Source: a bacterium
GTDB taxonomy: Bacteria; Krumholzibacteriota; Krumholzibacteriia; LZORAL124-64-63
Reading direction: 5' to 3'
Assembly (NCBI GenBank): GCA_014730255.1
Contig: WJIQ01000136.1
Span: forward strand, 1 to 64,000
DNA length: 64,000 bases
How positions within the stretch are numbered: the first letter of the stretch is position 1; each line of letters begins with the position of its first letter. Shown one piece after another: positions 1 through 64,000 of the stretch. The notes beneath the pieces were generated by a model, which saw only the letters and a list, made by a program, of their open reading frames with translations, searched no databases and had not been told where the DNA came from. The position numbers and the translations under genes are program-made.

Positions 1-168
1 GCGGTCGGTCGCCGCGAGCCGCAGCCGCACCAGCCAGGGCGCGAACGCGAGCGTGGCCAGCAGCAGGCGCACCGTCGCCACCCACCACGGATCCAGGCCG
101 GGCAGGAAACGCTTGATCAGGCCGAAGGAGAAGGCCCAGAGTAGAGAGGCGAGCACGAGCCAGAACAT
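1..168 (-). CDS. EamA/DMT-family transporter, N-terminal fragment (gene continues beyond window start)
   Basis: Reverse complement of 1-168 translates MFWLVLASLLWAFSFGLIKRFLPGLDPWWVATVRLLLATLAFAPWLVRLRL..., a typical first TM segment and signature of drug/metabolite (EamA) transporters; ATG near 166-168; absent from ORF track because truncated. Confidence 0.4.
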   Translation of the reverse strand, partial: MFWLVLASLLWAFSFGLIKRFLPGLDPWWVATVRLLLATLAFAPWLVRLRLAATDR

Positions 169-256
169 GGACGCCAATATCGGCGGGTCATGGTCGGTGA
201 ACAAGGACGGCGTGGGCGGGGTACCGTCGCGTCACCCCGAGCTGCGAGGGACGGTC

Positions 257-1105
257 ATGGCTTCCACGGGACAGAAGATCGCCACCGGCTGCGGCATCGG
301 TTGCCTGCTGCTGGTGCTCGTCGTCGGCGGGGTCGGCACCTGCAGCTACCTCGGCATCAAGAAGGTGGTCGACGAGGCCGAGTCCATCGACGTGGTCTAC
401 GACGACCTGACGACGCGCTTCGGCCCGCCCGGGGAGTACACGCCCGCGGCCGACGGGCGGATCGGTACGGTGCAGATGGAGCTGTTCCTCTCCGTGCGCG
501 ACACGCTGCTCGCGCGCGGCGCCGAGGCCGAACGCATCCTCGCCACCCTCGACGGGGCCGAGGGCCGGCCCACCGGACCGATCGCGAAGATCCGCGCCGG
601 CATGGACTTCATCCCCGCGATGATCCGCTTCGTCGCCGCCCACAGCGGGACCCTCATGGACCAGGGCATGGGCCTGGGCGAGTACGCCTACCTGTACACG
701 CTGAGCTACTACGTGCTGCTCGACCGCGATCCGGGAGCCGGTCCCGACTTCGAGCTCGAGGGCGACCCGGGCGAGGCCGAGGGCCAGGTCCGCTGGGAAT
801 TCGACACCGAGGGCGGCACCCCGCAGCAGGACCGTGCCCGCACCAACCGCGAGGCCGTCAACCGGCTCATGCGCCGGATCCTGACCAACCAGCGCGACGC
901 CGCCGAGCTGGCCGGCGAGGATCCCGACTGGATCGCCGCCCTGGACCGGGAGATCACGAGCCTCGAGATCGACCCGGAGCGCCTGCCCTGGCAGGACGGC
1001 CTGCCCGACCGGCTCGCCACCTCCCTGGCGCCCTACCGCTCGCGCCTGGAGGCCACCTGGTCGCCGTATCTGAATGCGCTGGAGCTGGACGCCCTCCGCC
1101 GATGA
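257..1105 (+). CDS. hypothetical membrane-anchored protein (N-terminal TM helix, acidic soluble domain)
   Basis: ORF 53..1105; start moved to MASTGQK (in-frame Met 69) to avoid overlap with divergent transporter gene; TM segment GCGIGCLLLVLVVGGVG; no recognisable family. Confidence 0.45.
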   Translation: MASTGQKIATGCGIGCLLLVLVVGGVGTCSYLGIKKVVDEAESIDVVYDDLTTRFGPPGEYTPAADGRIGTVQMELFLSVRDTLLARGAEAERILATLDGAEGRPTGPIAKIRAGMDFIPAMIRFVAAHSGTLMDQGMGLGEYAYLYTLSYYVLLDRDPGAGPDFELEGDPGEAEGQVRWEFDTEGGTPQQDRARTNREAVNRLMRRILTNQRDAAELAGEDPDWIAALDREITSLEIDPERLPWQDGLPDRLATSLAPYRSRLEATWSPYLNALELDALRR

Positions 1106-1202
1106 TCCCCCGACACGAGGAGGGCCGCCCGCAGGCGGCCCTCCATCGTTCCGGCGATCCGGGCGGCGGGCACCGGCAGCGCCCGCCGATCCAGCCCCGG
1201 CG

Positions 1203-4200
1203 CTACTTCACCAGGACGAGCGTCCGGACCGAGGCCCGGCCGTCGGCGATCAGGCGCGCGTAGTACGTGCCCGAGGCCACCTGACGGCCCGCATCGTCCC
1301 GTCCCTGCCAGCGCACCTCGTGCGCGCCGGCTGCACGGTGATCGTCGACCAGCGTGCGCACCAGCCGGCCCTGCACGTCGTACAGCTTGAGCTGCGCGTG
1401 CCCGGCCGCCGGCAGGCTGAACTTCAGCGTGGTCGCCGGGTTGAACGGGTTCGGCGCGGCATGGTCCAGGCCGAACGCGAGCGGCAGATCCTCCGCCGCG
1501 GTCACGTCCTGCACCACGTTCAGCACCACCGGCAGCACCATGGTCGACTGCTCGGCGTCGTTGCTGCTGAGCGTCAGCTCGGCCAGGTACTCCTGGAACG
1601 ACAGCTCGGTCGCGTCGAACATGACCGACACCTCGGCCATCTCGTCCGGGCCGACCGTGCCGGCGAGCGGCGAATAGTCCAGCCACGGCACCAGCGAGCC
1701 GGCGCTGACCAGGATCGCCATGCCGTCCTCGACGTAGTCGCTGTTGTAGACGATCTGCAGGCCGTCGCTGGCGTCGGCGTTCTCGATGCCGATCGTGCAC
1801 TCGTTGCCGTAGGAGAGCGAGTTGTACTGGAAGACGATCACGCCGCTCTCGTACAGCATCACCTGGAAGGTGAACGAACCGTCCGAAAAGTAGTGCGGCA
1901 CGCCGTCCCACTGCACGATGTAGCGCGCGTTCGCCTCGTCGTGATAGCGATAGATGTCGCCGCCCTGGCTCGGGTTCAGGTCGTCCCAGAAGGGTGCGAC
2001 CATCAGATCCGGCGAGCCGGTGCTCGGCATGGGGTCGTTGGTGTACGGATCGGCCGACGTGCTCTCGAAGGTGATGAAGCCGTTGGTGCAGATGCTCACC
2101 TGCGAGTACATGTCGCCGTAGTAGGGAAAGCTGAAGCCCAGGTCGAACGGGCCGTAGGTCGCGTCGTCGTTGTTGCCGACGGTCTGGCCGAGGCCGCTGA
2201 TGTCGAACCAGTCGTACTCCGGGCCGCCGGGCTCGTTGCTGTCGACCCAGACGTAGCCGAACTGATCCGGACCGCCCGCGCCGGTCACCGGCGACTGGCC
2301 CGGACGCGGGTCGTCCTCGCCCTTGCGCAGGTCGATGGGATCGTGCGGGGTGACCGCCTGGCGCGGCACGCCGCCCAGCTCCTCGGCGGCCAGGCGCCAG
2401 GACAGCGGATCGGCACCGAGGTTGGCGACGGTCAGGATCCGGGAGGACTGCTCGCCGGCGAGCAGGGTCTCGTCGAAGGCCATGGGGCTGACCTCGGCGT
2501 GCGCCCCGAGCGGCAGCAGGTAGAGGTCGAGCGTCGTCGGCCCCTGCAGGTCGACCGGCTCGATCACGCGGCCCACCAGCTCGAGCTCGGCCTGCACGTC
2601 GTAGGTCAGGCCCACCGGCAGGTCGATCGAGTAGGCGCCGTCGGCACCGCTGGTCACCGGATCGACCGGCACGTCCAGGGCCTCGACGACCGCGCCGGCG
2701 GCCAGCGAGCCGTCCGGGCGGTACACGCGGCCCGAGAGCGCGACCACCGGCGCCGGGTCGAACTGGAAGGTCTCGACCGCGGTCTCGTCCTCGACGATCT
2801 GGACGGTATAGCTGCCCTCGAGATAGCCGAAGCGCGTCACCACGAGCTCGACCGCGCCCTGCGGCAGGGTCAGGTCGAAGCGCCCGTCGGCGTCGGTCAC
2901 GTCGGACTGGTAGCCGTCGACCACGCTGACCTGCGCGCCCTCGACCGGCTGGCCGGTATCGCTGTCGACGATGGTGCCCTCGAGGTAGCCGATGCCGCTC
3001 ATCACCGCGAGCACGGCGTCATAGGCGTCGAGGAAGCCGTGGCCGTAGGTGTTGTCCTCGCCCACGGTGCCCAGGTCCTGGGCGGTCTCCATGAGCACCT
3101 GCTTGATGGTGATCACGTCGAGGTTGGGGTTGGCCGAGCGCATGAGCGCGACCACGCCGGCCACGTGCGGGCCGGCCATGGAGGTGCCGCTCTTGTAGCC
3201 GTAGCCGCTGCCCGGCACCGCGCTGTAGACGTCGCTGCCCGGAGCGGAGATCTCGGGCTTGACGCGGTTCTCCTCCGGGCCGCAGTTCGGGCCGGCCGGG
3301 CCGCGGCTGGAGAATCCGCTGATGGTGAACGGCGGGGTCGTGATGGTCGAGCCCACCGAGAAGCAGTTGTACAGGGTGGTCGCGCGATCGGCGGGCGAGC
3401 GCAGGCTCGTCGAGCCGGGGCCCTCGTTGCCGGCCGACCAGGTGAGGACCACGCCGGCCGCCTCGCAGGCGTCGATGGCGTCCCACCAGCGGCTGTCGCA
3501 GTCGACGTAGCCGGAGAAGTTCTCGTTCACGCCCCAGGAGTTCTGCACGACGTCGGGCACGTCGTCGGTGGTCAGGGGGTTGCCGTCGGGATCGGCGAAC
3601 CACTGCAGGGAGTTCAGGATGTCGCTGTCGAAGCCGGGGTTCGCCCCCTGGTCGATGGCATTCGAGGCGATCCACTGCGCACCGGGCGCCACGCCGATGG
3701 TGTCGTCGGCGGCGATGCCGCACATGGTGCCCACGGTGTGGGTGCCGTGGCTGTTGAAGTCGTCGGGGAAGGTGCTGCCGCCGTAGACCACGTCCAGCCA
3801 GGCCTCGCTGGCCGGGGCGAACAGCCCGCGCCAGCGGCCGGCCAGAGCCGGGTGGTTACCGTCGACGCCGGTGTCGAGCGAGCCGATCAGGGCGCCGTCG
3901 CCGCGGATGCCGAGCTCGTCCCAGACGCGGCGAGCGTTGATGTTCACCACGCCGGGCGTGATGCCGATGCCGGTGGTCGTCGATGCGTACTCCTCGACCG
4001 GCTTGATCAGCTCGGGCACCATCTCGGGCTCGATGGCCTCGACGTCGTCACGCTGCGCCAGCTCGTAGATCACGTCCTTGGTGGCGACGACGAACACGCC
4101 GTTGACCAGCCAGTAGGACGTGTACCCGAGCACCTGGCCGCTCGCCCGCGGCGATTCGAGGTCGGCCAGCAGGTCGGCCTGCGTCATGCGGGCGCGGTCC

Positions 4201-4439
4201 TGCAGCTCGTTGATCACGCGCGCGTGGCGGACCGGGAGCGTGGCCTTCTGGGTGTGCAGCGACAGATCGAGTGCCTCGACGTCCACGCGATCGCGCATGA
4301 AGACCATCGCGCGGATCGGATCGTCGCCGTCGGCGCGATCGAGCTGATCGGCCAGACCGGGCGCGATCTCCCCGGCGGTCGCGAGGCCGGAGAGGCAGAG
4401 CAGGGCGAGGACCGGCAAGAGGAACTTGCGCAACGACAT
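1203..4439 (-). CDS. secreted subtilisin-like serine peptidase (S8) with carboxypeptidase-regulatory-like beta-sandwich domains and C-terminal FlgD-Ig/T9SS-type sorting domain
   Basis: ORF 1203..4535; start at MSLRKFLLPVLALLCLSGLATA signal peptide; S8 motifs HGTHTVG and GTSMAGPHVAG; C-terminus PNPFNPATTLKFSLPAAGHAQLKLYDVQGRLVRTLVD...GTYYARL...LVLVK. Confidence 0.9.
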   Translation of the reverse strand: MSLRKFLLPVLALLCLSGLATAGEIAPGLADQLDRADGDDPIRAMVFMRDRVDVEALDLSLHTQKATLPVRHARVINELQDRARMTQADLLADLESPRASGQVLGYTSYWLVNGVFVVATKDVIYELAQRDDVEAIEPEMVPELIKPVEEYASTTTGIGITPGVVNINARRVWDELGIRGDGALIGSLDTGVDGNHPALAGRWRGLFAPASEAWLDVVYGGSTFPDDFNSHGTHTVGTMCGIAADDTIGVAPGAQWIASNAIDQGANPGFDSDILNSLQWFADPDGNPLTTDDVPDVVQNSWGVNENFSGYVDCDSRWWDAIDACEAAGVVLTWSAGNEGPGSTSLRSPADRATTLYNCFSVGSTITTPPFTISGFSSRGPAGPNCGPEENRVKPEISAPGSDVYSAVPGSGYGYKSGTSMAGPHVAGVVALMRSANPNLDVITIKQVLMETAQDLGTVGEDNTYGHGFLDAYDAVLAVMSGIGYLEGTIVDSDTGQPVEGAQVSVVDGYQSDVTDADGRFDLTLPQGAVELVVTRFGYLEGSYTVQIVEDETAVETFQFDPAPVVALSGRVYRPDGSLAAGAVVEALDVPVDPVTSGADGAYSIDLPVGLTYDVQAELELVGRVIEPVDLQGPTTLDLYLLPLGAHAEVSPMAFDETLLAGEQSSRILTVANLGADPLSWRLAAEELGGVPRQAVTPHDPIDLRKGEDDPRPGQSPVTGAGGPDQFGYVWVDSNEPGGPEYDWFDISGLGQTVGNNDDATYGPFDLGFSFPYYGDMYSQVSICTNGFITFESTSADPYTNDPMPSTGSPDLMVAPFWDDLNPSQGGDIYRYHDEANARYIVQWDGVPHYFSDGSFTFQVMLYESGVIVFQYNSLSYGNECTIGIENADASDGLQIVYNSDYVEDGMAILVSAGSLVPWLDYSPLAGTVGPDEMAEVSVMFDATELSFQEYLAELTLSSNDAEQSTMVLPVVLNVVQDVTAAEDLPLAFGLDHAAPNPFNPATTLKFSLPAAGHAQLKLYDVQGRLVRTLVDDHRAAGAHEVRWQGRDDAGRQVASGTYYARLIADGRASVRTLVLVK

Positions 4440-4598
4440 GATCGAATTCCCTTCTGCAGTGTGGTTGGCGGCAGGACGGCCGAGCCGGCGGGACCCCCGG
4501 GCCGCCGCCGGCAATGTTTTCGCATCGAGTCTCATTTTATCACAGATGAACGTATCCGCCCAGCGATTCTGTCGAACAATCAGGAACAGGAGCCATTA

Positions 4599-6593
4599 TC
4601 AACGCACGAGCGCCAGGCGCGCCGTCCGCCGCTCGCCGGCGATCTCGAGCACCGCGAGGTAGACGCCGGCCGCGGCCTCGCGCCCCGCGCGGTTCCGGCC
4701 GTCCCAGCCGACCGTCCGCTCGCCCGCCGGGATCTCCCGGTCCAGCAGCGACCGCACCAGCCGCCCACGCGCGTCGTAGAGCACGAGGCGGGCATGCCCG
4801 GCGGTCGGGCTGCTCAGGTGCAGCGTGGTGCGCGGATTGAAGGGGTTGGGCCGGGCCGCGAGCGTGAGCGCGGGGCTGGCCGGCGGCGTGGCGGTCAGCT
4901 GGTCGAGGTAGGCGTTGCACAGGATCCAGTCCTGCGGATCGAACTGGCAGATGCCCACCCCGGGCGGACCGGTCAGGACGTAGTGCTGCACGCGCCGGTC
5001 GTTCTCGACGACGACCTCCTCGAAACCGAGGGCGTGGTGCAGGCGCAGCCGGATCGGCATCTCGAAGACGGGCTCGTCCTGGGTCTGCTCGATGCGGACG
5101 TGGATGGTGGACCGCTCCGGACCGCTGGCGACCTCGTAGCCGAACAGGTACTCCGGATGCCCCGACCCGTAGATCCACTGCTGGAAGAAGGTCGCCAGGT
5201 CGCGTCCGGAGACGTCCTCCATGGCCGCCTGCAGGTCCTCGGTCGTGGCCGTCCCGTAGGCGAACCGCTCGCGGTAGAGCGCCAGTCCGGCGAAGAAGTC
5301 CTCGTCGCCCAGCACCCCGCGCAGCATGTGCACGACCCAGCTCGCCTTGTCGTAGCTCAGGTCCAGATCGAAGATCGAGCCGAAATCGTCGGGGTCCTCG
5401 ACGTAGATCGTGCCGCCGCCGAGGTACTCGTTTTCGAGCATCTCCTCGCGGTAGGCCGCGAACCCCTCGGTCTGCTCGCGCCAGTAGGCCTCCGACCAGG
5501 TCGCGAACCCCTCGTTCAGCCAGATGTGATGGAAATCGGCGCAGGTCACCAGGTCGCCCCACCACTGGTGGGCGAGCTCGTGGGCGATCAGCCCCTCGCC
5601 GTGGAAGTAGTAGATCATGCTCGAGCAGGTCTGGTGCTCCATGCCCCCGCCCCAGGTGAAGTGCGCGTGGCCGTACTTCTCCGCCAGGAACGGATACTCG
5701 CCGAACGCCCCGCGGAAGACGGTGATCATCTCGGGCACGCGGCCGTAGCCCTCGCGCGCCTCCTCCTCGTAGTCCGGGACGACGTGGTTCTCGACCGGCA
5801 TCGTGGTGCCGTCGAGCGCGGTGTAGGTGTCGGTGAACACGCTGTAGGGGTAGGCGGTGATCGAGACGAGGTACGTGGCGATGGGATAACGCGAGCGCCA
5901 GTGGTAGGTGGCGCGGCCGCCGTCGCGGTTCTCGGCGGCGAGCACGCCGTTGCTGGCGACCACGTACGGCTCGTCGATGGTCACGCGCACGTCCACCGAG
6001 TCGGCCTTGTCGACGTTGAGGTCCTTGCACGGCCACCACGTGCGCGCGCCGTAGGGTTCGCTCAGCGACCAGACGAGCTTCCGGCCGTCGGCCCACGACC
6101 AGCCGAACGCGTTGCCGGCCCCGGACGGATCGCCGTGGTAATCGACGGCCACGGTGACCGTCTCGCCGGGCTCGTAGAGGCGGTCGAGGTCGATGGTCAG
6201 GCGATCGTCCGCGTGAGTGAAGGTCACGGGAGCGGCGTCGACGCGGACCGCGTCGGTGGTCAGCAGCGAGGTCAGGTCGAGCACCAGGGTATCGGTCGCC
6301 TCGTCCACGACGATCGCCGTGGTCTCGACCGTCCCGTCGAGCGTCTCGCCGGCGACGTCGACGTCGAGGTCCAGGTCGTAGTGCGTCACGTCGAAGAGCA
6401 GCTGCACCGGGTCGGGATCGCCGACCGCCCTGTCCGCGGCCTGCCGCTCGAGCGCGGCGATGCGACGCTCGGCCTCCCACTGGCGCCACGGGTGCGGTCC
6501 CTCGGGCACCTCCCCCGGCCGGGGCTGGAGCGGCGGGCCGGCGAGGGTGGTCGCGGCCATGGTCAGCAGCACGAGGCCGAGGAACGAGCGCAT
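4599..6593 (-). CDS. secreted M1-family aminopeptidase (gluzincin) with C-terminal FlgD-Ig/T9SS-type sorting domain
   Basis: ORF 4599..6695; start at MRSFLGLVLLTMAATTLA signal peptide; GAMEH and HELAHQWWG-x18-NEGFA zinc-binding motifs; C-terminus RPNPFNPRTTLHLSSPTAGHARLVLYDARGRLVRSLLD...ALVR. Confidence 0.9.
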   Translation of the reverse strand: MRSFLGLVLLTMAATTLAGPPLQPRPGEVPEGPHPWRQWEAERRIAALERQAADRAVGDPDPVQLLFDVTHYDLDLDVDVAGETLDGTVETTAIVVDEATDTLVLDLTSLLTTDAVRVDAAPVTFTHADDRLTIDLDRLYEPGETVTVAVDYHGDPSGAGNAFGWSWADGRKLVWSLSEPYGARTWWPCKDLNVDKADSVDVRVTIDEPYVVASNGVLAAENRDGGRATYHWRSRYPIATYLVSITAYPYSVFTDTYTALDGTTMPVENHVVPDYEEEAREGYGRVPEMITVFRGAFGEYPFLAEKYGHAHFTWGGGMEHQTCSSMIYYFHGEGLIAHELAHQWWGDLVTCADFHHIWLNEGFATWSEAYWREQTEGFAAYREEMLENEYLGGGTIYVEDPDDFGSIFDLDLSYDKASWVVHMLRGVLGDEDFFAGLALYRERFAYGTATTEDLQAAMEDVSGRDLATFFQQWIYGSGHPEYLFGYEVASGPERSTIHVRIEQTQDEPVFEMPIRLRLHHALGFEEVVVENDRRVQHYVLTGPPGVGICQFDPQDWILCNAYLDQLTATPPASPALTLAARPNPFNPRTTLHLSSPTAGHARLVLYDARGRLVRSLLDREIPAGERTVGWDGRNRAGREAAAGVYLAVLEIAGERRTARLALVR

Positions 6594-6691
6594 GGGCGTG
6601 GACTCCCGGATCGCGAGGCAGGGTGGCGGGACGAGCGCTTCGTCCCTGAACATACGTACCCATCCGTCAAAAGATCCAAGCGAATTCGGAT

Positions 6692-7564
6692 TCACCCCGA
6701 CATCAGCCCACGCAGCAACGGGTTGGGGAACTGGCGGGTCATGGTGATCGCGACGAAGGTCTCGTGCAGACCCGGCAACCGGTCGATCTCCACGAGCCGA
6801 CCGGCCTCGAGCTCGTCGCCGACCACGATCGACGGGACCACCGCGAGTCCGACGTCCTCCAGCGCGAGCACGCGCAGCATCGCCATGTCGTCGACCTCGG
6901 CCGCGATGTGCGGCGTGACGCCGAGCCGGTCGGCCAGCGCATCGAAGCCGAGGCGGATGCTGCTCTCCAGCGCCGGGACGACCAGCGGCTCCCGGCCGAG
7001 GATCGTGCGCAGGTCGTCCCCGCGGCGCGCCCGCCGCGGATGGCCGACCAGGCTGACCGGCTGGTCGGCGATGGTGTGCACGACCCAGGGCGTGGCGCCG
7101 TCCCGCGCGGGCGCCGCGTTGGCCAGCAGCACGTCGATGCGGTGCGACTCGAGCTGGCGCAGCAGGTCGGTCAGCGAGCCCGAGCGCATTACCAGCTCGA
7201 CGTCGTCGCGCCCGAGCAGCGGCGCGAGGAACTGGCGCTGGAAGTTGCGGGACAGGGTCGCCAGGGATCCGACGCGCAGGATCTGACGCGCGCGCTCGCC
7301 CCGCGCACCGAGCGTGCCGAGCAGCTCGTCGCCGAGGGCGAAGATCGCGTCCGCGTGATCGAGGGTCAGGCGCCCGGCCTCGGTCAGCAGGAGCTGCTTG
7401 CCGCGACGCTCGAACAGCGCATGGCCGAGGGACTCCTCGAGCCGGCGGATCTGGACCGAGACGGCCGAGGCCGAGACGTGCAGCTCGGCCGCCGCACGCG
7501 TGAGATTGCCGGCATGCGCGACCGCCCAGAAGTAGCGCAGGTGGTGATAGTTGAGATGCGCCAT
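6692..7564 (-). CDS. LysR-family transcriptional regulator (NhaR/CcpC-like), divergent from icd
   Basis: C-terminal 290 aa of ORF 6692..9037: MAHLNYHHLRYFWAVAHAGNLTRAAAELHVSASAVSVQIRRLE (LysR HTH) plus substrate-binding domain; upstream 490 aa of that ORF is antisense to icd and rejected. Confidence 0.85.
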   Translation of the reverse strand: MAHLNYHHLRYFWAVAHAGNLTRAAAELHVSASAVSVQIRRLEESLGHALFERRGKQLLLTEAGRLTLDHADAIFALGDELLGTLGARGERARQILRVGSLATLSRNFQRQFLAPLLGRDDVELVMRSGSLTDLLRQLESHRIDVLLANAAPARDGATPWVVHTIADQPVSLVGHPRRARRGDDLRTILGREPLVVPALESSIRLGFDALADRLGVTPHIAAEVDDMAMLRVLALEDVGLAVVPSIVVGDELEAGRLVEIDRLPGLHETFVAITMTRQFPNPLLRGLMSG

Positions 7565-7569
7565 GACTT

Positions 7570-7612
7570 CATTCTGTTTCATGAAACAATTTGTTTCAAT
7601 CATTGAATTATC
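7570..7612. promoter_or_regulatory. interlocking palindromes in LysR/icd divergent intergenic region (candidate LysR box)
   Basis: AT-rich island ctgTTTCATGAAACAATTTGTTTCAATCATTGAAtt containing TGTTTCA|TGAAACA (14-bp perfect palindrome), GAAACAA-T-TTGTTTC and TTCAAT-C-ATTGAA; followed by RBS aaaggag before icd ATG at 7691. Confidence 0.5.
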
Positions 7613-7690
7613 TGTATTCGAGAACGGCGCGATATTGACGCCGTCCAGCCGCGCCCGACCACCTCGCGACGCCCGAAAGGAGCCCCGCTC

Positions 7691-9133
7691 ATGCCCACGA
7701 CCCGCATCACCGTCGCCGCCGGCGACGGCATCGGCCCGGAGATCATGGAATCGACCCTGCGCATCCTCGACGCCGCCGGTGCCGACCTCGCCTACGACCA
7801 CGTCGAGGTCGGCGAGAAGGTCTACGAGCAGGGGCACACCTCGGGCATCGCCCCCGAATCCTGGGACACCATCCGGCGCAACCGCGTGCTGCTGAAGGCG
7901 CCGATCACCACGCCGCTCGGCGGCGGCTACAAGAGCCTGAACGTCACGCTGCGCAAGTCGCTCAACCTCTTCGCCAACGTGCGGCCGACCAAGTCGTACG
8001 CGCCGTACGTCTCCTCGCCGCACCCGGGCATGAATCTCGTCGTCGTGCGCGAGAACGAGGAGGACCTCTACGCCGGCATCGAGCACCAGCAGACCCAGGA
8101 GGTCACGCAGGTCCTGAAGCTCATCACCCGGCCGGGCTGCGAGCGCATCGTCCGCTACGCCTTCGAGTACGCGCGGGCGTACGGCCGCCGCCGGGTGACC
8201 TGCATGACCAAGGACAACATCATGAAGATCACCGACGGGCTCTTCCACCGGGTCTTCGAGGAGGTGGCCGCCGACTATCCGGACCTCGAGAGCGACCATC
8301 AGATCATCGACATCGGCGCGGCGCGCCTGGCCGCCCAGCCCGAGCAGTTCGACGTCATCGTCACGACCAACCTCTACGGGGACATCCTCTCGGACATCGC
8401 CGCGCAGATCGCCGGTTCGGTGGGCCTGGCCGGCTCGGCGAACATCGGCGAGACGATGGCCATGTTCGAGGCGGTGCACGGCTCGGCGCCCGACATCGCC
8501 GGCAAGGACGTCGCCAACCCGTCCGGGCTGCTGCTCGCGGCCACGCAGCTGCTGGTGCACATCGGCCAGGCCGAGATCGCCGAGTCGATCAAGAACGCCT
8601 GGCTCTGCACCCTGGAGAGCGGCCTGCACACGCCGGACATCTACCGACCGCAGCTCAGCGAGCGCGAGGTCGGCACCCGCGCGTTCACCGACGCGGTGAT
8701 CGAGCACCTCGGCCGGGAGCCGCGTCAGCTGACACCGGTGCACTACCGCGAGGGCGGGATCTCGGTGCAGGTGGCCGAGGCGCCACGGCGCGCGAAGCAG
8801 CTGCGTGGGGTCGACGTGTTCCTGGACTGGGATGCCGACGGTCGCGACCCCGACGAGCTCGGACGCGGCCTCGAGGCCGCCATCGGCGCCGCGTGGCGTC
8901 TGAAGATGATCACCAACCGGGGCGTGAAGGTGTACCCAGAGGGCCTGCCCGAGACCTTCCGCACCGACCACTGGCGCTGCCGGTTCGTGCCCGCCGAGGG
9001 CGACACCGTCCCCTTCGGCGCCGTGCTCGACCTGCAACGCGACGTCGACCGCGCCGGGTTCGAGGTGATCAAGACCGAGAACCTGTACCTCTTCGACGGG
9101 GAGGCGGGGTACTCGCTCGGCCAGGGCGAGTAG
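7691..9133 (+). CDS. icd: isocitrate dehydrogenase, IDH/IPMDH family, long form with ~130-aa C-terminal extension (Thermus-type)
   Basis: 480 aa; N-terminal ITVAAGDGIGPEIM, DIIDIGAARL and NLYGDILSDIAAQIAGSVG motifs of beta-decarboxylating dehydrogenases; strong RBS. Confidence 0.75.
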   Translation: MPTTRITVAAGDGIGPEIMESTLRILDAAGADLAYDHVEVGEKVYEQGHTSGIAPESWDTIRRNRVLLKAPITTPLGGGYKSLNVTLRKSLNLFANVRPTKSYAPYVSSPHPGMNLVVVRENEEDLYAGIEHQQTQEVTQVLKLITRPGCERIVRYAFEYARAYGRRRVTCMTKDNIMKITDGLFHRVFEEVAADYPDLESDHQIIDIGAARLAAQPEQFDVIVTTNLYGDILSDIAAQIAGSVGLAGSANIGETMAMFEAVHGSAPDIAGKDVANPSGLLLAATQLLVHIGQAEIAESIKNAWLCTLESGLHTPDIYRPQLSEREVGTRAFTDAVIEHLGREPRQLTPVHYREGGISVQVAEAPRRAKQLRGVDVFLDWDADGRDPDELGRGLEAAIGAAWRLKMITNRGVKVYPEGLPETFRTDHWRCRFVPAEGDTVPFGAVLDLQRDVDRAGFEVIKTENLYLFDGEAGYSLGQGE

Positions 9134-9175
9134 ACTCCGTCACGGACCTCGGATGCGTCGCCGGCGCCGGGACCG

Positions 9176-9475
9176 TCAATGCTGGAGCCAGCGCGCGTCC
9201 GAGGTCAAGCAGACCCCGCCGACGCGCTCGAGCAGGGGGCGCAATGCATCCGTGACGGCCTCCAGCTGCTCGGGAGGGCAGGTCGTCAGGATGTAGTGGT
9301 TGTTGGAGACGCCGGTGATGTCGTCTCCCCGCCGGTCGCCGCGCTCGCCCGAGCCGGACACGCTGCGGATCAGCGTGTAGCCCAGGATGCCCAGATCGGC
9401 CAGCAGCTCGACCACCTTCTCGGAGTGCAGGGCGTCGATGACGATCTCGATGCGGCAGACCGGCTTCATGGTCAC
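9176..9475 (-). CDS. PII-like signal-transduction protein (SbtB-like)
   Basis: 99 aa; pattern KPVCRIEIVIDALHSEKVVELLADLGILGYTLIRSVSGSGERGDRRGD...ILTT resembles the PII-fold partner of SbtA transporters; 4-bp overlap with upstream permease gene. Confidence 0.6.
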   Translation of the reverse strand: MTMKPVCRIEIVIDALHSEKVVELLADLGILGYTLIRSVSGSGERGDRRGDDITGVSNNHYILTTCPPEQLEAVTDALRPLLERVGGVCLTSDARWLQH

Positions 9476-10452
9476 CTCCAGAGCGCGAGGATCACCGCGT
9501 AGTAGAGCGGGATCCCCAGGGCGATGTTGAACGGGAAGGTGAGCGTCAGGGCCATGGGCAGGTAGAGGCTCGGATTGGCCCGCGGCAGGGCCACGCGCAC
9601 CGCCGCCGGCACGGCGATGTAGCTCGCGCTCGCACAGAGCACGGTCAGCAGCAGGGCATCCCCGACGGACAGGCCCAGCAGCGACGAGACGCCGATGGCC
9701 AGCGCCGCGTTGACCAGGGGGGCGAGCAGCGCGAACGAGCCGAGGAACACCCCCGAGGCCTTGAGCGCGTCGAGCCGCCTGGCCGCGATGATGCCCATGT
9801 CCAGCAGGAACAGGCAGAGCACGCCGCGGAACGGCTCGTAGGCGAACGGCTTGACCATCGCCCAGCCTTCGTCGCCGGTCACCACGCCCACGAGCAGGCT
9901 GCCGATCAACAGGAAGACCGGCCCGTTGAGGAACGCCTCGCGCAGCAGGGGACCGAGCGCCCGGTTCGTGGCCGCCTCGCCGTCGGCCGTGTCCTGGAAG
10001 CGGCGCGCCAGCAGCACGCCCACCAGGATGGCCGGCGACTCCATCAGCGCCATGGCGGCCACCATGTGGCCGCCGTAGCTCACACCCTGGTCGTCGAGGA
10101 AGGCCGAGGCGGTGATGAACGTCACCGCGCTGATGGAGCCGTAGGTGGCGGCGATGGCCGCCGCGTCCTCGGTGCCGAGCCGCGCGCGCAGGATCGCGAA
10201 CGCCGCGATGGGCACGAGCGCGCTCGCGACCACGCCGGCGGCCAGCGGCAGGAGCGTGGCGACCGTGAACCCGCTGCGCGACAGCTCCACTCCGCCGTGC
10301 ATGCCGATGGCGAACAGCAGGTACAGCGACATGCCGCGGGTGATCGGCTGCGGGATGTCGAGGTCCGACCGCACGAGCGCGGCCACCATGCCGAGCAGGA
10401 ACAGCAGGATCGGGGGCGTGAGCAGACTGCCGAGGATCAGTGACGCGTCCAA
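9472..10452 (-). CDS. SbtA-family Na+-dependent bicarbonate-type transporter permease (short-loop form)
   Basis: 326 aa, about 10 TM; N-terminal DIPQPITRGMSLYLLFAIGMHGG and C-terminal LPRANPSLYLPMALTLTFPFNIALGIPLYY match the internally repeated SbtA family fold as recalled. Confidence 0.6.
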   Translation of the reverse strand: MDASLILGSLLTPPILLFLLGMVAALVRSDLDIPQPITRGMSLYLLFAIGMHGGVELSRSGFTVATLLPLAAGVVASALVPIAAFAILRARLGTEDAAAIAATYGSISAVTFITASAFLDDQGVSYGGHMVAAMALMESPAILVGVLLARRFQDTADGEAATNRALGPLLREAFLNGPVFLLIGSLLVGVVTGDEGWAMVKPFAYEPFRGVLCLFLLDMGIIAARRLDALKASGVFLGSFALLAPLVNAALAIGVSSLLGLSVGDALLLTVLCASASYIAVPAAVRVALPRANPSLYLPMALTLTFPFNIALGIPLYYAVILALWR

Positions 10453-10504
10453 GCGCGAGCCTCCTTGCTGGAGGAGGCGATGCTACGGCCGCCGCTGCGG
10501 AGCG

Positions 10505-11212
10505 TCAAGCGATCCGACGCCGCGCGGGCGCCGCGCCCGTCGTCGTCACCGGCTCGCGCCGGTAGACCGCGAAGAAGTGCGGGACCGGCGGATCCTGCGT
10601 GTCGTCGTGGGCCAGGAACGACCGCTCGACGAGCCCGGCCTCGGTCACGAACCGACCGATCTCGCGGCGATCGAGCGGCACGGGGAACGCGTCCTCCTTC
10701 TCGCCGGCCTCGCGGCCACGGCACGAGACGAGCACCACGCCGCCGGGCGCGACGAGGTCCGCGATCGCGGGCAGCGACCGCTCACGTGCCTCGTCCACCA
10801 GGATCTGGATCGTGTTGCACTCGAAGACCAGGTCGAACCCCTGCCGCCAGTCCGCCGGCGGGTCGAAGAGGTCGCCCTCCACGTAACGGACCGAGCTGTC
10901 GGGGTAGCGCTCGCGGCACATCCCGACCGCGGCGGCCGAGATGTCGAAGGCGGTCACGTGGTACCCGTGGCGCGCGAGCACCTCGGCATCGTCACCGAGG
11001 CCGCAGCCGACGACCGCGGCGCGCCGCCCGCCCACCGGCGCATGGGATTCGAGCCAGGCGACCAGGTGCGGGTTGGGCGCGAGGTCGGCCCAGTAGACGC
11101 GGTGGATGTCGCCGTCGGCCCGGGCGTAGAACTCGTCGAACCAGCCGTTCGGATCGCCCGCGGCGGCATAGCGGGCGGCGAGGTCGCGGGTGGCCTGCTT
11201 GGGGTCGGTCAT
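10505..11212 (-). CDS. class I SAM-dependent methyltransferase (TPMT-like)
   Basis: 235 aa; motif I VVGCGLGDDAEVLARHG, DISAAAV, motif post-I YVEGDLFDPP. Confidence 0.75.
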   Translation of the reverse strand: MTDPKQATRDLAARYAAAGDPNGWFDEFYARADGDIHRVYWADLAPNPHLVAWLESHAPVGGRRAAVVGCGLGDDAEVLARHGYHVTAFDISAAAVGMCRERYPDSSVRYVEGDLFDPPADWRQGFDLVFECNTIQILVDEARERSLPAIADLVAPGGVVLVSCRGREAGEKEDAFPVPLDRREIGRFVTEAGLVERSFLAHDDTQDPPVPHFFAVYRREPVTTTGAAPARRRIA

Positions 11213-11320
11213 GCGAGGTCGTCCCGTCCTGCCAGTGGATTATTTTCATCCTGTTTCACGGGAAAAGGATCGCATCGAGCGACGGAATCGGCAACGACGT
11301 GCGACGATGAGGCACGGCGA

Positions 11321-14300
11321 TCAGGCCCGGGGCGACTGCTGGACCGGGTGGGTGGCCGCCGGCTGCCGCAGGTCCTCGCCGTCGTCGGCGTGCTGGCGGA
11401 GGTCCTCGATGTGCCGCCGGCGCTTCTCGGCCTCCTCGAGGAAGATGCCCGTCAGGCGGGGGCAGTACCGGGTGCCGGCGAAGGCCTGGATCTCGGCCAG
11501 CGCGTCGTTGAGCGGCACGGCCGGGCGCCAGGGCCGCCGCTGCAGCAGCGCCCGCAGGCTGTCCGTCAGGGCGATCAGGCGCGAGCCGAGGGGGATCGCC
11601 TCGCCCGCCAGGCCCTCCGGGTAGCCGCTGCCGTCGTAGTTCTCGTGATGGTGCAGGATGATCTCGCGCACCTTCGGCGGCGGCTTGATGGGCGCCAGCG
11701 TCACCAGGCTCGCCTGGACGTGGCGCTCGAGCTGGATGCGCTCGGCGTCGGTCAGGGCGTCGGGCTTGTTCAGGAGATGCGGCGGGACCGTGGAGAGCCC
11801 GACGTCGTAGTAGCGCAGCGCGAACGCGAGATGCCGCAGGTCGGCCCCGGGCAGGCCCAGCCGGCGGGCGCTCGCCAGGCAGATCTCGTGGCAGACGCTG
11901 GCCACGTCGGTGCGCGGCAGGATACCGACGCGCGTGGTCGCCCGCAGCGACGACTGGATGGCCGCGAAGTCGCGCAGGGAGCTCTCCTGGCTCTCGTAGC
12001 GCTGCAGCAGGTGCACCAGGCGGGGCGCCATCGACTCGAGCAGCAGGCGGTCGTCCGGCCCGAACGACTGCCCGTCGTGCCGGTCGCGGACCGCCACCAC
12101 GCCGACCACCTCGCCCTCGAACGGCAGCGGCACGCAGAGCACCGGCCCACCCCCGGAGAGCAGCACATCGCCGCTCTCGGGCGTCTCGAGGCGGGTCTCA
12201 CCGTCGGCCCAGGTCCGGCCGGCGAGGCCGACCCCGCGACCGAGCCGCAGGTCCTGCAGCTGCCCGGCCGGCAGCCCGGCGGCGGCGACCACCTCGAGAT
12301 GCTCCCGCGGCTGGTCGACGCGCATGAGCACCGCCGCGTGCACGCCCAGGTTCTCGCTCACCCAGTGCAGCAGGCGCTGCAGCGACAGTCGGGGATCGTG
12401 GAACACGGGGCTGATGGACGCCGGCGCCGATGGCAGCACCACGTGCGGGCGCCGCGGCAGGATTACCGTCAGCCTCGCCCCGCCGCCGGGCATGTTCTCG
12501 GCCCAGATGCGGCCGTCGTGCCAGCTGGTGATGTCGCGGCAGATGCTCAGGCCGACCCCCTGGCCGCCGACCTCCCGGGTGCTCGACCCGTCGACCTGGT
12601 AGAACTGCTCGAAGATGGTGTGGAGCTTGTCCTCGGGGATGCCGATGCCGGTGTCCTGCACCTCGATGCGGACGGCGGTGCCCTGCTCGAAGATGCGTGC
12701 CGACACCGCGCCGCCGGGGGGCGTGAACTTGAACGCGTTGTCCAGGAGGTGCTCGAGGAGCTGCTGGCAGAGCACCGGATCGGCCTCCAGCGACATCCGG
12801 GACGCCGGGCAATCGAGCTGGAAGTCGAGATCGCGCTGCTCGGCCTTCTGGCGCCAATCCTCGGCCAGCCGGCGCGTGAGCGCGGCGAGGTCGCACTCGG
12901 CCCGGTCGACCCGCGCCGACTGATCCTCCATGCGCTCGAGATCGAGCAGGTTCTCGATGATCTCGCGGAACTGCTGGCCCTGTTCGTGGATCACCGCGAG
13001 GAACTCGCCACGGACGTCGGGCGACATGCTCTCGCCCCGGTCGCGCAGCATCTCGCTGTAGCCGATGATCGAGGTCAGCGGGGTGCGCAGCTCGTGGCTC
13101 ACGTTGGCGATGAAGTTGCTGCGCAGGTCGCCCAGCGATTGCAGCCGGTCGTTGGCCACGGCCAGCTCGTCGCGGCAGGCGGCGAGCCGCTCGCGGACCT
13201 CGTTGCCCTCGAGCACGGCGGCGAGCTGGCGGGCCAGCAGCTCGACGTAGCGGATGTGCAGCAGGTCGGGGCCGCTGTCCTCGCCCGGCTCGCTCAGCTT
13301 GAAGAACCCGTGCAGCGCTCCGGCGGGATCGGTGATCGGCACGATCAGGTGCTGGCCGGGCGGCCACTGCCCGTCGTCCGCCGCCGCGCCGGCCGGTTGC
13401 GCGGACACCGGCGGCACCAGGTAGCTGTTGGAGACCCGGAACCGCGGATGGACCATCTGCTCGTAGGTCGCGCGATCGAGCGTCGCCTGCGCGCCGGTTC
13501 CCGGGACCTCGAACTCGCCGTCGATGGCGGTCGCACGGGCGACGAAGGCGTCACGCGTGTCGGTCCAGTGATAGAGGTCGGCGCGGCGGAACGAGAAGAG
13601 GGTCCCGACGAGCTCGACCGCGCCGCGCATCAGGTCCTGACGTCCCCGCAGGCTCTGCAGCTCGACCGCGCTGGCCACCAGGTGCTCGAGCAGGCGCGCG
13701 CGCCGGCTCGCGCCCTGCGTGATCTCGAGGGCCTGCTCGCCCCGCAGGCGCGCCTGGGCCAGGTCTTCCTGGGCGACGCCGAGATCGGCGCGCAGGACGT
13801 CCCGCTCGGCCGTGAGCGTGGCCGTGCGCTCGGCGGCCTGGTCGCGCTCGCCGATCAGTCCGCGCATGAGTTCGTGGACGAGCAAGACCACCAGCAGCAC
13901 GTGCAGGAGCAGGTGGCACGCCGCCGCCGGCAGGTTCCGTGCGAGCAGGGGCCGCGTGAACTCGCCGCCGATCAAGCCGAGGAACACCGCCGCCGCCGCG
14001 GGCGCGGCCAGCAGCACGAGCGCGGTGCGCCGCCGCGTGTTGGCGGCGAGGATGCCCGCGGCCGCCACGAGCAGCTGCGCGAGAAGCGTCAGGTCGAGCA
14101 GGGAGAAGGCCGCCGACAGGAGCGGCCGCGGCTCGACCTGCCAGCCCTCGACGAACACCCGCAGCAGGGCCGTCGGCGCCAGCACCAGGCCGGCGAAGCG
14201 GATCTGCCGCCAGGCCTCGCCGCGGTCCTCGCGGCGGGCGACGTGCCCGAGCACGGCCATCAACGCCCCGCAGACCCCGATCGCCGCCAGGTAGACCGTC

Positions 14301-14368
14301 GCCAGCCGCCAGTCCAGGAGCGGCAACTCGGCGAAGGTGAAGACCGGCATGCTGGCGATCAGGTCCAT
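11321..14368 (-). CDS. membrane sensor histidine kinase fused to GAF and C-terminal HD-GYP domain (HD motif replaced by YD)
   Basis: In-frame start MDLIASMPVFTF within ORF 11321..14932 (upstream part overlaps the REC gene in another frame); about 5 TM, coiled coil, GAF, HisKA SNFIANVSHELRTPLTS, HATPase DTGIGIP...GQGVGLSI, second GAF, HD-GYP block HHHENYDGSGYPEGL with LRYYDVG in place of LLHDIGK. Confidence 0.8.
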   Translation of the reverse strand: MDLIASMPVFTFAELPLLDWRLATVYLAAIGVCGALMAVLGHVARREDRGEAWRQIRFAGLVLAPTALLRVFVEGWQVEPRPLLSAAFSLLDLTLLAQLLVAAAGILAANTRRRTALVLLAAPAAAAVFLGLIGGEFTRPLLARNLPAAACHLLLHVLLVVLLVHELMRGLIGERDQAAERTATLTAERDVLRADLGVAQEDLAQARLRGEQALEITQGASRRARLLEHLVASAVELQSLRGRQDLMRGAVELVGTLFSFRRADLYHWTDTRDAFVARATAIDGEFEVPGTGAQATLDRATYEQMVHPRFRVSNSYLVPPVSAQPAGAAADDGQWPPGQHLIVPITDPAGALHGFFKLSEPGEDSGPDLLHIRYVELLARQLAAVLEGNEVRERLAACRDELAVANDRLQSLGDLRSNFIANVSHELRTPLTSIIGYSEMLRDRGESMSPDVRGEFLAVIHEQGQQFREIIENLLDLERMEDQSARVDRAECDLAALTRRLAEDWRQKAEQRDLDFQLDCPASRMSLEADPVLCQQLLEHLLDNAFKFTPPGGAVSARIFEQGTAVRIEVQDTGIGIPEDKLHTIFEQFYQVDGSSTREVGGQGVGLSICRDITSWHDGRIWAENMPGGGARLTVILPRRPHVVLPSAPASISPVFHDPRLSLQRLLHWVSENLGVHAAVLMRVDQPREHLEVVAAAGLPAGQLQDLRLGRGVGLAGRTWADGETRLETPESGDVLLSGGGPVLCVPLPFEGEVVGVVAVRDRHDGQSFGPDDRLLLESMAPRLVHLLQRYESQESSLRDFAAIQSSLRATTRVGILPRTDVASVCHEICLASARRLGLPGADLRHLAFALRYYDVGLSTVPPHLLNKPDALTDAERIQLERHVQASLVTLAPIKPPPKVREIILHHHENYDGSGYPEGLAGEAIPLGSRLIALTDSLRALLQRRPWRPAVPLNDALAEIQAFAGTRYCPRLTGIFLEEAEKRRRHIEDLRQHADDGEDLRQPAATHPVQQSPRA

Positions 14369-14373
14369 CGGTC

Positions 14374-14757
14374 CTATCCGGTTCGGGTGCGTTCGTCCAG
14401 CAGGTTGCGGAGGTGCTCGACCAGCCGCGCGATGGTGAAGGGCTTCCTCATGTAGAGATCGGCACCGGCCTCGTTCATGGCCTCGCGCACGGCCTGATCG
14501 GTGCGCGCGGACAGCGCGATGATCACGGTGTCGGCGAAGCTGCGGTTGCGGCGCAGCAGGCGCGTGGTCTGCACCCCGTCGAGCCGGGGCATCATGATGT
14601 CCATGATCACGACGTCGGGGCGGAAGGCGTGCACGCGGTTCATGGCGTCCATGCCGTCGGTCGCCACGGCGACCTCGTAGCCCTCGTCGCGCAGCGTGTG
14701 CTCCAGGAGCGTCGCCACGGGCGCCTCGTCGTCGACGATCAGGATGCGCTGGTTCAC
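14374..14757 (-). CDS. stand-alone response-regulator receiver (CheY-like)
   Basis: 127 aa, ILIVDDE...VVIMDIMMP...IIALSA...KPF; GTG start; 5 bp upstream of kinase start. Confidence 0.85.
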   Translation of the reverse strand: MNQRILIVDDEAPVATLLEHTLRDEGYEVAVATDGMDAMNRVHAFRPDVVIMDIMMPRLDGVQTTRLLRRNRSFADTVIIALSARTDQAVREAMNEAGADLYMRKPFTIARLVEHLRNLLDERTRTG

Positions 14758-14763
14758 GTCCCG

Positions 14764-17157
14764 TTACCTCCCGCTCGGGCTCTCGATGGGGCGAGATTCG
14801 TTCTCGATGGGCACCAGGCCCTCGTCCCGCAGGACGGCGACGAACGCCGCGACGACGTCGCCGTCGAACTGGGTACCGACGTTGCGGCGCAGCTCGTCGA
14901 CCGCCGTGGCCACCGGCACGCCGTCGCGCCACGGCCGCGAGTGGATCATGGCGAAGAAGGCGTCGACCACCGCGATGATGCGCGATCCGATGGGGATGGC
15001 GGCGCCGCGACGACCATCGGGGTAGCCGAGCCCGTCGACGCGCTCGTGGTGGTGGCGGATGATCATCTGCAGCTCCGGCACGTCGACGAGCGGGCCGAGC
15101 ATCTCGAGGCCGCGCTCGGGGTGTCCGCCGACGTGGTCGCGCTCGTCGGTGTCCAGCTCGTCGGGCTTGTGCAGGACCTCGGGGTCGAGGATCAGCATGC
15201 CGGCGTCGTGCAGGGCGCCGGCGTACTGCAGCAGGCGGATCTCGTAGGACGACAGACCCAGGCGCCGGCCGGTGCGCGCCAGCAGGCGCATGGCCAGCGG
15301 ATCGGTGGTCGGCACGCCGACGCGCCGCAATCCGCTCAGCGCCGACACGGCCTCGATCACGCGATCCTGGCGCTCACGGTCGCCGCCTGCGTCGCGCAGG
15401 GCGGTCCAGGCGTTGCCCAGCACGTCGGTCAGCACCACCAGCAGGGCCAGATCGTCGTCGCCGAACACGCCGCCGCCATGCCGGCGAGCGACGAGCACGA
15501 TGCCGTCGCCGCTCGTCTCGCCCAGCTTCAGCGGTGCGAGCATCGCCGAACCGGGCCCCTCGACGCCGCCGCTGGCCATCTCGCGCAGGGAAGCCGGCAT
15601 GCGGGCCAGGCGGGGCCCGTCGACCAGGGTCCGGTGGATGCCGTCGCCGCCGTTGGCGATCAGATCGAGCGCCTCCCGTCCCAGCCCCATGGACGCCACG
15701 CCGCGCCGGCGGTCGCCATGACCGTCGGGCAGCAGCAGGGCCACGCCGCGCGCGGCCGCCAGCTCGGCGATCAGGCGCAGGCTCAGCGACGCCATCCGCT
15801 GGCGACGGCCCGGGTCGATGTCGCCGAGGGCCTCGCCCGGGACGAGCTCGCGGTGATGCTGCTCCTTGGGCAGGAGCACGGTGAAGGTGGTGCCCCGGCC
15901 GACGCGGCTGGAAACGTCCAGGTGGCCGCCGTGCAGGTTGGTGATCTCCTTGACGATGCTCAGGCCGAGCCCCACGCCCTCGATCTCGCGCGCCGAGCGC
16001 GTGCGGTAGAAGCTCTGGAAGATGGCCCGCATCTCGCGCGGCGGGATCCCCTCGCCATTGTCGGTCACCGCCAGGCGCACCATGGCCGTGTCCTCGCGCG
16101 CGGCGACGACCACGCGGCCGCCGGCGGGCGTGAACTTGATCGCATTGCCGACCAGGTTGACCAGGACCTGGCGCACGAGGTCGTCGTCGCCCTCGATGGC
16201 CGGCAGGTCGGTCGGGATCCGCGCCACCAGGTGCAGGTTGCGGGCGCTCGCCTGCGGGGCCATGGTCCGCACGATCTCGTCGACCAGCGGCCCGACGGCC
16301 ACGGCCGCCGACTCCGCCAGCGCCTGTCCTCGACCGCGACGCGTCGAGTCGAGCAGGCGGTCGACCAGGCGCAGGAGGCGGTCGGCCTCGCCGCGGATCA
16401 CCGCGAGGAACTCGCTGCCGTACGTGAAGGTCGGGTCGTCGGCCCGCTGCTCGAGGACCTCGGCATAGGCGGTGATCGAGGTCAGCGGGGTCTTGAGCTC
16501 ATGGGCCGTCACGGCTGCCAGGCGGGTCCGCAGCTCGCCGAGGCGCGAGAGCGTCTCGCATTCCGAGCGCAGGGCGCCGTTCTCGGTCGCGACGTCGACG
16601 AGCCGGCGACGCTGGCCCAGCAGGGGCGCCAGCAGGGCCGCCAGCTGCTCGAGCTCGGCGCCGAGGGCATCGATCGCGGACGGCTCGGCCGGTGGACGGC
16701 TCAGGCCGAGCAGCAGCACGAGTCCAGCCTGGCCGGCGCAGTCGACCGAGACCGCCAGCCAGCCGGCGGTGCGGTCGGCGTCGCCGGGCGGGACGGCGGC
16801 CGGATCGACGGGCGCCACGCCGGCGTCGCCGAGCAACGCGCCCGCGGCGGCGTCGCATCGCTGCCAAAGCTCCTCGTCGACCGGGGAATCGGACCAGGTG
16901 AACTCGTCGGTCGAGGCGCCCCAGACGACCCCGCGATCGGCCGTGCCGGGATCGGGCGGGACGCTGCCGATCGCCCCGCGCGGGCTCAGGAGGACCCAGG
17001 CGACGTCGTCGACGTCACGCCAGCACCGTACGACCTCCTCGCAGAGCACGCGCCAGGCCGCGCCATCCTGCCAGCGTCCCTCGAGACGGCGGCCGGCCGT
17101 GGCCAGCACCCCGTGCGTCCGCGTCGTCGAAGGTGGGCTGTCCGGGCCGTCTCGCAT
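14764..17157 (-). CDS. cytoplasmic histidine kinase-GAF-HD-GYP fusion protein (canonical HD-GYP)
   Basis: 797 aa; HisKA AVTAHELKTPLTS, HATPase NLVGNAIKF...DNGEGIP...GVGLGLSIV, GAF, HD-GYP YAGALHDAGM and IIRHHHERVDGLGYPDG; paralog of 11321..14368. Confidence 0.85.
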   Translation of the reverse strand: MRDGPDSPPSTTRTHGVLATAGRRLEGRWQDGAAWRVLCEEVVRCWRDVDDVAWVLLSPRGAIGSVPPDPGTADRGVVWGASTDEFTWSDSPVDEELWQRCDAAAGALLGDAGVAPVDPAAVPPGDADRTAGWLAVSVDCAGQAGLVLLLGLSRPPAEPSAIDALGAELEQLAALLAPLLGQRRRLVDVATENGALRSECETLSRLGELRTRLAAVTAHELKTPLTSITAYAEVLEQRADDPTFTYGSEFLAVIRGEADRLLRLVDRLLDSTRRGRGQALAESAAVAVGPLVDEIVRTMAPQASARNLHLVARIPTDLPAIEGDDDLVRQVLVNLVGNAIKFTPAGGRVVVAAREDTAMVRLAVTDNGEGIPPREMRAIFQSFYRTRSAREIEGVGLGLSIVKEITNLHGGHLDVSSRVGRGTTFTVLLPKEQHHRELVPGEALGDIDPGRRQRMASLSLRLIAELAAARGVALLLPDGHGDRRRGVASMGLGREALDLIANGGDGIHRTLVDGPRLARMPASLREMASGGVEGPGSAMLAPLKLGETSGDGIVLVARRHGGGVFGDDDLALLVVLTDVLGNAWTALRDAGGDRERQDRVIEAVSALSGLRRVGVPTTDPLAMRLLARTGRRLGLSSYEIRLLQYAGALHDAGMLILDPEVLHKPDELDTDERDHVGGHPERGLEMLGPLVDVPELQMIIRHHHERVDGLGYPDGRRGAAIPIGSRIIAVVDAFFAMIHSRPWRDGVPVATAVDELRRNVGTQFDGDVVAAFVAVLRDEGLVPIENESRPIESPSGR

Positions 17158-17170
17158 GGTGTCGCGTCCC

Positions 17171-18160
17171 TCAGGTGTCCTGGCTCTGCCCCGGATCGTC
17201 CAGGGAGATCATCTCCGTGCTCGCGTCCGGAGCCCGACGCTCCTTGACCACGACGGAGCCGGGTTGCTGCTTGCCGTGGCGCTTGAGCTCGGCCAGTGCG
17301 TCGCTGACCGCCACGGGGTGGTTGTAGCGGCGGGGAACGTCGGTGATCAGCGCGACGGTCAGCGTGATCAGCGGCGCGTGGACGCGCTCGCCCGTGCGGG
17401 TCGAGATCTCGAGGTAGCCGCGGGCGAGGTCCTCGGGGTCGTGCAGACCCTCGCTGTCGCGCTCGAAGGCCTCGACGATCGCCCCGGCGATGGCGTCCGC
17501 CTGCCCCGAGTCGCAGAGCACCAGGAAGTCGTCGCCACCGACGTGGCCGATGAAGTCGTCGGGGCTGCCGATGCCGTCGACCACGTTGCCGATGGTGTCG
17601 GCGACCAGCTCGATGGCGAGGTCGCCGCGGGCGTAGCCGTAGTGGTCGTTGAAGCGCTTGAAGCGATCGATGTCCAGGTACATGGCGGCGAACGGCCCGC
17701 CCTCGCGCAGCCGGCGCGCCATCTCGCGCTCGATGGCGTGGTTGCCCGGCAAGCCGGTCAGCGGGTTGGCCTCGCGCTGGGCCTGGACGGTCTCGAGCAT
17801 GTTCGCCACGCGAGCGAGCAGTTCCTCCTGATCGAAGGGCTTGCTGACGTAGTCGTTCGCGCCGCCACGGAAGCCGCGCACGCGCGCCACGCTCTCGCCG
17901 CGGGCGGTCAGCATGATCACGGGTAGCCGCTGCAGGCCCCGGAGCTGGCGGATGTGCTCGAGGACGGCGAACCCGTCCAGGTGCGGCATCATGACGTCCA
18001 GCAGGACCAGGTCGGGGCGCTCGGCCACGACCTGACTGATCGCTTCCTGGCCGTTGCTGGCCGTGACCACCCGATATCCGGCCTCGTCGAGCAGGAACTC
18101 CAGGATCCGCCGGATATGCTGATCATCATCTGCGATCAGGATTTTTGCGGGTTCGTGCAT
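17171..18160 (-). CDS. response regulator with GGDEF-type diguanylate cyclase domain (signature GGDDF)
   Basis: Start at MHEPAKILIADDD within ORF 17171..18286; REC domain; GGDEF domain ...NDHYGYARGD...IGHVGGDDFLVL. Confidence 0.85.
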   Translation of the reverse strand: MHEPAKILIADDDQHIRRILEFLLDEAGYRVVTASNGQEAISQVVAERPDLVLLDVMMPHLDGFAVLEHIRQLRGLQRLPVIMLTARGESVARVRGFRGGANDYVSKPFDQEELLARVANMLETVQAQREANPLTGLPGNHAIEREMARRLREGGPFAAMYLDIDRFKRFNDHYGYARGDLAIELVADTIGNVVDGIGSPDDFIGHVGGDDFLVLCDSGQADAIAGAIVEAFERDSEGLHDPEDLARGYLEISTRTGERVHAPLITLTVALITDVPRRYNHPVAVSDALAELKRHGKQQPGSVVVKERRAPDASTEMISLDDPGQSQDT

Positions 18161-18355
18161 CGTCACCGCCCCGTCCCGGAGTGCATAATGGCATGCATCG
18201 ACCGCTCTCGGCGGCCTGAGGCGGAGCCACGCAAGTGGCGTGCCATCACCGGGTACGGGCGGTCGCTCCAGCACCTTCCGTGCCACGGCGGGTGGTCGCG
18301 GGCGACCACGAAGCCGTCCGCGGGACCGCGATCAACGTCCGGGAATCCCGGGAGA

Positions 18356-19366
18356 TCAGCGCCAGGAAGCGAGCGGCGCGCGCGCGAAGCTGTCCAGATC
18401 GAGGCCGTCGTGGCGGCCGGCGGCGATGTGGCAGTGGCCGGTGTAGGCGATCATCGCCGCGTTGTCGGTGCAGTAGACGGGCTGCGGAGGCACGAAATGC
18501 AGACCACGCCGACGACTCTCGTGCTCGACCGCACCGCGCAGGCCGCGATTGGCCGCGACCCCGCCCGCGAGGTACACCGCCGGGACCCCGTGCTGCTCGG
18601 CGGCCTGGAACAGGCGCTGGCAGAGCACGTCGATGATCGCGTCCTGGACCCCACGCGCGATGTCGGCGACGTCCTGGTCGGCCAGGGGTCGCGGCAAGGC
18701 CTCGACGGCCAGACGCACCGCCGTCTTCAGGCCGCTGAAGCTGAACACCAGCCGCGGATCGCGGGCCAGCGGCCGGGGCAGGTCGAAGCGGTCGGGGCGT
18801 CCCTCGCGCGCGAGCCGATCGATGTGCGGGCCGCCCGGGTACGGCAGCCCGAGCAGCTTGGCCGCCTTGTCGAACGCCTCGCCGGCGGCGTCGTCGAGCG
18901 TGGCACCCAGGCGCTCGTAGCGGCCGACCTCGCACACCAGCACCAGCTCGGTGTGCCCACCGGAGACCACCAGGCACACCGCCGGCAGCACCAGCGGCTC
19001 GGACAGCGCGTTGGCCAGGATGTGCCCCTCGAGGTGATGCACGCCGGCCAGCGGACGGTCGGCCGCCCGCGCGATCGCCTTGGCCGTGCTCAGGCCGACC
19101 AGCAGGGCACCGATCAGACCCGGACCGGCGGTCACCGCGACGCCATCGAGATCGCGCGGCCGCAGCCCCTGGCGATCCATGAGGTGCTCGACCAGGGGTA
19201 GCAGGTTGACCGTGTGGGCCCGGCTGGCGAGCTCGGGAACGACCCCGCCGAACTGGTCGTGCAGGTCGACCTGGCTGGACAGCAGGTTCTCGGCGACGCC
19301 GATCTCGCTGTCGTACAGGGCCACCGACGTGTCGTCGCAGCTGGTCTCGATGCCGAGGATCTTCAT
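18356..19366 (-). CDS. tsaD: tRNA N6-adenosine threonylcarbamoyltransferase
   Basis: Start MKILGIETSCDDTSVAL (Kae1/TsaD N-terminus); GVHHLEGHI and SGGHT motifs. Confidence 0.9.
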   Translation of the reverse strand: MKILGIETSCDDTSVALYDSEIGVAENLLSSQVDLHDQFGGVVPELASRAHTVNLLPLVEHLMDRQGLRPRDLDGVAVTAGPGLIGALLVGLSTAKAIARAADRPLAGVHHLEGHILANALSEPLVLPAVCLVVSGGHTELVLVCEVGRYERLGATLDDAAGEAFDKAAKLLGLPYPGGPHIDRLAREGRPDRFDLPRPLARDPRLVFSFSGLKTAVRLAVEALPRPLADQDVADIARGVQDAIIDVLCQRLFQAAEQHGVPAVYLAGGVAANRGLRGAVEHESRRRGLHFVPPQPVYCTDNAAMIAYTGHCHIAAGRHDGLDLDSFARAPLASWR

Positions 19367-19631
19367 GGCGGCCAAGGTACGTCGTGGTCGCGCCCGCGGC
19401 AATGGCCGACCGCCGCGGCGTCGCCTGTCCTCCGGTTGCGTCGTGATGGACGCTCAGGGACACTCGCGACCGAACGCCGGCAGCTCCGCGACCACCGCAA
19501 CCCAAAGCCCCACGGTCGGTTGCATCAGCGAGCGAGGACCGGCCCGGTTCCTGCATCGGCCTCCACCGACGAGGCGACGCGGCTCGCCGGAGCCGCCGGT
19601 TCCAGGCACGGACAACGCGAGGACGACGACC

Positions 19632-20309
19632 ATGAAGACCTTGACCGCCCTGTGGACGACCCTGCTGCTCGTGGCCGTGGCCACGACCGCCACCGGTGCC
19701 GGCGACGGCCTGCGCAACGCCGCCGAGCGCCGCGACGATCGCCAGGACCTGCGCCAGGACCGACACCAGCTGCGCGACGACCTGCGCGACGTGGCGCATC
19801 TCGAGCGTCTCATCGATCGCCACGCCCGAGCCGTCGCCACCGGCGACCAGCTGGCGCTCGCGGCCATCGATCGTGAGGTCGCCGCGATGCTGAATGCCGA
19901 GATCGGCGAGGCCAGGCGCGAGACCCGCGACGCCGGGCGGGAGCTGCGGCAGGGACGCCGCGAGGTCCGTTCGGACCGGCGGGAGATCCGTGACAATGCC
20001 CACACCGGCGCGTCCGCGCGCGAGCGCCGTGACGACCGGCACGATCTGCGCGACGACCGGCGCGACCGGCGCGATGACCGGCGCGACCGGGCGCGCGAGC
20101 AGGATCATCTCGAGAACTACCTCGCGATCCGCGACGACTGGGCCGCCCTGGACCGGACCGGTGACGCGGCGCGCAAGACCGACCTGCTGCGTGATCTGCT
20201 GGAGATCGCCCGCGCGGAGCTGCGCGGCGACCGCGTCGAGCTGCGGGAGGATCGCCGCGAGCTGCGCGAAGACCGGCGGGAGACCCGCGAGGACCGGCGC
20301 CAGCGCTGA
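19632..20309 (+). CDS. secreted low-complexity R/D/E-rich repeat protein (hypothetical)
   Basis: Start MKTLTALWTTLLLVAVATTATGA signal peptide inside ORF 19080..20309; body is alternating-charge helical repeats (RDDRRDRRDDRRDR; ELREDRR x3). Confidence 0.5.
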   Translation: MKTLTALWTTLLLVAVATTATGAGDGLRNAAERRDDRQDLRQDRHQLRDDLRDVAHLERLIDRHARAVATGDQLALAAIDREVAAMLNAEIGEARRETRDAGRELRQGRREVRSDRREIRDNAHTGASARERRDDRHDLRDDRRDRRDDRRDRAREQDHLENYLAIRDDWAALDRTGDAARKTDLLRDLLEIARAELRGDRVELREDRRELREDRRETREDRRQR

Positions 20310-20310
20310 G
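20248..20310 (+). repeat. three imperfect tandem 21-bp repeats encoding ELREDRR heptads at the 3' end of the R/D/E-rich gene
   Basis: gagctgcgggaggatcgccgc / gagctgcgcgaagaccggcgg / gagacccgcgaggaccggcgc. Confidence 0.5.
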
Positions 20311-20370
20311 CGAGGCCCATCGGCGACCCGGTGGCGCGCCTCGCCTCCGCGCGGCGCGTCACCAGGCTCG

Positions 20371-21921
20371 TCACGCGTCCAGCTCGGCCAGCACCAGCGC
20401 CGCCCCGTCGGCGATCTCGCGCACCAGGGCGCCCCGGCGCCCCAGGGACTCCGCCGCCGCCTCGCCCGCCAGTCCGTGCACCCAGCAGGCCAGCGTCGCC
20501 GCGTCCAGCGCCGACGCCCCCTGGGCCAGGAAGCTACCGATCATGCCGGTCAGGACGTCGCCGGTCCCCCCGCGCGCGAGCGTGTCGTCGCCGCTGGGGT
20601 TGACCACGACCGTGCCGTCGGGTGCGGCGACCAGGGTCGGCGACCCCTTGAGCACCAGGACGGCCTGCCAGCGCGCGGCCAGCTCGGCCGTCAGCTCGAA
20701 GCGCCGCTGGAGCACCTCGTCGGCCGTGGATCCGAGCAGGCGCGCCAGCTCGCCGGCATGGGGCGTGAGCACGACCTCGCCGGTGGCGAAGCGCGGGGTC
20801 TGCCCGAGCCTGGCGAAGGCCCCGAGCCCGTCGGCGTCGATCACCAGCGGCAGCTCGCACCGCTCGCAGAACCGGCAGACCCAGCCGTCGGTCTCGCGGT
20901 CGTTGCCCAGGCCCGGCCCGATGGCCACGGCATCCTTCTTCCAGAGCAGGTCGTCCATGTCCTGGACCATGATCCCGGCCAGGGTGCCCGACGCGGTGGT
21001 CGGCGACGTGCGCACGATCGCCTCCGGCAGCGCCACCCGCAGGGGCGTCTCCAGACCCTCCGGCACCAGCATGGTCAACAGGCCGAGACCGGTGCGCAGG
21101 GCGCCGAGGCCGCCGAGCTGCGCCGCGCCCGCATAGGCCCGCGAGCCGGCGATCAGCAGCAGGCAGCCGGCCTGGTACTTGTGCATGTCGCTGGGCCGCG
21201 CCGGCAGCAGGTCGCGGTAGTCGGCCACCGTCGGCACGATCCACGGCGGGGCATGCCGATCGATCACCTCGCGCGGGAAGCCGATGTCGACCACCTCGAT
21301 CCGGCCGGCATGGTCGCGGCCGGGCGGCAGCATGAGGCCGACCTTGGGCAGCCCCATGGTGATGGTCGCGTCGGCGACGATGGCGGCCGGGTCGGCCGAT
21401 CCGTCGTCGCCCGAGACGCCGGACGGCATGTCGACGGCGATCAACGGCGCGTCGAGCGCATTCATCGCCTCGAGCAGCGCCGGGTAAGGATCCCGCAAGG
21501 GAGGAGCGATGCCGGTGCCGAGGACCGCGTCGATCGCCAGGCCGCAGCCGGCGCCCAGCTCGGCCACCTGCGCGGCCCACCGGTCGCGATCGCCGGCGAC
21601 CAGGTGCACCTCGTCGGGCAGCCGATCGTGATTGGCCCGGGCGTCGTCCGAGAGATCCTCCGGCCCGGCCAGGCGGAGCACGCGCACCGGCCAGCCCGCC
21701 TCGGCCAGGACGCGCGCCATCACCAGCCCGTCGCCCCCGTTGTTGCCCTTGCCACAGACGATCAGCACCGGCGCGCGGTCGTCGAGCCAGCCGCCGGCAT
21801 CCAGCGCATCGCACGCGGCGCGTCCGGCGCGTTCCATGAGTTCGAGTCCGGGCGTGCCGGCCGCGATCGTGTCGCGGTCGATCGCCCCCATCTGGCGGGA
21901 CGTGACCAGGCGCAGGCTCAC
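20371..21921 (-). CDS. nnr: bifunctional NAD(P)H-hydrate epimerase / ADP-dependent NAD(P)HX dehydratase
   Basis: 517 aa from GTG (VSLRLVTSRQ) preceded by GGAGG; YjeF-N CGKGNNGGDG and YjeF-C GDVLTG / HG motifs; rest of 848-aa ORF is a read-through artefact. Confidence 0.85.
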   Translation of the reverse strand: MSLRLVTSRQMGAIDRDTIAAGTPGLELMERAGRAACDALDAGGWLDDRAPVLIVCGKGNNGGDGLVMARVLAEAGWPVRVLRLAGPEDLSDDARANHDRLPDEVHLVAGDRDRWAAQVAELGAGCGLAIDAVLGTGIAPPLRDPYPALLEAMNALDAPLIAVDMPSGVSGDDGSADPAAIVADATITMGLPKVGLMLPPGRDHAGRIEVVDIGFPREVIDRHAPPWIVPTVADYRDLLPARPSDMHKYQAGCLLLIAGSRAYAGAAQLGGLGALRTGLGLLTMLVPEGLETPLRVALPEAIVRTSPTTASGTLAGIMVQDMDDLLWKKDAVAIGPGLGNDRETDGWVCRFCERCELPLVIDADGLGAFARLGQTPRFATGEVVLTPHAGELARLLGSTADEVLQRRFELTAELAARWQAVLVLKGSPTLVAAPDGTVVVNPSGDDTLARGGTGDVLTGMIGSFLAQGASALDAATLACWVHGLAGEAAAESLGRRGALVREIADGAALVLAELDA

Positions 21922-22655
21922 CGCGCACCTCCATTCAGCTCGTCGAGCACGTCGAGCAGTTGCGAGAGATCGTCGACGATGAACTCGGCGGTCTCGGCGT
22001 GCGGCACCTCGGCCGCGATGGCCGCCGGGTCCTTGTAGGGCGGCGACGCGTCCCCGTACCGGGCCCAGACCGTGTGGATGCCCAGATCGCGCGCGCCGGT
22101 GATGTCGCGCGACGGCCAGTCGCCGATCATCACCGCCTCGTCCGGGGAGACCGCGAGCTGCTCGAGCGCCATGCGGAACGGCGCCGGGTCGGGCTTGCGC
22201 GCGCCGGTGTCGTCGTGGGTGAAGACGTGGTCGAAGTGATGATGCAGGCCGAGCCGGCAGATGCGCAGCCAGACCTCGAACCGCGGCGCGTCGCTGACCA
22301 CGGCCATGCCGTAGCCGTCGCGCAGCAGCCGGTTCAGCACCATGGTCGCGTGCGGGTAGAGCACCAGGCTGCCGTCGCGCGCGCGTCGATAGGCGACCAC
22401 CGCGGCGGCGAGCATGCGGAAGTCGACGCCGCCGAGCTCCTGCTTCAGGAACCTGTCGAAGACCCGCTGGTACTCGATGCCCTCGTCCTGATAGATGCCG
22501 TAGATGCGCCGGTGGGCCTCGCGGGCGCTCAGCGGCAGGCCGCAGTCGATCATCGCGTCGATCGCCGCGAGGATCGCCTCGTCCTTGGCCCTCATGAAGT
22601 CGGTCAGCGTGTTGTCGAGATCGAAGATGACGGCCTTGATGGTGCGTTGGCCCAT
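21918..22655 (-). CDS. HAD-superfamily hydrolase (subfamily IA-like)
   Basis: Start MGQRTIKAVIFDLDNTL (DxDxT) with AAGGAG RBS; GDWPSRDITGARDLG motif IV; 4-bp overlap with nnr start. Confidence 0.8.
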   Translation of the reverse strand: MGQRTIKAVIFDLDNTLTDFMRAKDEAILAAIDAMIDCGLPLSAREAHRRIYGIYQDEGIEYQRVFDRFLKQELGGVDFRMLAAAVVAYRRARDGSLVLYPHATMVLNRLLRDGYGMAVVSDAPRFEVWLRICRLGLHHHFDHVFTHDDTGARKPDPAPFRMALEQLAVSPDEAVMIGDWPSRDITGARDLGIHTVWARYGDASPPYKDPAAIAAEVPHAETAEFIVDDLSQLLDVLDELNGGAR

Positions 22656-22730
22656 GCGGTCTCCTTGCTTGCCGGCACGGTCGACCTCGCATACTAATGG
22701 ACGACCGCCCCCGGCGTACAGGAGGAAGCC

Positions 22731-23522
22731 GTGCCCCCGCCACCGGAAACGCCGCAGCGCCCCACGCTCTGGGAGGCCTGGTCTGCCTGGCAGCTGATGG
22801 TCTACGCCCTGCTCCTGCTCGGCGCCAACGTGTTCTGGCAGGCGGTCGTCTTCCAGCTGACCGGCACGGTGTTCCTGCCCGTGGCCGTGGCGGGTCTGCT
22901 GGCCATCGTGCTGCCATTGACCGGGGCGGCCTGGTGGCACGGCCAGTCCCTCGGCGCGGCGTTCGACCTGCGGCTCGACGCCGGCGTGGTCATCATCGGG
23001 ATCGGCGCCGGCCTGCTCGCCTGGCTGCCGGCGAGCACGCTGGCCGGCCTGTCGTCCGAGCTGCGGCCACCGGACGATTCGTACTTCGAGTTCCTGCGCG
23101 AACACCTGCCCACCGACCTGCCCGGGACGCTGGTCGCCTTCGGCGCGGCGGGCGTGGTCGCGCCCTTCGCCGAGGAGCTGCTGTTCCGCGGTCTGCTCTA
23201 CCGCACCGCGCGCACGCGCTGGGGTCCGGTCGGCGCGGCCTTCCTGACGTCGCTCTTCTTCGGCATCGTCCACTGGGAGCCGTGGAGCCTGTTCGGGTTG
23301 ATCGCGGTCGGGCTGGTGATGTGCGCGCTCTACGAGCGGACGGGGTCGCTCGTGGCCCCGATGCTGGCCCATGCCGTCCACAACGTGATCTCGCTGGCGC
23401 TGATGCTGAAGTGGCGCGACGAGCTGGGCGCGGGCGACGCGGCCGGTCCGACCGCGTGGCTCGTGTCCGCAGCCTGCACGGCGGCGCTCGTCTGGCTGCT
23501 GCGGCGCCCTCGCGCACGCTGA
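22731..23522 (+). CDS. CPBP-family intramembrane glutamic endopeptidase (CAAX protease-like)
   Basis: EELLFRG, FGIVHW and HAVHN motifs; multi-TM; GTG start after GGAGGA. Confidence 0.8.
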   Translation: MPPPPETPQRPTLWEAWSAWQLMVYALLLLGANVFWQAVVFQLTGTVFLPVAVAGLLAIVLPLTGAAWWHGQSLGAAFDLRLDAGVVIIGIGAGLLAWLPASTLAGLSSELRPPDDSYFEFLREHLPTDLPGTLVAFGAAGVVAPFAEELLFRGLLYRTARTRWGPVGAAFLTSLFFGIVHWEPWSLFGLIAVGLVMCALYERTGSLVAPMLAHAVHNVISLALMLKWRDELGAGDAAGPTAWLVSAACTAALVWLLRRPRAR

Positions 23523-23550
23523 CGCCGTGCCGCCCGGCGAACGCTCCAGG

Positions 23551-23724
23551 CTAGTCGCCGACCCGTCCGAGGCTGATGTCCCCGTTGTCGATGCGAATCG
23601 TGTGCCCGCATCCGGGGTTGTGGCAGACCCAGGCCTTGTAGCGGATCGCGGCGCCGTCGCGCCCGTAGTCGCTGAGGGGCAGCATGAGCCCCTGGTTGCA
23701 TTTCAAGCAGGGAGGGTATTCCAT
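23551..23724 (-). CDS. small Cys4 zinc-ribbon protein (57 aa), hypothetical
   Basis: MEYPPCLKCNQG...AWVCHNPGCGH; start after GAGG RBS; longer 89-aa ORF-track version has a Gly/Pro-rich junk N-terminus. Confidence 0.4.
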   Translation of the reverse strand: MEYPPCLKCNQGLMLPLSDYGRDGAAIRYKAWVCHNPGCGHTIRIDNGDISLGRVGD

Positions 23725-23889
23725 CCTCACGCCTTTCCCGGTGGCCGGCGGCGGCCACCGCGCGGGCGCCGGGCGCCCGCCGCTTCCTCCACCCGGGGTC
23801 CCCGGACCCCGATCCGTCACCTCCCGGCGACATCCGACAGGGTAGGCGCACCCGATCCGACTCTCAACCGGATCGGGCGGTCACGCCCT

Positions 23890-24537
23890 CTACCCGCCCG
23901 AGCGCGCGTCCCGGACCATCGCCATGAGGCCCTCCTCCATCGCGCTTGCGGTGGCCTCCGGGCCGGTCAGCTTGAAGAACACGCTGCCCCGCGGCCCCTC
24001 GAGCACGACGCCGACGAGCCGGTATCCCGGCTTCGCCTCGCCGCCGTCACCGCCCATCGGACGCATCCCGCCGGCCTTGTACGAGCCGTCGAGCGCGACG
24101 GAGTGGCCGGTCATGCCGCCGACGTCGAACCGGTCGCGGACCGGCTCGGTGCCGTCCTCGATCTGACCGATCCAGCGCTGGAGGTTGGCCTCGACACCCC
24201 CGCCCGAGGCGGGCCCGAAGTAGAACACGTTGACCTCGGCCGCCTCCTCGTCGCCCGCGACCGGCGCGAGCCGGAACTGCGCCTGGCGCATGCCCTCCGG
24301 CCCGAGGTCCTCCCAGGACGCCGGGGGAGCGAAGGTGACGCCGGCGATGGTCATCTCGTCGGCGGTCGCGGTCGTCGGCGAGCCGGTCTGCCCGTTCTGG
24401 TCGTCGCTGGCGTCAGCTGCGGCCTCCCCGGATCCGGCCGCCTCGGACTCGCCGCCGCTGCAGGCGGCGACCAGCACGAGGCCGAGCGCGAGGACCAGGG
24501 AGGCGAGCAACCTCGCCGAAAAGTGTCGCGTTTCCAT
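23890..24537 (-). CDS. lipoprotein, hypothetical (last gene of MacA/FtsX operon)
   Basis: Signal peptide with lipobox LVAAC; acidic low-complexity linker then ~150-aa globular domain. Confidence 0.6.
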   Translation of the reverse strand: METRHFSARLLASLVLALGLVLVAACSGGESEAAGSGEAAADASDDQNGQTGSPTTATADEMTIAGVTFAPPASWEDLGPEGMRQAQFRLAPVAGDEEAAEVNVFYFGPASGGGVEANLQRWIGQIEDGTEPVRDRFDVGGMTGHSVALDGSYKAGGMRPMGGDGGEAKPGYRLVGVVLEGPRGSVFFKLTGPEATASAMEEGLMAMVRDARSGG

Positions 24538-24586
24538 GGCGGGACACGCTACTGCGGGAGGCCGACGGCGGCAAGCGCGACCGGGA

Positions 24587-25828
24587 TCACTCCGAACGCA
24601 GCGCCTCGACGGGATCGAGCCCCGCCGCCCGGTTGGCCGGGTAGACGCCGCAGACCACGCCGATGCCCGCCGAGACCACCACGGCGACGAGCGTCGTCAG
24701 CGGGTCGACGCGGAACGGGAAGGCGAGCACCTGCGTCATGGCGTAGGAGAGCACGTACCCCAGCACGATGCCCACGACCCCGCCCACGAGCGTCAACGAC
24801 CCCGCCTCGAGCAGCACCTGCAGGAGCACGTCCCGGCGTCGCGCCCCGAGCGCCATGCGCACGCCGATCTCCTTGGTGCGCTCGGTCACCGAGATCAGCA
24901 TGATGTTCATCACGCCGATGCCGCCGACCAGGAGCCCGATCGACGCGAGCACCGTCAGGACGATCGCGATGGCGCCGGTGATGCCGTCGACCATCTCGCC
25001 GTAGGTCTCGCTGGTGTTGATGTCGAAGTCGTCCGGTTCGCTCGGACGCAGCCGTCGGCCGGCGCGCAGGGCCCCGGTCAGGTCCGAGCGCACCTCCTCG
25101 AGCGAGTAGCCCGGCGCGACCGTGGCGGCGATGGAGCGGTCCTCCATGCCACGGTCCAGGAAGTCCTTCTCGTAGGTGGTCCACGGGACCACCACGTAGT
25201 TCTCGCCGAGCGAGCCCATGATGCTCTTGCGCTCGGCCATGGTGCCGATGATCCGGTACGGCCGGCCGCGGATGTTCAGCGTGCGACCGATGGGATCGAG
25301 GATGGGGAACAGGTCGCTGGCGGGGCCGTAGCCGAGCACGCAGACACGTTCGCGTGCCTGCAGCTCCTGACGGTTGAAGAACCGCCCCTCACCCACGTCG
25401 TAGCTGTACATGTAGGGGAAGTTCTCGCTCGCACCGAAGACCTGGACCGCGCCGGTGCGCTCCTTGTCGTACTTGAGCACCGTCGCGGTGTGGTTCTGGA
25501 CCATGTAGTCGACGCGCTCGACGCCCTCGACGTCGGCCACGAGCGGCAGCAGCTCCGGGTCGAGCTGGCGGCGGCGCAGCTTGGCGTCGACGTCCTCGCC
25601 GCCGAGGCCGGTGTAGCGCGCGACGTACAGGTACGGTCGGCTCGCCGAGACGATGTCCTGCCGGATCCGGTCGCTGAGGCCGCTGACGATGGTCACGATC
25701 GCCAGCAGCGTCGCCACGCCGATCGCCACGCCCAGGATCAGCAGCCAGCTGCGCAGACGGTGGCCACGGACGGTGTGCATCGCCTGTCGCAGGGCCTCGC
25801 GCGGGGAGACGTGCCCGCCTTCACTCAT
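24587..25828 (-). CDS. ABC-transporter permease, FtsX/MacB family (MacB periplasmic domain + FtsX 4-TM)
   Basis: 413 aa; N-terminal TM, large periplasmic domain, C-terminal FtsX block IGVMNIMLISVTERTKEIGVRMALGA; ATGA overlap with upstream permease. Confidence 0.85.
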   Translation of the reverse strand: MSEGGHVSPREALRQAMHTVRGHRLRSWLLILGVAIGVATLLAIVTIVSGLSDRIRQDIVSASRPYLYVARYTGLGGEDVDAKLRRRQLDPELLPLVADVEGVERVDYMVQNHTATVLKYDKERTGAVQVFGASENFPYMYSYDVGEGRFFNRQELQARERVCVLGYGPASDLFPILDPIGRTLNIRGRPYRIIGTMAERKSIMGSLGENYVVVPWTTYEKDFLDRGMEDRSIAATVAPGYSLEEVRSDLTGALRAGRRLRPSEPDDFDINTSETYGEMVDGITGAIAIVLTVLASIGLLVGGIGVMNIMLISVTERTKEIGVRMALGARRRDVLLQVLLEAGSLTLVGGVVGIVLGYVLSYAMTQVLAFPFRVDPLTTLVAVVVSAGIGVVCGVYPANRAAGLDPVEALRSE

Positions 25829-27056
25829 GACGCAGGGCCTCCACGGGATCGAGTCCAGCCGCCTTCCAGGCCGGCCAGGCGCCGAAGAACGCCCCGATGA
25901 GGAACGTCGTGCCCAGACCGAGGGCCACGCTCCACAGCGGGACGGCGAAGTTCAGGTCGCTGACCGCGCAGATCACCCAGGTGATCCCCGCGCCGGCCAG
26001 CACGCCGATCACGCCGCCGGTCAGCGACAGGGTGATCGCCTCGACCAGGAATTGCCAGGCGATGTTCCAGCGCGAGGCGCCCACCGCCTTGCGGACACCC
26101 ACCTCGCGCGTGCGCTCGGTGACCGAGACCAGCATCACGTTCATCAGCACGATGCCGCCGATCACCAGGCTGATCGCCACCAGGGGCACCATGGCGGCGT
26201 AGATGGCGCCGGCGACGCCCTTCCAGATCTGCAACAGCTGCTCGCTGGTGGCCAGGCCGAAGTCGTTGTCCTCGAGCGGGCGCAGGCGATGACGGATGCG
26301 CATGTGGAAGGTCGCCTCGTCCATGGCCTCCTCGAACCGCTCGAGGTCGCGCACGGCCACCTTGATGTCGATGGACTGGCGCGAGCCGAAGACCTTCTGC
26401 CAGGCGGTGATGGGCACGATCACGAACAGGTTGCGGTTGCCCCCCAGGACGGTGCCCAGGTCCTCGACGACCCCGACCACGGTGAAGTGACGCCCCCTCA
26501 GCCGGAACTCCTTGCCGATGGGATCGAGCGAGCGCGGGAACAGCTCGCGCGCGATGTCCCAGCCCAGGACCGCCACCTCGCGGCTGGCCGAGACGTCGGC
26601 CGGCGTCAGGTGACGGCCGAGCGCCAGGGGCAGGTCCTCGATGACCGCGTACTCGGCGGTCTTGCCCCGCACCTCGCAGCCGCGGTAGCTCGCACTGCCG
26701 GCCCGCAGGTCGGCGGTGGACTCGACGTGGGCGCCGACCGCGCGCGCGAGCTCCAGGCGCGGCGCGAGCCAGTCGCGGTCGGCGAGGGTCAGGTCGGGGT
26801 TGTTGAGCGACTCGAGGAAGAGGTCGAAGTCGGTGATGATCTCCCAGGGGTTGACCCGCATGATGGTGAAGACGTCGGTGCCCTCGTCGAGGACCTTCTG
26901 CCGCGCGTACTGGTCGGCGCCGTAGATCAGGCTGACGACCGCGATCACGCTCATGGTCCCGACGATGTTCCCGAGCAGGGTCAGGAACGTGCGCAGCTTG
27001 TGGCTGCGCAGGTTCTCCAGCGCGATGCGCACGCCGGTGACGCTCAGTCCCGGCAT
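25821..27056 (-). CDS. ABC-transporter permease, FtsX/MacB family (paralog)
   Basis: 411 aa from MPGLSVTGVRIALENLRSHKLRT; C-terminal LVIGGIVLMNVMLVSVTERTREVGVRKAVGA; real C-terminal part of ORF 25821..28331. Confidence 0.85.
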   Translation of the reverse strand: MPGLSVTGVRIALENLRSHKLRTFLTLLGNIVGTMSVIAVVSLIYGADQYARQKVLDEGTDVFTIMRVNPWEIITDFDLFLESLNNPDLTLADRDWLAPRLELARAVGAHVESTADLRAGSASYRGCEVRGKTAEYAVIEDLPLALGRHLTPADVSASREVAVLGWDIARELFPRSLDPIGKEFRLRGRHFTVVGVVEDLGTVLGGNRNLFVIVPITAWQKVFGSRQSIDIKVAVRDLERFEEAMDEATFHMRIRHRLRPLEDNDFGLATSEQLLQIWKGVAGAIYAAMVPLVAISLVIGGIVLMNVMLVSVTERTREVGVRKAVGASRWNIAWQFLVEAITLSLTGGVIGVLAGAGITWVICAVSDLNFAVPLWSVALGLGTTFLIGAFFGAWPAWKAAGLDPVEALRHE

Positions 27057-27058
27057 GA

Positions 27059-28339
27059 TCAGTCGTCGTCTCGATCGGGGGCGCGTTCGCGCACCGGCTC
27101 GCCGTCCTTCAGCTCGCGCAGCACGCGGAACGGGCCGCTGACCACCGACATGCCGTCCTCCAGGCCGGAGACGACCTCGAAGTGCTCCTCGCCGGCGATG
27201 CCCAGCTCGACGGGCACGAACTTCGCGAACCCGTCGCGGACGACGAACACGCCCTCGCGTTCCTCGCGCTCGACGTCCTCGGGCTCGGCCTCGGCGGAGA
27301 AGCCGAGGTCGGCGAGCGCCTCCTCGCGGTCCCGGGCCTGGCCACCGTCGAGGTCGGCGATCGCGTCCTCGGCGAGCGGCCAGTCGCGGGCAGTGACCGC
27401 ACCGAGCGGCACGGCGATCGCGCCCGTGCGCTCGGCGACGGTGATGCTGGCCTTGGCGGTCAGGCCGGGCCGGACGATGTCCGGCGCGCGGTCGAGCAGG
27501 ACCTTGACCTCGAAGTCGACGGCCTGCTGGGTGCCGCCCGAACGGATCGGGCTGTTGCCGATCTCGGAGACGCGGCCGGGGAACTCGTCGTCCGGGAAGG
27601 CGTCGATCTCGATGGTGGCCGGCTGGCCGAGGCGCACCTTCACGGCCTCGGTCTCGTCGACCTCGACGACGGCCTCGAGGGTGCCCATGTCCGCGATGGA
27701 GAGCAGCACCGTGCCCGGGTTGTTCAGCGTGCCCATGATGGCGTTCTCGCCCTCCTCGACGTTCAGGCGCGTGACGAGGCCGGTCATGGGCGCGGAGATC
27801 GTCACCTTGCCCAGATCGTGGCGGGCCTTGGCGAGATTCGCCTCGGTCTGCTCGAGACGGTGACGCGCGGACTCGACCCGCGCCTCCTCGACCCGCAGGC
27901 TGGTGCGCGCGGCGATCAGCTGCTCCTCGCTCGACAGCCCCTCGCGGTAGAGCTCGGCCTGCCGCTGATGGTCCTGGCGCGCCTTCTCGAGCGACGCCTC
28001 GGCCAGGCGCAGGTCCGCGCGGCCGGTGCGCACGCCCGCCTCCAGGGCGGCCACCGCCGCCCGGTACTCGGTGGGATCGATCTCCAGCAGCAGGTCGCCC
28101 CTCTCGACGGTCTGCCCCTCCTCGACGGCGAGGTGGGTGATGGTCCCGATCACGTTGGCCGAGACGTCGACCTGGCGCTGGGGCTGGATCGTGCCGGAGG
28201 CCGAGACGATGGCCTCGAGGTCGAGCCGCTCGACCTCGGCGACGTCGACGCGGGTCCTCGTGTCGCGCCGTGTGATGCTGACCACGACCAGCACGACGAT
28301 CACCACCAGCACGAGGGCGATGGGCAACCACTTCTTCAC
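27059..28339 (-). CDS. HlyD/MacA-family periplasmic adaptor (membrane fusion protein)
   Basis: 426 aa; N-terminal TM anchor, coiled-coil hairpin, lipoyl and beta-barrel domains (APMTGLVT..., GQPATIEIDAFPD). Confidence 0.85.
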   Translation of the reverse strand: MKKWLPIALVLVVIVVLVVVSITRRDTRTRVDVAEVERLDLEAIVSASGTIQPQRQVDVSANVIGTITHLAVEEGQTVERGDLLLEIDPTEYRAAVAALEAGVRTGRADLRLAEASLEKARQDHQRQAELYREGLSSEEQLIAARTSLRVEEARVESARHRLEQTEANLAKARHDLGKVTISAPMTGLVTRLNVEEGENAIMGTLNNPGTVLLSIADMGTLEAVVEVDETEAVKVRLGQPATIEIDAFPDDEFPGRVSEIGNSPIRSGGTQQAVDFEVKVLLDRAPDIVRPGLTAKASITVAERTGAIAVPLGAVTARDWPLAEDAIADLDGGQARDREEALADLGFSAEAEPEDVEREEREGVFVVRDGFAKFVPVELGIAGEEHFEVVSGLEDGMSVVSGPFRVLRELKDGEPVRERAPDRDDD

Positions 28340-28355
28340 GTCACACCTCCGGCGC

Positions 28356-29114
28356 CTAGGCGCCCGACACGGCCTGTCCGACCAGGGTGAACCCCACGAG
28401 GATGGCCGACAGCAGCAGGTAGGTCGCCACGACCACCGTGGTCGCGCGACCGAACGTCATGCGGTGGGCGATGGCCATGCCGATCGCCACGACCCCGATC
28501 ATCCACCAGACGAACGGGTCGCCGAACATGCTGGCCAGCACGTAGGTCACCGAGCCGGGGTCCGGGTCCGGGAGCAGCGAGGCCACCGTCAGTCCGGCCG
28601 CATGGACCGAGCCGGTGGCCAGCAGGATCACCCAGGAGATGATCGGTTTCAGTCCGTAGGCGATCAGCCCGGCCCAGAACACGACCCCGACCGACTGGCC
28701 CAGGCGCCCCTCCCCCTCGGAGAGCTTGAGGAACATGTGCGTGATCAGCGCGAAGACCAGACCGCCGAGGATCGTCACGCCGAAGCCGGCGCCGAGTCCG
28801 GAGAGGATCCGCAGCCAGATCGGCGGGTCGCGGAACAGCTCGAGCTGCTCCTCGAGCATCTCCACCTGGCCGGCGGGTGCGTTCTCGAGCTGCATCTCCG
28901 TCTGCGCGGGCATCAGGAGGTGCGCGTTGAGGGCGGTGTACAGGAACATGACCACGAATACCAGCAACGCGGGCGCCCACCACATCGGACGCTCCGCCGT
29001 GGCGGTCATCGCCCGCACCGGGGCGACGATCACGTCGCTGATGCGTTCGCCCAGGGTCGGCGATCCGGCCGGCGACGTCGGGGTGGACTCGGTGGCGGGA
29101 TCGAACTCATTCAT
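28356..29114 (-). CDS. Yip1-like 5-TM membrane protein, hypothetical
   Basis: 252 aa; cytoplasmic N-terminus then five predicted TM helices; family assignment tentative. Confidence 0.5.
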   Translation of the reverse strand: MNEFDPATESTPTSPAGSPTLGERISDVIVAPVRAMTATAERPMWWAPALLVFVVMFLYTALNAHLLMPAQTEMQLENAPAGQVEMLEEQLELFRDPPIWLRILSGLGAGFGVTILGGLVFALITHMFLKLSEGEGRLGQSVGVVFWAGLIAYGLKPIISWVILLATGSVHAAGLTVASLLPDPDPGSVTYVLASMFGDPFVWWMIGVVAIGMAIAHRMTFGRATTVVVATYLLLSAILVGFTLVGQAVSGA

Positions 29115-30156
29115 CGCGGGTCTCCTCGGAGCGGGTGGACGGCCGGTGACGGACGAGGTCGTTCAGGCGCGCCTGGAGTTCACGGCCGGTACCCGCCAGG
29201 CGTGACGAGGATTCGCGGGCGGACAGTGCGGCTCGCCCGCGGTCGCGATCCTCGTGCGAGGCGAGGAACTCGCGGGCGAACCGTCCGTCCTCGATCTCGT
29301 CGAGGATCTCGGCCATGCGCGCGCGCACGGTGCCGTCGATCAGGCGCGGTCCGCGCGTCAGGCCGCCGTAGGCCGCGGTCGGGCTGATCCGCGCTCGCAT
29401 GCCGTCGACACCGTACCGGTGGACGAGGTCGGTGATCAACTCGAGTTCGTGCACGCACTCGAAGTAGGCGTTGGTCGCGTCGTAGCCGCGATCGGTGAGC
29501 GTGTCGAACGCCGCCTGCAGCAGCTCGATCACGCCGCCGCACAGGACCGCCTGCTCGCCGAACTGATCGGACACGCACTCTTCCCTGAACGTGGTCGGCC
29601 AGCCGCCGCCGCGCAGGCAGCCGACCGCCCGGGCGTACGCGGCGCAGAGGGGCCAGGTTTCCGGCGGCGACTCGGGCGTGACCGCGAGCAGGCCCGGCGC
29701 CCCGCCGCCGGCCTCGTACGCCGAGCGCAGCATGTCCCCCTGGCTCTTGGGCGCGACGAGGAAGCAGCCCCGGTCCCCGGGATCGATCTGGTCGAACGCC
29801 ACGGCGAATCCGTGCGCGAAGCCCAGCATCGCGCCCGCTCCCAGATGGGGGCCGACCTCCGCGGCGAACACCGTGGCCATCGCCTCGTCCGGCAGCATGA
29901 GCATGACGACATCGGATGCGGCCGTCGCCGCGGCGACCGTTCGGACCTCCAGGCCCGCCCTGGCGGCCACCTCCCGGCGCGGGGAGCCCTCGCGGAGCCC
30001 CACGATGACGGCGATGCCGCTGTCGCGCAGATTCAGCGCGTGGGCACGGCCCATGGTGCCGTATCCGATCATCGCGACCGTCTGCGCGTGAAGTGGCGCG
30101 AGGCTGACCGCCCGTTCCTCGAGCGGCCGGCGTGGGTCCGGTGGCCAGGTGATCAT
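29107..30156 (-). CDS. ilvC: ketol-acid reductoisomerase
   Basis: Start MITWPPDP within ORF 29107..30234; Rossmann VAMIGYGTMGRAHALNLRDSG; C-terminal IlvC helical domain. Confidence 0.85.
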   Translation of the reverse strand: MITWPPDPRRPLEERAVSLAPLHAQTVAMIGYGTMGRAHALNLRDSGIAVIVGLREGSPRREVAARAGLEVRTVAAATAASDVVMLMLPDEAMATVFAAEVGPHLGAGAMLGFAHGFAVAFDQIDPGDRGCFLVAPKSQGDMLRSAYEAGGGAPGLLAVTPESPPETWPLCAAYARAVGCLRGGGWPTTFREECVSDQFGEQAVLCGGVIELLQAAFDTLTDRGYDATNAYFECVHELELITDLVHRYGVDGMRARISPTAAYGGLTRGPRLIDGTVRARMAEILDEIEDGRFAREFLASHEDRDRGRAALSARESSSRLAGTGRELQARLNDLVRHRPSTRSEETRDE

Positions 30157-30305
30157 GGCGGGCACCTCCGGTTCCGGCCGGACGCGCACTCGCCCGGCAC
30201 CGCGCACGTTAGGGCGCCGCGGGTGCCTTGACAAGAACCATGCGACCGCCTAGATTGCCGCTCTGCCCAGAACCGGGCGGCGGGACGAGTCCGCCCCGAT
30301 CGGGT

Positions 30306-30382
30306 GGCGCCTTAGCTCAGTTGGTTAGAGCAGCGGAATCATAATCCGCGTGTCCGGGGTTCGAATCCCTGAGGCGCCACCA
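30306..30382 (+). tRNA. tRNA with CAU anticodon (probably tRNA-Ile2/lysidine, alternatively elongator tRNA-Met)
   Basis: GGCGCCT-TA-GCTC-AGTTGGTTA-GAGC-A-GCGGA-AUCAUAA-TCCGC-GTGTC-CGGGG-TTCGAAT-CCCTG-AGGCGCC-A-CCA cloverleaf; immediately upstream of tilS. Confidence 0.85.
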
Positions 30383-30392
30383 GCCATTCCTC

Positions 30393-30416
30393 CAGCCGCC
30401 GCGGCGGCTTTTTTTG
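30393..30416 (+). terminator. intrinsic terminator after tRNA
   Basis: GC hairpin agccgccgcggcggct followed by TTTTTTT. Confidence 0.6.
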
Positions 30417-30490
30417 TGCCCCCGAGAGACGCGCGATCCCGGGGAGGCAGGCGATCCGGAAAGGCACGCGACCATGAGGGCCGGCCGATC

Positions 30491-31897
30491 ATGACGCCCA
30501 CGTTCGCGAGCGACGTCGCCGCGGAGCTCGAACGGCTCCACGCCGCGGTGGTGGCCGCGTACGGCGAGCCCGCCGATCGCAGCGGCGTGGTGATCGCGCT
30601 CTCGGGCGGACCCGACTCGGTCGCGCTGCTCGATGTCGCCCGACGCTGGGCCGCGGACACCGGGCGTCGGATCGTCGCCGCGCACTTCGACCACCAGCTC
30701 CGGGGCACGGGTGCCGACGCCGACGAGGCTTTCTGCCGCCAGCTCTGCGCCGACCTCGGTGTCGAGCTGGACGTCGAACGCGGCGACGTCCGTGGCCTCG
30801 CGCGTCAGCGTGGCCGTGGTCTCGAGGACGCCGGGCGTCAGCTTCGCGACGCCTTCCTCGAGCGGGTGCGCCGGCAGCGGACGCTGGCCGCCGTGGCCAC
30901 CGGCCACCATCGCGACGACCAGGTCGAGACCGTCCTGCTGCGCGTGTTCCGCGGCACGGGGCTGGACGGCCTGCGGGGCATCCGACCCTGGCAGGGCCGC
31001 CGCATCCATCCGCTGCTCGCATGGCCGCGCCCGGCCATCCTCGATCACCTCGTCGCCCACGGGTACACCTGGCGCGAGGACGCCACGAACCGGGACGGCA
31101 GCAACCGGCGAGGTCGCGTGCGCCACGAGCTGATGCCGCTGGTGCGGGACATCTTCGGTCCCGGCAGCGGCGAGGCCATCGCCCGCCTGGCCGACCTCGC
31201 CGAGACCGACCTGGCCTACCTCGACGAACGCACCGAGGCGGCCTGGGAAGCGGTCCTGACCGAGGCGCCCGAGGGGCTGTGCGCCCCGGCCCTGTCCACG
31301 CGGGCGATGGCCGCCCTGCCGGCGGCCATCGCCGGTCGCGTGCTGCGTCGCTGGCTCGCCCCCCACGTGCCGGAGGACCTGGCGCAGGTCCACGTCGAGG
31401 CGATCCTGCGCTGGCTCGGGGCCGGCCAGTCGGGCAGTGGCCTCGATCTACCCGGCCCGGTGCGCATCGAGCGGGTCTTCGACGCCATCGGGCTCGCGGC
31501 CGACGCGCCCCTGGCCGCGGCGGTCGAGGACTGGCGCGTGACGGTCGCCCCTCTGCCGGAGATCCCCGACCCGGTCCCCGGCCCCCGTCGCGAGGTCGAC
31601 GGCTGGCGGATGGTGTGCGCGGCCGAGGCCCTGTCCGGGTCGCTCCGCCTCAGACACCCCCGGCAGGGTGATCGCCTGGAACCCTTCGGGCTCGGCGGGA
31701 GTAAAAAGGTCAGCGATCTTTGCCGGGAGCAGCGCATCCCGGCGGCCACCCGCTCGCAGCTGCTCGTCGTCGAGGACGCCACCGGGCCGCTCTGGATCCC
31801 CGGGGTGGCCCAGGACGAGCGGACGCGCGTGTTGCCGACCACCCGACAGGCCGTTACCATCTTCGTGAACCGGCGGCACCGCGAATCGGGCCGCTGA
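30491..31897 (+). CDS. tilS: tRNA(Ile)-lysidine synthetase
   Basis: Start MTPTFASDV within ORF 30350..31897; PP-loop ALSGGPDSVALL; TilS substrate-binding C-terminal domain. Confidence 0.85.
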   Translation: MTPTFASDVAAELERLHAAVVAAYGEPADRSGVVIALSGGPDSVALLDVARRWAADTGRRIVAAHFDHQLRGTGADADEAFCRQLCADLGVELDVERGDVRGLARQRGRGLEDAGRQLRDAFLERVRRQRTLAAVATGHHRDDQVETVLLRVFRGTGLDGLRGIRPWQGRRIHPLLAWPRPAILDHLVAHGYTWREDATNRDGSNRRGRVRHELMPLVRDIFGPGSGEAIARLADLAETDLAYLDERTEAAWEAVLTEAPEGLCAPALSTRAMAALPAAIAGRVLRRWLAPHVPEDLAQVHVEAILRWLGAGQSGSGLDLPGPVRIERVFDAIGLAADAPLAAAVEDWRVTVAPLPEIPDPVPGPRREVDGWRMVCAAEALSGSLRLRHPRQGDRLEPFGLGGSKKVSDLCREQRIPAATRSQLLVVEDATGPLWIPGVAQDERTRVLPTTRQAVTIFVNRRHRESGR

Positions 31898-31965
31898 GTT
31901 CGTGTCCAGACGGTCCGTTCGCCGCCGGCGGGGCCGTCTGACCCTGGCATCTCGAAAGGACCTCG

Positions 31966-34118
<2,153 letters not shown>

Positions 34119-34122
<4 letters not shown>

Positions 34123-35045
34123 GCGGCAACCGGGACGATCGCGCCAGGCGCCGCTCGCCGTACCCGATCTCCGGCTGGGACCTGGGCCGGCTGAGGCTGC
34201 ACGCCCCGGCCCGGCCCCTGGTCATGGGCATCCTCAACGTGACCCCCGACAGCTTCTATCCGGGCTCGCGCCGGCCCGAACCGGACGCGGCCGTCGACCA
34301 GGCGCTGGCCATGATCGCCGCGGGCGCCGAGCTGCTCGACATGGGCGCCGAGAGCACGCGCCCCGGGGCCGAGCCGGTGCCCGATGCGCAGGAGCAGGAC
34401 CGCCTGCTCCCCGTGCTCGAGGGTCTGCGCGGCCAGACGGACGTGCCGCTGAGCGTGGACACCCGGCGGGCGTCCACGGCCGGGCTGGCGATCGAGGCGG
34501 GCGCCGACGTGATCAACGACATCGGCGCCGGCCGCGATCCCGGGATGCTGCCGCTGCTCGGCCGCTCGCGGGCCGGCGTGGTCCTGATGCACATGCAGGG
34601 CGAGCCTGACTCCATGCAGCGCGATCCCCGGTACGACGACCCCGTGGCCGAGGTCCGCGACTGGCTCGAGGACCGGGTCACCGCGGCGGTGGCCGCGGGC
34701 GTCGACGAGAACCGCGTGCTGGTCGACCCGGGCCTGGGCTTCGGCAAGCTGCTGCCGCACAACCTCGCCCTGCTCGCCGACCTGCGTCGCGTGGCCGCGG
34801 GGCGCCGGCTGCTGGTGGGCGCCTCGCGCAAGAGCTTCGTCGGCGCGATCACCGGCGCCGGCGTCGATGATCGGCTACCCGGCAGCCTGGCCGCCCTGGC
34901 GGCCGCCCACGCCGCCGGAGCGATGGTCGTGCGCGTGCACGACGTGGCCGCCTCGGTCCAGTTCCTCGACGTGCTGGCGGCGATCGCCGAGGCCGGCGAC
35001 GACGAGGCGGACGAGTCCGTCGTTGAGCAGCCACCGGGCCCGTGA
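34119..35045 (+). CDS. folP: dihydropteroate synthase
   Basis: GILNVTPDSFYPGS, DMGAESTRPGA and VLMHMQG pterin-binding motifs; ATGA overlap with ftsH stop. Confidence 0.9.
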
Positions 35046-35138
35046 TACCGTCTCGACGTCGCGCGCGTATGGGGTGACCCCCGCGACGGCACGCCACCTC
35101 GATCCGGCACGACCCTCGACCAGCGGCGGGAAGCCTCC

Positions 35139-35933
35139 ATGTGGGAAGCCATCTCCCAGAGCCCCATCATCGACGTCCTCGACGTCATCATCGTCGCCTG
35201 GCTGCTCTACCGGCTGCTGCGCCTGGTGCGCAACACGCGGGCGGTGCAGATGGTGGCCGGCCTGGCCATCCTGCTCGTCCTGAGCTTCGTGGCCAGCAGC
35301 CTCGGCATGATCGTCGTCGGCCGGATCATCACCTCGCTGCAGACGGTCTGGGTGGTGGCCTTCATCATCCTCTTCCAGCCGGAGCTGCGCTCAGCCCTGG
35401 CCAACCTGGGCATGCAGCAGCGGCTGAGCTTCCTGCAGGGCAAGGCCGACGAGCTGCCCGCCGAGACCGAGATTCTCAAGGCGGTCGAACGGCTCAGCCG
35501 GCGCGGCCTCGGTGCGCTGATCGTGCTCGAGCGCGAGGTCGGCCTCGACCGCTGGGTCAAGACGGGCACCGAGCTGAACGCCTCCATCAACGCCGCGCTC
35601 CTGGAGACCATCTTCACCGTGCCGGCGCCGCTGCACGACGGCGCGGTCATCATCCGCGACGACAAGATCGCCGCGGCCGGCTGCACCCTGCCGCCGACCG
35701 AGAGCGAGCGCATCGGCTACGTGCTCGGCCTGCGCCATCGCGCGGCCATCGGCCTGAGCGAGATGTCCGACGCGATCGTGATCGTGGTCAGCGAGGAGAC
35801 CCGGGCCATCTCCCTCGTTCATGGCGGCGAGATCAAGCGCGGCCTGAGCCTCGAGGACCTGCGCACCGAGATCGGTCGCGTCCTCTACGCCGGCGAGCAG
35901 CGCAAGCCCGCCGCCGAGCCCGCCAAGACCTGA
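35139..35933 (+). CDS. cdaA: diadenylate cyclase (c-di-AMP synthase), membrane-anchored CdaA type
   Basis: Three N-terminal TM; DAC domain DGAVIIRDDKIAAAGCTLP and LGLRHRAAIGLSEMSDAIVIVVSEETRAISL. Confidence 0.85.
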   Translation: MWEAISQSPIIDVLDVIIVAWLLYRLLRLVRNTRAVQMVAGLAILLVLSFVASSLGMIVVGRIITSLQTVWVVAFIILFQPELRSALANLGMQQRLSFLQGKADELPAETEILKAVERLSRRGLGALIVLEREVGLDRWVKTGTELNASINAALLETIFTVPAPLHDGAVIIRDDKIAAAGCTLPPTESERIGYVLGLRHRAAIGLSEMSDAIVIVVSEETRAISLVHGGEIKRGLSLEDLRTEIGRVLYAGEQRKPAAEPAKT

Positions 35934-36199
35934 CCCGGCAGGAGGGTCGCCGGCTGGCGGCGTGGCGACCGGACCGGCCGGCGACCCTTCCGGCCCCCGG
36001 TCGCGACCTCCCATTCCGCGACCGGGGACCGTCCGCGACGTCGCAAGCCCCCGGCCCGTCCAAGCCGCAGATGAAGATCGGCCGGAATGCGCCACGGATC
36101 CCCTGATCGAGCCGTGCCCGGACCGCCACCCCGACCACGCCGACCGAGACGCACCGTCGCGTCGCGGCGACACGTCGGGCCGTCGTGACAACGGGCGGA

Positions 36200-38230
36200 T
36201 CAGCTGGCGAGGGAGGTCAGGAGCGAGGATCGCGCGGGCTCGCGCGAGAGGGCCTTGACGAAGATCTCGACCAGGTCCGGATCCAGAGAGCGGCCAGCCT
36301 CCTGCTGCAGGGCGGCGACCGCCTGGTCGGCGTCGTCCCGGTGCATGACCAGGGCGAAGTGCTGGGCGATGGCCACCAGCCGGGCGACCAGGGGGATGTC
36401 GCGGCCGGACATACCGAGCGGGAAGCCCCGTCCGTCGAACCGCTCGTGGTGATGCCGGACGGCGTCGCGGACCGCGCTGGGCGCATCGAGCTCGGCCATG
36501 CGCTGGTCGCCGACGTCCGGGTGCGCGCGGAACGCCTCCCAGACCTCGCCGGTCAGCTGGTCGCTGGCCAGATCGTCCACGTCGTTCTGGTCCTGCCCCA
36601 CGTTGCGGACCAGGGCGCCGAGGACGAGATCGCGTTCCTGATCGGGCGGCAGCCCCAGCTCGCGGGCCAGCAGCCGCACCGCGCGGGCGGTCTCCTGGGT
36701 GACCGCGTGCGCCTCGGTCTCGGCCTCGCCGACCAGGAGCGACTCGAGCAGGCCGAGGCTCATGTTCGCCCGCTGCTGCCCGTCCCGCAGGCGCAGCAAC
36801 GCCTCGGCGGTGATCTCGACCAGCTCGTGGATCTCCTCGCCGGGCTCGTTCGGCGGCCCGTGCCAGTCGAGCCCCAGGGCGACCACACCGAGCGTCTGCT
36901 CTTCCTGCCGCAGGACGGCGAGCCAGCCGAGCTCGCGTTCCAGCAGCTCGTCGCGGACCGCGGCGAAGCTCGCCGGCATGTTCTCGATCTCGACCGGACG
37001 CTCGAGGGTACGGAAGAACGTCTCGATGCGCTCTCCCGACAGATCGACCGGTTGATCGCTGCGCCGCGCGGCGCCGGCGGCGAACGCCGGCAGCCCTGAC
37101 GCGCCGGGATCGACGAACAGCAGGCTGGTGACCTCGGCCGCCGCGCGCAGGCGCGAGATGAAGACCTGCCAGAAATGGGGCAGGTCCTGCGCGTCCTGGA
37201 GCCCGCGCGCCAGCTCGAGCTTGACCGCGAGCAACGTCTCGCGGTCCCGGCTCACCGTCGCGGCGGCCTCGCGCGCCGCCGCATCGGCGGCGGCCACATC
37301 CTCGGCGTCGGGCACCTGATCCATCAGGCGCTGCAGCATCTCCAGCGCGAAGACCTCGGGCAGCAGGTAGTCGTGATCGTCGCCCGCACGCTTGAGGAAC
37401 ACGACGCCGGCCAGGTCCTCGTGGCGCAGGAGCGGCATCAGGAGATCCGGACGCAGGTCCTCCAGGAGCTGCGACTCCTCGTCCCAGAGCCGGCCGTTCT
37501 CGATGTCGAGCATCGTCAGGGGTCGGCGGATCTCAAGGAGCGTCTCGGCGATGCCGCCGCGCTGTGGCACCCGCCACGCCCCGTCCGGCGAGACGAAGTG
37601 CTCCCCTTCGGCCAGGCAGCAGATCGTCTCGCCAGCGAGGTCGTGCGCGTCGAGCATCACCCCGAGCGCCTCGCCGAAGGCGGCATGATTGCCGCCCTCG
37701 GCCACGGCGCTCAGGACGTCGTCGAGCGAGACGTAGACCGCGGTCACCAGGTCGGCGGTCCGTCGTTCCTTGTCCGAGGAGAGGTTGGCGTCGTCGACCT
37801 CGTAGTCGTCGAGGAGGTCGTCGAGCGCCGCCTCCCCGCCGGCGTGTTTCTTCGCGCTCGAGCCACCGGAGGCCCCGACCGCGCTCCCGAACACCACCCG
37901 GGCCTCGTTGAGTGAATCCAGGCAGCGTAGCGGCAGGTCGCCGAACTTCTGGGCCAGGAACCTCTGCATCACCGGTCCGACGCCGACGAAGACGACCTCG
38001 CCGCCGCGACCGGTCAGGTCCTTCTGCAGATCGGCCAGCACGCCGGCGCCGCGACCGCCCAGGCTGTCCAGATCGGAGCAGTCCAGCAGCAGTCGCAGCT
38101 TTTCGCGCTCGAGGCACTTCTTGGCGAGATCCAGCAGTTTCTGACGATCACCGCGGCCGAACGCCCCGTGCACCCGGATCCCGAAGACGTCCGTCCCCGG
38201 GAGCTCCAGCGGTTCGAAGCGGATGGGCAC
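36200..38230 (-). CDS. STAS domain - GAF - degenerate HD-GYP domain signalling protein
   Basis: 676 aa; N-terminal STAS-like (VHGAFGRGDRQKLLDLAKKCL...LLLDCSDLDSL); GAF regions; C-terminal HHHERFDGRGFPLG but LLHDIGK position reads LVRNVGQ and upstream His is Glu. Confidence 0.75.
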   Translation of the reverse strand: MPIRFEPLELPGTDVFGIRVHGAFGRGDRQKLLDLAKKCLEREKLRLLLDCSDLDSLGGRGAGVLADLQKDLTGRGGEVVFVGVGPVMQRFLAQKFGDLPLRCLDSLNEARVVFGSAVGASGGSSAKKHAGGEAALDDLLDDYEVDDANLSSDKERRTADLVTAVYVSLDDVLSAVAEGGNHAAFGEALGVMLDAHDLAGETICCLAEGEHFVSPDGAWRVPQRGGIAETLLEIRRPLTMLDIENGRLWDEESQLLEDLRPDLLMPLLRHEDLAGVVFLKRAGDDHDYLLPEVFALEMLQRLMDQVPDAEDVAAADAAAREAAATVSRDRETLLAVKLELARGLQDAQDLPHFWQVFISRLRAAAEVTSLLFVDPGASGLPAFAAGAARRSDQPVDLSGERIETFFRTLERPVEIENMPASFAAVRDELLERELGWLAVLRQEEQTLGVVALGLDWHGPPNEPGEEIHELVEITAEALLRLRDGQQRANMSLGLLESLLVGEAETEAHAVTQETARAVRLLARELGLPPDQERDLVLGALVRNVGQDQNDVDDLASDQLTGEVWEAFRAHPDVGDQRMAELDAPSAVRDAVRHHHERFDGRGFPLGMSGRDIPLVARLVAIAQHFALVMHRDDADQAVAALQQEAGRSLDPDLVEIFVKALSREPARSSLLTSLAS

Positions 38231-38245
38231 GTCGACGACTCCCGA

Positions 38246-38464
38246 TCAGACCATCGTCTCGGCCAGCCACTTGTCCAGGACGCTGCGGAGGAAGCGCCAC
38301 TCGCTGCCGACCTTCTTGGCCGGGATCTTCCCCTCCTTGGCCAGCCGGCAGACGGTCTTGACGTGCATCTTGAGGTAATCGGCCGCCTCGACGGACGTCA
38401 TCACCTGGTTGGTCGACTCCTCGGCGCCGATGTAGATGCTGGGACGGTCCTTCTGGTCGAGCAT
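38246..38464 (-). CDS. small helix-turn-helix DNA-binding protein (excisionase/MerR-like HTH_17 family)
   Basis: 72 aa; MTSVEAADYLKMHVKTVCRLAKEGKIPAKKVGSEWRF; 13 bp upstream of the STAS-GAF-HD-GYP gene. Confidence 0.6.
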   Translation of the reverse strand: MLDQKDRPSIYIGAEESTNQVMTSVEAADYLKMHVKTVCRLAKEGKIPAKKVGSEWRFLRSVLDKWLAETMV

Positions 38465-38699
38465 GACCTGAACTCCCGGATCGTGCTTGCAAAGCAGTCA
38501 CAGTGCCACCTGTGTAGACCCTCTGGCAGCAACTCCCGTGCCGCGGGGCGGCACGCCCGGGGCGCTCCCTGAACACGAGGATACGACCATTCGAGGCGGT
38601 CCTAGGAACGCGAACGGCCCCTCGCGGCCCGCCGGGGCATTGCAATAAGCAAGCGGGAAGAATGAGGAACCGGGCGAGATGTCGAGGCGCGCTGGAACG

Positions 38700-39503
38700 T
38701 CAGGCGCCGAGCGCAGAGAGCAGGTCCCGCGTCCGGTAGGGGGGGGCCCAGATGCCGGGACGGGCGGAGCCCGCCGGTCGTGCGCCCTGGACCACGACCA
38801 GCGGTGGCGCGTCGTCCGGCAGCAGCCGGCACAGCTGGCGGTGGTGGCGCGTCGGCGCCGCGTCGTCGCAGACCACGAGATCGGGACGGGCGGCCCGCAG
38901 ACGCTCGACGAGGCTGGGCGCGTCGGCCGGCGAGACCACGCGCGCGCCGGCCTGCTCCAGCCGACGGGTCAGCGCCGCGCGGCGGACCTCGCCGGCCACG
39001 AGCAGCCAGACCTCGCGCAGGGCCCGGGTCGGGGGGTCCTTCCCGGGTGGCGTCGGCCCGGCCGTCGGTGGCGTGGTCGAGGGCGCCTCCGGTCCGCCCC
39101 AGAGCCCATCGGCGACGCGGCGGACGCGGGCCCACAGCGGCGCCACGTCCTCGGCCGGCGCGCGGTCCCAGGCGCGTGCCATGTCCTCGGTCGCGGTCAT
39201 GAGTTCCTCGAGCTGGGCCTGGATCCGGGGATCGCCGATCGGGTCGGGAAGCGCGCCCAGCGTCGCGGCCAGGTCCTCGAGGGCCGCCGCGGCCGCCGTG
39301 GCGCCCCGGTCGGCATGCTGGCCGAGCGCGGCGGCGAGCAGACGCAGCGCCAGGGCGGACCGGCCGGCCGGCCCCAGAGGGCCGGGCTCCCGCGGCACGT
39401 CGGCGCCGCGCCCGGGGGCATCGACGAAGCGGCGGAGCCGCTTGCGCAACTCCGCCACCAGGTCCGCCAGACTTGCCTCGGACAGCGTCATCGGGTCGAT
39501 CAA
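38700..39503 (-). CDS. hypothetical protein with C-terminal pseudo-receiver domain
   Basis: 267 aa; helical N-terminus; C-terminal VWLLVAGE...PDLVVCDDAAP...LVVVQG resembles REC fold lacking the N-terminal acidic pair; 4-bp overlap with upstream gene. Confidence 0.5.
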   Translation of the reverse strand: MIDPMTLSEASLADLVAELRKRLRRFVDAPGRGADVPREPGPLGPAGRSALALRLLAAALGQHADRGATAAAAALEDLAATLGALPDPIGDPRIQAQLEELMTATEDMARAWDRAPAEDVAPLWARVRRVADGLWGGPEAPSTTPPTAGPTPPGKDPPTRALREVWLLVAGEVRRAALTRRLEQAGARVVSPADAPSLVERLRAARPDLVVCDDAAPTRHHRQLCRLLPDDAPPLVVVQGARPAGSARPGIWAPPYRTRDLLSALGA

Positions 39504-41434
39504 CCGATCCTCTCGGCTCCGAACTCGGCGAGGTCGTAGATCGTCTCCTCGCCCTCGGCGCCTGCGGCGGGCGGTAGCGGGACCGCATCGAATTCCGCCA
39601 GATCATAGATCTTTTCGTCCTCCGAGGAAACCCCCTCGGTGAGGACCTCGCCGGCGAGCGGGGACGCCGGCACGGACTCCGGCATGGACACCGACATGGG
39701 CTCCGGCGCGGTCGTGAGCGACTCCTCGAGCCCCGGCACCGCCGCCTGCTGGAAGTCGCCGCCCGCGGCCGAATCGGCATCGAAGATCGATCCGCCCGAG
39801 CGGGCGAACGGATCGGCGACCAGCCCGGCGTCGGTCGCCGCCTCCGAACCAAAGGGATCGTACTGCTCGACCGCCAGGCTCGCGCCCGGCGCGGCCGTGG
39901 CGTCACCGGTGCCACCGGTATCCAGGCCGGTGAGGTCACCCATGACGTTCAGCAGCTGATCGATGCGCGCCGACTGAACGTTGAAGGTCTGGGCCAGCTT
40001 GACCAGGCCGGAGGCCGACTCGCCCGCCACCGGGGCGACCTCGCGCAGGGACGCGGCGAGGTCGGTCGACTCATCGTCCTCGAGCACCGTCGGATCCAGC
40101 TCGGCCAGGCGTCCGCGCACGGTCTCGATGACCCGCTCGCGCGGGTCCCCGTCCTCGCCCGACACGGACGCGTCGGTGCTCTTGCGCAGCGCGGTGGTGA
40201 GCTCCTCGAGATCCTGCGTCAGGGGCAGCAGACGCTCGCCCTTGGTGCCGAGTCGCGCCACCTCCATGGCGATCTGGAAGGCGAGACGGCTCGCCCGTTC
40301 GACGAGGGTCACGATCGAGGCGCCACCCTCGCCCTCGCCCTCGGCGGCGCGGGTAGGCAGGTTGGCCAGCTCGCTCTGCACGGCGACCAGCGCCTGGCGC
40401 AGCCGATCGCGCTGGCGAGACCGCGGATCGTCCTCGGACAGCTGCTCGGTGAGCTTGCCGAGATGGCGGGCCACGCGCTCGGCGGCCGCGCCCTGATGAT
40501 GGAGCGTCTCGAGGGTCGTGGCGTTCCAGGTCCGGGCGTCGCGCAGCCCGGTCACGAGATCGGGGCCCTGCGCCTCGAGCGCCGAGCTCTGATCCCTGGC
40601 CATCGAGCGGGCCTCCTCGGCCTCCTTCAGGAGTCGCTGGCACTGGTCGGCGAGGCTGCCGACCGGCGGGCTCTCCCAGTCGGCGGCCAGGTCGGCCAGG
40701 TTCCCCTCGGACATCGCCTTCTCGAGGCGGTGCATCTCGCCCTCGAGACCGACGTAGCGCGTGAGCTTGGCCTGCTGCAGGTTGAAGTGGCCGAGCAGGC
40801 CGCTGGTGACCGCCGCCAGCTCCGGATCGTGCTGCAGCTCGTCGCGCTGCCACGTCTCGGGCTTCTCGGGGTCGAGGCCGCGGATGGCGCCCAGGATGGC
40901 CGCGTCCTCCTCGGCCTGCACCAGCAGGTGGCGGACCCGCCGCTCCACCGCCAGCGCGGCCAGGAACCCGGCGAACAGCATGACCACCGCCGAGAGCCAG
41001 AAGGCGTTGACCGGATAGCTCCGGAAGTCGCCGATCGTCATCGGATCGCGGAATCCGGAGAAGTCGAGCAGGGCCTCGGGAGTGATCCCGGCCGCGGTGA
41101 TCAGCCCCGAGCCGAGGGTCAGGCCGCCGAGCAGGACGAGCAGGAAGCTCAGGAAGGCGCCCCCGCGGACCCGTGAGCCCGGCGAGCGGCGCTTGCGGGC
41201 GCGGCCCTTGCGACCCTTGCCCGCGGTCTTCTCCTTCGCGTCCGTCGGCGTGGTCGTCCCGGCGTCCGGCTGGTCCTCGAGATCGGGGTCGTCCAGGGCC
41301 AGGTCCAGATCGTCCTCCGCGGCCGCCGGGTCGTCCTCGGGGAAATCGGACAGCAGGTCCGCGTCCCACTCGCCGGCCGAAGCGTCGGCGTCCTTCGCAC
41401 CGTCGTCGAGATCCAGATAGTCGCGCTCACTCAT
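39500..41434 (-). CDS. membrane coiled-coil signalling protein with MCP-like segment and tandem C-terminal IYDLAEF motifs
   Basis: Start MSERDYLDLDDG within ORF 39500..41677; acidic N-terminus, two TM helices, long coiled coils, segment ASRLAFQIAMEVARLGTKGER resembling the MCP signalling-domain core, C-terminus ...EDEKIYDLAEFDAVP...EETIYDLAEFGAERIG. Confidence 0.6.
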   Translation of the reverse strand: MSERDYLDLDDGAKDADASAGEWDADLLSDFPEDDPAAAEDDLDLALDDPDLEDQPDAGTTTPTDAKEKTAGKGRKGRARKRRSPGSRVRGGAFLSFLLVLLGGLTLGSGLITAAGITPEALLDFSGFRDPMTIGDFRSYPVNAFWLSAVVMLFAGFLAALAVERRVRHLLVQAEEDAAILGAIRGLDPEKPETWQRDELQHDPELAAVTSGLLGHFNLQQAKLTRYVGLEGEMHRLEKAMSEGNLADLAADWESPPVGSLADQCQRLLKEAEEARSMARDQSSALEAQGPDLVTGLRDARTWNATTLETLHHQGAAAERVARHLGKLTEQLSEDDPRSRQRDRLRQALVAVQSELANLPTRAAEGEGEGGASIVTLVERASRLAFQIAMEVARLGTKGERLLPLTQDLEELTTALRKSTDASVSGEDGDPRERVIETVRGRLAELDPTVLEDDESTDLAASLREVAPVAGESASGLVKLAQTFNVQSARIDQLLNVMGDLTGLDTGGTGDATAAPGASLAVEQYDPFGSEAATDAGLVADPFARSGGSIFDADSAAGGDFQQAAVPGLEESLTTAPEPMSVSMPESVPASPLAGEVLTEGVSSEDEKIYDLAEFDAVPLPPAAGAEGEETIYDLAEFGAERIG

Positions 41435-41688
41435 CCTCGATACCTCTCCAGGGCAAGAATCCGGATGCCTCTTCCCGAGGGGTATCGGCCGCCGCTCGAC
41501 GAACCGTAGCAAGAATTGACAGGCGCGGCGGCCAGGCGGTCGGCCCCTGACCACCCGCCGGCCAGCGCGTCGGCGGAGCCGTCCGGCGACCCGCCGCATG
41601 ACTGGCCAGAACCGGCGCGAATCCGGGATTTCGGCGCGCGGGCACGCCGCGTGCTTGGTGGGCGGCGACCCTGTCAAGGAGGACCGAC

Positions 41689-42306
41689 ATGCCGGCCACG
41701 ACGACCCGCCCCCCGGCCGAACCCCGATACCGCGGCCTCTTCCCCTCCTGGGACGGCGCCCGTCCCCTGGGCTGGTACTTCGCCGAGCAGATGCTCGAGG
41801 CCCGCGCCGAATCCGACTTCCCGACCAACGCGGCGGGACACGACGAGGACGTCAACCTCTACATGATCGCCCTCCTGCGCGCCTGGGTCGATCGGGACTC
41901 CGTCGCCGGCATCCTGCCGGGCGTCGATCCGCTCGTGCAGCCGCTGCCGCGGACCTGGAGTCGCCGGCGGCGTGCCGAGCACTGGCGCCGTCAGGCCGAT
42001 CACCGGCTGCTGGCCCTGGGCCTGTTCGACCGCGGGGACCTCGCACGGCGACGGAAGGTGGGGTACCGGTTCACCGCCGCCGAGATGCACGCGCGCGACG
42101 TGACGGTCATGGTTCGCGGCTATGCGACGGCCGCCACGCTGGTGGCCGACCGCCCCGACCTGCGCGGTCTCGCCACGGTGTGGCGCAAGCTCGCCGACCA
42201 CGGCCCCGACTACGTCCACGTCCTGCAGACGCTCGCGCGGCGACGGTTCGGCCTGGGCGCCCGCCTGGGCGACGACGAGCTCGAACGCCTGCTCGCCAGC
42301 GCCTGA
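41689..42306 (+). CDS. hypothetical protein
   Basis: 205-aa ORF with normal codon bias; no recognisable motif. Confidence 0.45.
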   Translation: MPATTTRPPAEPRYRGLFPSWDGARPLGWYFAEQMLEARAESDFPTNAAGHDEDVNLYMIALLRAWVDRDSVAGILPGVDPLVQPLPRTWSRRRRAEHWRRQADHRLLALGLFDRGDLARRRKVGYRFTAAEMHARDVTVMVRGYATAATLVADRPDLRGLATVWRKLADHGPDYVHVLQTLARRRFGLGARLGDDELERLLASA

Positions 42307-42316
42307 GGCGCGCGGC

Positions 42317-43192
42317 TCAGTCCCTGGCCCGGATGAAGTCGATGATGTCCTGGTCGAGGCTCGCCGACCCGTGCGCGGCGAGCACGTCGTGGCCGCCCTC
42401 GGGGAAGATCTGGAAGCGGCAGCGCGGGTGTCGGGCCCGCTTCTGAAGGATCCGCAGGGCCTCCGGCGAGACGCGGTCGTCGTCGTCGCACATGACGCCG
42501 AACATGGGCACGTCCACCCGCGGGATCAGATCCTGCGCCGCCTGCATGCCCTCCAGGACATCCACGCGCAACCCCATGCGGCGTCGGACCTGGGGCACGC
42601 GCAGCAGGCCGAGCGACCGCAGCAGCCGGATCTTCAGATCCACCCGCGGGACGATCGCCGGCGCGATCAGCACCAGCCCGGCGACGCGCTCGCGACTGGC
42701 AAGGTGCAGCGCCAGCGCCGCGCCGAACCCGCTGCCCAGCACGTAGACGTCCCGGCAGGAATCGGCGAGCAGCCGGTGCCCGTGCCTGACCTGCTGCAGC
42801 GTCGCCCGCCAGCGGGCCTCCGGACCGCCCGTGACGCCGTGACCGTAGTCGGCGAGCAGCAGCCCGTGGACCGTCAGCCCCGCCTCGTGCATCACGCGCG
42901 CCAGCGGCACCATGTGCGCCGGCGTCTGATCGGTGCCGTGGACGAGCAGGACGCCGGGCTGGCCCTCCTGCCCGACCTTCAGGAAGGTGCGCTTGTGCTT
43001 GGCGACGCCAAGCTCGGCCTCGGCCAGCGTGCGCAGGCGCTCGTGCGTCCTGAGGGTCATGATCCGCGCGCGCGGATCGGCGTGCTCGTGGAACTGGTTG
43101 CGGGCGAGGTCCCAGGCCGTCAGCGACATGGCCTGGACGCGGGCTCGGCGTTGCTCGTTGCGGGGCGGGCTGGCCTGCGGTTGGCTGCTCAT
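42317..43192 (-). CDS. alpha/beta-fold hydrolase (esterase/lipase-like)
   Basis: Start MSSQPQ (AGAGGA RBS) within ORF 42317..43216; nucleophile elbow LGSGFG, LLVHGTD oxyanion region, catalytic His near C-terminus (GGHDV). Confidence 0.75.
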   Translation of the reverse strand: MSSQPQASPPRNEQRRARVQAMSLTAWDLARNQFHEHADPRARIMTLRTHERLRTLAEAELGVAKHKRTFLKVGQEGQPGVLLVHGTDQTPAHMVPLARVMHEAGLTVHGLLLADYGHGVTGGPEARWRATLQQVRHGHRLLADSCRDVYVLGSGFGAALALHLASRERVAGLVLIAPAIVPRVDLKIRLLRSLGLLRVPQVRRRMGLRVDVLEGMQAAQDLIPRVDVPMFGVMCDDDDRVSPEALRILQKRARHPRCRFQIFPEGGHDVLAAHGSASLDQDIIDFIRARD

Positions 43193-43199
43193 GATCCTC

Positions 43200-43985
43200 T
43201 CAGAGCTGGTCGGCACGCGCGATCACGCGATCGGGACGCTGATCGACCGGCAGTTCGTCCAGGACGCTGGCGTCGGGGTACTTGCCGCTGAGCACGAGGA
43301 CGGTGGCCATGCCCAGGCGCCGGGCGCCGGCGAGGTCGGTGAAGGGGTCATCGCTGATAAATAGCGCCTCGGCCGCGGATCCGCCAAGGGAATCGAGGGC
43401 GGCCCGATAGACCGCGGGTTCGGGCTTGCCCGCCGTGACGACCGGCGCGCCCGGCACCGCCGTGGTCAGCGCGGCGGCCAAGGAGCCGGGACCGAGCCGC
43501 GCCCGGCCCGCCTCGTCGAGCCAGAAACGGTTGCGGTGCAGGCACATCAGCGCGGCGCCACGCTTCAGCCAGCGCAGGGCCCGGTCGAGGTCGCCGAGCT
43601 CCAGGTCCGGGCCCACGCCGAGGACGACCGCGTCGCAATCGGGGGCGTCGGGCGCGACCGGACGGAGCCCCTGGTCGCCCAGCCACCCGACGAGGCCGCC
43701 GTGGCCGAGCCAGCCGATGTCGCGCCAGCCACGCTCCCGCAGCATCGCCGCCCCGGTCCCGAGGGCGCCGACGAGATGCTCGGCCGAGACGGCGAACCCG
43801 GCCCGCGCCAGCGCCGCGACCAGGTCGTCCGGCGTGTGGGTGGTGTTGTTGCTGACCAGGCGCCAGCGGATCCCTCGCGCGTCGAGATCCCTCAGCCACG
43901 CGACCGCGCCGGGCACCGGCTCGTAGCGCTTGTCGACCACCAGCACGCCCTCGATGTCGATGAGGTAGATGGAACGCCCGGTCAT
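43200..43985 (-). CDS. HAD-superfamily subfamily IIA hydrolase (NagD-like sugar phosphatase family)
   Basis: 261 aa; YLIDIEGVL (DxE/DG), VSNNTT, GKP, ISDD motifs. Confidence 0.8.
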   Translation of the reverse strand: MTGRSIYLIDIEGVLVVDKRYEPVPGAVAWLRDLDARGIRWRLVSNNTTHTPDDLVAALARAGFAVSAEHLVGALGTGAAMLRERGWRDIGWLGHGGLVGWLGDQGLRPVAPDAPDCDAVVLGVGPDLELGDLDRALRWLKRGAALMCLHRNRFWLDEAGRARLGPGSLAAALTTAVPGAPVVTAGKPEPAVYRAALDSLGGSAAEALFISDDPFTDLAGARRLGMATVLVLSGKYPDASVLDELPVDQRPDRVIARADQL

Positions 43986-45154
43986 GGCCGGCTCCTGGTC
44001 GGGGCGGCCGCGACCGTCGCCAGCAGATCGTCGTACCGCGGAGCGAGGCGCGGCCAGCAGAAAGGATCGACGTCACGCGCGAGCGAGCAGACGTGGCCGG
44101 CCTCATCGCCGGTGACGAGTGCGGCGAGCAGGTCGACGAGGTCGGCGGTCGTCTCCCAGAAGTGCGGCCCGCGGCACAGCGGCCCGTAGAGATGCGGATA
44201 GACCTGCCGGCGCGGCAGCACCGGATAGCAGCCGGCGTGGATGGCCTCGGCGACCGCGATGCCGAAGTACTCCTGCTCGGCGCAGCTGACGACGATGTCG
44301 GCGCGGTCGAGCCAGCGATCGTAGTCGGCACGGGACGCCGCGAAGCCCGCGTGCAGGCACCGCTCGCCGAGCCTCGCGACCAGGGGGGCGAAGACGTCGC
44401 GGTGGTGACGGTCGTCGCCCAGCAGGACCACGTCGAGGTCCAGACCGCGGTCCAGCAGCGCGCCGATGGCCGTGGCGAACTGGTCGGGCCGCTTGTCGAA
44501 CTCCCAGCGGTGGTTCCAGAGGATCAGGGGTCGCTCCCCGCGCGGCCACGTCGGTCCGGCGTCCGGATCGCAGGGGCTGCCGCGCCAGACCGGTTCGGCC
44601 GGCGGGGCGTGCGGGTGCCGCGCCAGGCCGACCGGCAGGACGTCGCACTTCGGGGCCAGGCGGTCGCGCATGCGCGGCAGCACGGCCTCGGGCATGCGGC
44701 CGAGGTATTCCGGCAGCGCGTCCAGGAACAGGTCGCGGTGGTACGCGGAATTGAAGACGACCCGGTCGGCCGCCAGGCAGCTGGCGATGTTCGTGTATCC
44801 GAAATGGAAGTCGAATTCCTCGTGCGGCGACAGCGGATAGGTGAGCTGGTTCTCGTGCATGTAGAGCACCAGCGGCTCGCGGTCCAGCGGGGGCGGCAAC
44901 AGGCCGCGCAATCCCGCGAGGTCGAGCAGGCTGGTGGCGACGATCAGGTCGCAGGGCTCGGCGTGACCGGCGAGCTGGTCGGCGAACCAGGCCGCCCCGC
45001 CGCGCATGCGCCACTTCCAGAACCGTGGCGGCAGGGTGAACGACCGGATGCGGTGTCGCGTGTGGCGCGCCAGCCCCTCCCGGAAGGCGCGGTGCGAACC
45101 ACCGTCGAAGGACTCGATGAAGACGATGTCGAGCGTCGCGGCGGGGCCTGTCAT
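43982..45154 (-). CDS. DUF3524 + GT1 glycosyltransferase, homolog of eukaryotic GTDC1/QTMAN (queuosine-tRNA mannosyltransferase)
   Basis: 390-aa C-terminal part of ORF 43982..48850 (start MTGPAATLDIVFIESFDGGSH); blocks IESFDGGSH, MHENQLTYP, FDFHFGYTNIASCLAADRVVFNS, APKCDVLP, WNHRWEFDKRPDQF, EYFGIAVAEAIHAGCYPVLP match human GTDC1 as recalled; ATGA overlap with downstream HAD-IIA. Confidence 0.7.
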   Translation of the reverse strand: MTGPAATLDIVFIESFDGGSHRAFREGLARHTRHRIRSFTLPPRFWKWRMRGGAAWFADQLAGHAEPCDLIVATSLLDLAGLRGLLPPPLDREPLVLYMHENQLTYPLSPHEEFDFHFGYTNIASCLAADRVVFNSAYHRDLFLDALPEYLGRMPEAVLPRMRDRLAPKCDVLPVGLARHPHAPPAEPVWRGSPCDPDAGPTWPRGERPLILWNHRWEFDKRPDQFATAIGALLDRGLDLDVVLLGDDRHHRDVFAPLVARLGERCLHAGFAASRADYDRWLDRADIVVSCAEQEYFGIAVAEAIHAGCYPVLPRRQVYPHLYGPLCRGPHFWETTADLVDLLAALVTGDEAGHVCSLARDVDPFCWPRLAPRYDDLLATVAAAPTRSRP

Positions 45155-45277
45155 GGGGCTCGCTCTCGGTGCGGCGCGATGCGCGGTCGGGGTGCAGGGA
45201 CCATCGACGGTCGCTCCCAGTCTACCGCTCGCCCCCGCCACCGGCGACCGTGAATTCCGGGGGCATTGCCTCGCCCA

Positions 45278-45306
45278 TCCGATTACGTTATAATCACGTA
45301 ATCTGA
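45278..45306 (+). promoter_or_regulatory. palindromic operator centred on a TATAAT box upstream of the S8/beta-helix peptidase gene
   Basis: GATTACGT-TATAATC-ACGTAATC: perfect 8-bp inverted repeats flanking a -10-like hexamer, in a local AT-rich island 60 bp upstream of ATG 45368. Confidence 0.5.
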
Positions 45307-45367
45307 TTTTTGCTAAGCGCGGCCGACCGGGCCGCTCCACGTCGTGCCACCTGGCCGGAGGCTGCTC

Positions 45368-48300
45368 ATGAAGAACGTCGTCCTCGTCTGCCTCGCCGCG
45401 CTGCTGACCCTCGCGTCGGCCGCCTCGGCGCTCGAATTCGAAAACTCCAGCGTGGTCGGACACGTGCAGGACCGCGTCCTCGTGGTCCTCGAACCCGGCC
45501 TGAAGCTGGCCGTCGACAAGGCGTCCGGGACTCCCGAGACCGGCCGCGCCGATCTCGATGCCCTGAGCGCGCGGTACGACGCGGTCGACATCAGTCCCCT
45601 GTACGGCAACATGGCCGCGATGTTCGACAAGGCGTCCACGCGCGTGGAGATGGAGCGGTGGTACGCGGTCGACTTCGCCCGCGACGTCGACCTCGAGCAG
45701 GTGATCGTCGACTACGGCAAGCTGGCCGGCGTGACCGAGGTGCGCGCCATCGAGATCTGCAAGAACTACGGGACGGCCTACTTCCCCGACGACCTGACCA
45801 ACCAGTGGTACCTGCGCAACCCGTCGCTCGGCGGCGGCGACGTGCGCGCCCTCGGCGGCTGGGCCGAGGCGGCCGGCGACAGCAACGTGATCATCGCCGT
45901 GGCCGACTCGGGCGTCGACTGGAATCACCCCGATCTCGGCGGACCGCACCCCGATCGCGTCAACGGCGCGATCTGGACCAACTGGGACGAGTACTACGGC
46001 ACCCCGGGCGTCGACGACGACGCCAACGGGTACATCGACGACATCCGCGGCTGGGACTGGGTGACCGGCGTCAACGGCGAGGGCGATCAGGACGATCAGA
46101 TCCCGGACAACGATCCCAGCGACTTCGAGAGCCACGGCACCAACTGCGCCGGCACCATCTCCCCGCTGACCGACAACGGGATCGGCGTGGCGGCGACCGC
46201 GCGCGGCTGCAAGATGATGGCCCTGCGCATCGGCTACCTGCCCGCGGGCGCGGACATCGGCGTCGTGCGCATGGACTGGGCCTCGCAGGCGTTCTTCTAT
46301 GCCGCGGCCAACGGCGCGAAGATCTTCAATGCCTCCTGGGGCAGCTCGAGCCTCCTGAGCTTCGGCGTGCGCGAGTTCCTCGACTCCGGCGGTCTGATCT
46401 TCACCGCCGCGGGCAACGACGACAGCCAGGACGCCTCCTACCTGAACGGCTACCCGGACGGCACCGGCTCGGAGACGCGGATCCTCGGCGTCGCTGCCAC
46501 CGGGACCGGCGACGGCAAGGCCAGCTTCTCCAATTACGGCGAGTGGGTCGACCTCTGCGCCCCCGGCACCAACATCTACACCACCGCCTACTCGAGCAAC
46601 ACCGGCGAGAGCACGTACTCGGCGGTCCAGGGCACGAGCTTCGCCTCGCCGCTGGCCGCCGGCTGCGCGGCGCTCATCTGGTCGGCCAACCCCGGTCTCA
46701 CGGCGGCCCAGGTCTCGCAGACCCTGCGCTTCAGCTGCGACGACATCGACGACGTGAACCCCGCCTACGCGGGTCTCCTGGGCCACGGCCGCATCAACCT
46801 GACCCGCGCCCTCGGCGACAGCGAGCAGCTGGTGCCGCAGGAGTACGCCGACATCCGTGACGCCATGAGCTGCGCCTCGCCCGGCGACATGATCAAGGTG
46901 CTCGGCTCGGCCACCCTGCCCAACATCACGATCATCGGTCGCGAGCTCGAGGTCAGCGGCGGCTGGGACGCGAGCTACACCACCCGTGACGTCGAGAACA
47001 ACCCGACGGTCATCGACGCCAACGCCGCCGGCCCCGCGCTCGAGTTCTTCGGCGACGTGACGGCCTCGACGGTGGTCGACGGCTTCGCGCTCGAGGGCGG
47101 TGGCGGCCGCACCTTCAGCGACATCCCCTACCCCGGCCGGTACGGCGGTGGCGTGCTCGTCTCGGGCCAGTCGCCGACCTTGCGCAACCTGACCATCACC
47201 GGCGCGGCGGTCGGCTCGTCCAGCCAGCTCGGCTGCGGCGGCGGCATCATGCTGCACGACAGCGAGTCGGTGCTCGAGGACATCACGATCACCGGCAACA
47301 CGGCGACGCTCGGCGCCGGCGTGTTCGTCTACCAGGGCAGCCCGGCCCTGACCCGCGTCGTGATCGATGCCAACACCCTGATCACCGACGACTTCGCCAA
47401 CGAGGCGCTCGGCGGTGGCCTGCACGTCCTCGACGCGGACGTGACGCTGACCGACGTGACGGTCACCAACCATCTCGACGCCATTCGCGGTGGCGGCATC
47501 TACGCGGCCCAGATCACCGACCCCGCGTCGGTGACCATGACCGGTGGCGAGGTCAGCGGCAACACGGCGAAGTCCAGCGGCGGTGGCGTCTATGCCGCCG
47601 GCGCCGGTCTGCTCGACCTGACCGACGTCGCGATCGCGGGCAACGGCCCCGGCACCGGGGCGACGTTCATGTCCGGCGGCGGCGTCTACGTCACTGGCCC
47701 GACCGTGGTCATGAGCGGCGTCTCCATCCAGGACAACACCGCCCAGGCCGGCGGCGGCATGCAGCTCGACCAGAGCCCCGCCATCGACCTGTCGGCCACG
47801 CTCCTGACCGGCAACGAGTCGCTGATCTTCGGCGGCACCATCTACCTGACGAGCAACGCGGGCGCGACGATGACCAACCTCACCATCGCCGACAACGCGA
47901 GCACGGGCGGCGGTGCGGGCATCAACTCCAGCGGGACGCCCCTGGACGTCGCCAACACCATCGTGGCCTTCAACACCGGCGGGACGACCATCGCCAACGG
48001 CATCAACATCACCGGTGCGTCGGCGATCCTCGCCTGCAACGACGTCTTCGGCAACGATGGCGCCGACTACGGCGGCGTCGACGATCCCACCGGCACCGAC
48101 GGCAACATCTCGGTCGACCCGCTGTTCTGCGACGTGGCCGAGGGCGACTACCGCGTGGCCGAGGACGGCCCCTGCGCCCCCGACCAGAGCGGTGGCTGCG
48201 GCCTGATCGGCGCCCTGGAGGCCGCTTGCGGCACCAGCACGCCGGTCGAGGATCCGCAGGTGCCGGCCGCGTTCGCCGTCGAGCCCAACTTCCCCAACCC

Positions 48301-48544
48301 GTTCAATCCGGTCACCACGATCCGCTTCGCCATCCCGACCGCCGCCCGCACCACCGTCACGGTGTTCGACGTGCGCGGCCGCGTGGTGAAGACCCTCGTG
48401 GACGCCGAGCTGCCCGCCGCCACCCACGCGATCCAGTGGCGCGGCCAGGACGATCGCGGACGCGCGGCCTCCGCCGGCATCTACTTCTACAAGGTGACCA
48501 GCGGCGAGCACACCGCGGTCGGGCGCATGGCGCTCATCAAGTAG
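45368..48544 (+). CDS. secreted S8 subtilisin-like peptidase with right-handed beta-helix region and C-terminal FlgD-Ig/T9SS-type sorting domain
   Basis: Start MKNVVLVCLAALLTLASAASA (GGAGG RBS); catalytic VADSGVD / HGTNCAG / GTSFASPLAAG; long G/T/N-rich parallel-beta-helix-like repeats; C-terminus FPNPFNPVTTIRFAIP...VFDVRGRVVKTLVD...GIYFYKV...MALIK. Confidence 0.9.
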   Translation: MKNVVLVCLAALLTLASAASALEFENSSVVGHVQDRVLVVLEPGLKLAVDKASGTPETGRADLDALSARYDAVDISPLYGNMAAMFDKASTRVEMERWYAVDFARDVDLEQVIVDYGKLAGVTEVRAIEICKNYGTAYFPDDLTNQWYLRNPSLGGGDVRALGGWAEAAGDSNVIIAVADSGVDWNHPDLGGPHPDRVNGAIWTNWDEYYGTPGVDDDANGYIDDIRGWDWVTGVNGEGDQDDQIPDNDPSDFESHGTNCAGTISPLTDNGIGVAATARGCKMMALRIGYLPAGADIGVVRMDWASQAFFYAAANGAKIFNASWGSSSLLSFGVREFLDSGGLIFTAAGNDDSQDASYLNGYPDGTGSETRILGVAATGTGDGKASFSNYGEWVDLCAPGTNIYTTAYSSNTGESTYSAVQGTSFASPLAAGCAALIWSANPGLTAAQVSQTLRFSCDDIDDVNPAYAGLLGHGRINLTRALGDSEQLVPQEYADIRDAMSCASPGDMIKVLGSATLPNITIIGRELEVSGGWDASYTTRDVENNPTVIDANAAGPALEFFGDVTASTVVDGFALEGGGGRTFSDIPYPGRYGGGVLVSGQSPTLRNLTITGAAVGSSSQLGCGGGIMLHDSESVLEDITITGNTATLGAGVFVYQGSPALTRVVIDANTLITDDFANEALGGGLHVLDADVTLTDVTVTNHLDAIRGGGIYAAQITDPASVTMTGGEVSGNTAKSSGGGVYAAGAGLLDLTDVAIAGNGPGTGATFMSGGGVYVTGPTVVMSGVSIQDNTAQAGGGMQLDQSPAIDLSATLLTGNESLIFGGTIYLTSNAGATMTNLTIADNASTGGGAGINSSGTPLDVANTIVAFNTGGTTIANGINITGASAILACNDVFGNDGADYGGVDDPTGTDGNISVDPLFCDVAEGDYRVAEDGPCAPDQSGGCGLIGALEAACGTSTPVEDPQVPAAFAVEPNFPNPFNPVTTIRFAIPTAARTTVTVFDVRGRVVKTLVDAELPAATHAIQWRGQDDRGRAASAGIYFYKVTSGEHTAVGRMALIK

Positions 48545-48728
48545 TAGCGGCGGGGTCAGGGACGGACATGCGGGGGCCGCCCGCCGGGTACATCGTGGGG
48601 AGACCGGACCACCACGAGACGGCCGGAATCTGCTATCATCAAGGGGGGCCGGAACTGGGCCATACGATGTCACCGCGCGCCACCAACGGTTGCCGCCCCC
48701 TGGCCGCGAGGTGCCCTGGAGATCCACG

Positions 48729-50072
48729 ATGCCGACCCACCGACCTTCGCGATCCGCCCGTCCACTCGCCCGCCGTGCCGCGCTCGCCGTGAGCTGCCTC
48801 GCGCTGGCCGTCCTCGGCGCGTCGGCCGGCGCGGACACGATCGAGACCATCAGCTTCGAGAGCCGTTCGCTGGACGAGGTACGCTGGATCCAGGTGGTCC
48901 TGCCGGACGGCTACGATCCAGAGCGACCCGGCGGCTACCCGGTCTACTACTTCCTGCACGGCGCGGGGTCGGATCACACGTCCTACGGCATCGTGCGGGA
49001 CGTCCTGAACGGCGAGATCGCGACCGGTCACGTGGAGCCGGCCATCCTGGTCAAGCCGGACGACAGCGGCTGCCCCTGGGGGCAGTTCACCGGGTGCAAC
49101 TGGACCAACTCGCCGGACCTGCAGGGAATGCACGAGGACTATGTCGTCGAGGACGTGATCACCGAGATCGAGAGCCGCTACCACACCGCGCCGGGTGCCG
49201 CCGGCCGGGTGATCCTGGGCCACTCGATGGGCGGCTTCGGGGCGATGCACATCGCCCTGCGCCATCCGGACGTCTTCGCCGGCGTGGCCTCGCACAGCGG
49301 CTACCTGTCCTTCGCCGGGCTCGCGGAGCTGCACGTGCCCCGCATCATCGCCGAGCACGGCGGTAGCGGCCCCTGGCAGTGGACGCCGGACGCGGGGATG
49401 ATCAGCGCGCTGTGGTTCCTGATGGCCGGGGCCTTCTCGCCCGATCCGAATGCGTCCCCGTTGCCGGTCGATTTCCCGCTCTCGCCGGCCGGGACCGTCC
49501 GCCCCTTCGTCTTCGCGCGCTGGTTCGATCACGATCCGGTCACCCTGGCGCAGGCCCTCTCGCCGCAGGATGCACCGGCGATCTACTTCGATTGCGGAAC
49601 CAGCGACGAGTTCGATTTCCACCCGCTGAACGAGGCCTTCGCGGTGGCCCTGGACGACCGGGAGATCCCCCACACCTGGCGATCCTTCGACGGCGCCCAC
49701 GGCGACCGGCTGGCGGAGCGCCTGGTGACGTCGCTACGGTTCCTGGACACGGCCATGCTCCACGAGGCGGTCGCCAGTCCGGAGCCCGTGGCTCCATCGA
49801 CGCTCACCCTCCAGGCGGCGCCGAGCCCGTTCAATCCGCGGACGACCATCCGGTTCGAGATGCCCGTCGCCGGACATGCCGGGATCGTCGTCTACGATCT
49901 GCGGGGTTCGCCGGTCGAGGTCCTCGTGGATGACGTGATGCCGCCGGGACCACACGCGGTGGACTGGGACGGCACCGACACGAACGGACGTGCGGTTCCG
50001 TCGGGGCACTACCTCGTGCGGCTCGAGACCGCGGACGGGATGGCCATGAGGAAGGTGGCCCTGATCCGCTGA
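48729..50072 (+). CDS. secreted esterase (putative esterase / enterochelin-esterase-like alpha/beta hydrolase) with C-terminal FlgD-Ig/T9SS-type sorting domain
   Basis: Start MPTHRPSRSARPLARRAALAVSCLALAVLGASAGA; GHSMGG nucleophile elbow; C-terminus APSPFNPRTTIRFEMPVAGHAGIVVYDLRGSPVEVLVD...HYLVRL...VALIR. Confidence 0.8.
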   Translation: MPTHRPSRSARPLARRAALAVSCLALAVLGASAGADTIETISFESRSLDEVRWIQVVLPDGYDPERPGGYPVYYFLHGAGSDHTSYGIVRDVLNGEIATGHVEPAILVKPDDSGCPWGQFTGCNWTNSPDLQGMHEDYVVEDVITEIESRYHTAPGAAGRVILGHSMGGFGAMHIALRHPDVFAGVASHSGYLSFAGLAELHVPRIIAEHGGSGPWQWTPDAGMISALWFLMAGAFSPDPNASPLPVDFPLSPAGTVRPFVFARWFDHDPVTLAQALSPQDAPAIYFDCGTSDEFDFHPLNEAFAVALDDREIPHTWRSFDGAHGDRLAERLVTSLRFLDTAMLHEAVASPEPVAPSTLTLQAAPSPFNPRTTIRFEMPVAGHAGIVVYDLRGSPVEVLVDDVMPPGPHAVDWDGTDTNGRAVPSGHYLVRLETADGMAMRKVALIR

Positions 50073-50103
50073 CGCGGTCCGCCGGTCGGCCAGGGCCCGC
50101 CGG

Positions 50104-53100
50104 TCACTTGACGAGGGTCATCCGCCCCATCTCCACGACGCCCCCCGCCACCAGCCGGTAGACGTACGTCCCCGACGGCAGCGAGCGCCCGCGCCCGTCG
50201 ACCCCGTCGAAGGCGACGCGGTGATGGCCCGCGTCCAGCGCTCCGTCGACCAGCGTGCGCACGAGCCGTCCGCGCACGTCATGGACGGTCAGGCGAGCGT
50301 GACCGGCGCGCGGCAGGCTGAAGGCCAGCGTCGTGCGCGGGTTGAACGGGTTCGGCGACGCCGCGGCCAGCGTGACCACCCCGGGCACGTCCGCCTCGCT
50401 CGCGGTGTCGACCAGCAGGCTGACCGGCACCACCACGGGCGCGCCGCCACTGGAGTAGACCACGATCTCGGCGGTGTAGGTGCCCGTCCCGAGCCCGGTC
50501 GCATCGAACGCGACCGTGACCTCGCTGGTCTCGCCGGCCGGCGTCTGGCCGGCCTCCAAGGCGAGGTCCAGCCACCCGATGTCGGCCTGGATCGTGAACG
50601 CGCCGTCGCTGACGTCGCTCACCAGCACGTCCTGGGCGTCGACCACCCGGACGCGGCACTGATCGCTGGCCGGCCCGGTGACCTCCCAGGCGAAGCTGCC
50701 GAGCGCGGCGTCGAGGTCGCTGGCCACCGTCTGCCAGCCGTCGCCGCGGTCGAGCTGCAGATCGATCCCGGTCACGCCGCCGTCAGCCGTCCAGAGGAAG
50801 GTGCGCGGCTCGCCGATGGACCAGACCTCGCCACCATTGGGTGCGACCACGGTGACGGTGCGATCGCGGTCGAGGCCGCCATCGGCCGACTTGCCCGGGC
50901 GGGATTCGCGCACCGCGAGCTGCCAGTGCAGTTCGGAGCCCGCCGCGCCCGTGCTGCTGATCGCGAGCACGCGCTCGGTCGACGCGCCCGGTGCGACCGT
51001 CACCGCCAGGCTGCCCGGCGAGACGTCGAGGCTCGCGGCCGCTGCCGGCGGCGTCGGCACGAAGGCGATCGCCCGGCCCGCCGTCAGCGTGCGCGCCCCA
51101 CTGGCGTAGCGGTTGTAGTAGGTGTAGGTCAGACCGTCCTGACCGTCCTGGATGCCGACCGTGGCGTAGCCGCGGGTGTAGTCGTTGTTGGCGACCTGGT
51201 CGTACTGGTAGACGATCAGGCCGTCGCCCGTCGCGGTCTGGTGCACGGCGGGATCGTGCAGGATCAGCTGGCAGTTCTGCTGGCCGTTGTGCCGGTTACG
51301 CATGCGGCTCCACTGCACGACGTACACGCCGTCCTCGACGTCGTGATGATGATAGACGCGGCCGCTGCCGTACTGCCACAGATCGTCCCAGAACACGGCC
51401 AGCAGCACGTCCGGCGAGCCGGCCGCCGGCAGGGCCCAGTTGCGCCAGTGCACGAGGTAGGTGTGCCCGAGCGAGACCCAGCCGTTGGAGCAGATCGAGA
51501 TGCGGTCGTAGTCGCGGCCGCGGTAGCGGAAGGTGAACGGCAGGTCCACCGTGCGCGTGTCGTCCTCCTCGTAGGCATAGTCGTCGAGGCCGACGCTGGT
51601 CCCCGGTCCACCGTGGGAGGGGTCGATCTCGCGCCAGGCGTAGACCGGCGCGTCGGGCGAGGGGTCCTGGTCGTCCCAGGCCAGGTAGCCCATGGTGCCC
51701 GGACCGAGGGGGCTGTCGTCGTTCGCGCCGGCGGTGGTCAGGCTCAGCTCCAGGACCTGCCGGGTGCCGTTCGCCGTGGTGACGGTCACGGTGCAGGCGG
51801 CGAGGTGGCCGCCCCACGCGGCCTCGGCCACGGCCAGGGGCCACGATGCCGAGGCGAGCGCGCCCGGCGCCACGTCGCCGAGATCGACCGTCACCGGCCC
51901 GGCCGGCAGCAGGAACGGGCTGGTGCTCGCGAACTCGGCCACCGCGCCGACCGCGCCGCTCGAGCCGTCGTTGCGCAGCTGCACCGCGAGATCGACCGTC
52001 TGTCCGGCCTGACCCGACCAGGCGCTCGAGACGAGCCGGAACGCCGGCGCCGCGATGGGCAGGCGCGCCTGCGAGGTCCACGCGCCGTCGCCCCCCTGGG
52101 CGATCACGTCGAGACGGACGTCGCGGCCGTCGGGCAGGTCGCCCGGCAGGGTCAGCGTCCAGGCCGCCGCGGTCACGGTCGCGCCGGGGCCGATGGTCCC
52201 GACCGCGACGGGCGCGCCGGCGACCGCGACACCGTCGGTGCGCGCAGCGACGTCCACGGTCACCCCGGCCACCGCCGTCTCGCCCAGGTTGGTGATCTGC
52301 AGCGAGAGCTCGCCGCTCTCGCCCGGGTCGGGCATGCCGTCCTGGCCGTCGCTCCAGAGCCAACCGCTCGCCGTGCAGTAGGCATCGACCGCGCCGACCT
52401 GCAGCTCGCCGCGGTGAGGCATGAGGTCATCGCCGGTCACGGTGATCGCCAGCGGACCGGGCGCGAGGTCGGTCGGTACGGACAGGCGGACCTGACCGGC
52501 CTGGTCGGTCCAGCCGGTCGTCTGCACCATGCCCTCGCGCCACACGGTGACCCGGGTGTCCGCGAGGGGCGATCCGCTCCGGCGGACGCTCACCGGCACC
52601 GTGTCCGCACCGGGCGGCAGCAGGGCCGGATAGTCGACGCTCGGCGCGACGGGCAGGGCCTGGCGCATCTCCGTCGCCGGATCGCCCATCAGGTTGTTCC
52701 AGGTCGACCAGATGGCGACGATGTCCGGCTCCGGCTCCTGGTACTGGCGGTACAGCTCGATCTTGCCGCGCGTGTGGGCATAGCCGAGGGTGCGGTCCGG
52801 CTCGTTCAGCGCACCCTCCCAGGCGCCGTGGAAGTAGCAGTTGTTGTAGCGCGTGTGCGTGCCGATGGTCGCGGTGCCGACCGCTCCGATGGCGCCGCCG
52901 TCCGGGTTGCGCAGCATGGCCTCGCTGTAGGTGTGCGGGCTCTCGAAGCTGCCCGAGGCGCAGGTGGGCATGATGGCGAACGGCAGCTCGCCCTGGTTGC
53001 TCAGGTTGTCGATGTACGTGGTGCTGAAGCCGCTGCAGCCGAGGTAGCCGCGGTAGGCGTAGACCGAGGCGCCGGCGTTCAGCTTCTCGAAGATCCGGCT

Positions 53101-54096
53101 CGCGAACGGTGCGCTCCAGATGGTGTCGACCTGGGTGTACGCGAGATCGAGCAGCTGCTGCTTGAGCCACTGGTTGACGTAGATCGTGGTGTCGCCGGAC
53201 GACGAGGGATCGCCGACGAGCACCCCGCGCGTGAACCAGCCGGGGTCGCCGAACGTGTCGGGCGCACGCTCGTAGCCGAGGATCTTGGCCACGATGCCCT
53301 CCAGCTCGCCGATCGAGCGGGCGCTGAGGCGTCCGATGTGCACGTCCGAGAGCACGTCGTCGCCGTCGAGCCGGGTGTACTCGTGGTCGCCCTCGCCGTA
53401 GTAGCCGGAGATGGACTCGCGCCAGGTGGCCACGCTCACCCCGCCGGTGGCGTCACCGACGAGGACGACGTGCGCGAGCGGCGCCTCGGCCGTGTCGTAG
53501 ACCTGCTGGATGTGGCTCTTGATCTGCGTGTTGGTGCCGCCGATCGCGGCCGTGGAGACCACCTCGACGGCGTAGCCCTGCCGGCGGCGCCACTCGGCCA
53601 GGGGCGCGATCGCCTCCTGCGTGCCCGCGGCCGAGGAGCAGATCATCAGGTACGTGCCGGGAACCTCGTCGTACTCCGCGCGGACGGCCGCGCCGCCGAG
53701 GGCCACGCTCGCGAGCATGTTGCCGAACGAGCGGGCGATGGTCGTCCGCGCCGGCGGCGCGGTGGCGGCCGGCGTGAAGGCCAGGTCGACCGTGCGCGCG
53801 GCGGGGCCATCACCATCGATGGTGACCGGCGCGACCTGCATCCCGTGCATGATCGCGGGCTCGCCCAGGGCGACGCCCGATGCCTCGCCGGCCAGATGCG
53901 CGGACATGCCCGGCGGGATCGCGACCAGCCCCTGCCACGAGGCGCCGTCTCCGGGCATGGTGACGTCGAGGCGCACGCCGACGTCGGTCCCGGTGGCCAC
54001 CGCCGGTTGCGGCGCCCGCGCGAGCGAGGTCACGGGGACGGTGGCGAGAACGGCGAGCAGGGTGGCGAGGAGCGGGAGCGGGGCACGGCGGCGCAT
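50104..54096 (-). CDS. secreted gingipain-like cysteine peptidase (C25 family) with Ig-like domains and C-terminal FlgD-Ig/T9SS-type sorting domain
   Basis: Start MRRRAPLPLLATLLAVLATVPVTSLA (AGGAGG RBS) within ORF 50104..54177; C25 catalytic region HVVLVGDATGGVS...YRGYLGCSGF...MPTCASGSFESPH; C-terminus SPNPFNPRTTLAFSLPRAGHARLTVHDVRGRLVRTLVD...GTYVYRL...MTLVK. Confidence 0.85.
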   Translation of the reverse strand: MRRRAPLPLLATLLAVLATVPVTSLARAPQPAVATGTDVGVRLDVTMPGDGASWQGLVAIPPGMSAHLAGEASGVALGEPAIMHGMQVAPVTIDGDGPAARTVDLAFTPAATAPPARTTIARSFGNMLASVALGGAAVRAEYDEVPGTYLMICSSAAGTQEAIAPLAEWRRRQGYAVEVVSTAAIGGTNTQIKSHIQQVYDTAEAPLAHVVLVGDATGGVSVATWRESISGYYGEGDHEYTRLDGDDVLSDVHIGRLSARSIGELEGIVAKILGYERAPDTFGDPGWFTRGVLVGDPSSSGDTTIYVNQWLKQQLLDLAYTQVDTIWSAPFASRIFEKLNAGASVYAYRGYLGCSGFSTTYIDNLSNQGELPFAIMPTCASGSFESPHTYSEAMLRNPDGGAIGAVGTATIGTHTRYNNCYFHGAWEGALNEPDRTLGYAHTRGKIELYRQYQEPEPDIVAIWSTWNNLMGDPATEMRQALPVAPSVDYPALLPPGADTVPVSVRRSGSPLADTRVTVWREGMVQTTGWTDQAGQVRLSVPTDLAPGPLAITVTGDDLMPHRGELQVGAVDAYCTASGWLWSDGQDGMPDPGESGELSLQITNLGETAVAGVTVDVAARTDGVAVAGAPVAVGTIGPGATVTAAAWTLTLPGDLPDGRDVRLDVIAQGGDGAWTSQARLPIAAPAFRLVSSAWSGQAGQTVDLAVQLRNDGSSGAVGAVAEFASTSPFLLPAGPVTVDLGDVAPGALASASWPLAVAEAAWGGHLAACTVTVTTANGTRQVLELSLTTAGANDDSPLGPGTMGYLAWDDQDPSPDAPVYAWREIDPSHGGPGTSVGLDDYAYEEDDTRTVDLPFTFRYRGRDYDRISICSNGWVSLGHTYLVHWRNWALPAAGSPDVLLAVFWDDLWQYGSGRVYHHHDVEDGVYVVQWSRMRNRHNGQQNCQLILHDPAVHQTATGDGLIVYQYDQVANNDYTRGYATVGIQDGQDGLTYTYYNRYASGARTLTAGRAIAFVPTPPAAAASLDVSPGSLAVTVAPGASTERVLAISSTGAAGSELHWQLAVRESRPGKSADGGLDRDRTVTVVAPNGGEVWSIGEPRTFLWTADGGVTGIDLQLDRGDGWQTVASDLDAALGSFAWEVTGPASDQCRVRVVDAQDVLVSDVSDGAFTIQADIGWLDLALEAGQTPAGETSEVTVAFDATGLGTGTYTAEIVVYSSGGAPVVVPVSLLVDTASEADVPGVVTLAAASPNPFNPRTTLAFSLPRAGHARLTVHDVRGRLVRTLVDGALDAGHHRVAFDGVDGRGRSLPSGTYVYRLVAGGVVEMGRMTLVK

Positions 54097-54235
54097 GGAT
54101 TCCTCCTGGCGGGGTGTGGCGGTGTGTAAGGGTTCATTGTACCGCATCATGGGCTGGGACAGGAGATGAAGTTCCACGCGAAGAGCCCGCCGGCCTTCTG
54201 GCCGGCGGGCTAGCGTCGACGGCCCCGGCCGGCCG

Positions 54236-57142
54236 TCAGCGGCCGTCGCCCGCGGCGACGAAGGCGGCCCAGACCGCAGGATGCGCCACGGGCACGCCGC
54301 CCGACGTGACCGCCGGCGAGGTCGCCAGGGAACGCCGGGTCGCGGTCAGGGCGGCCGCCCGCGAGGCGTGCGGATCGCCGACCAGGCGGGCGTGGTAGTC
54401 ACCCATGAACCGGGCCGCGCCCTCGCCCCCCACGTCCCACAGGGCGGCGACCACGCTGCGGGCTCCGGCGTAGAGGAAGCCGTGGACGAAGCCCACGAGC
54501 CCCTCCCCGTCGATCGACTCGCCGAGCGCCGACGAGCACGCCGAGAGCACCACCTGCTCGCACGGCAGATCCAGGGCGAAGATCTCGGCCACGTCCACGA
54601 AGCCGTCGTCGCCGTCGGTCGGCGCCAGGACGAGGCCGGAGTAGCGCGGACGGTCCTCGTTGAACACGCCGTGCGTGATCAGATGCACCGATCGCCAGGC
54701 GCCCCCGCGCGGCTCGGTCGCCAGCTTCCCGGCGGTCGCCGCCGCGCCCGCCCACCAGCGCGCCTGGCGCCCGTAGAGCGCGACCAGGCGATCCTGCTCC
54801 GCCCGCGCCGCGGGCACGGGCTCCAGCGCGTCGGCCCCGGCCACTCGCACGAAGACGCTGGCGCGGGCGGGATCGGGCATGGCCGGGTCGGCGAGCATCA
54901 GCAGCGGCGAGGCGTCGCGAGGCACCGGCTCGAGCGCCCGCAGGCGCGCCAGCGCGCTGGCCGACGGGGTGCGCACGACCTCGGTCGCCACCGCGAGCCA
55001 GGGCAGTTCGTGGTAGCGGCCATCCGACGTGTCGTCCAGCGGCAGGGCGGCCAGCGGCACGTAGTGCAGCGCGCCGTCGGGCACGACGATCAAGCGCTCG
55101 ACGTCCTCGAGGACGGGCCCGAGAGGGTCGAGGATCGCCTGCGCCAGCGCCCGCGCCGGATCCGCGTACCAGGCCGCAGCCGCGCCGGTCAGGGAAGGGT
55201 CGTGGAGCAACGGTCGCAGATCGGCCACCAGCCGCTCGATCTCCGCGCGGGCGGGCAACCGGTGGAACTCGAAGCGATCGTCGGCGATGAGCCAGACGTG
55301 CGACTGGCGCTCGCCGAGCTGGTACTCGAGCAGCGCCTCCCCCGGTGCGAGCACCTCGTCACGCAGAGTTACGAGGTCGATGGGCGCGGGGTAGCGCAGC
55401 TCGGCGTAGCGCGGGTCGGCCCGGCGCAGTTCGGCCTCGAGGACGGTGAGCCGGGACTCCAGACGCCGGATCTCCGCGGCGAGGGCGTCGGCGCTGTCCG
55501 GCGCGGCCTGGCGGCGCTCCTCCAGGCTGGCGATGCCCGCGAGCACGGCCTCTTCCCGCTCCCGGAACGACCGGTCGGCGCGCACGCGCAGATCCACCTC
55601 CGCCTCGGCCAGCAGGTCGAGCAGCGAGCGCGCACGGCCACGCTGGGCGATCTCCCACGCCCGCTCGCCGTGCCCACGGTCGGGGTCCCGCTCGTGACGC
55701 TCGTGGAGGACGGCCACCAGGGCGTCGAACGAGCGGCCGACCTGGCTGAAGTACCCGCGCTGGACCTCGGCCGACCCGCCGCTGCGGCGGCGGACCTGCT
55801 CCACGATGGCGATGGCCTCCTCGAGCAGGCGCTCGGCCCCGGCCAGGTCGCCGCGGCGGCGCGCCACCTCGGCCAGGCCCGACCGCGCCCATTCCTGGAC
55901 GTCGAAGTAGGCCAGCGGATCGGCCCGCGCGATCGCCTCGCGCAGGAGCGGTCCGGCCTCGTCGAGCCGGCCCTCGTCCAGGAGCGCGTACCCCTTGACC
56001 TCCAGGGCCTTGGCCGCGTCCATCGGCAGGCCGTATTCCTCGGCGTGCGCCAGGGCCCGGTCGAGGTCGTCGAGCCCGGTGGCGATGTCGCCGACGGCGC
56101 ACCGGCTCAACCCCAGCGCCAGCAGGATCGTGCTCTCGGTGCGCCGGTCGCCGGTCGCGCGGACCATCGCCAGCGCCTCCCCGTAGCGCGGCACCGCCTC
56201 GTCGTGGCGGCCCTGGAAGGCGAGGATCGAGGCCAGGTTGGTCAGGTACCAGCCGCGGCGGCGCGGGTCCGCGGTCAGGTCGGACGCCTCGCGGTACTGG
56301 GCGCGGGCGGCCTCGAGGTCGCCGATGAGGTAGAGGATGCCGGCCTGATCGCCGAGGCAGCCGGCCAGCACGCCCTGCCGTCCCGACTCGCGGGCCAGAC
56401 GCTCGGCGTGCTCGAGCCGGACCATGGCGCGGGTCAGCTCGCCGCGCATGGCGTGGGTGGTGCCGATGAAATGCAGCGCCTGGGCGCGACCGGCGGTGTC
56501 GTCCGCCTCGGTGTACAGCGCATAGGCACGCTCGCGCAGATCGAGCGCCGCGTCCAGGTCCATGCTCAGGCGAGCGACCACCGAACGGGCCAGCGTGGCG
56601 CTCGCCCGCCAGAGCACCGGCGCGAGCGGCGAGTCGGCGACGGCGTCCAGGTGGTCGGCCGCCGCGGCGACCTCGCGGGTCCGCAGCAGCACGCGCCCCA
56701 GGTCCAGGCGGCAACGCAGGGCGGTCAGCGGCTGGTCGAGCCGCTCGGCCAGCGGCAACGCCTCCTCCAGGAGCTCGCGCGCGGCGTCGGCCCGGTGAGC
56801 GGCCAGCTCGAGCGCGGCGCGGCGTTCCAGGGTCAGCAGCCGCATCGCCTCGTCGCCAGCTGCCACGGCCTCCTCGCCCAGCTCGACGTAGCGGGCCAGC
56901 GCGCCGTCCGGATCGGTGTCCTCGAGCTCGCGCAGCACGGCCAGATCGCCGCTGACCCAGCGCCAGCGCGGGGCCGCGTCCGCCGGAGCGGGCGCGGGCC
57001 GGTCGCCGGCAACCAGGGCGAGCCAGGCCCGCTCGCCGGGTCCGGGGTCGTTGGTCGGCGCAGCGCTGGCTGCGACCGCGAGCAGGGCGACGAGCGTCGC
57101 GGCCCACGCCAGGGGCGACATACCGGCGGGATGGCTTATCAT
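54236..57142 (-). CDS. TPR-repeat + CHAT-domain protein with signal peptide
   Basis: 968 aa; signal peptide, multiple TPR-like helical repeats, C-terminal CHAT (caspase-like) domain with HLITHGVF and LSACSSALG His/Cys dyad. Confidence 0.8.
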   Translation of the reverse strand: MISHPAGMSPLAWAATLVALLAVAASAAPTNDPGPGERAWLALVAGDRPAPAPADAAPRWRWVSGDLAVLRELEDTDPDGALARYVELGEEAVAAGDEAMRLLTLERRAALELAAHRADAARELLEEALPLAERLDQPLTALRCRLDLGRVLLRTREVAAAADHLDAVADSPLAPVLWRASATLARSVVARLSMDLDAALDLRERAYALYTEADDTAGRAQALHFIGTTHAMRGELTRAMVRLEHAERLARESGRQGVLAGCLGDQAGILYLIGDLEAARAQYREASDLTADPRRRGWYLTNLASILAFQGRHDEAVPRYGEALAMVRATGDRRTESTILLALGLSRCAVGDIATGLDDLDRALAHAEEYGLPMDAAKALEVKGYALLDEGRLDEAGPLLREAIARADPLAYFDVQEWARSGLAEVARRRGDLAGAERLLEEAIAIVEQVRRRSGGSAEVQRGYFSQVGRSFDALVAVLHERHERDPDRGHGERAWEIAQRGRARSLLDLLAEAEVDLRVRADRSFREREEAVLAGIASLEERRQAAPDSADALAAEIRRLESRLTVLEAELRRADPRYAELRYPAPIDLVTLRDEVLAPGEALLEYQLGERQSHVWLIADDRFEFHRLPARAEIERLVADLRPLLHDPSLTGAAAAWYADPARALAQAILDPLGPVLEDVERLIVVPDGALHYVPLAALPLDDTSDGRYHELPWLAVATEVVRTPSASALARLRALEPVPRDASPLLMLADPAMPDPARASVFVRVAGADALEPVPAARAEQDRLVALYGRQARWWAGAAATAGKLATEPRGGAWRSVHLITHGVFNEDRPRYSGLVLAPTDGDDGFVDVAEIFALDLPCEQVVLSACSSALGESIDGEGLVGFVHGFLYAGARSVVAALWDVGGEGAARFMGDYHARLVGDPHASRAAALTATRRSLATSPAVTSGGVPVAHPAVWAAFVAAGDGR

Positions 57143-57237
57143 GACGACCGGTGGACCTCCGGTTCGAGTACGATGGGAACCGACCGGACACAGTATGCGC
57201 CACCGTCGGGCGCATCACCACTTCCACGGAGCGCGAC

Positions 57238-57879
57238 GTGACCGACCCCCGCTCGCTCGAATCACCTGCGGAGTCGCTGGACGAGATCCGCGTCCGGGCG
57301 CTCGCCGGCGATCCGCGGGCGGAGACCGAGCTCTTCGCGCAGCTGCGCGTAAGATTCCTCTCCCTGGCGAAACGACGTGTGCAGCCGGACCACGCCGAGG
57401 ACGTGGTCCAGGAAGCGCTCGGGGTGGTCCTGCGGAAGTACCGCGACCTCGATCCCGACCGGGGCATCCTCGTCTGGAGTCTGACCGTGCTGCGCAACGT
57501 CATCGGCAATCACTACCAGGCCCGTCGTCGCGACACCGAGCAGACCACCCAGGTGGACGACTGGCACGCGGTGCCCGAGGCCTCGCTCGCCGACGACCCC
57601 GCCGATCCGCTGCTGGCCGAGGAGACGGCGCGGCGCCTCGAGGCGGCCATCGCCGAGCTGGCCCGCACCTCGCCGCGCTGCGGGCTGATCTTCGGCAAGC
57701 TGCTGGCCAGCCTCGAGGTGGGCGGCGGGCCCCGCGAGGTCAGCAGCCGGGCGCTCGCCATGGTCCAGCAGGAGCAGCCCGACCTCGCCCGCAACTCGTT
57801 CTACGTCGCGCTGCACCGCTGCCGCGCGCAGCTGCGGGCCCTGCTCGCCCGCGCCGACGGAAAGGCCGCTCATGCCTGA
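57238..57879 (+). CDS. ECF-family RNA polymerase sigma factor
   Basis: GTG start after GGAG within ORF 57151..57879 (ORF-track start would abut the divergent CHAT gene); sigma-70 region 2 (HAEDVVQEALGVVLRKY) and region 4 HTH. Confidence 0.7.
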   Translation: MTDPRSLESPAESLDEIRVRALAGDPRAETELFAQLRVRFLSLAKRRVQPDHAEDVVQEALGVVLRKYRDLDPDRGILVWSLTVLRNVIGNHYQARRRDTEQTTQVDDWHAVPEASLADDPADPLLAEETARRLEAAIAELARTSPRCGLIFGKLLASLEVGGGPREVSSRALAMVQQEQPDLARNSFYVALHRCRAQLRALLARADGKAAHA

Positions 57880-58627
57880 TCGCGACCGGGACCTGCTGGC
57901 CGCCTACGAGCTGAACCTCCTCACGCCCGAGGAGCGCGCACGGTTCGAGGCGGCGCTGGCCGACGACCCCGATCTCCTCGAGGACCTCTACGCCGCGGCA
58001 CCGGACACCGAGGCGCTGCTCGCCGATCCCGGCCGCTTCGCCGCCGCGGCCCGTCGAGCGCAGGCCGGCAGCGAGGCCGCGCGTCCACCGGGCTGGCGTC
58101 GGGTCGTCGAGCGGCTGCGCCCCCGCGTGCTCGCGCCGGTCGCCGTCGCCGCCGTGCTGGCGGTGATCGTGCTCTGGCCAGGCGGGCAGGACCTGCACGA
58201 GCTGGCCTCCGTCGAGCCCCTGCCGACGGTGCAGGTCTCGTTGCGGGCCGCCGCCCCGCAGGCCGATCGGCATTTCGAACGCGCCATGGTCCGCTACGCC
58301 GCCGGGTCCTGGTCGGACGCCGCGCGCGGGTTCGCCGGGGCGCTGGCCGCCGGCGGCCGGGACTGGCCGCGCCACGACCAGGCGCAGCTCTACCTCGGCA
58401 GCAGCCGCCTCCTCGACGGCGACGTCGCCGGGTCGCGGCCCCCGCTGGAGGCGGCATCCGGCTCGCCGCTGGCGCCGGTGCGCGACCGGGCGCAGTGGCT
58501 GCTCGCCCAGGGCCACCTCCTGGACGGCGACGCGCCGCGCGCCCGCGCGGTCCTGGCCGAGCTCGCGACGAGCCCCGTGTACGGCGATCGCGCCACCGAC
58601 CTGCTCGACGCCCTGCCGACCCCGTGA
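57872..58627 (+). CDS. anti-sigma factor (single TM, periplasmic helical-repeat domain)
   Basis: ATGA overlap with sigma stop; N-terminal LLAAYELNLLTPEERARFEAAL motif typical of anti-sigma N-domains; TM VAVAAVLAVIVLW. Confidence 0.65.
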   Translation: MPDRDRDLLAAYELNLLTPEERARFEAALADDPDLLEDLYAAAPDTEALLADPGRFAAAARRAQAGSEAARPPGWRRVVERLRPRVLAPVAVAAVLAVIVLWPGGQDLHELASVEPLPTVQVSLRAAAPQADRHFERAMVRYAAGSWSDAARGFAGALAAGGRDWPRHDQAQLYLGSSRLLDGDVAGSRPPLEAASGSPLAPVRDRAQWLLAQGHLLDGDAPRARAVLAELATSPVYGDRATDLLDALPTP

Positions 58628-58712
58628 GCGCTCGCGCCCGTTGATCTCTCGGACGACCGCTGATAGGATGGTGAGGCTCGCCTTCGGTCGACATCAGCCC
58701 GGGAGCCCCGCC

Positions 58713-59366
58713 ATGCGCATCGCCCACGCCCTCGCCAGCGTCCTCCTGATCGCCGTGCTCGCCTCGCCAGCGATGGCGCAGCAGATCGGCGGTGAGATCG
58801 GTAACCTCAACGATCCGGTCGGATCGGTCCCGAACATCCTCGTCGGCGACCAGTCCCTCGCCTACCTCGTGTTCCCGGGCGAGCAGGTCTCCTGCCCGGA
58901 CGACGGGTTCCGCCTCGACGCGGTCCGCATCTGGCTCGAGTTCTCCGAGGACCAGGTCCCCGTCTGCCTCAGCGTGTCGGGCGGCCTGCTCGACGCCGTG
59001 CCCGAGGGCGACGGCTTCGTGCCGGGCGACCCGATCTACCTGTCCGAGCCGCGGCTGATCGCCATCAACGATCCGGGCCTGCAGGTGATCGAGGTCTTCA
59101 CCGACGAGGTCGCCTCGTGCGAGATCCTCGAGGACGCCTACTTCCTGACCCTGCAGTTCATCGGCCCGGCCGAGGCCAGCCTCGGCGTCGACGACGAGCC
59201 CGCCCCCGGCATCGAGTTCATCGACAGCGGCCAGGGCTACGTCGACCTCAACGGGTTCGACCGTCCATCGGGCGGCAAGATCATCATCTGGGGCGACATC
59301 ATCTGCTGCATCACGACGCCGACCGAGCGCAGCTCCTGGCACCAGATCAAGCAGCTCTTTCGCTAG
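58713..59366 (+). CDS. secreted hypothetical protein (signal peptide; conserved Cys pairs)
   Basis: Start [22 protein letters not shown] within ORF 58641..59366; no family recognised. Confidence 0.45.
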
Positions 59367-59484
59367 CGGCTCGACGAACGGCCGGCCCCGCCCGGGCCGG
59401 CCGCCGTCGGCACGGCGCCCGGTCTGGCGACCGGCGACCGCCGCGTGTAGCATGGACCGCCACACGCGCACGAAAGGACCCGCG

Positions 59485-59880
59485 ATGCCCAGCCAGCCCA
59501 GCCGCGAGCTCGAGACCTTCGAGAACCCATCGCCCGACCGGGACTACGAGATCGCCTTCGACTGCCCCGAGTTCACCTGTCTGTGCCCGCTGACCGGCCA
59601 GCCCGACTTCGCGCACTTCCACATCACCTACGTCCCGGACCGGCAGTGCGTGGAGCTGAAGTCGCTCAAGCTGTACCTCTGGAGCTACCGCGACCAGGGC
59701 GCCTTCCACGAGAAGGTCACCAACCAGATCCTGGACGATCTGGTGGCGGCCACGCGGCCGCGCATGATGGAGGTGCGTGGGGAGTGGTTCGTGCGCGGCG
59801 GCATCACCACCGAGGTGCGGTGCACCTACATCGACCCCGCCTGGGGCCGTGATCGCGACGGGTCCGGCAGCGTGTCCTGA
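59485..59880 (+). CDS. queF: NADPH-dependent 7-cyano-7-deazaguanine (preQ0) reductase, type I
   Basis: Start [15 protein letters not shown] (AAAGGA RBS) within ORF 59452..59880; catalytic CPEFTCLCP cysteine and QueF motif [12 protein letters not shown]. Confidence 0.85.
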
Positions 59881-59892
59881 TCCGCCCCGCGG

Positions 59893-60636
59893 TCAGGATC
59901 CAGGCTCCGTTGCCGGCGATCGGGTGCAACCTGGCAGCACGATCTCGGCGGTGGTCCCGACGCCCGTCGTCGACGCGATCCTCACCTCGCCGGCGTGATC
60001 CTCGACCACCAGGGCGACGACGCACAGGCCGAGGCCGGCCCCCCGGCGCTCGCTTCCGGTCCGCGTGGTGAAGAAGGGCTCGAACAGCCGGTCGCGGTCG
60101 GCCGGGTCGATCCCCGGCCCCGTGTCGGCGATGGTCAGTCGCACCATACCGGGTTCGCCCGTCGCCGCATCCTGACCGCCCGCCGTGCCCACCCTGATCT
60201 CACCGCCCCCGACGCCGGTGACCGCCTCGATCGCGTTCCGCAGCAGGTTGCACACCGCCTGCTGCAGGGGCGCCGCCGCGCCCATGACCACCGCGGGTGC
60301 GGCCGACCGATCGATCCTCAGGTCCACGCCGGCGGGCCAGGGCTCGAGCGAGCGAATGGCCGCGTCGACGACCTGCTCGACGTCCAGCGGTTCGTGCTCC
60401 TGCTCGTTGCGACCGCTCAGCGTCAGCAGCTGGAGGTTGACGGCCGCCATGCGCCCGGCGACCCGCCGCATGCTCTGGACCATGGGCACGGCCGGATGGT
60501 CGGCGGGCAGATCCTCGAGGATCAGGTCGGGGTACCCGACCAGGGGCGCCAGGAGATTGTTGAAATCGTGGGCCACCTGTCCGGTGACCCGGTAGACGAG
60601 GTCGCGGCGGTCGTCCGGCGCCCGGAAACCCGTCAT
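59893..60636 (-). CDS. orphan cytoplasmic histidine kinase core (HisKA + HATPase only)
   Basis: 247-aa C-terminal part of ORF 59893..61587; H-box VAHDFNNLLAPLVGY; N/G boxes LLRNAIEA, DTGPGI, GAGLGL; 4-bp overlap with upstream radical SAM gene. Confidence 0.75.
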   Translation of the reverse strand: MTGFRAPDDRRDLVYRVTGQVAHDFNNLLAPLVGYPDLILEDLPADHPAVPMVQSMRRVAGRMAAVNLQLLTLSGRNEQEHEPLDVEQVVDAAIRSLEPWPAGVDLRIDRSAAPAVVMGAAAPLQQAVCNLLRNAIEAVTGVGGGEIRVGTAGGQDAATGEPGMVRLTIADTGPGIDPADRDRLFEPFFTTRTGSERRGAGLGLCVVALVVEDHAGEVRIASTTGVGTTAEIVLPGCTRSPATEPGS

Positions 60637-61646
60637 GACGTCGTCCTTTCCTCGCCGGCCAGGACCAGCGGCAACCGGCGACCGCAGCCCGGGCAGTGCG
60701 GCGTCGCGAGGTCGCAGCGGGCCCCGCCGCGGCGACGCTCGATCACGAGCTCGCCGCAGTCGGGGCACCGAGTGTCCGACCACCGTGTCGGCCCGAGATT
60801 GCCGACGTAGACGTGGTGGATGCGCTCGGCGCAGGTCCGCGCCGCACGCTCCAGGGTCTCGGCCGGCGTCGGCGGAGCGTCGAGGCGCCAGGCCGGATGG
60901 TACGCCGACAGGTGCAGGGGAATGTCGGGCGAGAGGTCGGCCACGCGATCGCGCAGCCGCTCGATCTGCACGGGCGCGTCGTTGTGGCCCGGGATCACGA
61001 GATTGGTGATCTCGAGGTGGATGCCCGCGCGGTGGAGCGCCTCGATCGTCGCGAGCACCGGCTGCAGATGGCCCTTGCAGACGTCGCGGTAGAAGTCCTC
61101 GTCCAGGCTCTTGAGGTCGATGTTCGCCGCATCGATCAGCGGGATCAGCTCGGCCAGCGGCTCCGGATTCAGGTAGCCGTTGCTGACGATGACGTTGACC
61201 AGCTCCGCCTCGCGCACGAGCCGCGCGGTATCGCGCACGTACTCGAACCACACCAGGGGTTCGCTGTAGGTGTAGGCCACCCCGACCGAGCCCTCGCGCC
61301 GGGCGAGGTCGACGACGTCGGCGGGCGACAGCTCGGCCATGCTGGTGGCCTGGCCCTGGCTGAGCTGCCAGTTCTGGCAGAACGCGCAGTGCAGGTTGCA
61401 GCCGGCCGCGGCCACCGAGAGGATCGGCGCCCCGGGCAGGAAGTGGTAGAGCGGCTTCTTCTCGATGGGATCCATCCCGCACGCGGACAGGCGGCCGTAA
61501 TTGAAGGCCACCATGCGGCCGTCGCGATGGCCGCGCGTCCCGCAGGGGCCGTCCCGCCCCTCGGCCAGGACGCACGCCGTCGGGCACAGGTGGCAGGCGA
61601 CCTTGCCGTCCTCGCGGAGCTGCCAGTGAGCGGCCGTCGTGCTCAT
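60633..61646 (-). CDS. AmmeMemoRadiSam-system-type radical SAM enzyme (PFL-activase-like)
   Basis: 337 aa; CNLHCAFCQNW radical-SAM cysteine triad; N- and C-terminal Cys pairs (CHLCPTAC; CPDCG...CPGCG); overall layout of the AmmeMemoSam_rS family. Confidence 0.7.
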   Translation of the reverse strand: MSTTAAHWQLREDGKVACHLCPTACVLAEGRDGPCGTRGHRDGRMVAFNYGRLSACGMDPIEKKPLYHFLPGAPILSVAAAGCNLHCAFCQNWQLSQGQATSMAELSPADVVDLARREGSVGVAYTYSEPLVWFEYVRDTARLVREAELVNVIVSNGYLNPEPLAELIPLIDAANIDLKSLDEDFYRDVCKGHLQPVLATIEALHRAGIHLEITNLVIPGHNDAPVQIERLRDRVADLSPDIPLHLSAYHPAWRLDAPPTPAETLERAARTCAERIHHVYVGNLGPTRWSDTRCPDCGELVIERRRGGARCDLATPHCPGCGRRLPLVLAGEERTTS

Positions 61647-62767
61647 GACTCGCCTCCCAGCTCGGCCAGCGCCCAGGTGGCCACCGACCGCACCTCGGCG
61701 TCGGGATCCTGCTCGGCGACCCGCGCGATCAGCGGGCGCAGGTCACGGCGGCCGGTGTTGGCCGCGACGACCAGGGCGTTGCGCCGCAGCCCTTCCGGAT
61801 GCTGGCGCCACAGCGGGGTCCGTCGGAATCGCCGGCGGAACTCCCCCGCGTCCATGACCATCAGGTCGGCCAGGGTCAGCTCGGCATGGGCGCCGAGCGG
61901 CCCATACGCCGGATCGGGCGGCGGCCGCCGATCCGCCTGGCGCGCCGCCCGCGCGTTCCACGGGCAGACCTCCTGGCAGACGTCGCAGCCGAACAGACGC
62001 GCCCCCTGGTCGGCACGCTCGTCCGACGGCGCGCGTCCCTGCCACTCGATCGTCCAGGTGCTCAGGCAGCGGCCGGCGTCGACCTCGCGCGCGGCGACGA
62101 TCGCCCCGGTGGGGCAGGCGTCGAGGCAGCGGGTGCAGGACCCGCAGCGGTCGGTGCCCGGGCGCGGGTCCGCCGGCCGCTCGGCCACCTGGTACAGCGG
62201 TCGCGGCACGGCCGTCCAGTCGTCAACGTCGAGGTTCGTGGGCGCGACCGCAAGGAACAGCCCCGATCCCAGCGCCTCGTGGATGAGGCAGGTGTTGCGA
62301 CCGACGAAGCCGAGACCGGCCGCCTCCGCCCAGTCCCGTTCGAGGTAGGGGCCGGTATCGACGGCCGGGAACGCCCGCAGCTCCGGCCACTCCGCGCGCA
62401 GGTCGCCGAGCAGGGCCTTGACCGCACGCAGCAGGACGTCGTGATAGTCGCGACCGCGCGCGTACCGGGACACCGTGGCCAGCCAGTCCGCGCGTTCCTC
62501 GGCCGGCCAGCCGTCGGTGTAGCGCTGGCCGAAGACGAGGAGCGAGCGGGCCTCCGGGTTGCGCCGCCGCGGATCGGCGCGTTCCTCCCGCGTGCGCTCG
62601 AGGTAGTCGAGCCCGCCGTGCCGACGCCGATCCAGCCACCGCCGCCAGGCCTCGGCGTGGGGGGCCTGGCCGATCAGGGGCACGATGCCGACGAGGTCGA
62701 GCCGCCGCTCCGGTGCCCGCCGTCGGACGACGGCGACCAGGGCCGGGGCGGTGGCCACGGGGCTCAT
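61643..62767 (-). CDS. queG: epoxyqueuosine reductase
   Basis: 374 aa; double 4Fe-4S motifs CGSCTRCLDACP and CDVCQEVCPWN; C-terminal HEAT-like domain; ATGA overlaps on both sides. Confidence 0.85.
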   Translation of the reverse strand: MSPVATAPALVAVVRRRAPERRLDLVGIVPLIGQAPHAEAWRRWLDRRRHGGLDYLERTREERADPRRRNPEARSLLVFGQRYTDGWPAEERADWLATVSRYARGRDYHDVLLRAVKALLGDLRAEWPELRAFPAVDTGPYLERDWAEAAGLGFVGRNTCLIHEALGSGLFLAVAPTNLDVDDWTAVPRPLYQVAERPADPRPGTDRCGSCTRCLDACPTGAIVAAREVDAGRCLSTWTIEWQGRAPSDERADQGARLFGCDVCQEVCPWNARAARQADRRPPPDPAYGPLGAHAELTLADLMVMDAGEFRRRFRRTPLWRQHPEGLRRNALVVAANTGRRDLRPLIARVAEQDPDAEVRSVATWALAELGGES

Positions 62768-63714
62768 GGCGCCCCCAGCCTCTCGCGAGCCGCCGCGTAC
62801 TCGCGCTGCAGCCGCGCAACCAGCTCGGCGACCGGCGGCGCGTCGTCGATCAGGCCGGAGACCTGGCCGATCTCGAGCTCGCCGTCCTCGAGATCTCCCT
62901 CGAGCATGCCGCGCCGGGCCCGGCCGGTGCCGAGCAGCTCGGCCAGCTCCTCGCCGCTCGCCCCGCGCGCCTCGAGTTCGGCGACCTCATCGAAGAACCG
63001 GTTGCGGAGCATGCGCACCGGCACGTGCCGCTTCATCATCAGCATCGTGTCGCCGAAGCCGGCCGCCATCACCCGCTGCTTGTAGGCGTCGTGCCCGCTC
63101 GACTCGGCCGAGATGGCGAACCGCGATCCGATCTGCACGGCGTCCGCCCCGAGCGCCATGGCGGCCAGCCACTGCGCGCCCGTGGCGATGCCGCCGGCGG
63201 CGATCACCGGCACCGAGACCGCCGCCCGGCACTGCGGCATGAGCACCATGGTGGTCAGCTCCTCGCGACCATTGTGACCGCCGGCCTCGAAGCCCTCGCA
63301 GATCACGGCGTCGCAACCGGCGTCCTCGCACTTGCGTGCGAGGGCGGGGTTGGCCACCACGTGCATCACCGTGCAGCCGGCCTCCTTCAGTGGGCCGATC
63401 GCCCGGCGCGGCGAGCCGGCGCTGGTCACCACGATCCGGATCCCCTCCTCGAGGGTGATCTCGAGGACGTCGCGACTGTGCCCGTAGAGCAGCGGGATGT
63501 TCACGCCGAAGGGTCGGTCGGTCAGGTCGCGACACTTGCGCACCTGCTCCCGGAACAGATCGGGGCGCATGCTGCCGGAGCCGATCAGTCCGAGGCCGCC
63601 GGCGTTGCTCACCGCGGCGGCGAGCTTCGCTCCGCTCATGTACACCATCCCCCCCTGGACGAGGGGCAGATCGATCCCCAGCAGGCGGCACACGCGATTG
63701 GTCGACCAGTCCAT
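62764..63714 (-). CDS. FMN-dependent nitronate monooxygenase / FabK-like enoyl reductase family oxidoreductase
   Basis: 316 aa; GIDLPLVQGGMVYMSGAKLAAAVSNAGGLG, VIAAGGIATG TIM-barrel FMN motifs. Confidence 0.8.
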   Translation of the reverse strand: MDWSTNRVCRLLGIDLPLVQGGMVYMSGAKLAAAVSNAGGLGLIGSGSMRPDLFREQVRKCRDLTDRPFGVNIPLLYGHSRDVLEITLEEGIRIVVTSAGSPRRAIGPLKEAGCTVMHVVANPALARKCEDAGCDAVICEGFEAGGHNGREELTTMVLMPQCRAAVSVPVIAAGGIATGAQWLAAMALGADAVQIGSRFAISAESSGHDAYKQRVMAAGFGDTMLMMKRHVPVRMLRNRFFDEVAELEARGASGEELAELLGTGRARRGMLEGDLEDGELEIGQVSGLIDDAPPVAELVARLQREYAAARERLGAP

Positions 63715-63897
63715 CGAACACGAACCTCACCGGACGGTGTGACGAGCCCGGGCCGTCTCCGGGCGTTCCGCGTACCTCGCGACCGTACCATGTCCCCGGT
63801 CCGGTGGCACGCGCCGATCGTACGCCAAACTCCGCCGGCGCCGCTTTCTAGAGTAGTTCTGTCGCAAATAAATCAAGAACTTCCCGCAATTCGGGCT

Positions 63898-63927
63898 TTG
63901 AAGTCAACGCCTGTTAGCGTCTATGTT
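63898..63927 (+). promoter_or_regulatory. candidate sigma70-type promoter (TTGAAG-18-TATGTT)
   Basis: AT-richer intergenic stretch; hexamers with 18-bp spacing about 45 bp upstream of the GGAGG-ATG at 63971. Confidence 0.3.
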
Positions 63928-63970
63928 TGGGCACGTCCGGCCCCGCTTTCCAGATTACTTGGAGGTTCTC

Positions 63971-64000
63971 ATGAAGGGTCTCATCTGCCTCGCCGGCTGC
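63971..64000 (+). CDS. 5' end of a gene (MKGLICLAGC..., possible lipoprotein lipobox LAGC), continues beyond window
   Basis: GGAGG 5 nt upstream of ATG; only 10 codons visible. Confidence 0.3.
   Translation, partial: MKGLICLAGC

What the first reader, a model, noticed from the sequence alone, without database searches (positions are those of the whole stretch)
42317..45154. Bacterial homolog of the eukaryotic queuosine-tRNA mannosyltransferase GTDC1/QTMAN in an operon with a HAD-IIA hydrolase and an alpha/beta hydrolase
The 390-aa protein (43982..45154) shows block-by-block similarity to human GTDC1 (DUF3524 + GT1) as I recall it. The blocks are IESFDGGSH vs IEAFYGGSH, MHENQLTYP vs FHENQLIYP, FDFHFGYTNIASCLAADRVVFNS vs FQYGYNQILSCLVADVVVFNS, APKCDVLP vs RPKCQVIY, WNHRWEFDKRPDQF vs WPHRWEHDKDPESF, and EYFGIAVAEAIHAGCYPVLP vs EFFGVAMLEAVYCGCYP. 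GTDC1 was reported as the enzyme that mannosylates queuosine in animal tRNA, and glycosylated queuosine has not to my knowledge been described in bacteria. The same window carries queF and queG, so the organism makes queuosine, and it also carries other tRNA-modification genes (tilS, tsaD). The gene is coupled by ATGA overlaps to a HAD-IIA (NagD-like sugar phosphatase family) gene and an alpha/beta hydrolase. Together these could form a small sugar-handling/transfer module of unknown substrate.
Basis: partly seen in the sequence, partly recalled or inferred. Interest (0 to 1): 0.75.

Follow-up and report, generated by a model that had tools for sequence, protein, structure and literature searches.

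The report
Bacterial relative of queuosine-tRNA mannosyltransferase
This bacterium carries a full-length relative of the animal enzyme that attaches mannose to the tRNA base queuosine; the family occurs in hundreds of bacterial species, which suggests (not shown) that sugar-decorated queuosine may also exist in bacteria.

Summary
Window 43982..45154 (-) encodes a 390-aa protein with a full-length QTMAN_N domain (PF12038, E=1.9e-60) and a GT1/GT4 C-domain. It aligns collinearly with primate GTDC1/QTMAN (36% N-domain, 33% C-domain). All 21 residues invariant among bacterial homologues are also invariant in vertebrate QTMANs. The AlphaFold model (pLDDT 89) is a GT-B fold closest to retaining GT4 enzymes.

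This is not a new discovery. The identical protein is in NCBI as "DUF3524 domain-containing protein". At least 596 species genomes across about ten phyla carry a relative, and NCBI already names one homologue after QTMAN.

The operon with the HAD-IIA phosphatase and the alpha/beta-fold protein exists only in Krumholzibacteriota-type genomes (8 and 9 of 9 loci). None of 74 loci from other phyla has it. The alpha/beta protein has lost its catalytic serine. queF and queG are real but lie 14-17 kb away.

The most likely function is glycosylation of queuosine-34 in tRNA. I put this at about 0.5. It rests on the conserved acceptor domain, not on any assay. I found no paper on bacterial homologues or bacterial glycosyl-queuosine. 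Interest is moderate: an open question that could be tested directly.

The parts
43982..45154 (-). QTMAN/GTDC1-family glycosyltransferase, 390 aa. N-terminal QTMAN_N domain (residues ~10-177), poorly predicted linker (187-197), GT4-type C-domain with R216/K221 and an EX7E motif at E295..E303.
43982..43985 (-). ATGA overlap: the GT stop codon overlaps the HAD start codon (translational coupling).
   Evidence: The same 4-8 nt overlap occurs in L001-L003.
43200..43985 (-). HAD-IIA family phosphatase, 261 aa. Motif I reads D-I-E-G. Nearest solved relatives are HDHD2, Pho2 pNPPase, LHPP and chronophin.
42317..43192 (-). Alpha/beta-fold protein, 291 aa from ATG 43192 (alternative GTG start at 43216). 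The nucleophile elbow reads G-S-G-F-G, with Gly where the catalytic Ser should be. It is probably non-catalytic.
45155..45343 (.). Divergent intergenic region between the GT gene and the S8 peptidase gene. It is AT-rich, has a sigma-70-like promoter match (45266..45294, + strand) and a perfect 21-nt palindrome at 45282..45302.
59452..59880 (+). Context only: queF (preQ1 synthase). It shows that the host makes queuosine precursors. It lies 3.5-6 kb from the GT gene in six relatives and 14 kb away here.
61643..62767 (-). Context only: queG (tRNA epoxyqueuosine(34) reductase). It shows that the host completes queuosine on tRNA.

Best explanation
The gene encodes a soluble retaining GT-B (GT4-type) glycosyltransferase that is a true bacterial member of the QTMAN/GTDC1 family. 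This part is shown. The inferred function is as follows. Like the animal enzyme, it takes a nucleotide sugar in its C-terminal domain, using R216/K221 and the E295-x7-E303 motif. It transfers the sugar onto the cyclopentenediol of queuosine-34 in a tRNA (probably tRNA-Asp) held by the family-specific N-terminal domain, via the GGSH, WKWRxR, HENQLxYP and FNS motifs. The result would be a glycosyl-queuosine in a bacterium that makes its own queuosine (queF and queG are present). The identity of the sugar and the target tRNA are not known. The translationally coupled HAD-IIA phosphatase and the serine-less alpha/beta-fold protein are accessories specific to Krumholzibacteriota. Their role is unknown and they are not part of the family's core function.
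For: PF12038 matches over its full length at E=1.9e-60. The protein aligns collinearly with primate QTMAN in both domains, 36% and 33% identity. All 21 columns invariant in 40 bacterial sequences stay invariant when 4 vertebrate QTMANs and one eukaryote-like sequence are added, and ten of them lie in the acceptor-side N-domain. Human-to-bacterial identity (median 31.6%) falls inside the bacterial-to-bacterial range (27.5-63%, median 36%). Only 6 positions differ systematically between bacteria and eukaryotes. From general knowledge of GT-B enzymes, the N-domain is the acceptor-binding domain and usually diverges when the acceptor changes. The model is confident (pLDDT 89.3, pTM 0.90) and its best structural matches are retaining GT4 enzymes, which fits an alpha-linked product. 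The host has QueF and QueG above NCBIfam equivalog cut-offs. In six Krumholzibacteriota-type relatives queG and queF sit 3.5-9 kb upstream of the GT gene. Outside that phylum the gene stands alone, as many tRNA-modification genes do: 133 immediate neighbours fall into 121 Pfam families, only 2 are glycosyltransferases, and 33 of 74 loci look monocistronic. In one independent lineage (three Marispirochaeta-type spirochaetes) an NSUN4-like RNA m5C methyltransferase gene overlaps or abuts the GT gene.
Against: No assay exists. To my knowledge, and in the literature I could search, glycosyl-queuosine has never been reported from a bacterium. No queuosine gene lies next to the GT gene in 74 loci from other phyla. 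The queF/queG proximity is a single conserved-synteny event that also spans unrelated genes. The protein is not basic (pI 6.0; family median 6.3). The tight coupling to a HAD phosphatase, and one GT-HAD fusion (P0121), resemble small-molecule sugar-phosphate pathways. I could not test whether all carrier genomes have tgt.
Confidence: 0.5

Rival explanations
1. Small-molecule pathway. The transferase glycosylates a phosphorylated small acceptor and the coupled HAD-IIA phosphatase removes the phosphate, as in sucrose-phosphate synthase/phosphatase or MshA plus its phosphatase. On this view the animal tRNA function is a later re-use of the scaffold.
For: The GT and HAD genes overlap by ATGA in the window and in L001-L003. 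HAD follows the GT gene in 8 of 9 Krumholzibacteriota-type loci. One database protein (P0121) is a GT-HAD fusion. The best structural neighbours are small-molecule GT4 enzymes: GlgM, MshA, BshA, TreT and sucrose-phosphate synthase.
Against: The HAD is absent from all 74 loci of other phyla and from the close relative L004, so it is not part of the family's core function. The structural hits share only 12-16% identity, and no RNA-acting GT4 structure is available for comparison. Full conservation of the acceptor-side motifs between bacteria and vertebrates argues for a shared acceptor. The P0121 fusion could be a frameshift at the ATGA overlap.
Confidence: 0.2
2. Another macromolecular or nucleoside acceptor. 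The enzyme glycosylates something other than tRNA Q34, for example another RNA such as rRNA, free queuosine or its 5'-phosphate (with the NagD-family HAD acting as nucleotidase), 7-deazaguanine in DNA, or a protein.
For: The family-specific N-domain implies a specific but unidentified acceptor. The spirochaete partner is most similar to NSUN4, an rRNA methyltransferase. HAD-IIA enzymes include nucleotidases such as NagD. Five orthologues of the neighbouring alpha/beta protein carry Arg/Gly-rich basic tails.
Against: No full-length family member was found in 2.9 million viral contigs, where 7-deazaguanine DNA systems are common. No DNA-modification or defence genes are enriched nearby. Nothing positively points to any of these acceptors, and the only characterised member acts on tRNA Q34.
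Confidence: 0.15
3. An ordinary cell-envelope or exopolysaccharide glycosyltransferase, as the JGI label 'glycosyltransferase involved in cell wall biosynthesis' suggests.
For: It has a generic GT1/GT4 C-domain. The JGI automatic names say so.
Against: Only 2 of 133 immediate neighbours in other phyla are glycosyltransferases. No polysaccharide-cluster genes are enriched and the context varies completely between lineages. The N-domain is the QTMAN-specific PF12038, not the usual Glyco_transf_4. The JGI label is a generic COG-style name.
Confidence: 0.07

Closest known systems
Vertebrate tRNA-queuosine alpha-mannosyltransferase QTMAN (GTDC1; EC 2.4.1.110; Zhao et al., Cell 2023, cited from PMC11755703; the paper itself was not readable here)
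   Same: Same two-domain architecture (PF12038 plus GT1). 31-36% identity in both domains. All 21 family-invariant residues are shared, including the GGSH, WxWR, HENQ, FNS, HRWExDK and EX7E motifs.
   Different: The bacterial protein lacks the poorly conserved inter-domain insert of about 85-100 aa found in the primate protein. Six positions differ systematically between bacteria and eukaryotes: D69/R, P94/K, H139/N, G176/P, N214/P and L313/C. The host makes queuosine de novo instead of salvaging queuine. Donor sugar, target tRNA and activity are untested.
Retaining GT4 glycosyltransferases of small-molecule pathways (MshA, BshA, GlgM, TreT, sucrose-phosphate synthase)
   Same: GT-B fold with Foldseek E of 1e-10 to 1e-13 and TM about 0.6-0.7. 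The C-domain phosphate-binding Arg/Lys and the EX7E motif are present. Coupling to a HAD phosphatase recalls SPS/SPP.
   Different: Only 12-16% identity. The N-domain belongs to a different Pfam family. The HAD coupling is restricted to one phylum.
GluQRS (YadB), the known bacterial enzyme that further modifies Q34 of tRNA-Asp (own knowledge)
   Same: It would play the same kind of role: a stand-alone enzyme decorating the cyclopentenediol of queuosine on tRNA.
   Different: Unrelated fold and chemistry (an aminoacyl-tRNA-synthetase paralogue that adds glutamate). I did not test whether carrier genomes have or lack GluQRS.

Membership tests
QTMAN/GTDC1 family (PF12038 + GT4) | N-terminal QTMAN_N (former DUF3524) domain above the Pfam gathering score | tested here: met
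   203.9 bits against a cut-off of 25, profile positions 2-168 of 168
QTMAN/GTDC1 family (PF12038 + GT4) | C-terminal GT1/GT4 nucleotide-sugar domain with an EX7E motif and an Arg/Lys phosphate-binding pair | tested here: met
   PF00534 scores 31.1 bits against a cut-off of 26.4. E295-x7-E303 is present, and R216, K221 and E303 are invariant.
QTMAN/GTDC1 family (PF12038 + GT4) | Collinear similarity to the experimentally characterised animal enzyme across both domains | tested here: met
   BLASTP against primate GTDC1 (P0270): N-domain 36%, E=2e-30; C-domain 33%, E=4e-27
QTMAN/GTDC1 family (PF12038 + GT4) | Family-invariant residues retained | tested here: met
   21 of 21 invariant columns are shared by bacteria and vertebrates
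QTMAN/GTDC1 family (PF12038 + GT4) | GT-B fold | tested here: met
   AlphaFold2 pLDDT 89.3, pTM 0.90. Foldseek best hits are GT4 GT-B enzymes.
QTMAN/GTDC1 family (PF12038 + GT4) | Substrate present: the host puts queuosine on tRNA | tested here: met
   QueF (TIGR03139, 178.5 bits against 86.9) and QueG (TIGR00276, 232.3 bits against 200) are in the same window. tgt and queA are not in the window.
QTMAN/GTDC1 family (PF12038 + GT4) | Catalytic activity: GDP-mannose-dependent mannosylation of Q34 in tRNA-Asp | not testable with these tools
   Needs an enzyme assay or LC-MS of tRNA nucleosides
QTMAN/GTDC1 family (PF12038 + GT4) | Carriers restricted to genomes with tgt/queuosine | not tested
   Only 20-kb loci could be fetched. 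The 80 named carriers include no Actinobacteria, Archaea or Mollicutes, which is weak and biased towards close relatives.
HAD-IIA phosphatases | Subfamily model above cut-off and the four HAD motifs | tested here: inconclusive
   TIGR01460 scores 106.1 bits against 100.15. The nucleophile Asp, the motif III Lys (GKP) and the motif IV SDD are conserved. The general acid position D+2 is Glu (D-I-E-G) in all 9 orthologues.
Alpha/beta serine hydrolases (monoacylglycerol-lipase-like, PF12146) | Nucleophile Ser in a G-x-S-x-G elbow | tested here: not met
   G-S-G-F-G aligns with G-L-S-M-G of Bacillus monoacylglycerol lipase, which puts Gly at the Ser position. Nine of 10 orthologues have Gly. The fold itself is met: PF12146 scores 52.8 bits against 27.
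GT4 + HAD sugar-phosphate synthase/phosphatase pairs | GT-phosphatase linkage conserved wherever the GT occurs | tested here: not met
   HAD is adjacent in 8 of 9 Krumholzibacteriota-type loci and in 0 of 74 other loci

The most novel reading that the evidence does not exclude
Bacteria of at least ten phyla glycosylate queuosine-34 of their own tRNA with this enzyme. Glycosyl-queuosine would then be an ancient bacterial invention rather than an animal one, and animal QTMAN would descend from the bacterial family. In Krumholzibacteriota the coupled HAD phosphatase and serine-less alpha/beta-fold protein (with Arg/Gly-rich tails in relatives) would act as accessory factors. They might yield a queuosine derivative different from mannosyl-queuosine.
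Probability: 0.45. Interest if true: 0.8.

Novelty: new member of a known kind. Interest (0 to 1): 0.55.

Why it matters
Mannosyl- and galactosyl-queuosine are treated as animal-specific decorations of a base that animals obtain from bacteria. A well-conserved bacterial QTMAN family in queuosine-making organisms makes two questions directly testable. Do bacteria have glycosylated tRNA nucleosides? Where did the animal enzyme come from? The bacterial proteins are compact and lack the eukaryotic insert, so they would also be convenient for structural work on how a glycosyltransferase recognises a tRNA anticodon loop; no QTMAN structure is in the PDB copy searched. Against this, the homology is already captured in Pfam and NCBI annotation, so the value lies in the experiment, not in the detection.

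Tried and rejected
1. Literature. Eight full-text searches (QTMAN, GTDC1, DUF3524, manQ, glycosylated queuosine, enzyme names, GDP-mannose plus queuosine) found no work on bacterial homologues. The Cell 2023 paper is not held, so I cannot say whether it mentions bacteria.

2. Solved structures. There is no sequence hit for the GT in the PDB. The AFDB library was unavailable.

3. Conserved neighbours across 74 loci from other phyla. Blast clustering and a Pfam scan of 133 immediate neighbours found no conserved partner.

4. Queuosine genes near the GT. tblastn of the window QueF and QueG against all loci hit only Krumholzibacteriota-type loci. There was no positive control, so this is weak.

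5. Phage origin or DNA modification. The viral contig scan gave only generic GT1 C-domain matches.

6. Informative domain fusions. The longer family members (P0243, P0209) have N-terminal extensions with no Pfam match. P0264 is a eukaryote-like sequence with an insert. Cluster look-ups gave no names.

7. Basic charge as an RNA-binding hint. The pI is 6.0, which is uninformative.

8. The radical SAM gene next to queG. It is an AmmeMemoRadiSam enzyme, not QueE.

9. The palindrome upstream of the GT gene. It is not conserved in relatives.
Full report
What is there. The window has about 72% G+C and many spurious ORFs. Third-position GC was used to pick the real genes. Three consecutive minus-strand genes fill the flagged interval:
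- a 390-aa glycosyltransferase (GT) at 43982..45154;
- a 261-aa HAD protein at 43200..43985;
- an alpha/beta-fold protein at 42317..43192, with an alternative GTG start at 43216.

The GT stop and the HAD start overlap as ATGA. The HAD stop is followed by GAGGATC and then ATG, so the second junction is close but is not an ATGA overlap. Upstream of the GT gene, a secreted S8 peptidase with a T9SS-type tail is transcribed divergently.

Checking the homology claim. The GT matches Pfam QTMAN_N (PF12038, formerly DUF3524) over the whole model at E=1.9e-60, and it matches Glycos_transf_1. I retrieved a primate GTDC1 from the protein database (P0270) by querying with a sequence recalled from memory. 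The database returned a full-length match that is 96% identical to proteins named Macaca tRNA-queuosine alpha-mannosyltransferase. BLASTP of the window protein against P0270 gives two collinear segments: 36% identity over 166 aa (E=2e-30) for the N-domain and 33% over 189 aa (E=4e-27) for the C-domain. The primate protein also carries an inter-domain insert of roughly 85-100 residues that the bacterial protein lacks.

In an alignment of 40 diverse bacterial representatives, 21 columns are invariant. All 21 remain invariant after adding four vertebrate QTMANs and one eukaryote-like sequence. Ten of them lie in the N-terminal domain: S20, H21, W46, R49, H100, E101, Q103, P107, N135 and S136. Human-to-bacterial identity has a median of 31.6%, which lies inside the bacterial-to-bacterial range (27.5-63%, median 36%). 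Only six positions separate bacteria from eukaryotes systematically.

The AlphaFold2 model is confident (pLDDT 89.3, pTM 0.90), apart from the linker at residues 187-197. Its best structural matches are retaining GT4 enzymes with the GT-B fold: GlgM, MshA, BshA, TreT, sucrose-phosphate synthase and SenB, all at 12-16% identity. No QTMAN structure exists in the PDB copy, by sequence or by fold. The GT4 catalytic signature is present: R216, K221 and E295-x7-E303. Membership of the QTMAN family is therefore established as far as sequence and predicted fold can establish it.

How new is it? The identical protein is already in NCBI as "DUF3524 domain-containing protein [bacterium]" on a 77.9-kb contig. 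The closest named relatives are Candidatus Krumholzibacteriia. A full HMMER scan of 1.84 billion cluster representatives found 852 clusters (at 50% identity) with E<1e-30. These include Krumholzibacteriota, Planctomycetota, Chloroflexota, Desulfobacterota, Spirochaetota, Bacteroidota (Rhodothermales and Saprospiraceae), Verrucomicrobiota, Myxococcota, KSB1 and TA06, plus cultured Desulfosarcina alkanivorans and Ca. Marispirochaeta associata. One Anaerolineae homologue is already named [quoted passage not shown] by NCBI. The homology is thus already captured in public annotation. What I could not find is any study of the bacterial proteins, or of glycosylated queuosine in bacteria. The paper that identified QTMAN is not in the library.

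The operon. Public gene calls for three relatives show the same order, GT-HAD-alpha/beta, with 4-8 nt overlaps. tblastn of the window proteins against 83 loci gave these counts:
- The HAD follows the GT in 8 of 9 Krumholzibacteriota-type loci. It is missing in L004, where the alpha/beta gene follows the GT directly.
- The alpha/beta gene is present in 9 of 9 of those loci.
- Neither gene is present in any of 74 loci from other phyla.

One database protein (P0121) is a GT-HAD fusion. Given the ATGA overlap, this could also be a frameshift artefact. The HAD passes the HAD-IIA model. Its nearest solved relatives are HDHD2, Pho2 p-nitrophenylphosphatase, LHPP and chronophin. In all nine orthologues motif I reads D-[IV]-E-G, with Glu at the general-acid position.

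The alpha/beta protein aligns to Bacillus monoacylglycerol lipase with G-S-G-F-G opposite the lipase's G-L-S-M-G, so Gly replaces the catalytic Ser. Nine of ten orthologues have Gly, while the Asp and His positions are kept. It is probably not a hydrolase. In five relatives it carries an Arg/Gly/Ser-rich basic N-terminal tail of 80-123 residues. This includes a locus with 49% G+C, where such an open frame is unlikely to arise by chance. The window copy has no such tail.

Context with queuosine genes. queF (TIGR03139) and queG (TIGR00276) are real, so the host completes queuosine on tRNA. They lie 14-17 kb from the GT gene. An esterase gene, two very large ORFs that I did not annotate, and sigma and anti-sigma factor genes lie in between. 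In six relatives the queG-radical SAM-queF block lies only 3.5-9 kb upstream of the GT, separated from it by the S8 peptidase gene. The radical SAM gene is an AmmeMemoRadiSam enzyme, not QueE. This is one conserved-synteny event within a block that also holds unrelated genes (FtsH, FolP, CdaA, TilS), so I count it as weak to moderate support. By my rough estimate, a random gene has a chance of a few per cent of having any queuosine gene within 10 kb.

Outside this phylum the gene has no conserved partner. The 133 immediate neighbours fall into 121 Pfam families, and only two are glycosyltransferases. Putative operon partners number 88 genes in 70 clusters, and 33 of 74 loci look monocistronic. 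This pattern fits a stand-alone housekeeping enzyme better than a polysaccharide or defence-system component. One independent hint of an RNA context exists. In three Marispirochaeta-type spirochaetes, an NSUN4-like RNA m5C methyltransferase gene abuts or overlaps the 3' end of the GT gene, with gaps of +2, -9 and -18 nt. No full-length family member was found in 2.9 million viral contigs.

Interpretation. That the protein is a QTMAN-family retaining glycosyltransferase is shown. That it glycosylates queuosine-34 of tRNA is inferred. The main basis is that the family-specific N-terminal domain, which binds the acceptor in GT-B enzymes, is as well conserved between bacteria and vertebrates as the nucleotide-sugar domain, with no invariant residue lost. 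Support comes from the presence of the substrate pathway, the stand-alone gene context and two lineage-specific links, to que genes and to an RNA methyltransferase. I put this at about 0.5.

The main rival (about 0.2) takes the HAD coupling at face value: a small phosphorylated acceptor followed by dephosphorylation, as in sucrose-phosphate or mycothiol synthesis. It is weakened because the HAD is confined to one phylum and is dispensable in L004. Other acceptors (another RNA, free queuosine nucleotides, DNA, protein) remain possible (about 0.15). An envelope-polysaccharide role is unlikely (about 0.07). The sugar donor, the target tRNA and the roles of the HAD and the serine-less alpha/beta protein are unknown.

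Verdict. The object is a new, uncharacterised member of a known and already annotated family, not a new kind of system. Its interest lies in a concrete and inexpensive experiment: express the gene in E. coli, or analyse tRNA from Desulfosarcina alkanivorans, and look for glycosyl-queuosine. That experiment could show that a modification thought to be animal-specific is bacterial in origin.

Noticed in passing
window 42317..43192 (-); orthologues in L001-L009: The alpha/beta-fold protein has Gly at the catalytic-serine position (G-S-G-F-G against G-L-S-M-G of monoacylglycerol lipase) in 9 of 10 orthologues, while the Asp and His positions are conserved. It is probably a pseudo-hydrolase.
   Followed up: yes
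L003:12039-12407, L005:11919-12236, L006:11978-12292, L007:12042-12365, L009:7472-7711: Orthologues of the alpha/beta protein in five relatives carry Arg/Gly/Ser-rich, strongly basic N-terminal tails of 80-123 aa (RGG-like). These are present even in a locus with 49% G+C and absent from the window copy. They may bind nucleic acid.
   Followed up: partly
window 43200..43985 (-): HAD motif I reads D-I-E-G, with Glu instead of Asp at the general acid/base position. The motif is D-[IV]-E-G in all nine orthologues. The closest solved relatives are HDHD2, LHPP and pNPPase.
   Followed up: partly
L017:11088-11897, L049:11101-11889, L081:11104-11883: In three Marispirochaeta-type spirochaetes, a short NSUN4-like RNA m5C methyltransferase gene abuts or overlaps the 3' end of the QTMAN-family gene (gaps +2, -9 and -18 nt).
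   Followed up: partly
window 45282..45302: A perfect 21-nt palindrome, ATTACGTTATAATCACGTAAT, lies in the AT-rich divergent promoter region between the GT and S8 peptidase genes and overlaps a sigma-70-like -10 box. It occurs once in the window (0 in 100 shuffles) and is absent from all fetched relatives.
   Followed up: partly
window 60633..62767 (-): queG overlaps by 4 nt an AmmeMemoRadiSam-system radical SAM gene (TIGR04337, 328 bits). The pairing is conserved in six relatives. No AmmeMemo partner genes were looked for.
   Followed up: no
window 1203..4535, 4599..6695, 45344..48544, 48690..50072: Several secreted hydrolases (two S8 subtilases, an M1 peptidase and an esterase) carry C-terminal FlgD_ig/Por_Secre_tail sorting domains. 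This fits a T9SS-bearing organism related to the FCB group.
   Followed up: no
window 11321..14932, 14764..17157, 36200..38230 (-): Three large signalling proteins with HD-GYP-type HD_5 domains, fused to histidine-kinase, GAF or STAS modules, plus a response-regulator-GGDEF protein at 17171..18166. Together they form a dense cyclic-di-GMP signalling neighbourhood.
   Followed up: no
window 50104..54177 and 54236..57142 (-): Two very large ORFs (1357 and 968 aa) lie between the GT cluster and queF. They are absent from that interval in relatives L002 and L003, look like an insertion into the ancestral queF-S8-GT arrangement, and were not annotated.
   Followed up: no

What the first reader, a model, noticed from the sequence alone, without database searches (positions are those of the whole stretch)
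59485..63714. AmmeMemoRadiSam-type radical SAM enzyme translationally coupled to queG, an FMN oxidoreductase and an orphan histidine kinase, next to queF
On the minus strand, NMO/FabK-family oxidoreductase, QueG (epoxyqueuosine reductase), a radical SAM enzyme with the AmmeMemoRadiSam layout (CNLHCAFC core plus terminal Cys pairs) and a sensor-less HisKA-HATPase kinase are linked by three consecutive ATGA start/stop overlaps. queF lies immediately upstream on the other strand. The AmmeMemoRadiSam radical SAM enzyme is normally found with AMMECR1 and MEMO1 partners (absent here), and its function is unknown. Tight coupling to a queuosine-pathway enzyme and a kinase is a functional hint worth testing.
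Basis: partly seen in the sequence, partly recalled or inferred. Interest (0 to 1): 0.55.

Follow-up and report, generated by a model that had tools for sequence, protein, structure and literature searches.

The report
Radical SAM gene coupled to queG
A radical SAM enzyme of unknown function, normally a partner of AMMECR1 and Memo proteins, sits in a conserved operon with the queuosine tRNA-modification gene queG in one candidate bacterial phylum; this is a modest, testable hint about its role, not a new system.

Summary
Four minus-strand genes are joined by three ATGA overlaps: a FabK-like NMO oxidoreductase, QueG, a radical SAM enzyme and a sensor-less histidine kinase. queF lies 12 nt beyond the kinase stop, but it is convergent, not upstream.

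The radical SAM protein is a full member of TIGR04337 (328 bits, cutoff 220). It keeps 55 of 57 family-wide conserved positions and folds like PflA activase with two extra Cys4 sites.

NMO–queG–rSAM with queF on the opposite strand is conserved in 11 of 11 relatives (56–93% identity, Krumholzibacteria-like) despite rearranged flanks. From the QueG side it is present in 6 of 7 informative relatives. Outside that clade the link is absent: 0 of 80 rSAM loci and 0 of 71 QueG loci. There, 28 of 80 loci carry AMMECR1 or Memo next door.

The kinase occurs only in the window and one 93%-identical relative, so it is a recent insertion. No AMMECR1 or Memo gene occurs in the 64 kb window or in about 258 kb of related DNA. 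Whole genomes could not be checked.

Verdict: an ordinary family member in a phylum-specific operon. A functional tie to queuosine is plausible but unproven.

The parts
62764..63714 (-). First gene of the operon: NMO-family FMN oxidoreductase, FabK-like, 316 aa
   Evidence: PF03060 at 6.7e-64. TIGR03151 FabK scores 311 bits full-length, below its 453 cutoff. It lies upstream of queG in every Krumholzibacteria-like locus that has upstream DNA.
61643..62767 (-). queG, epoxyqueuosine reductase, 374 aa; ATGA overlap with the NMO stop codon
   Evidence: TIGR00276 at 232 bits, above the 200 cutoff. It has QueG_DUF1730 and Fer4_16 domains plus a C-terminal HEAT repeat. Eight Cys (C208, C211, C214, C218, C234, C261, C264, C268) are invariant in the clade alignment.
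60633..61646 (-). AmmeMemoRadiSam-family radical SAM enzyme, 337 aa; ATGA overlap with the queG stop codon
   Evidence: TIGR04337 at 328 bits, above the 220 cutoff. The radical SAM motif is C83-N-L-H-C87-A-F-C90. Extra conserved Cys are C18, C21, C25, C35 and C294, C297, C318, C321. AF2 model: pLDDT 88.9, pTM 0.90. The closest solved fold is PflA activase.
59893..60636 (-). Sensor-less histidine kinase (DHp H-box 'AHDFNNLL' plus HATPase_c), 247 aa; ATGA overlap with the rSAM stop codon; a lineage-specific insertion
   Evidence: HATPase_c at 2.1e-23. Full-length matches to the kinase cores of VirA-like, AtoS and CckA models. Found only in L087, at 85% identity. Absent from the 10 other relatives. 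No response regulator is adjacent.
59485..59880 (+). queF, unimodular preQ0 reductase, 131 aa; convergent with the operon
   Evidence: TIGR03139 at 178 bits, above the 87 cutoff, and PF14489. It lies on the opposite strand 0-7 kb past the rSAM gene in all 11 relatives with flanking DNA.
63715..63970 (.). Intergenic region upstream of the operon, shared with a divergent gene that starts near 63971 (plus strand, MKGLICLAGC...)
   Evidence: Read directly from the sequence. No sigma-70 consensus, terminator or Rfam element was found.

Best explanation
What is shown. These genes form a real, translationally coupled operon from a Krumholzibacteria-like bacterium. Its conserved core is a FabK-like NMO oxidoreductase, queG and a radical SAM gene, with queF converging on its 3' end. 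The histidine kinase is a recent insertion and is not part of that core. The radical SAM protein is an orthodox member of the AmmeMemoRadiSam family (TIGR04337), not a diverged paralogue.

What is inferred about mechanism. The three Cys of C83-x3-C87-x2-C90 hold a [4Fe-4S] cluster that reductively cleaves SAM to a 5'-deoxyadenosyl radical. That radical abstracts a hydrogen atom from a bulky, probably macromolecule-borne substrate, as in its closest structural relative, PflA activase. An N-terminal Cys4 site and a C-terminal double-CxxC ribbon bind further metal.

What is inferred about role. I think it most likely performs the same, still unidentified, reaction as its homologues elsewhere that sit next to AMMECR1 and Memo genes. 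The partners, if any, would be encoded outside the window. On this reading, its fixed place behind queG reflects co-expression in a phylum-specific housekeeping operon of Fe-S and flavin redox enzymes, not a new step of queuosine synthesis.
For: - Family assignment is well above the curated cutoff.
- Fifty-five of 57 positions that are >=90% conserved in 77 homologues from other phyla are equally conserved in the queG-linked clade. The other two keep the same majority residue.
- Mean identity of the clade to other members is 43%, the same as among those other members.
- The clade is nested inside the family in an NJ tree, among members that have AMMECR1/Memo neighbours.
- The AF2 model is confident, and its best PDB match is PflA activase (E 5e-14, TMt 0.78).
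- The operon tolerates unrelated genes. An MFS/PTR2 transporter sits between NMO and queG in L005, L006 and L170, and a kinase follows the rSAM gene in the window and L087.
- One relative keeps NMO-queG with no rSAM gene downstream (L091).
- No queG or queF lies near the family in 80 loci from other phyla. No such rSAM lies beside 71 more distant queG genes.
- The family also occurs in archaea (L035, L038, L056, L073, L082, L083). From my own knowledge, archaea do not make queuosine.
Against: - The core survived at least four or five rearrangements of both flanks, over rSAM identities of 56-93% and QueG identities of 48-71%. The queG/rSAM junction usually overlaps by 4 nt or 1 nt. That degree of conservation usually signals a functional tie.
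- The rSAM gene is bracketed by two queuosine genes.
- A QTMAN-like (queuosine mannosyltransferase-like) glycosyltransferase lies 4-15 kb away in six loci.
- No AMMECR1 or Memo gene was found in about 258 kb of DNA from the clade. The assumed partners remain unseen.
Confidence: 0.5

Rival explanations
1. The radical SAM enzyme acts directly in queuosine metabolism in this phylum. It might modify Q- or oQ-tRNA or a 7-deazaguanine intermediate, possibly with the NMO flavoprotein and the nearby QTMAN-like glycosyltransferase, to make or remodel a queuosine derivative. If so, the context would reveal that the AmmeMemoRadiSam family works on a nucleobase.
For: - queG-rSAM adjacency holds in 11 of 11 loci from the rSAM side and 6 of 7 from the QueG side, mostly with overlapping stop and start codons.
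- queF lies on the other side of the rSAM gene in all 11.
- A QTMAN_N glycosyltransferase is at window 43982-45160 (1.9e-60) and near the cluster in L005, L006, L088, L089 and L170.
- The flanks are rearranged but the core is kept.
- From memory, the abstract of Burroughs et al. 2019 (JBC 294:10211) links Memo/AMMECR1/radical SAM contexts to nucleotide-base modification. The paper is not held; it is cited in PMC7159879.
Against: - The link is absent in every other lineage sampled (0 of 80 and 0 of 71).
- Recurrent neighbours elsewhere are AMMECR1/Memo, ABC ATPases, BacA, heptaprenyl diphosphate synthase component I and others, never queuosine genes.
- The family occurs in archaea.
- L091 keeps NMO-queG without the rSAM gene.
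- The sequence shows no clade-specific change at conserved sites.
Confidence: 0.25
2. The radical SAM enzyme, and perhaps the NMO flavoprotein, serves QueG itself. It could be an activase- or maturase-like factor or part of a shared electron-supply chain. Tight translational coupling would then reflect a stoichiometric complex.
For: - The fold is that of a protein-directed activase (PflA).
- The 4-nt queG/rSAM overlap is conserved in most relatives.
- NMO-queG adjacency is conserved even where the rSAM gene is missing (L091, L096).
- QueG and the rSAM enzyme both need low-potential electrons (general knowledge of the two enzyme classes).
Against: - From my own knowledge, characterised QueG enzymes (B. 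subtilis, E. coli) work without such a partner.
- None of the 71 more distant queG loci has a TIGR04337-like radical SAM gene or an NMO gene adjacent; 56 of them have enough downstream DNA and 53 enough upstream DNA to show one.
- Orthodox sequence conservation argues that the enzyme keeps the family's usual substrate.
Confidence: 0.1
3. The protein replaces a known radical SAM step of queuosine metabolism: either QueE (CDG synthase) or QueL (the queuine lyase that regenerates preQ1).
For: Both are radical SAM enzymes of the pathway. QueL is described in PMC11570991, PMC11477304 and PMC12632869. The gene sits beside queF, whose product is preQ1.
Against: - The QueE model TIGR03963 scores 23.5 bits against a cutoff of 260.
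- QueL (UniProt Q186P0) is filed under IPR006638, the Elp3/MiaB/NifB-type core, in Table S6 of PMC11130926. The window protein's nearest families are PflA-, YjjW- and NrdG-type activases.
- There is no sign of neofunctionalisation.
- The QueL sequence itself could not be obtained for a direct alignment.
Confidence: 0.05
4. The kinase regulates or senses the queuosine/radical SAM module.
For: It has an ATGA overlap with the rSAM stop codon. It is a coding-quality ORF (GC3 0.90). It is conserved at 85% identity in L087.
Against: - It is absent from 10 of 11 relatives, where queF abuts the rSAM gene directly or a different gene intervenes.
- It has no sensor domain and no adjacent response regulator.
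- It has diverged more than its neighbour between the window and L087 (85% against 93% identity).
Confidence: 0.03

Closest known systems
AmmeMemoRadiSam three-gene system (NCBIfam TIGR04335 AMMECR1-like protein A, TIGR04336 Memo-like protein B, TIGR04337 radical SAM enzyme); function unknown
   Same: The radical SAM component matches fully. It scores 328 bits against the 220 cutoff, has all eleven conserved Cys, keeps 55 of 57 family-conserved positions, and nests within the family tree.
   Different: No A or B gene lies in the window or within 6-8 kb in 11 relatives. Instead the gene is fixed behind queG. Partner adjacency is not universal either: 28 of 80 loci elsewhere have it.
Pyruvate formate-lyase activating enzyme PflA and other glycyl-radical enzyme activases
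   Same: It is the closest solved fold (3c8f, 8fo0, 3cb8; Foldseek E 5e-14 to 4e-13, TMt 0.75-0.78). It is also the only PDB sequence match. Both share the CX3CX2C radical SAM core.
   Different: Identity is only about 19%. The PflA model scores 63 bits against a 232 cutoff. The window protein is about 90 residues longer, with an N-terminal Cys4 beta-domain and a C-terminal double-CxxC ribbon. No glycyl-radical enzyme is nearby.
Radical SAM enzymes of queuosine metabolism: QueE (CDG synthase) and QueL (queuine lyase, C. difficile CD1684 / Q186P0)
   Same: They are radical SAM enzymes encoded in queuosine gene clusters.
   Different: The QueE model is far below cutoff. QueL is catalogued under a different radical SAM core type, IPR006638. 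Neither is known to be translationally coupled to queG.
Canonical queG loci in other bacteria
   Same: The QueG here is an orthodox match: TIGR00276 above cutoff, DUF1730 and Fer4_16 domains, eight cluster Cys.
   Different: In 71 more distant metagenomic queG loci, neither an NMO gene nor a TIGR04337-like radical SAM gene is adjacent. The NMO-queG-rSAM arrangement is specific to this clade.

Membership tests
AmmeMemoRadiSam system radical SAM enzyme (TIGR04337) | Whole-protein HMM score above NCBI's curated cutoff | tested here: met
   328.3 bits against a cutoff of 220, covering residues 6-329 and profile positions 2-333 of 349. The next family scores 63 bits.
AmmeMemoRadiSam system radical SAM enzyme (TIGR04337) | CX3CX2C radical SAM motif plus the family's conserved accessory cysteines (N-terminal CxxCxxxC...C; C-terminal CxxC...CxxC) | tested here: met
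   C83, C87 and C90 form the motif. C18, C21, C25, C35 and C294, C297, C318, C321 are all >=90% conserved in 77 members from other phyla and invariant in the clade.
AmmeMemoRadiSam system radical SAM enzyme (TIGR04337) | Encoded with AMMECR1-like (TIGR04335) and Memo-like (TIGR04336) partners | tested here: not met
   Locally: no hit to HMMs of either partner in the six-frame window at E<=10. None in about 258 kb of clade DNA. None in the Pfam lists of 11 neighbourhoods. The seeds used for the HMMs were verified as TIGR04335/6. Genome-wide presence could not be tested with these tools.
AmmeMemoRadiSam system radical SAM enzyme (TIGR04337) | Orthology rather than diverged paralogy (position in tree, conserved sites) | tested here: met
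   The clade is nested within the family (NJ tree). Fifty-five of 57 conserved positions are retained. Its identity to other members equals the identity among those members, 43%.
Epoxyqueuosine reductase QueG (TIGR00276) | HMM above cutoff; DUF1730 plus double 4Fe-4S domain; eight cluster cysteines | tested here: met
   232 bits against a cutoff of 200. PF08331 and PF13484 are present. Eight Cys are invariant in the clade alignment. Enzyme activity is not testable here.
QueE, 7-carboxy-7-deazaguanine synthase | HMM score above cutoff | tested here: not met
   TIGR03963 scores 23.5 bits against a cutoff of 260. No QueE structure appears among the top 50 Foldseek matches.
QueL, queuine lyase (C. 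difficile CD1684, Q186P0) | Sequence similarity to the characterised enzyme; Elp3/MiaB/NifB-type core (IPR006638) | not testable with these tools
   The sequence and the primary paper are not held. Only the InterPro class is available, from Table S6 of PMC11130926. The window protein's best families are PflA-type activases.
Glycyl-radical enzyme activase (PflA, TIGR02493) | HMM above cutoff; adjacent glycyl-radical enzyme | tested here: not met
   62.6 bits against a cutoff of 231.75. No glycyl-radical enzyme lies in the window. Only the fold is shared.
Enoyl-ACP reductase FabK (TIGR03151) | HMM above the equivalog cutoff | tested here: not met
   311 bits against a cutoff of 453, although the alignment is full-length (2-302 of 307). 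Pfam NMO membership is met at 6.7e-64.
Two-component sensor histidine kinase | DHp H-box plus HATPase_c; a sensor domain; a cognate response regulator nearby | tested here: inconclusive
   The kinase core is present. There is no sensor domain: the H-box starts at about residue 20 of 247. No response regulator is adjacent; the nearest is at 17171-18286.

The most novel reading that the evidence does not exclude
In Krumholzibacteria-like bacteria, the AmmeMemoRadiSam-type radical SAM enzyme works without AMMECR1/Memo partners as part of a queuosine-tailoring module: the NMO flavoprotein, QueG, the rSAM enzyme and a nearby QTMAN-like glycosyltransferase. It would act on tRNA-bound queuosine or epoxyqueuosine, or on a 7-deazaguanine precursor. 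That would be the first experimental handle on what this widespread family does. By extension, it would bear on the human disease-linked AMMECR1 and MEMO1 proteins.
Probability: 0.2. Interest if true: 0.75.

Novelty: new member of a known kind. Interest (0 to 1): 0.4.

Why it matters
The AmmeMemoRadiSam radical SAM family is spread across bacteria and archaea. Its usual partners, AMMECR1 and Memo, have human homologues linked to disease. No biochemical function is known for the radical SAM enzyme or for the three-gene system it belongs to.

A gene order kept through many rearrangements puts the enzyme between two queuosine genes. That gives a concrete, cheap hypothesis to test: a tRNA or 7-deazaguanine substrate, or a role with QueG.

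If the link is only co-expression, the finding is an ordinary lineage-specific operon. The work also shows that the kinase 'coupling' is a recent accident. It further shows that bacteria of this clade carry a close homologue of the eukaryotic queuosine mannosyltransferase.

Tried and rejected
- Literature. 'AmmeMemoRadiSam' returns only incidental mentions. The primary papers are not held: Yuan 2019 PNAS on QueL, the 2024 MMBR review cited for the queuosine pathway, and Burroughs 2019 JBC on Memo/AMMECR1. What I say about Burroughs 2019 is therefore from memory plus a citing sentence. QueL could be placed only by its InterPro class.
- ORF clustering. The first all-vs-all clustering of neighbour ORFs merged real AMMECR1/Memo genes with conserved antisense ORFs that overlap the rSAM gene. 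I replaced it with verified seeds and iterated HMMs.
- Genome scan. It therefore served as the out-group sample. In-group evidence came from the look-up of encoding contigs and the metagenome scan with QueG.
- Genome-wide partner search. I could not check for AMMECR1/Memo, or for queE, queC, queD, tgt and queA, across the clade's genomes. Homology searches list only the 120 best hits and cannot be filtered by taxon. Contigs cannot be walked. I considered a GC-biased DNA pattern for the AMMECR1 'LRGCIG' motif in metagenomes. I dropped it because of an estimated sensitivity of about 35% and no way to assign hits to the clade.
- Regulatory scans. Sigma-70 promoter, terminator and Rfam scans of 57-64 kb, including a check for preQ1 riboswitches, found nothing relevant.
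- Rejected readings. PflA, QueE or a diverged paralogue (scores and conservation). A kinase-regulated module (kinase absent in relatives).


Full report
**Observation.**
- On the minus strand, four ORFs run head to tail: 62764-63714, 61643-62767, 60633-61646 and 59893-60636. ATGA stop/start overlaps lie at 62764-67, 61643-46 and 60633-36.
- All four have the high third-position GC of real genes in this 72% GC genome, 0.90-0.93. The long overlapping ORFs in other frames are high-GC artefacts.
- queF (59485-59880, plus strand) ends 12 nt from the kinase stop. It is therefore convergent with the operon, not upstream of it.
- Four-base overlaps are frequent here. Four of the other 29 co-directional pairs in the window have one. 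Three in a row indicates an operon rather than something unusual.

**Gene identities.**
- Gene 1 is an NMO-family FMN oxidoreductase (PF03060, 6.7e-64). It aligns full-length to FabK but scores below the equivalog cutoff (311 against 453 bits).
- Gene 2 is QueG (TIGR00276, 232 against 200 bits; DUF1730 plus Fer4_16). Eight cluster cysteines are invariant in the clade.
- Gene 3 matches TIGR04337, the AmmeMemoRadiSam radical SAM enzyme, at 328 bits against a cutoff of 220. The next families (YjjW and PflA activases) score 63 bits, and a QueE model scores 23 bits.
- Gene 4 is a 247-residue histidine kinase core. It has an 'AHDFNNLL' H-box from about residue 20 and a HATPase_c domain, with no sensor domain.
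- queF is the unimodular type (TIGR03139, 178 bits).

**Rest of the window.**
- I called genes by GC3 and scanned them against Pfam. I also ran HMMs of the AMMECR1-like and Memo-like partner families against the six-frame translation.
- No partner gene exists in the 64 kb, even at E<=10.
- The window does contain a QTMAN_N plus GT1 glycosyltransferase at 43982-45160 (1.9e-60). This is a homologue of the eukaryotic queuosine-tRNA mannosyltransferase.

**Lineage.** The closest homologues of the radical SAM protein (56-93% identity) come from metagenome-assembled genomes. Where named, they are Candidatus Krumholzibacteria or Krumholzibacteriia.

**Neighbourhood conservation, from the radical SAM side.** Eleven relatives were inspected: L001-L006, L087-L089, L170 and L171.
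- All eleven have queG immediately upstream on the same strand. The junction usually overlaps by 4 nt or 1 nt.
- All ten with upstream DNA have the NMO gene ahead of queG.
- All have queF on the opposite strand downstream. It directly abuts the rSAM gene in eight. The kinase sits between them in L087, and a spermine-synthase/TPR gene does so in L004 and L171.
- The flanks differ widely. Upstream neighbours include multihaem cytochromes, an aminotransferase, HD/YgjP, an MptE-like gene and a beta-lactamase. Downstream neighbours include sigma/CHAT, peptidase C25, peptidase S8 plus QTMAN-like, and an aminotransferase. The core has therefore survived several rearrangements.
- The core also tolerates unrelated insertions. 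An MFS/PTR2 transporter sits between NMO and queG in L005, L006 (fused to NMO) and L170.
- The kinase follows the rSAM gene only in the window and in L087. There the rSAM is 93% identical and the kinase 85% identical.

**Neighbourhood conservation, from the QueG side.** A metagenome scan with a clade QueG alignment returned 80 loci.
- Nine have QueG at >=51% identity, that is, clade-like.
- Of the seven with DNA downstream, six have the rSAM gene directly after queG.
- L091 does not. It keeps NMO-queG followed by FAD/ferredoxin-type oxidoreductases.
- The other 71 loci (QueG <=44% identical; 56 with at least 600 bp downstream) have neither the rSAM nor the NMO gene.

**The family elsewhere.** A scan of species-representative genomes returned 80 loci from many bacterial phyla and several archaea, at 38-52% identity.
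- None has queG or queF within 7 kb; 66 have room upstream for queG.
- AMMECR1-like and/or Memo-like genes lie within the flank in 28 of 80, often as a roughly 465-residue fusion directly upstream. Among the 48 loci with at least 2 kb on both sides, 20 have them.
- Other recurrent neighbours are unrelated to queuosine: an ABC ATPase, a kinase, an amidase, LigA, heptaprenyl diphosphate synthase component I, BacA and GT9.

**Is the clade's enzyme diverged?** No.
- In an NJ tree the queG-linked sequences form one clade nested within the family, next to members with partner genes.
- Of 57 positions >=90% conserved in 77 other members, 55 are equally conserved in the clade. The other two keep the same majority residue.
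- Only five clade-specific invariant positions exist, all conservative or at variable sites.
- Mean identity of the clade to the others equals that among the others, 43%.
- The AF2 model is confident (pLDDT 88.9, pTM 0.90).
- Its best solved relatives are PflA activase structures (E 5e-14, TMt 0.78, 19% identity). No structure of this family, and no QueE, appears near the top.
- The extra elements are a beta-rich N-terminal domain carrying C18, C21, C25 and C35, and a C-terminal ribbon carrying C294, C297, C318 and C321.

**Known radical SAM steps of queuosine metabolism.**
- QueE is excluded by score.
- QueL converts queuine to preQ1 in C. difficile. It is listed as UniProt Q186P0 under IPR006638, the Elp3/MiaB/NifB-type core. 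That is a different subgroup from the PflA-like activases nearest to this protein.
- I could not obtain its sequence for a direct comparison.

**Regulatory elements.** No riboswitch or other Rfam element, sigma-70 consensus or intrinsic terminator was found at 57-64 kb.

**Interpretation.**
- Shown: the genes and overlaps are real. The rSAM protein is an orthodox TIGR04337 member. NMO-queG-rSAM with convergent queF is a conserved, clade-specific block. The kinase is a recent insertion. Partner genes are not local.
- Inferred: the radical chemistry and a macromolecular substrate, from the motif and the PflA-like fold.
- Open: whether the link to queG is biochemical.
- For a functional link: conservation through rearrangements, overlapping junctions, bracketing by queG and queF, and a nearby QTMAN-like gene. 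A published computational suggestion, recalled from memory, ties Memo/AMMECR1/radical SAM systems to nucleobase modification.
- Against a functional link: total absence outside one phylum-level clade, presence of the family in archaea, insertion of unrelated genes into the operon, one relative lacking the rSAM gene after queG, and no sequence sign of a changed function.
- Probabilities: about 0.5 for 'orthodox enzyme, co-expressed only'; 0.25 for a direct queuosine or tRNA role; 0.1 for a QueG-accessory role; less for QueE/QueL replacement or kinase control.

**Limits.**
- The in-group loci share ancestry. Eleven of 11 is not eleven independent events, although flank turnover shows real time depth.
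- The out-group samples are the first 600 pattern matches, not a designed survey.
- Whole-genome presence of AMMECR1/Memo and of the other queuosine genes in this clade could not be examined with the tools available. That check is the single most informative missing result.

Noticed in passing
window 43982-45160 (-); also L005 13151-14167, L006 16570+, L088 12948-14117, L089 16547+, L170 11072-12127: A QTMAN_N (PF12038, 1.9e-60) plus GT1 glycosyltransferase, a bacterial homologue of the eukaryotic queuosine-tRNA mannosyltransferase. It lies 4-15 kb from the queG/queF block in six loci of the clade, usually in the order queF, peptidase S8, QTMAN-like. It hints at glycosylated queuosine in these bacteria.
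   Followed up: partly
L091 3895-11065: One clade-like metagenomic contig keeps NMO-queG but has no radical SAM gene downstream. FAD/4Fe-4S oxidoreductase genes follow instead.
   Followed up: partly
L005 5163-6701, L170 3321-4886, L006 4340-6925: An MFS/PTR2-type transporter is inserted between NMO and queG in a subclade. In L006 it is called as a single 861-aa NMO-MFS fusion. The QueG of L006 looks truncated or frameshifted: the 269-aa call has no Pfam hit, and tblastn matches only the C-terminal part.
   Followed up: no
window 11321-14932 (-), 14764-17157 (-), 17171-18286 (-), 36200-38230 (-): A cluster of large signalling proteins. Two are histidine kinases fused to HD_5 (HD-GYP-like) domains, one of them also with GAF. 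A response regulator-GGDEF protein follows them. A STAS-HD_5 protein lies further on. Together they suggest an elaborate c-di-GMP circuit.
   Followed up: no
window 1203-4535, 4599-6695, 45344-48544, 48690-50072, 50104-54177: Five large secreted hydrolases all end in a FlgD Ig-like domain: two S8 subtilases, an M1 peptidase, an esterase and a C25 gingipain-like peptidase. The same tail is seen in relatives and looks like a shared C-terminal sorting or anchoring tag.
   Followed up: no
window 54236-59366; L001 9489-14556, L003 9522-14677: A TPR-CHAT protein (969 aa) is divergently paired with an ECF-type sigma factor, a putative anti-sigma (weak TPR hit) and a DUF7451-like secreted protein. The block is conserved next to queF in two relatives.
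   Followed up: no
L085 3817-4344, L029 121-894 and cluster mates: In other phyla, heptaprenyl diphosphate synthase component I and BacA (undecaprenyl-diphosphatase) each recur near the TIGR04337 gene in 4 loci. This echoes a published suggestion, recalled from memory, of an isoprenoid link for Memo systems.
   Followed up: no
window 9176-10452 (-): An Sbt_1-type Na+-dependent bicarbonate transporter has a 4-nt overlap with a P-II-like regulator gene. It resembles the cyanobacterial SbtA/SbtB pair, here in a non-phototroph lineage.
   Followed up: no
window 59893-61587 (-), 54281-57241 (+), 43982-48850 (-): Very long stop-free ORFs lie in wrong frames or antisense to real genes (564, 986 and 1622 aa). 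They are artefacts of 72% GC. Conserved antisense ORFs also contaminated the neighbour clustering.
   Followed up: yes
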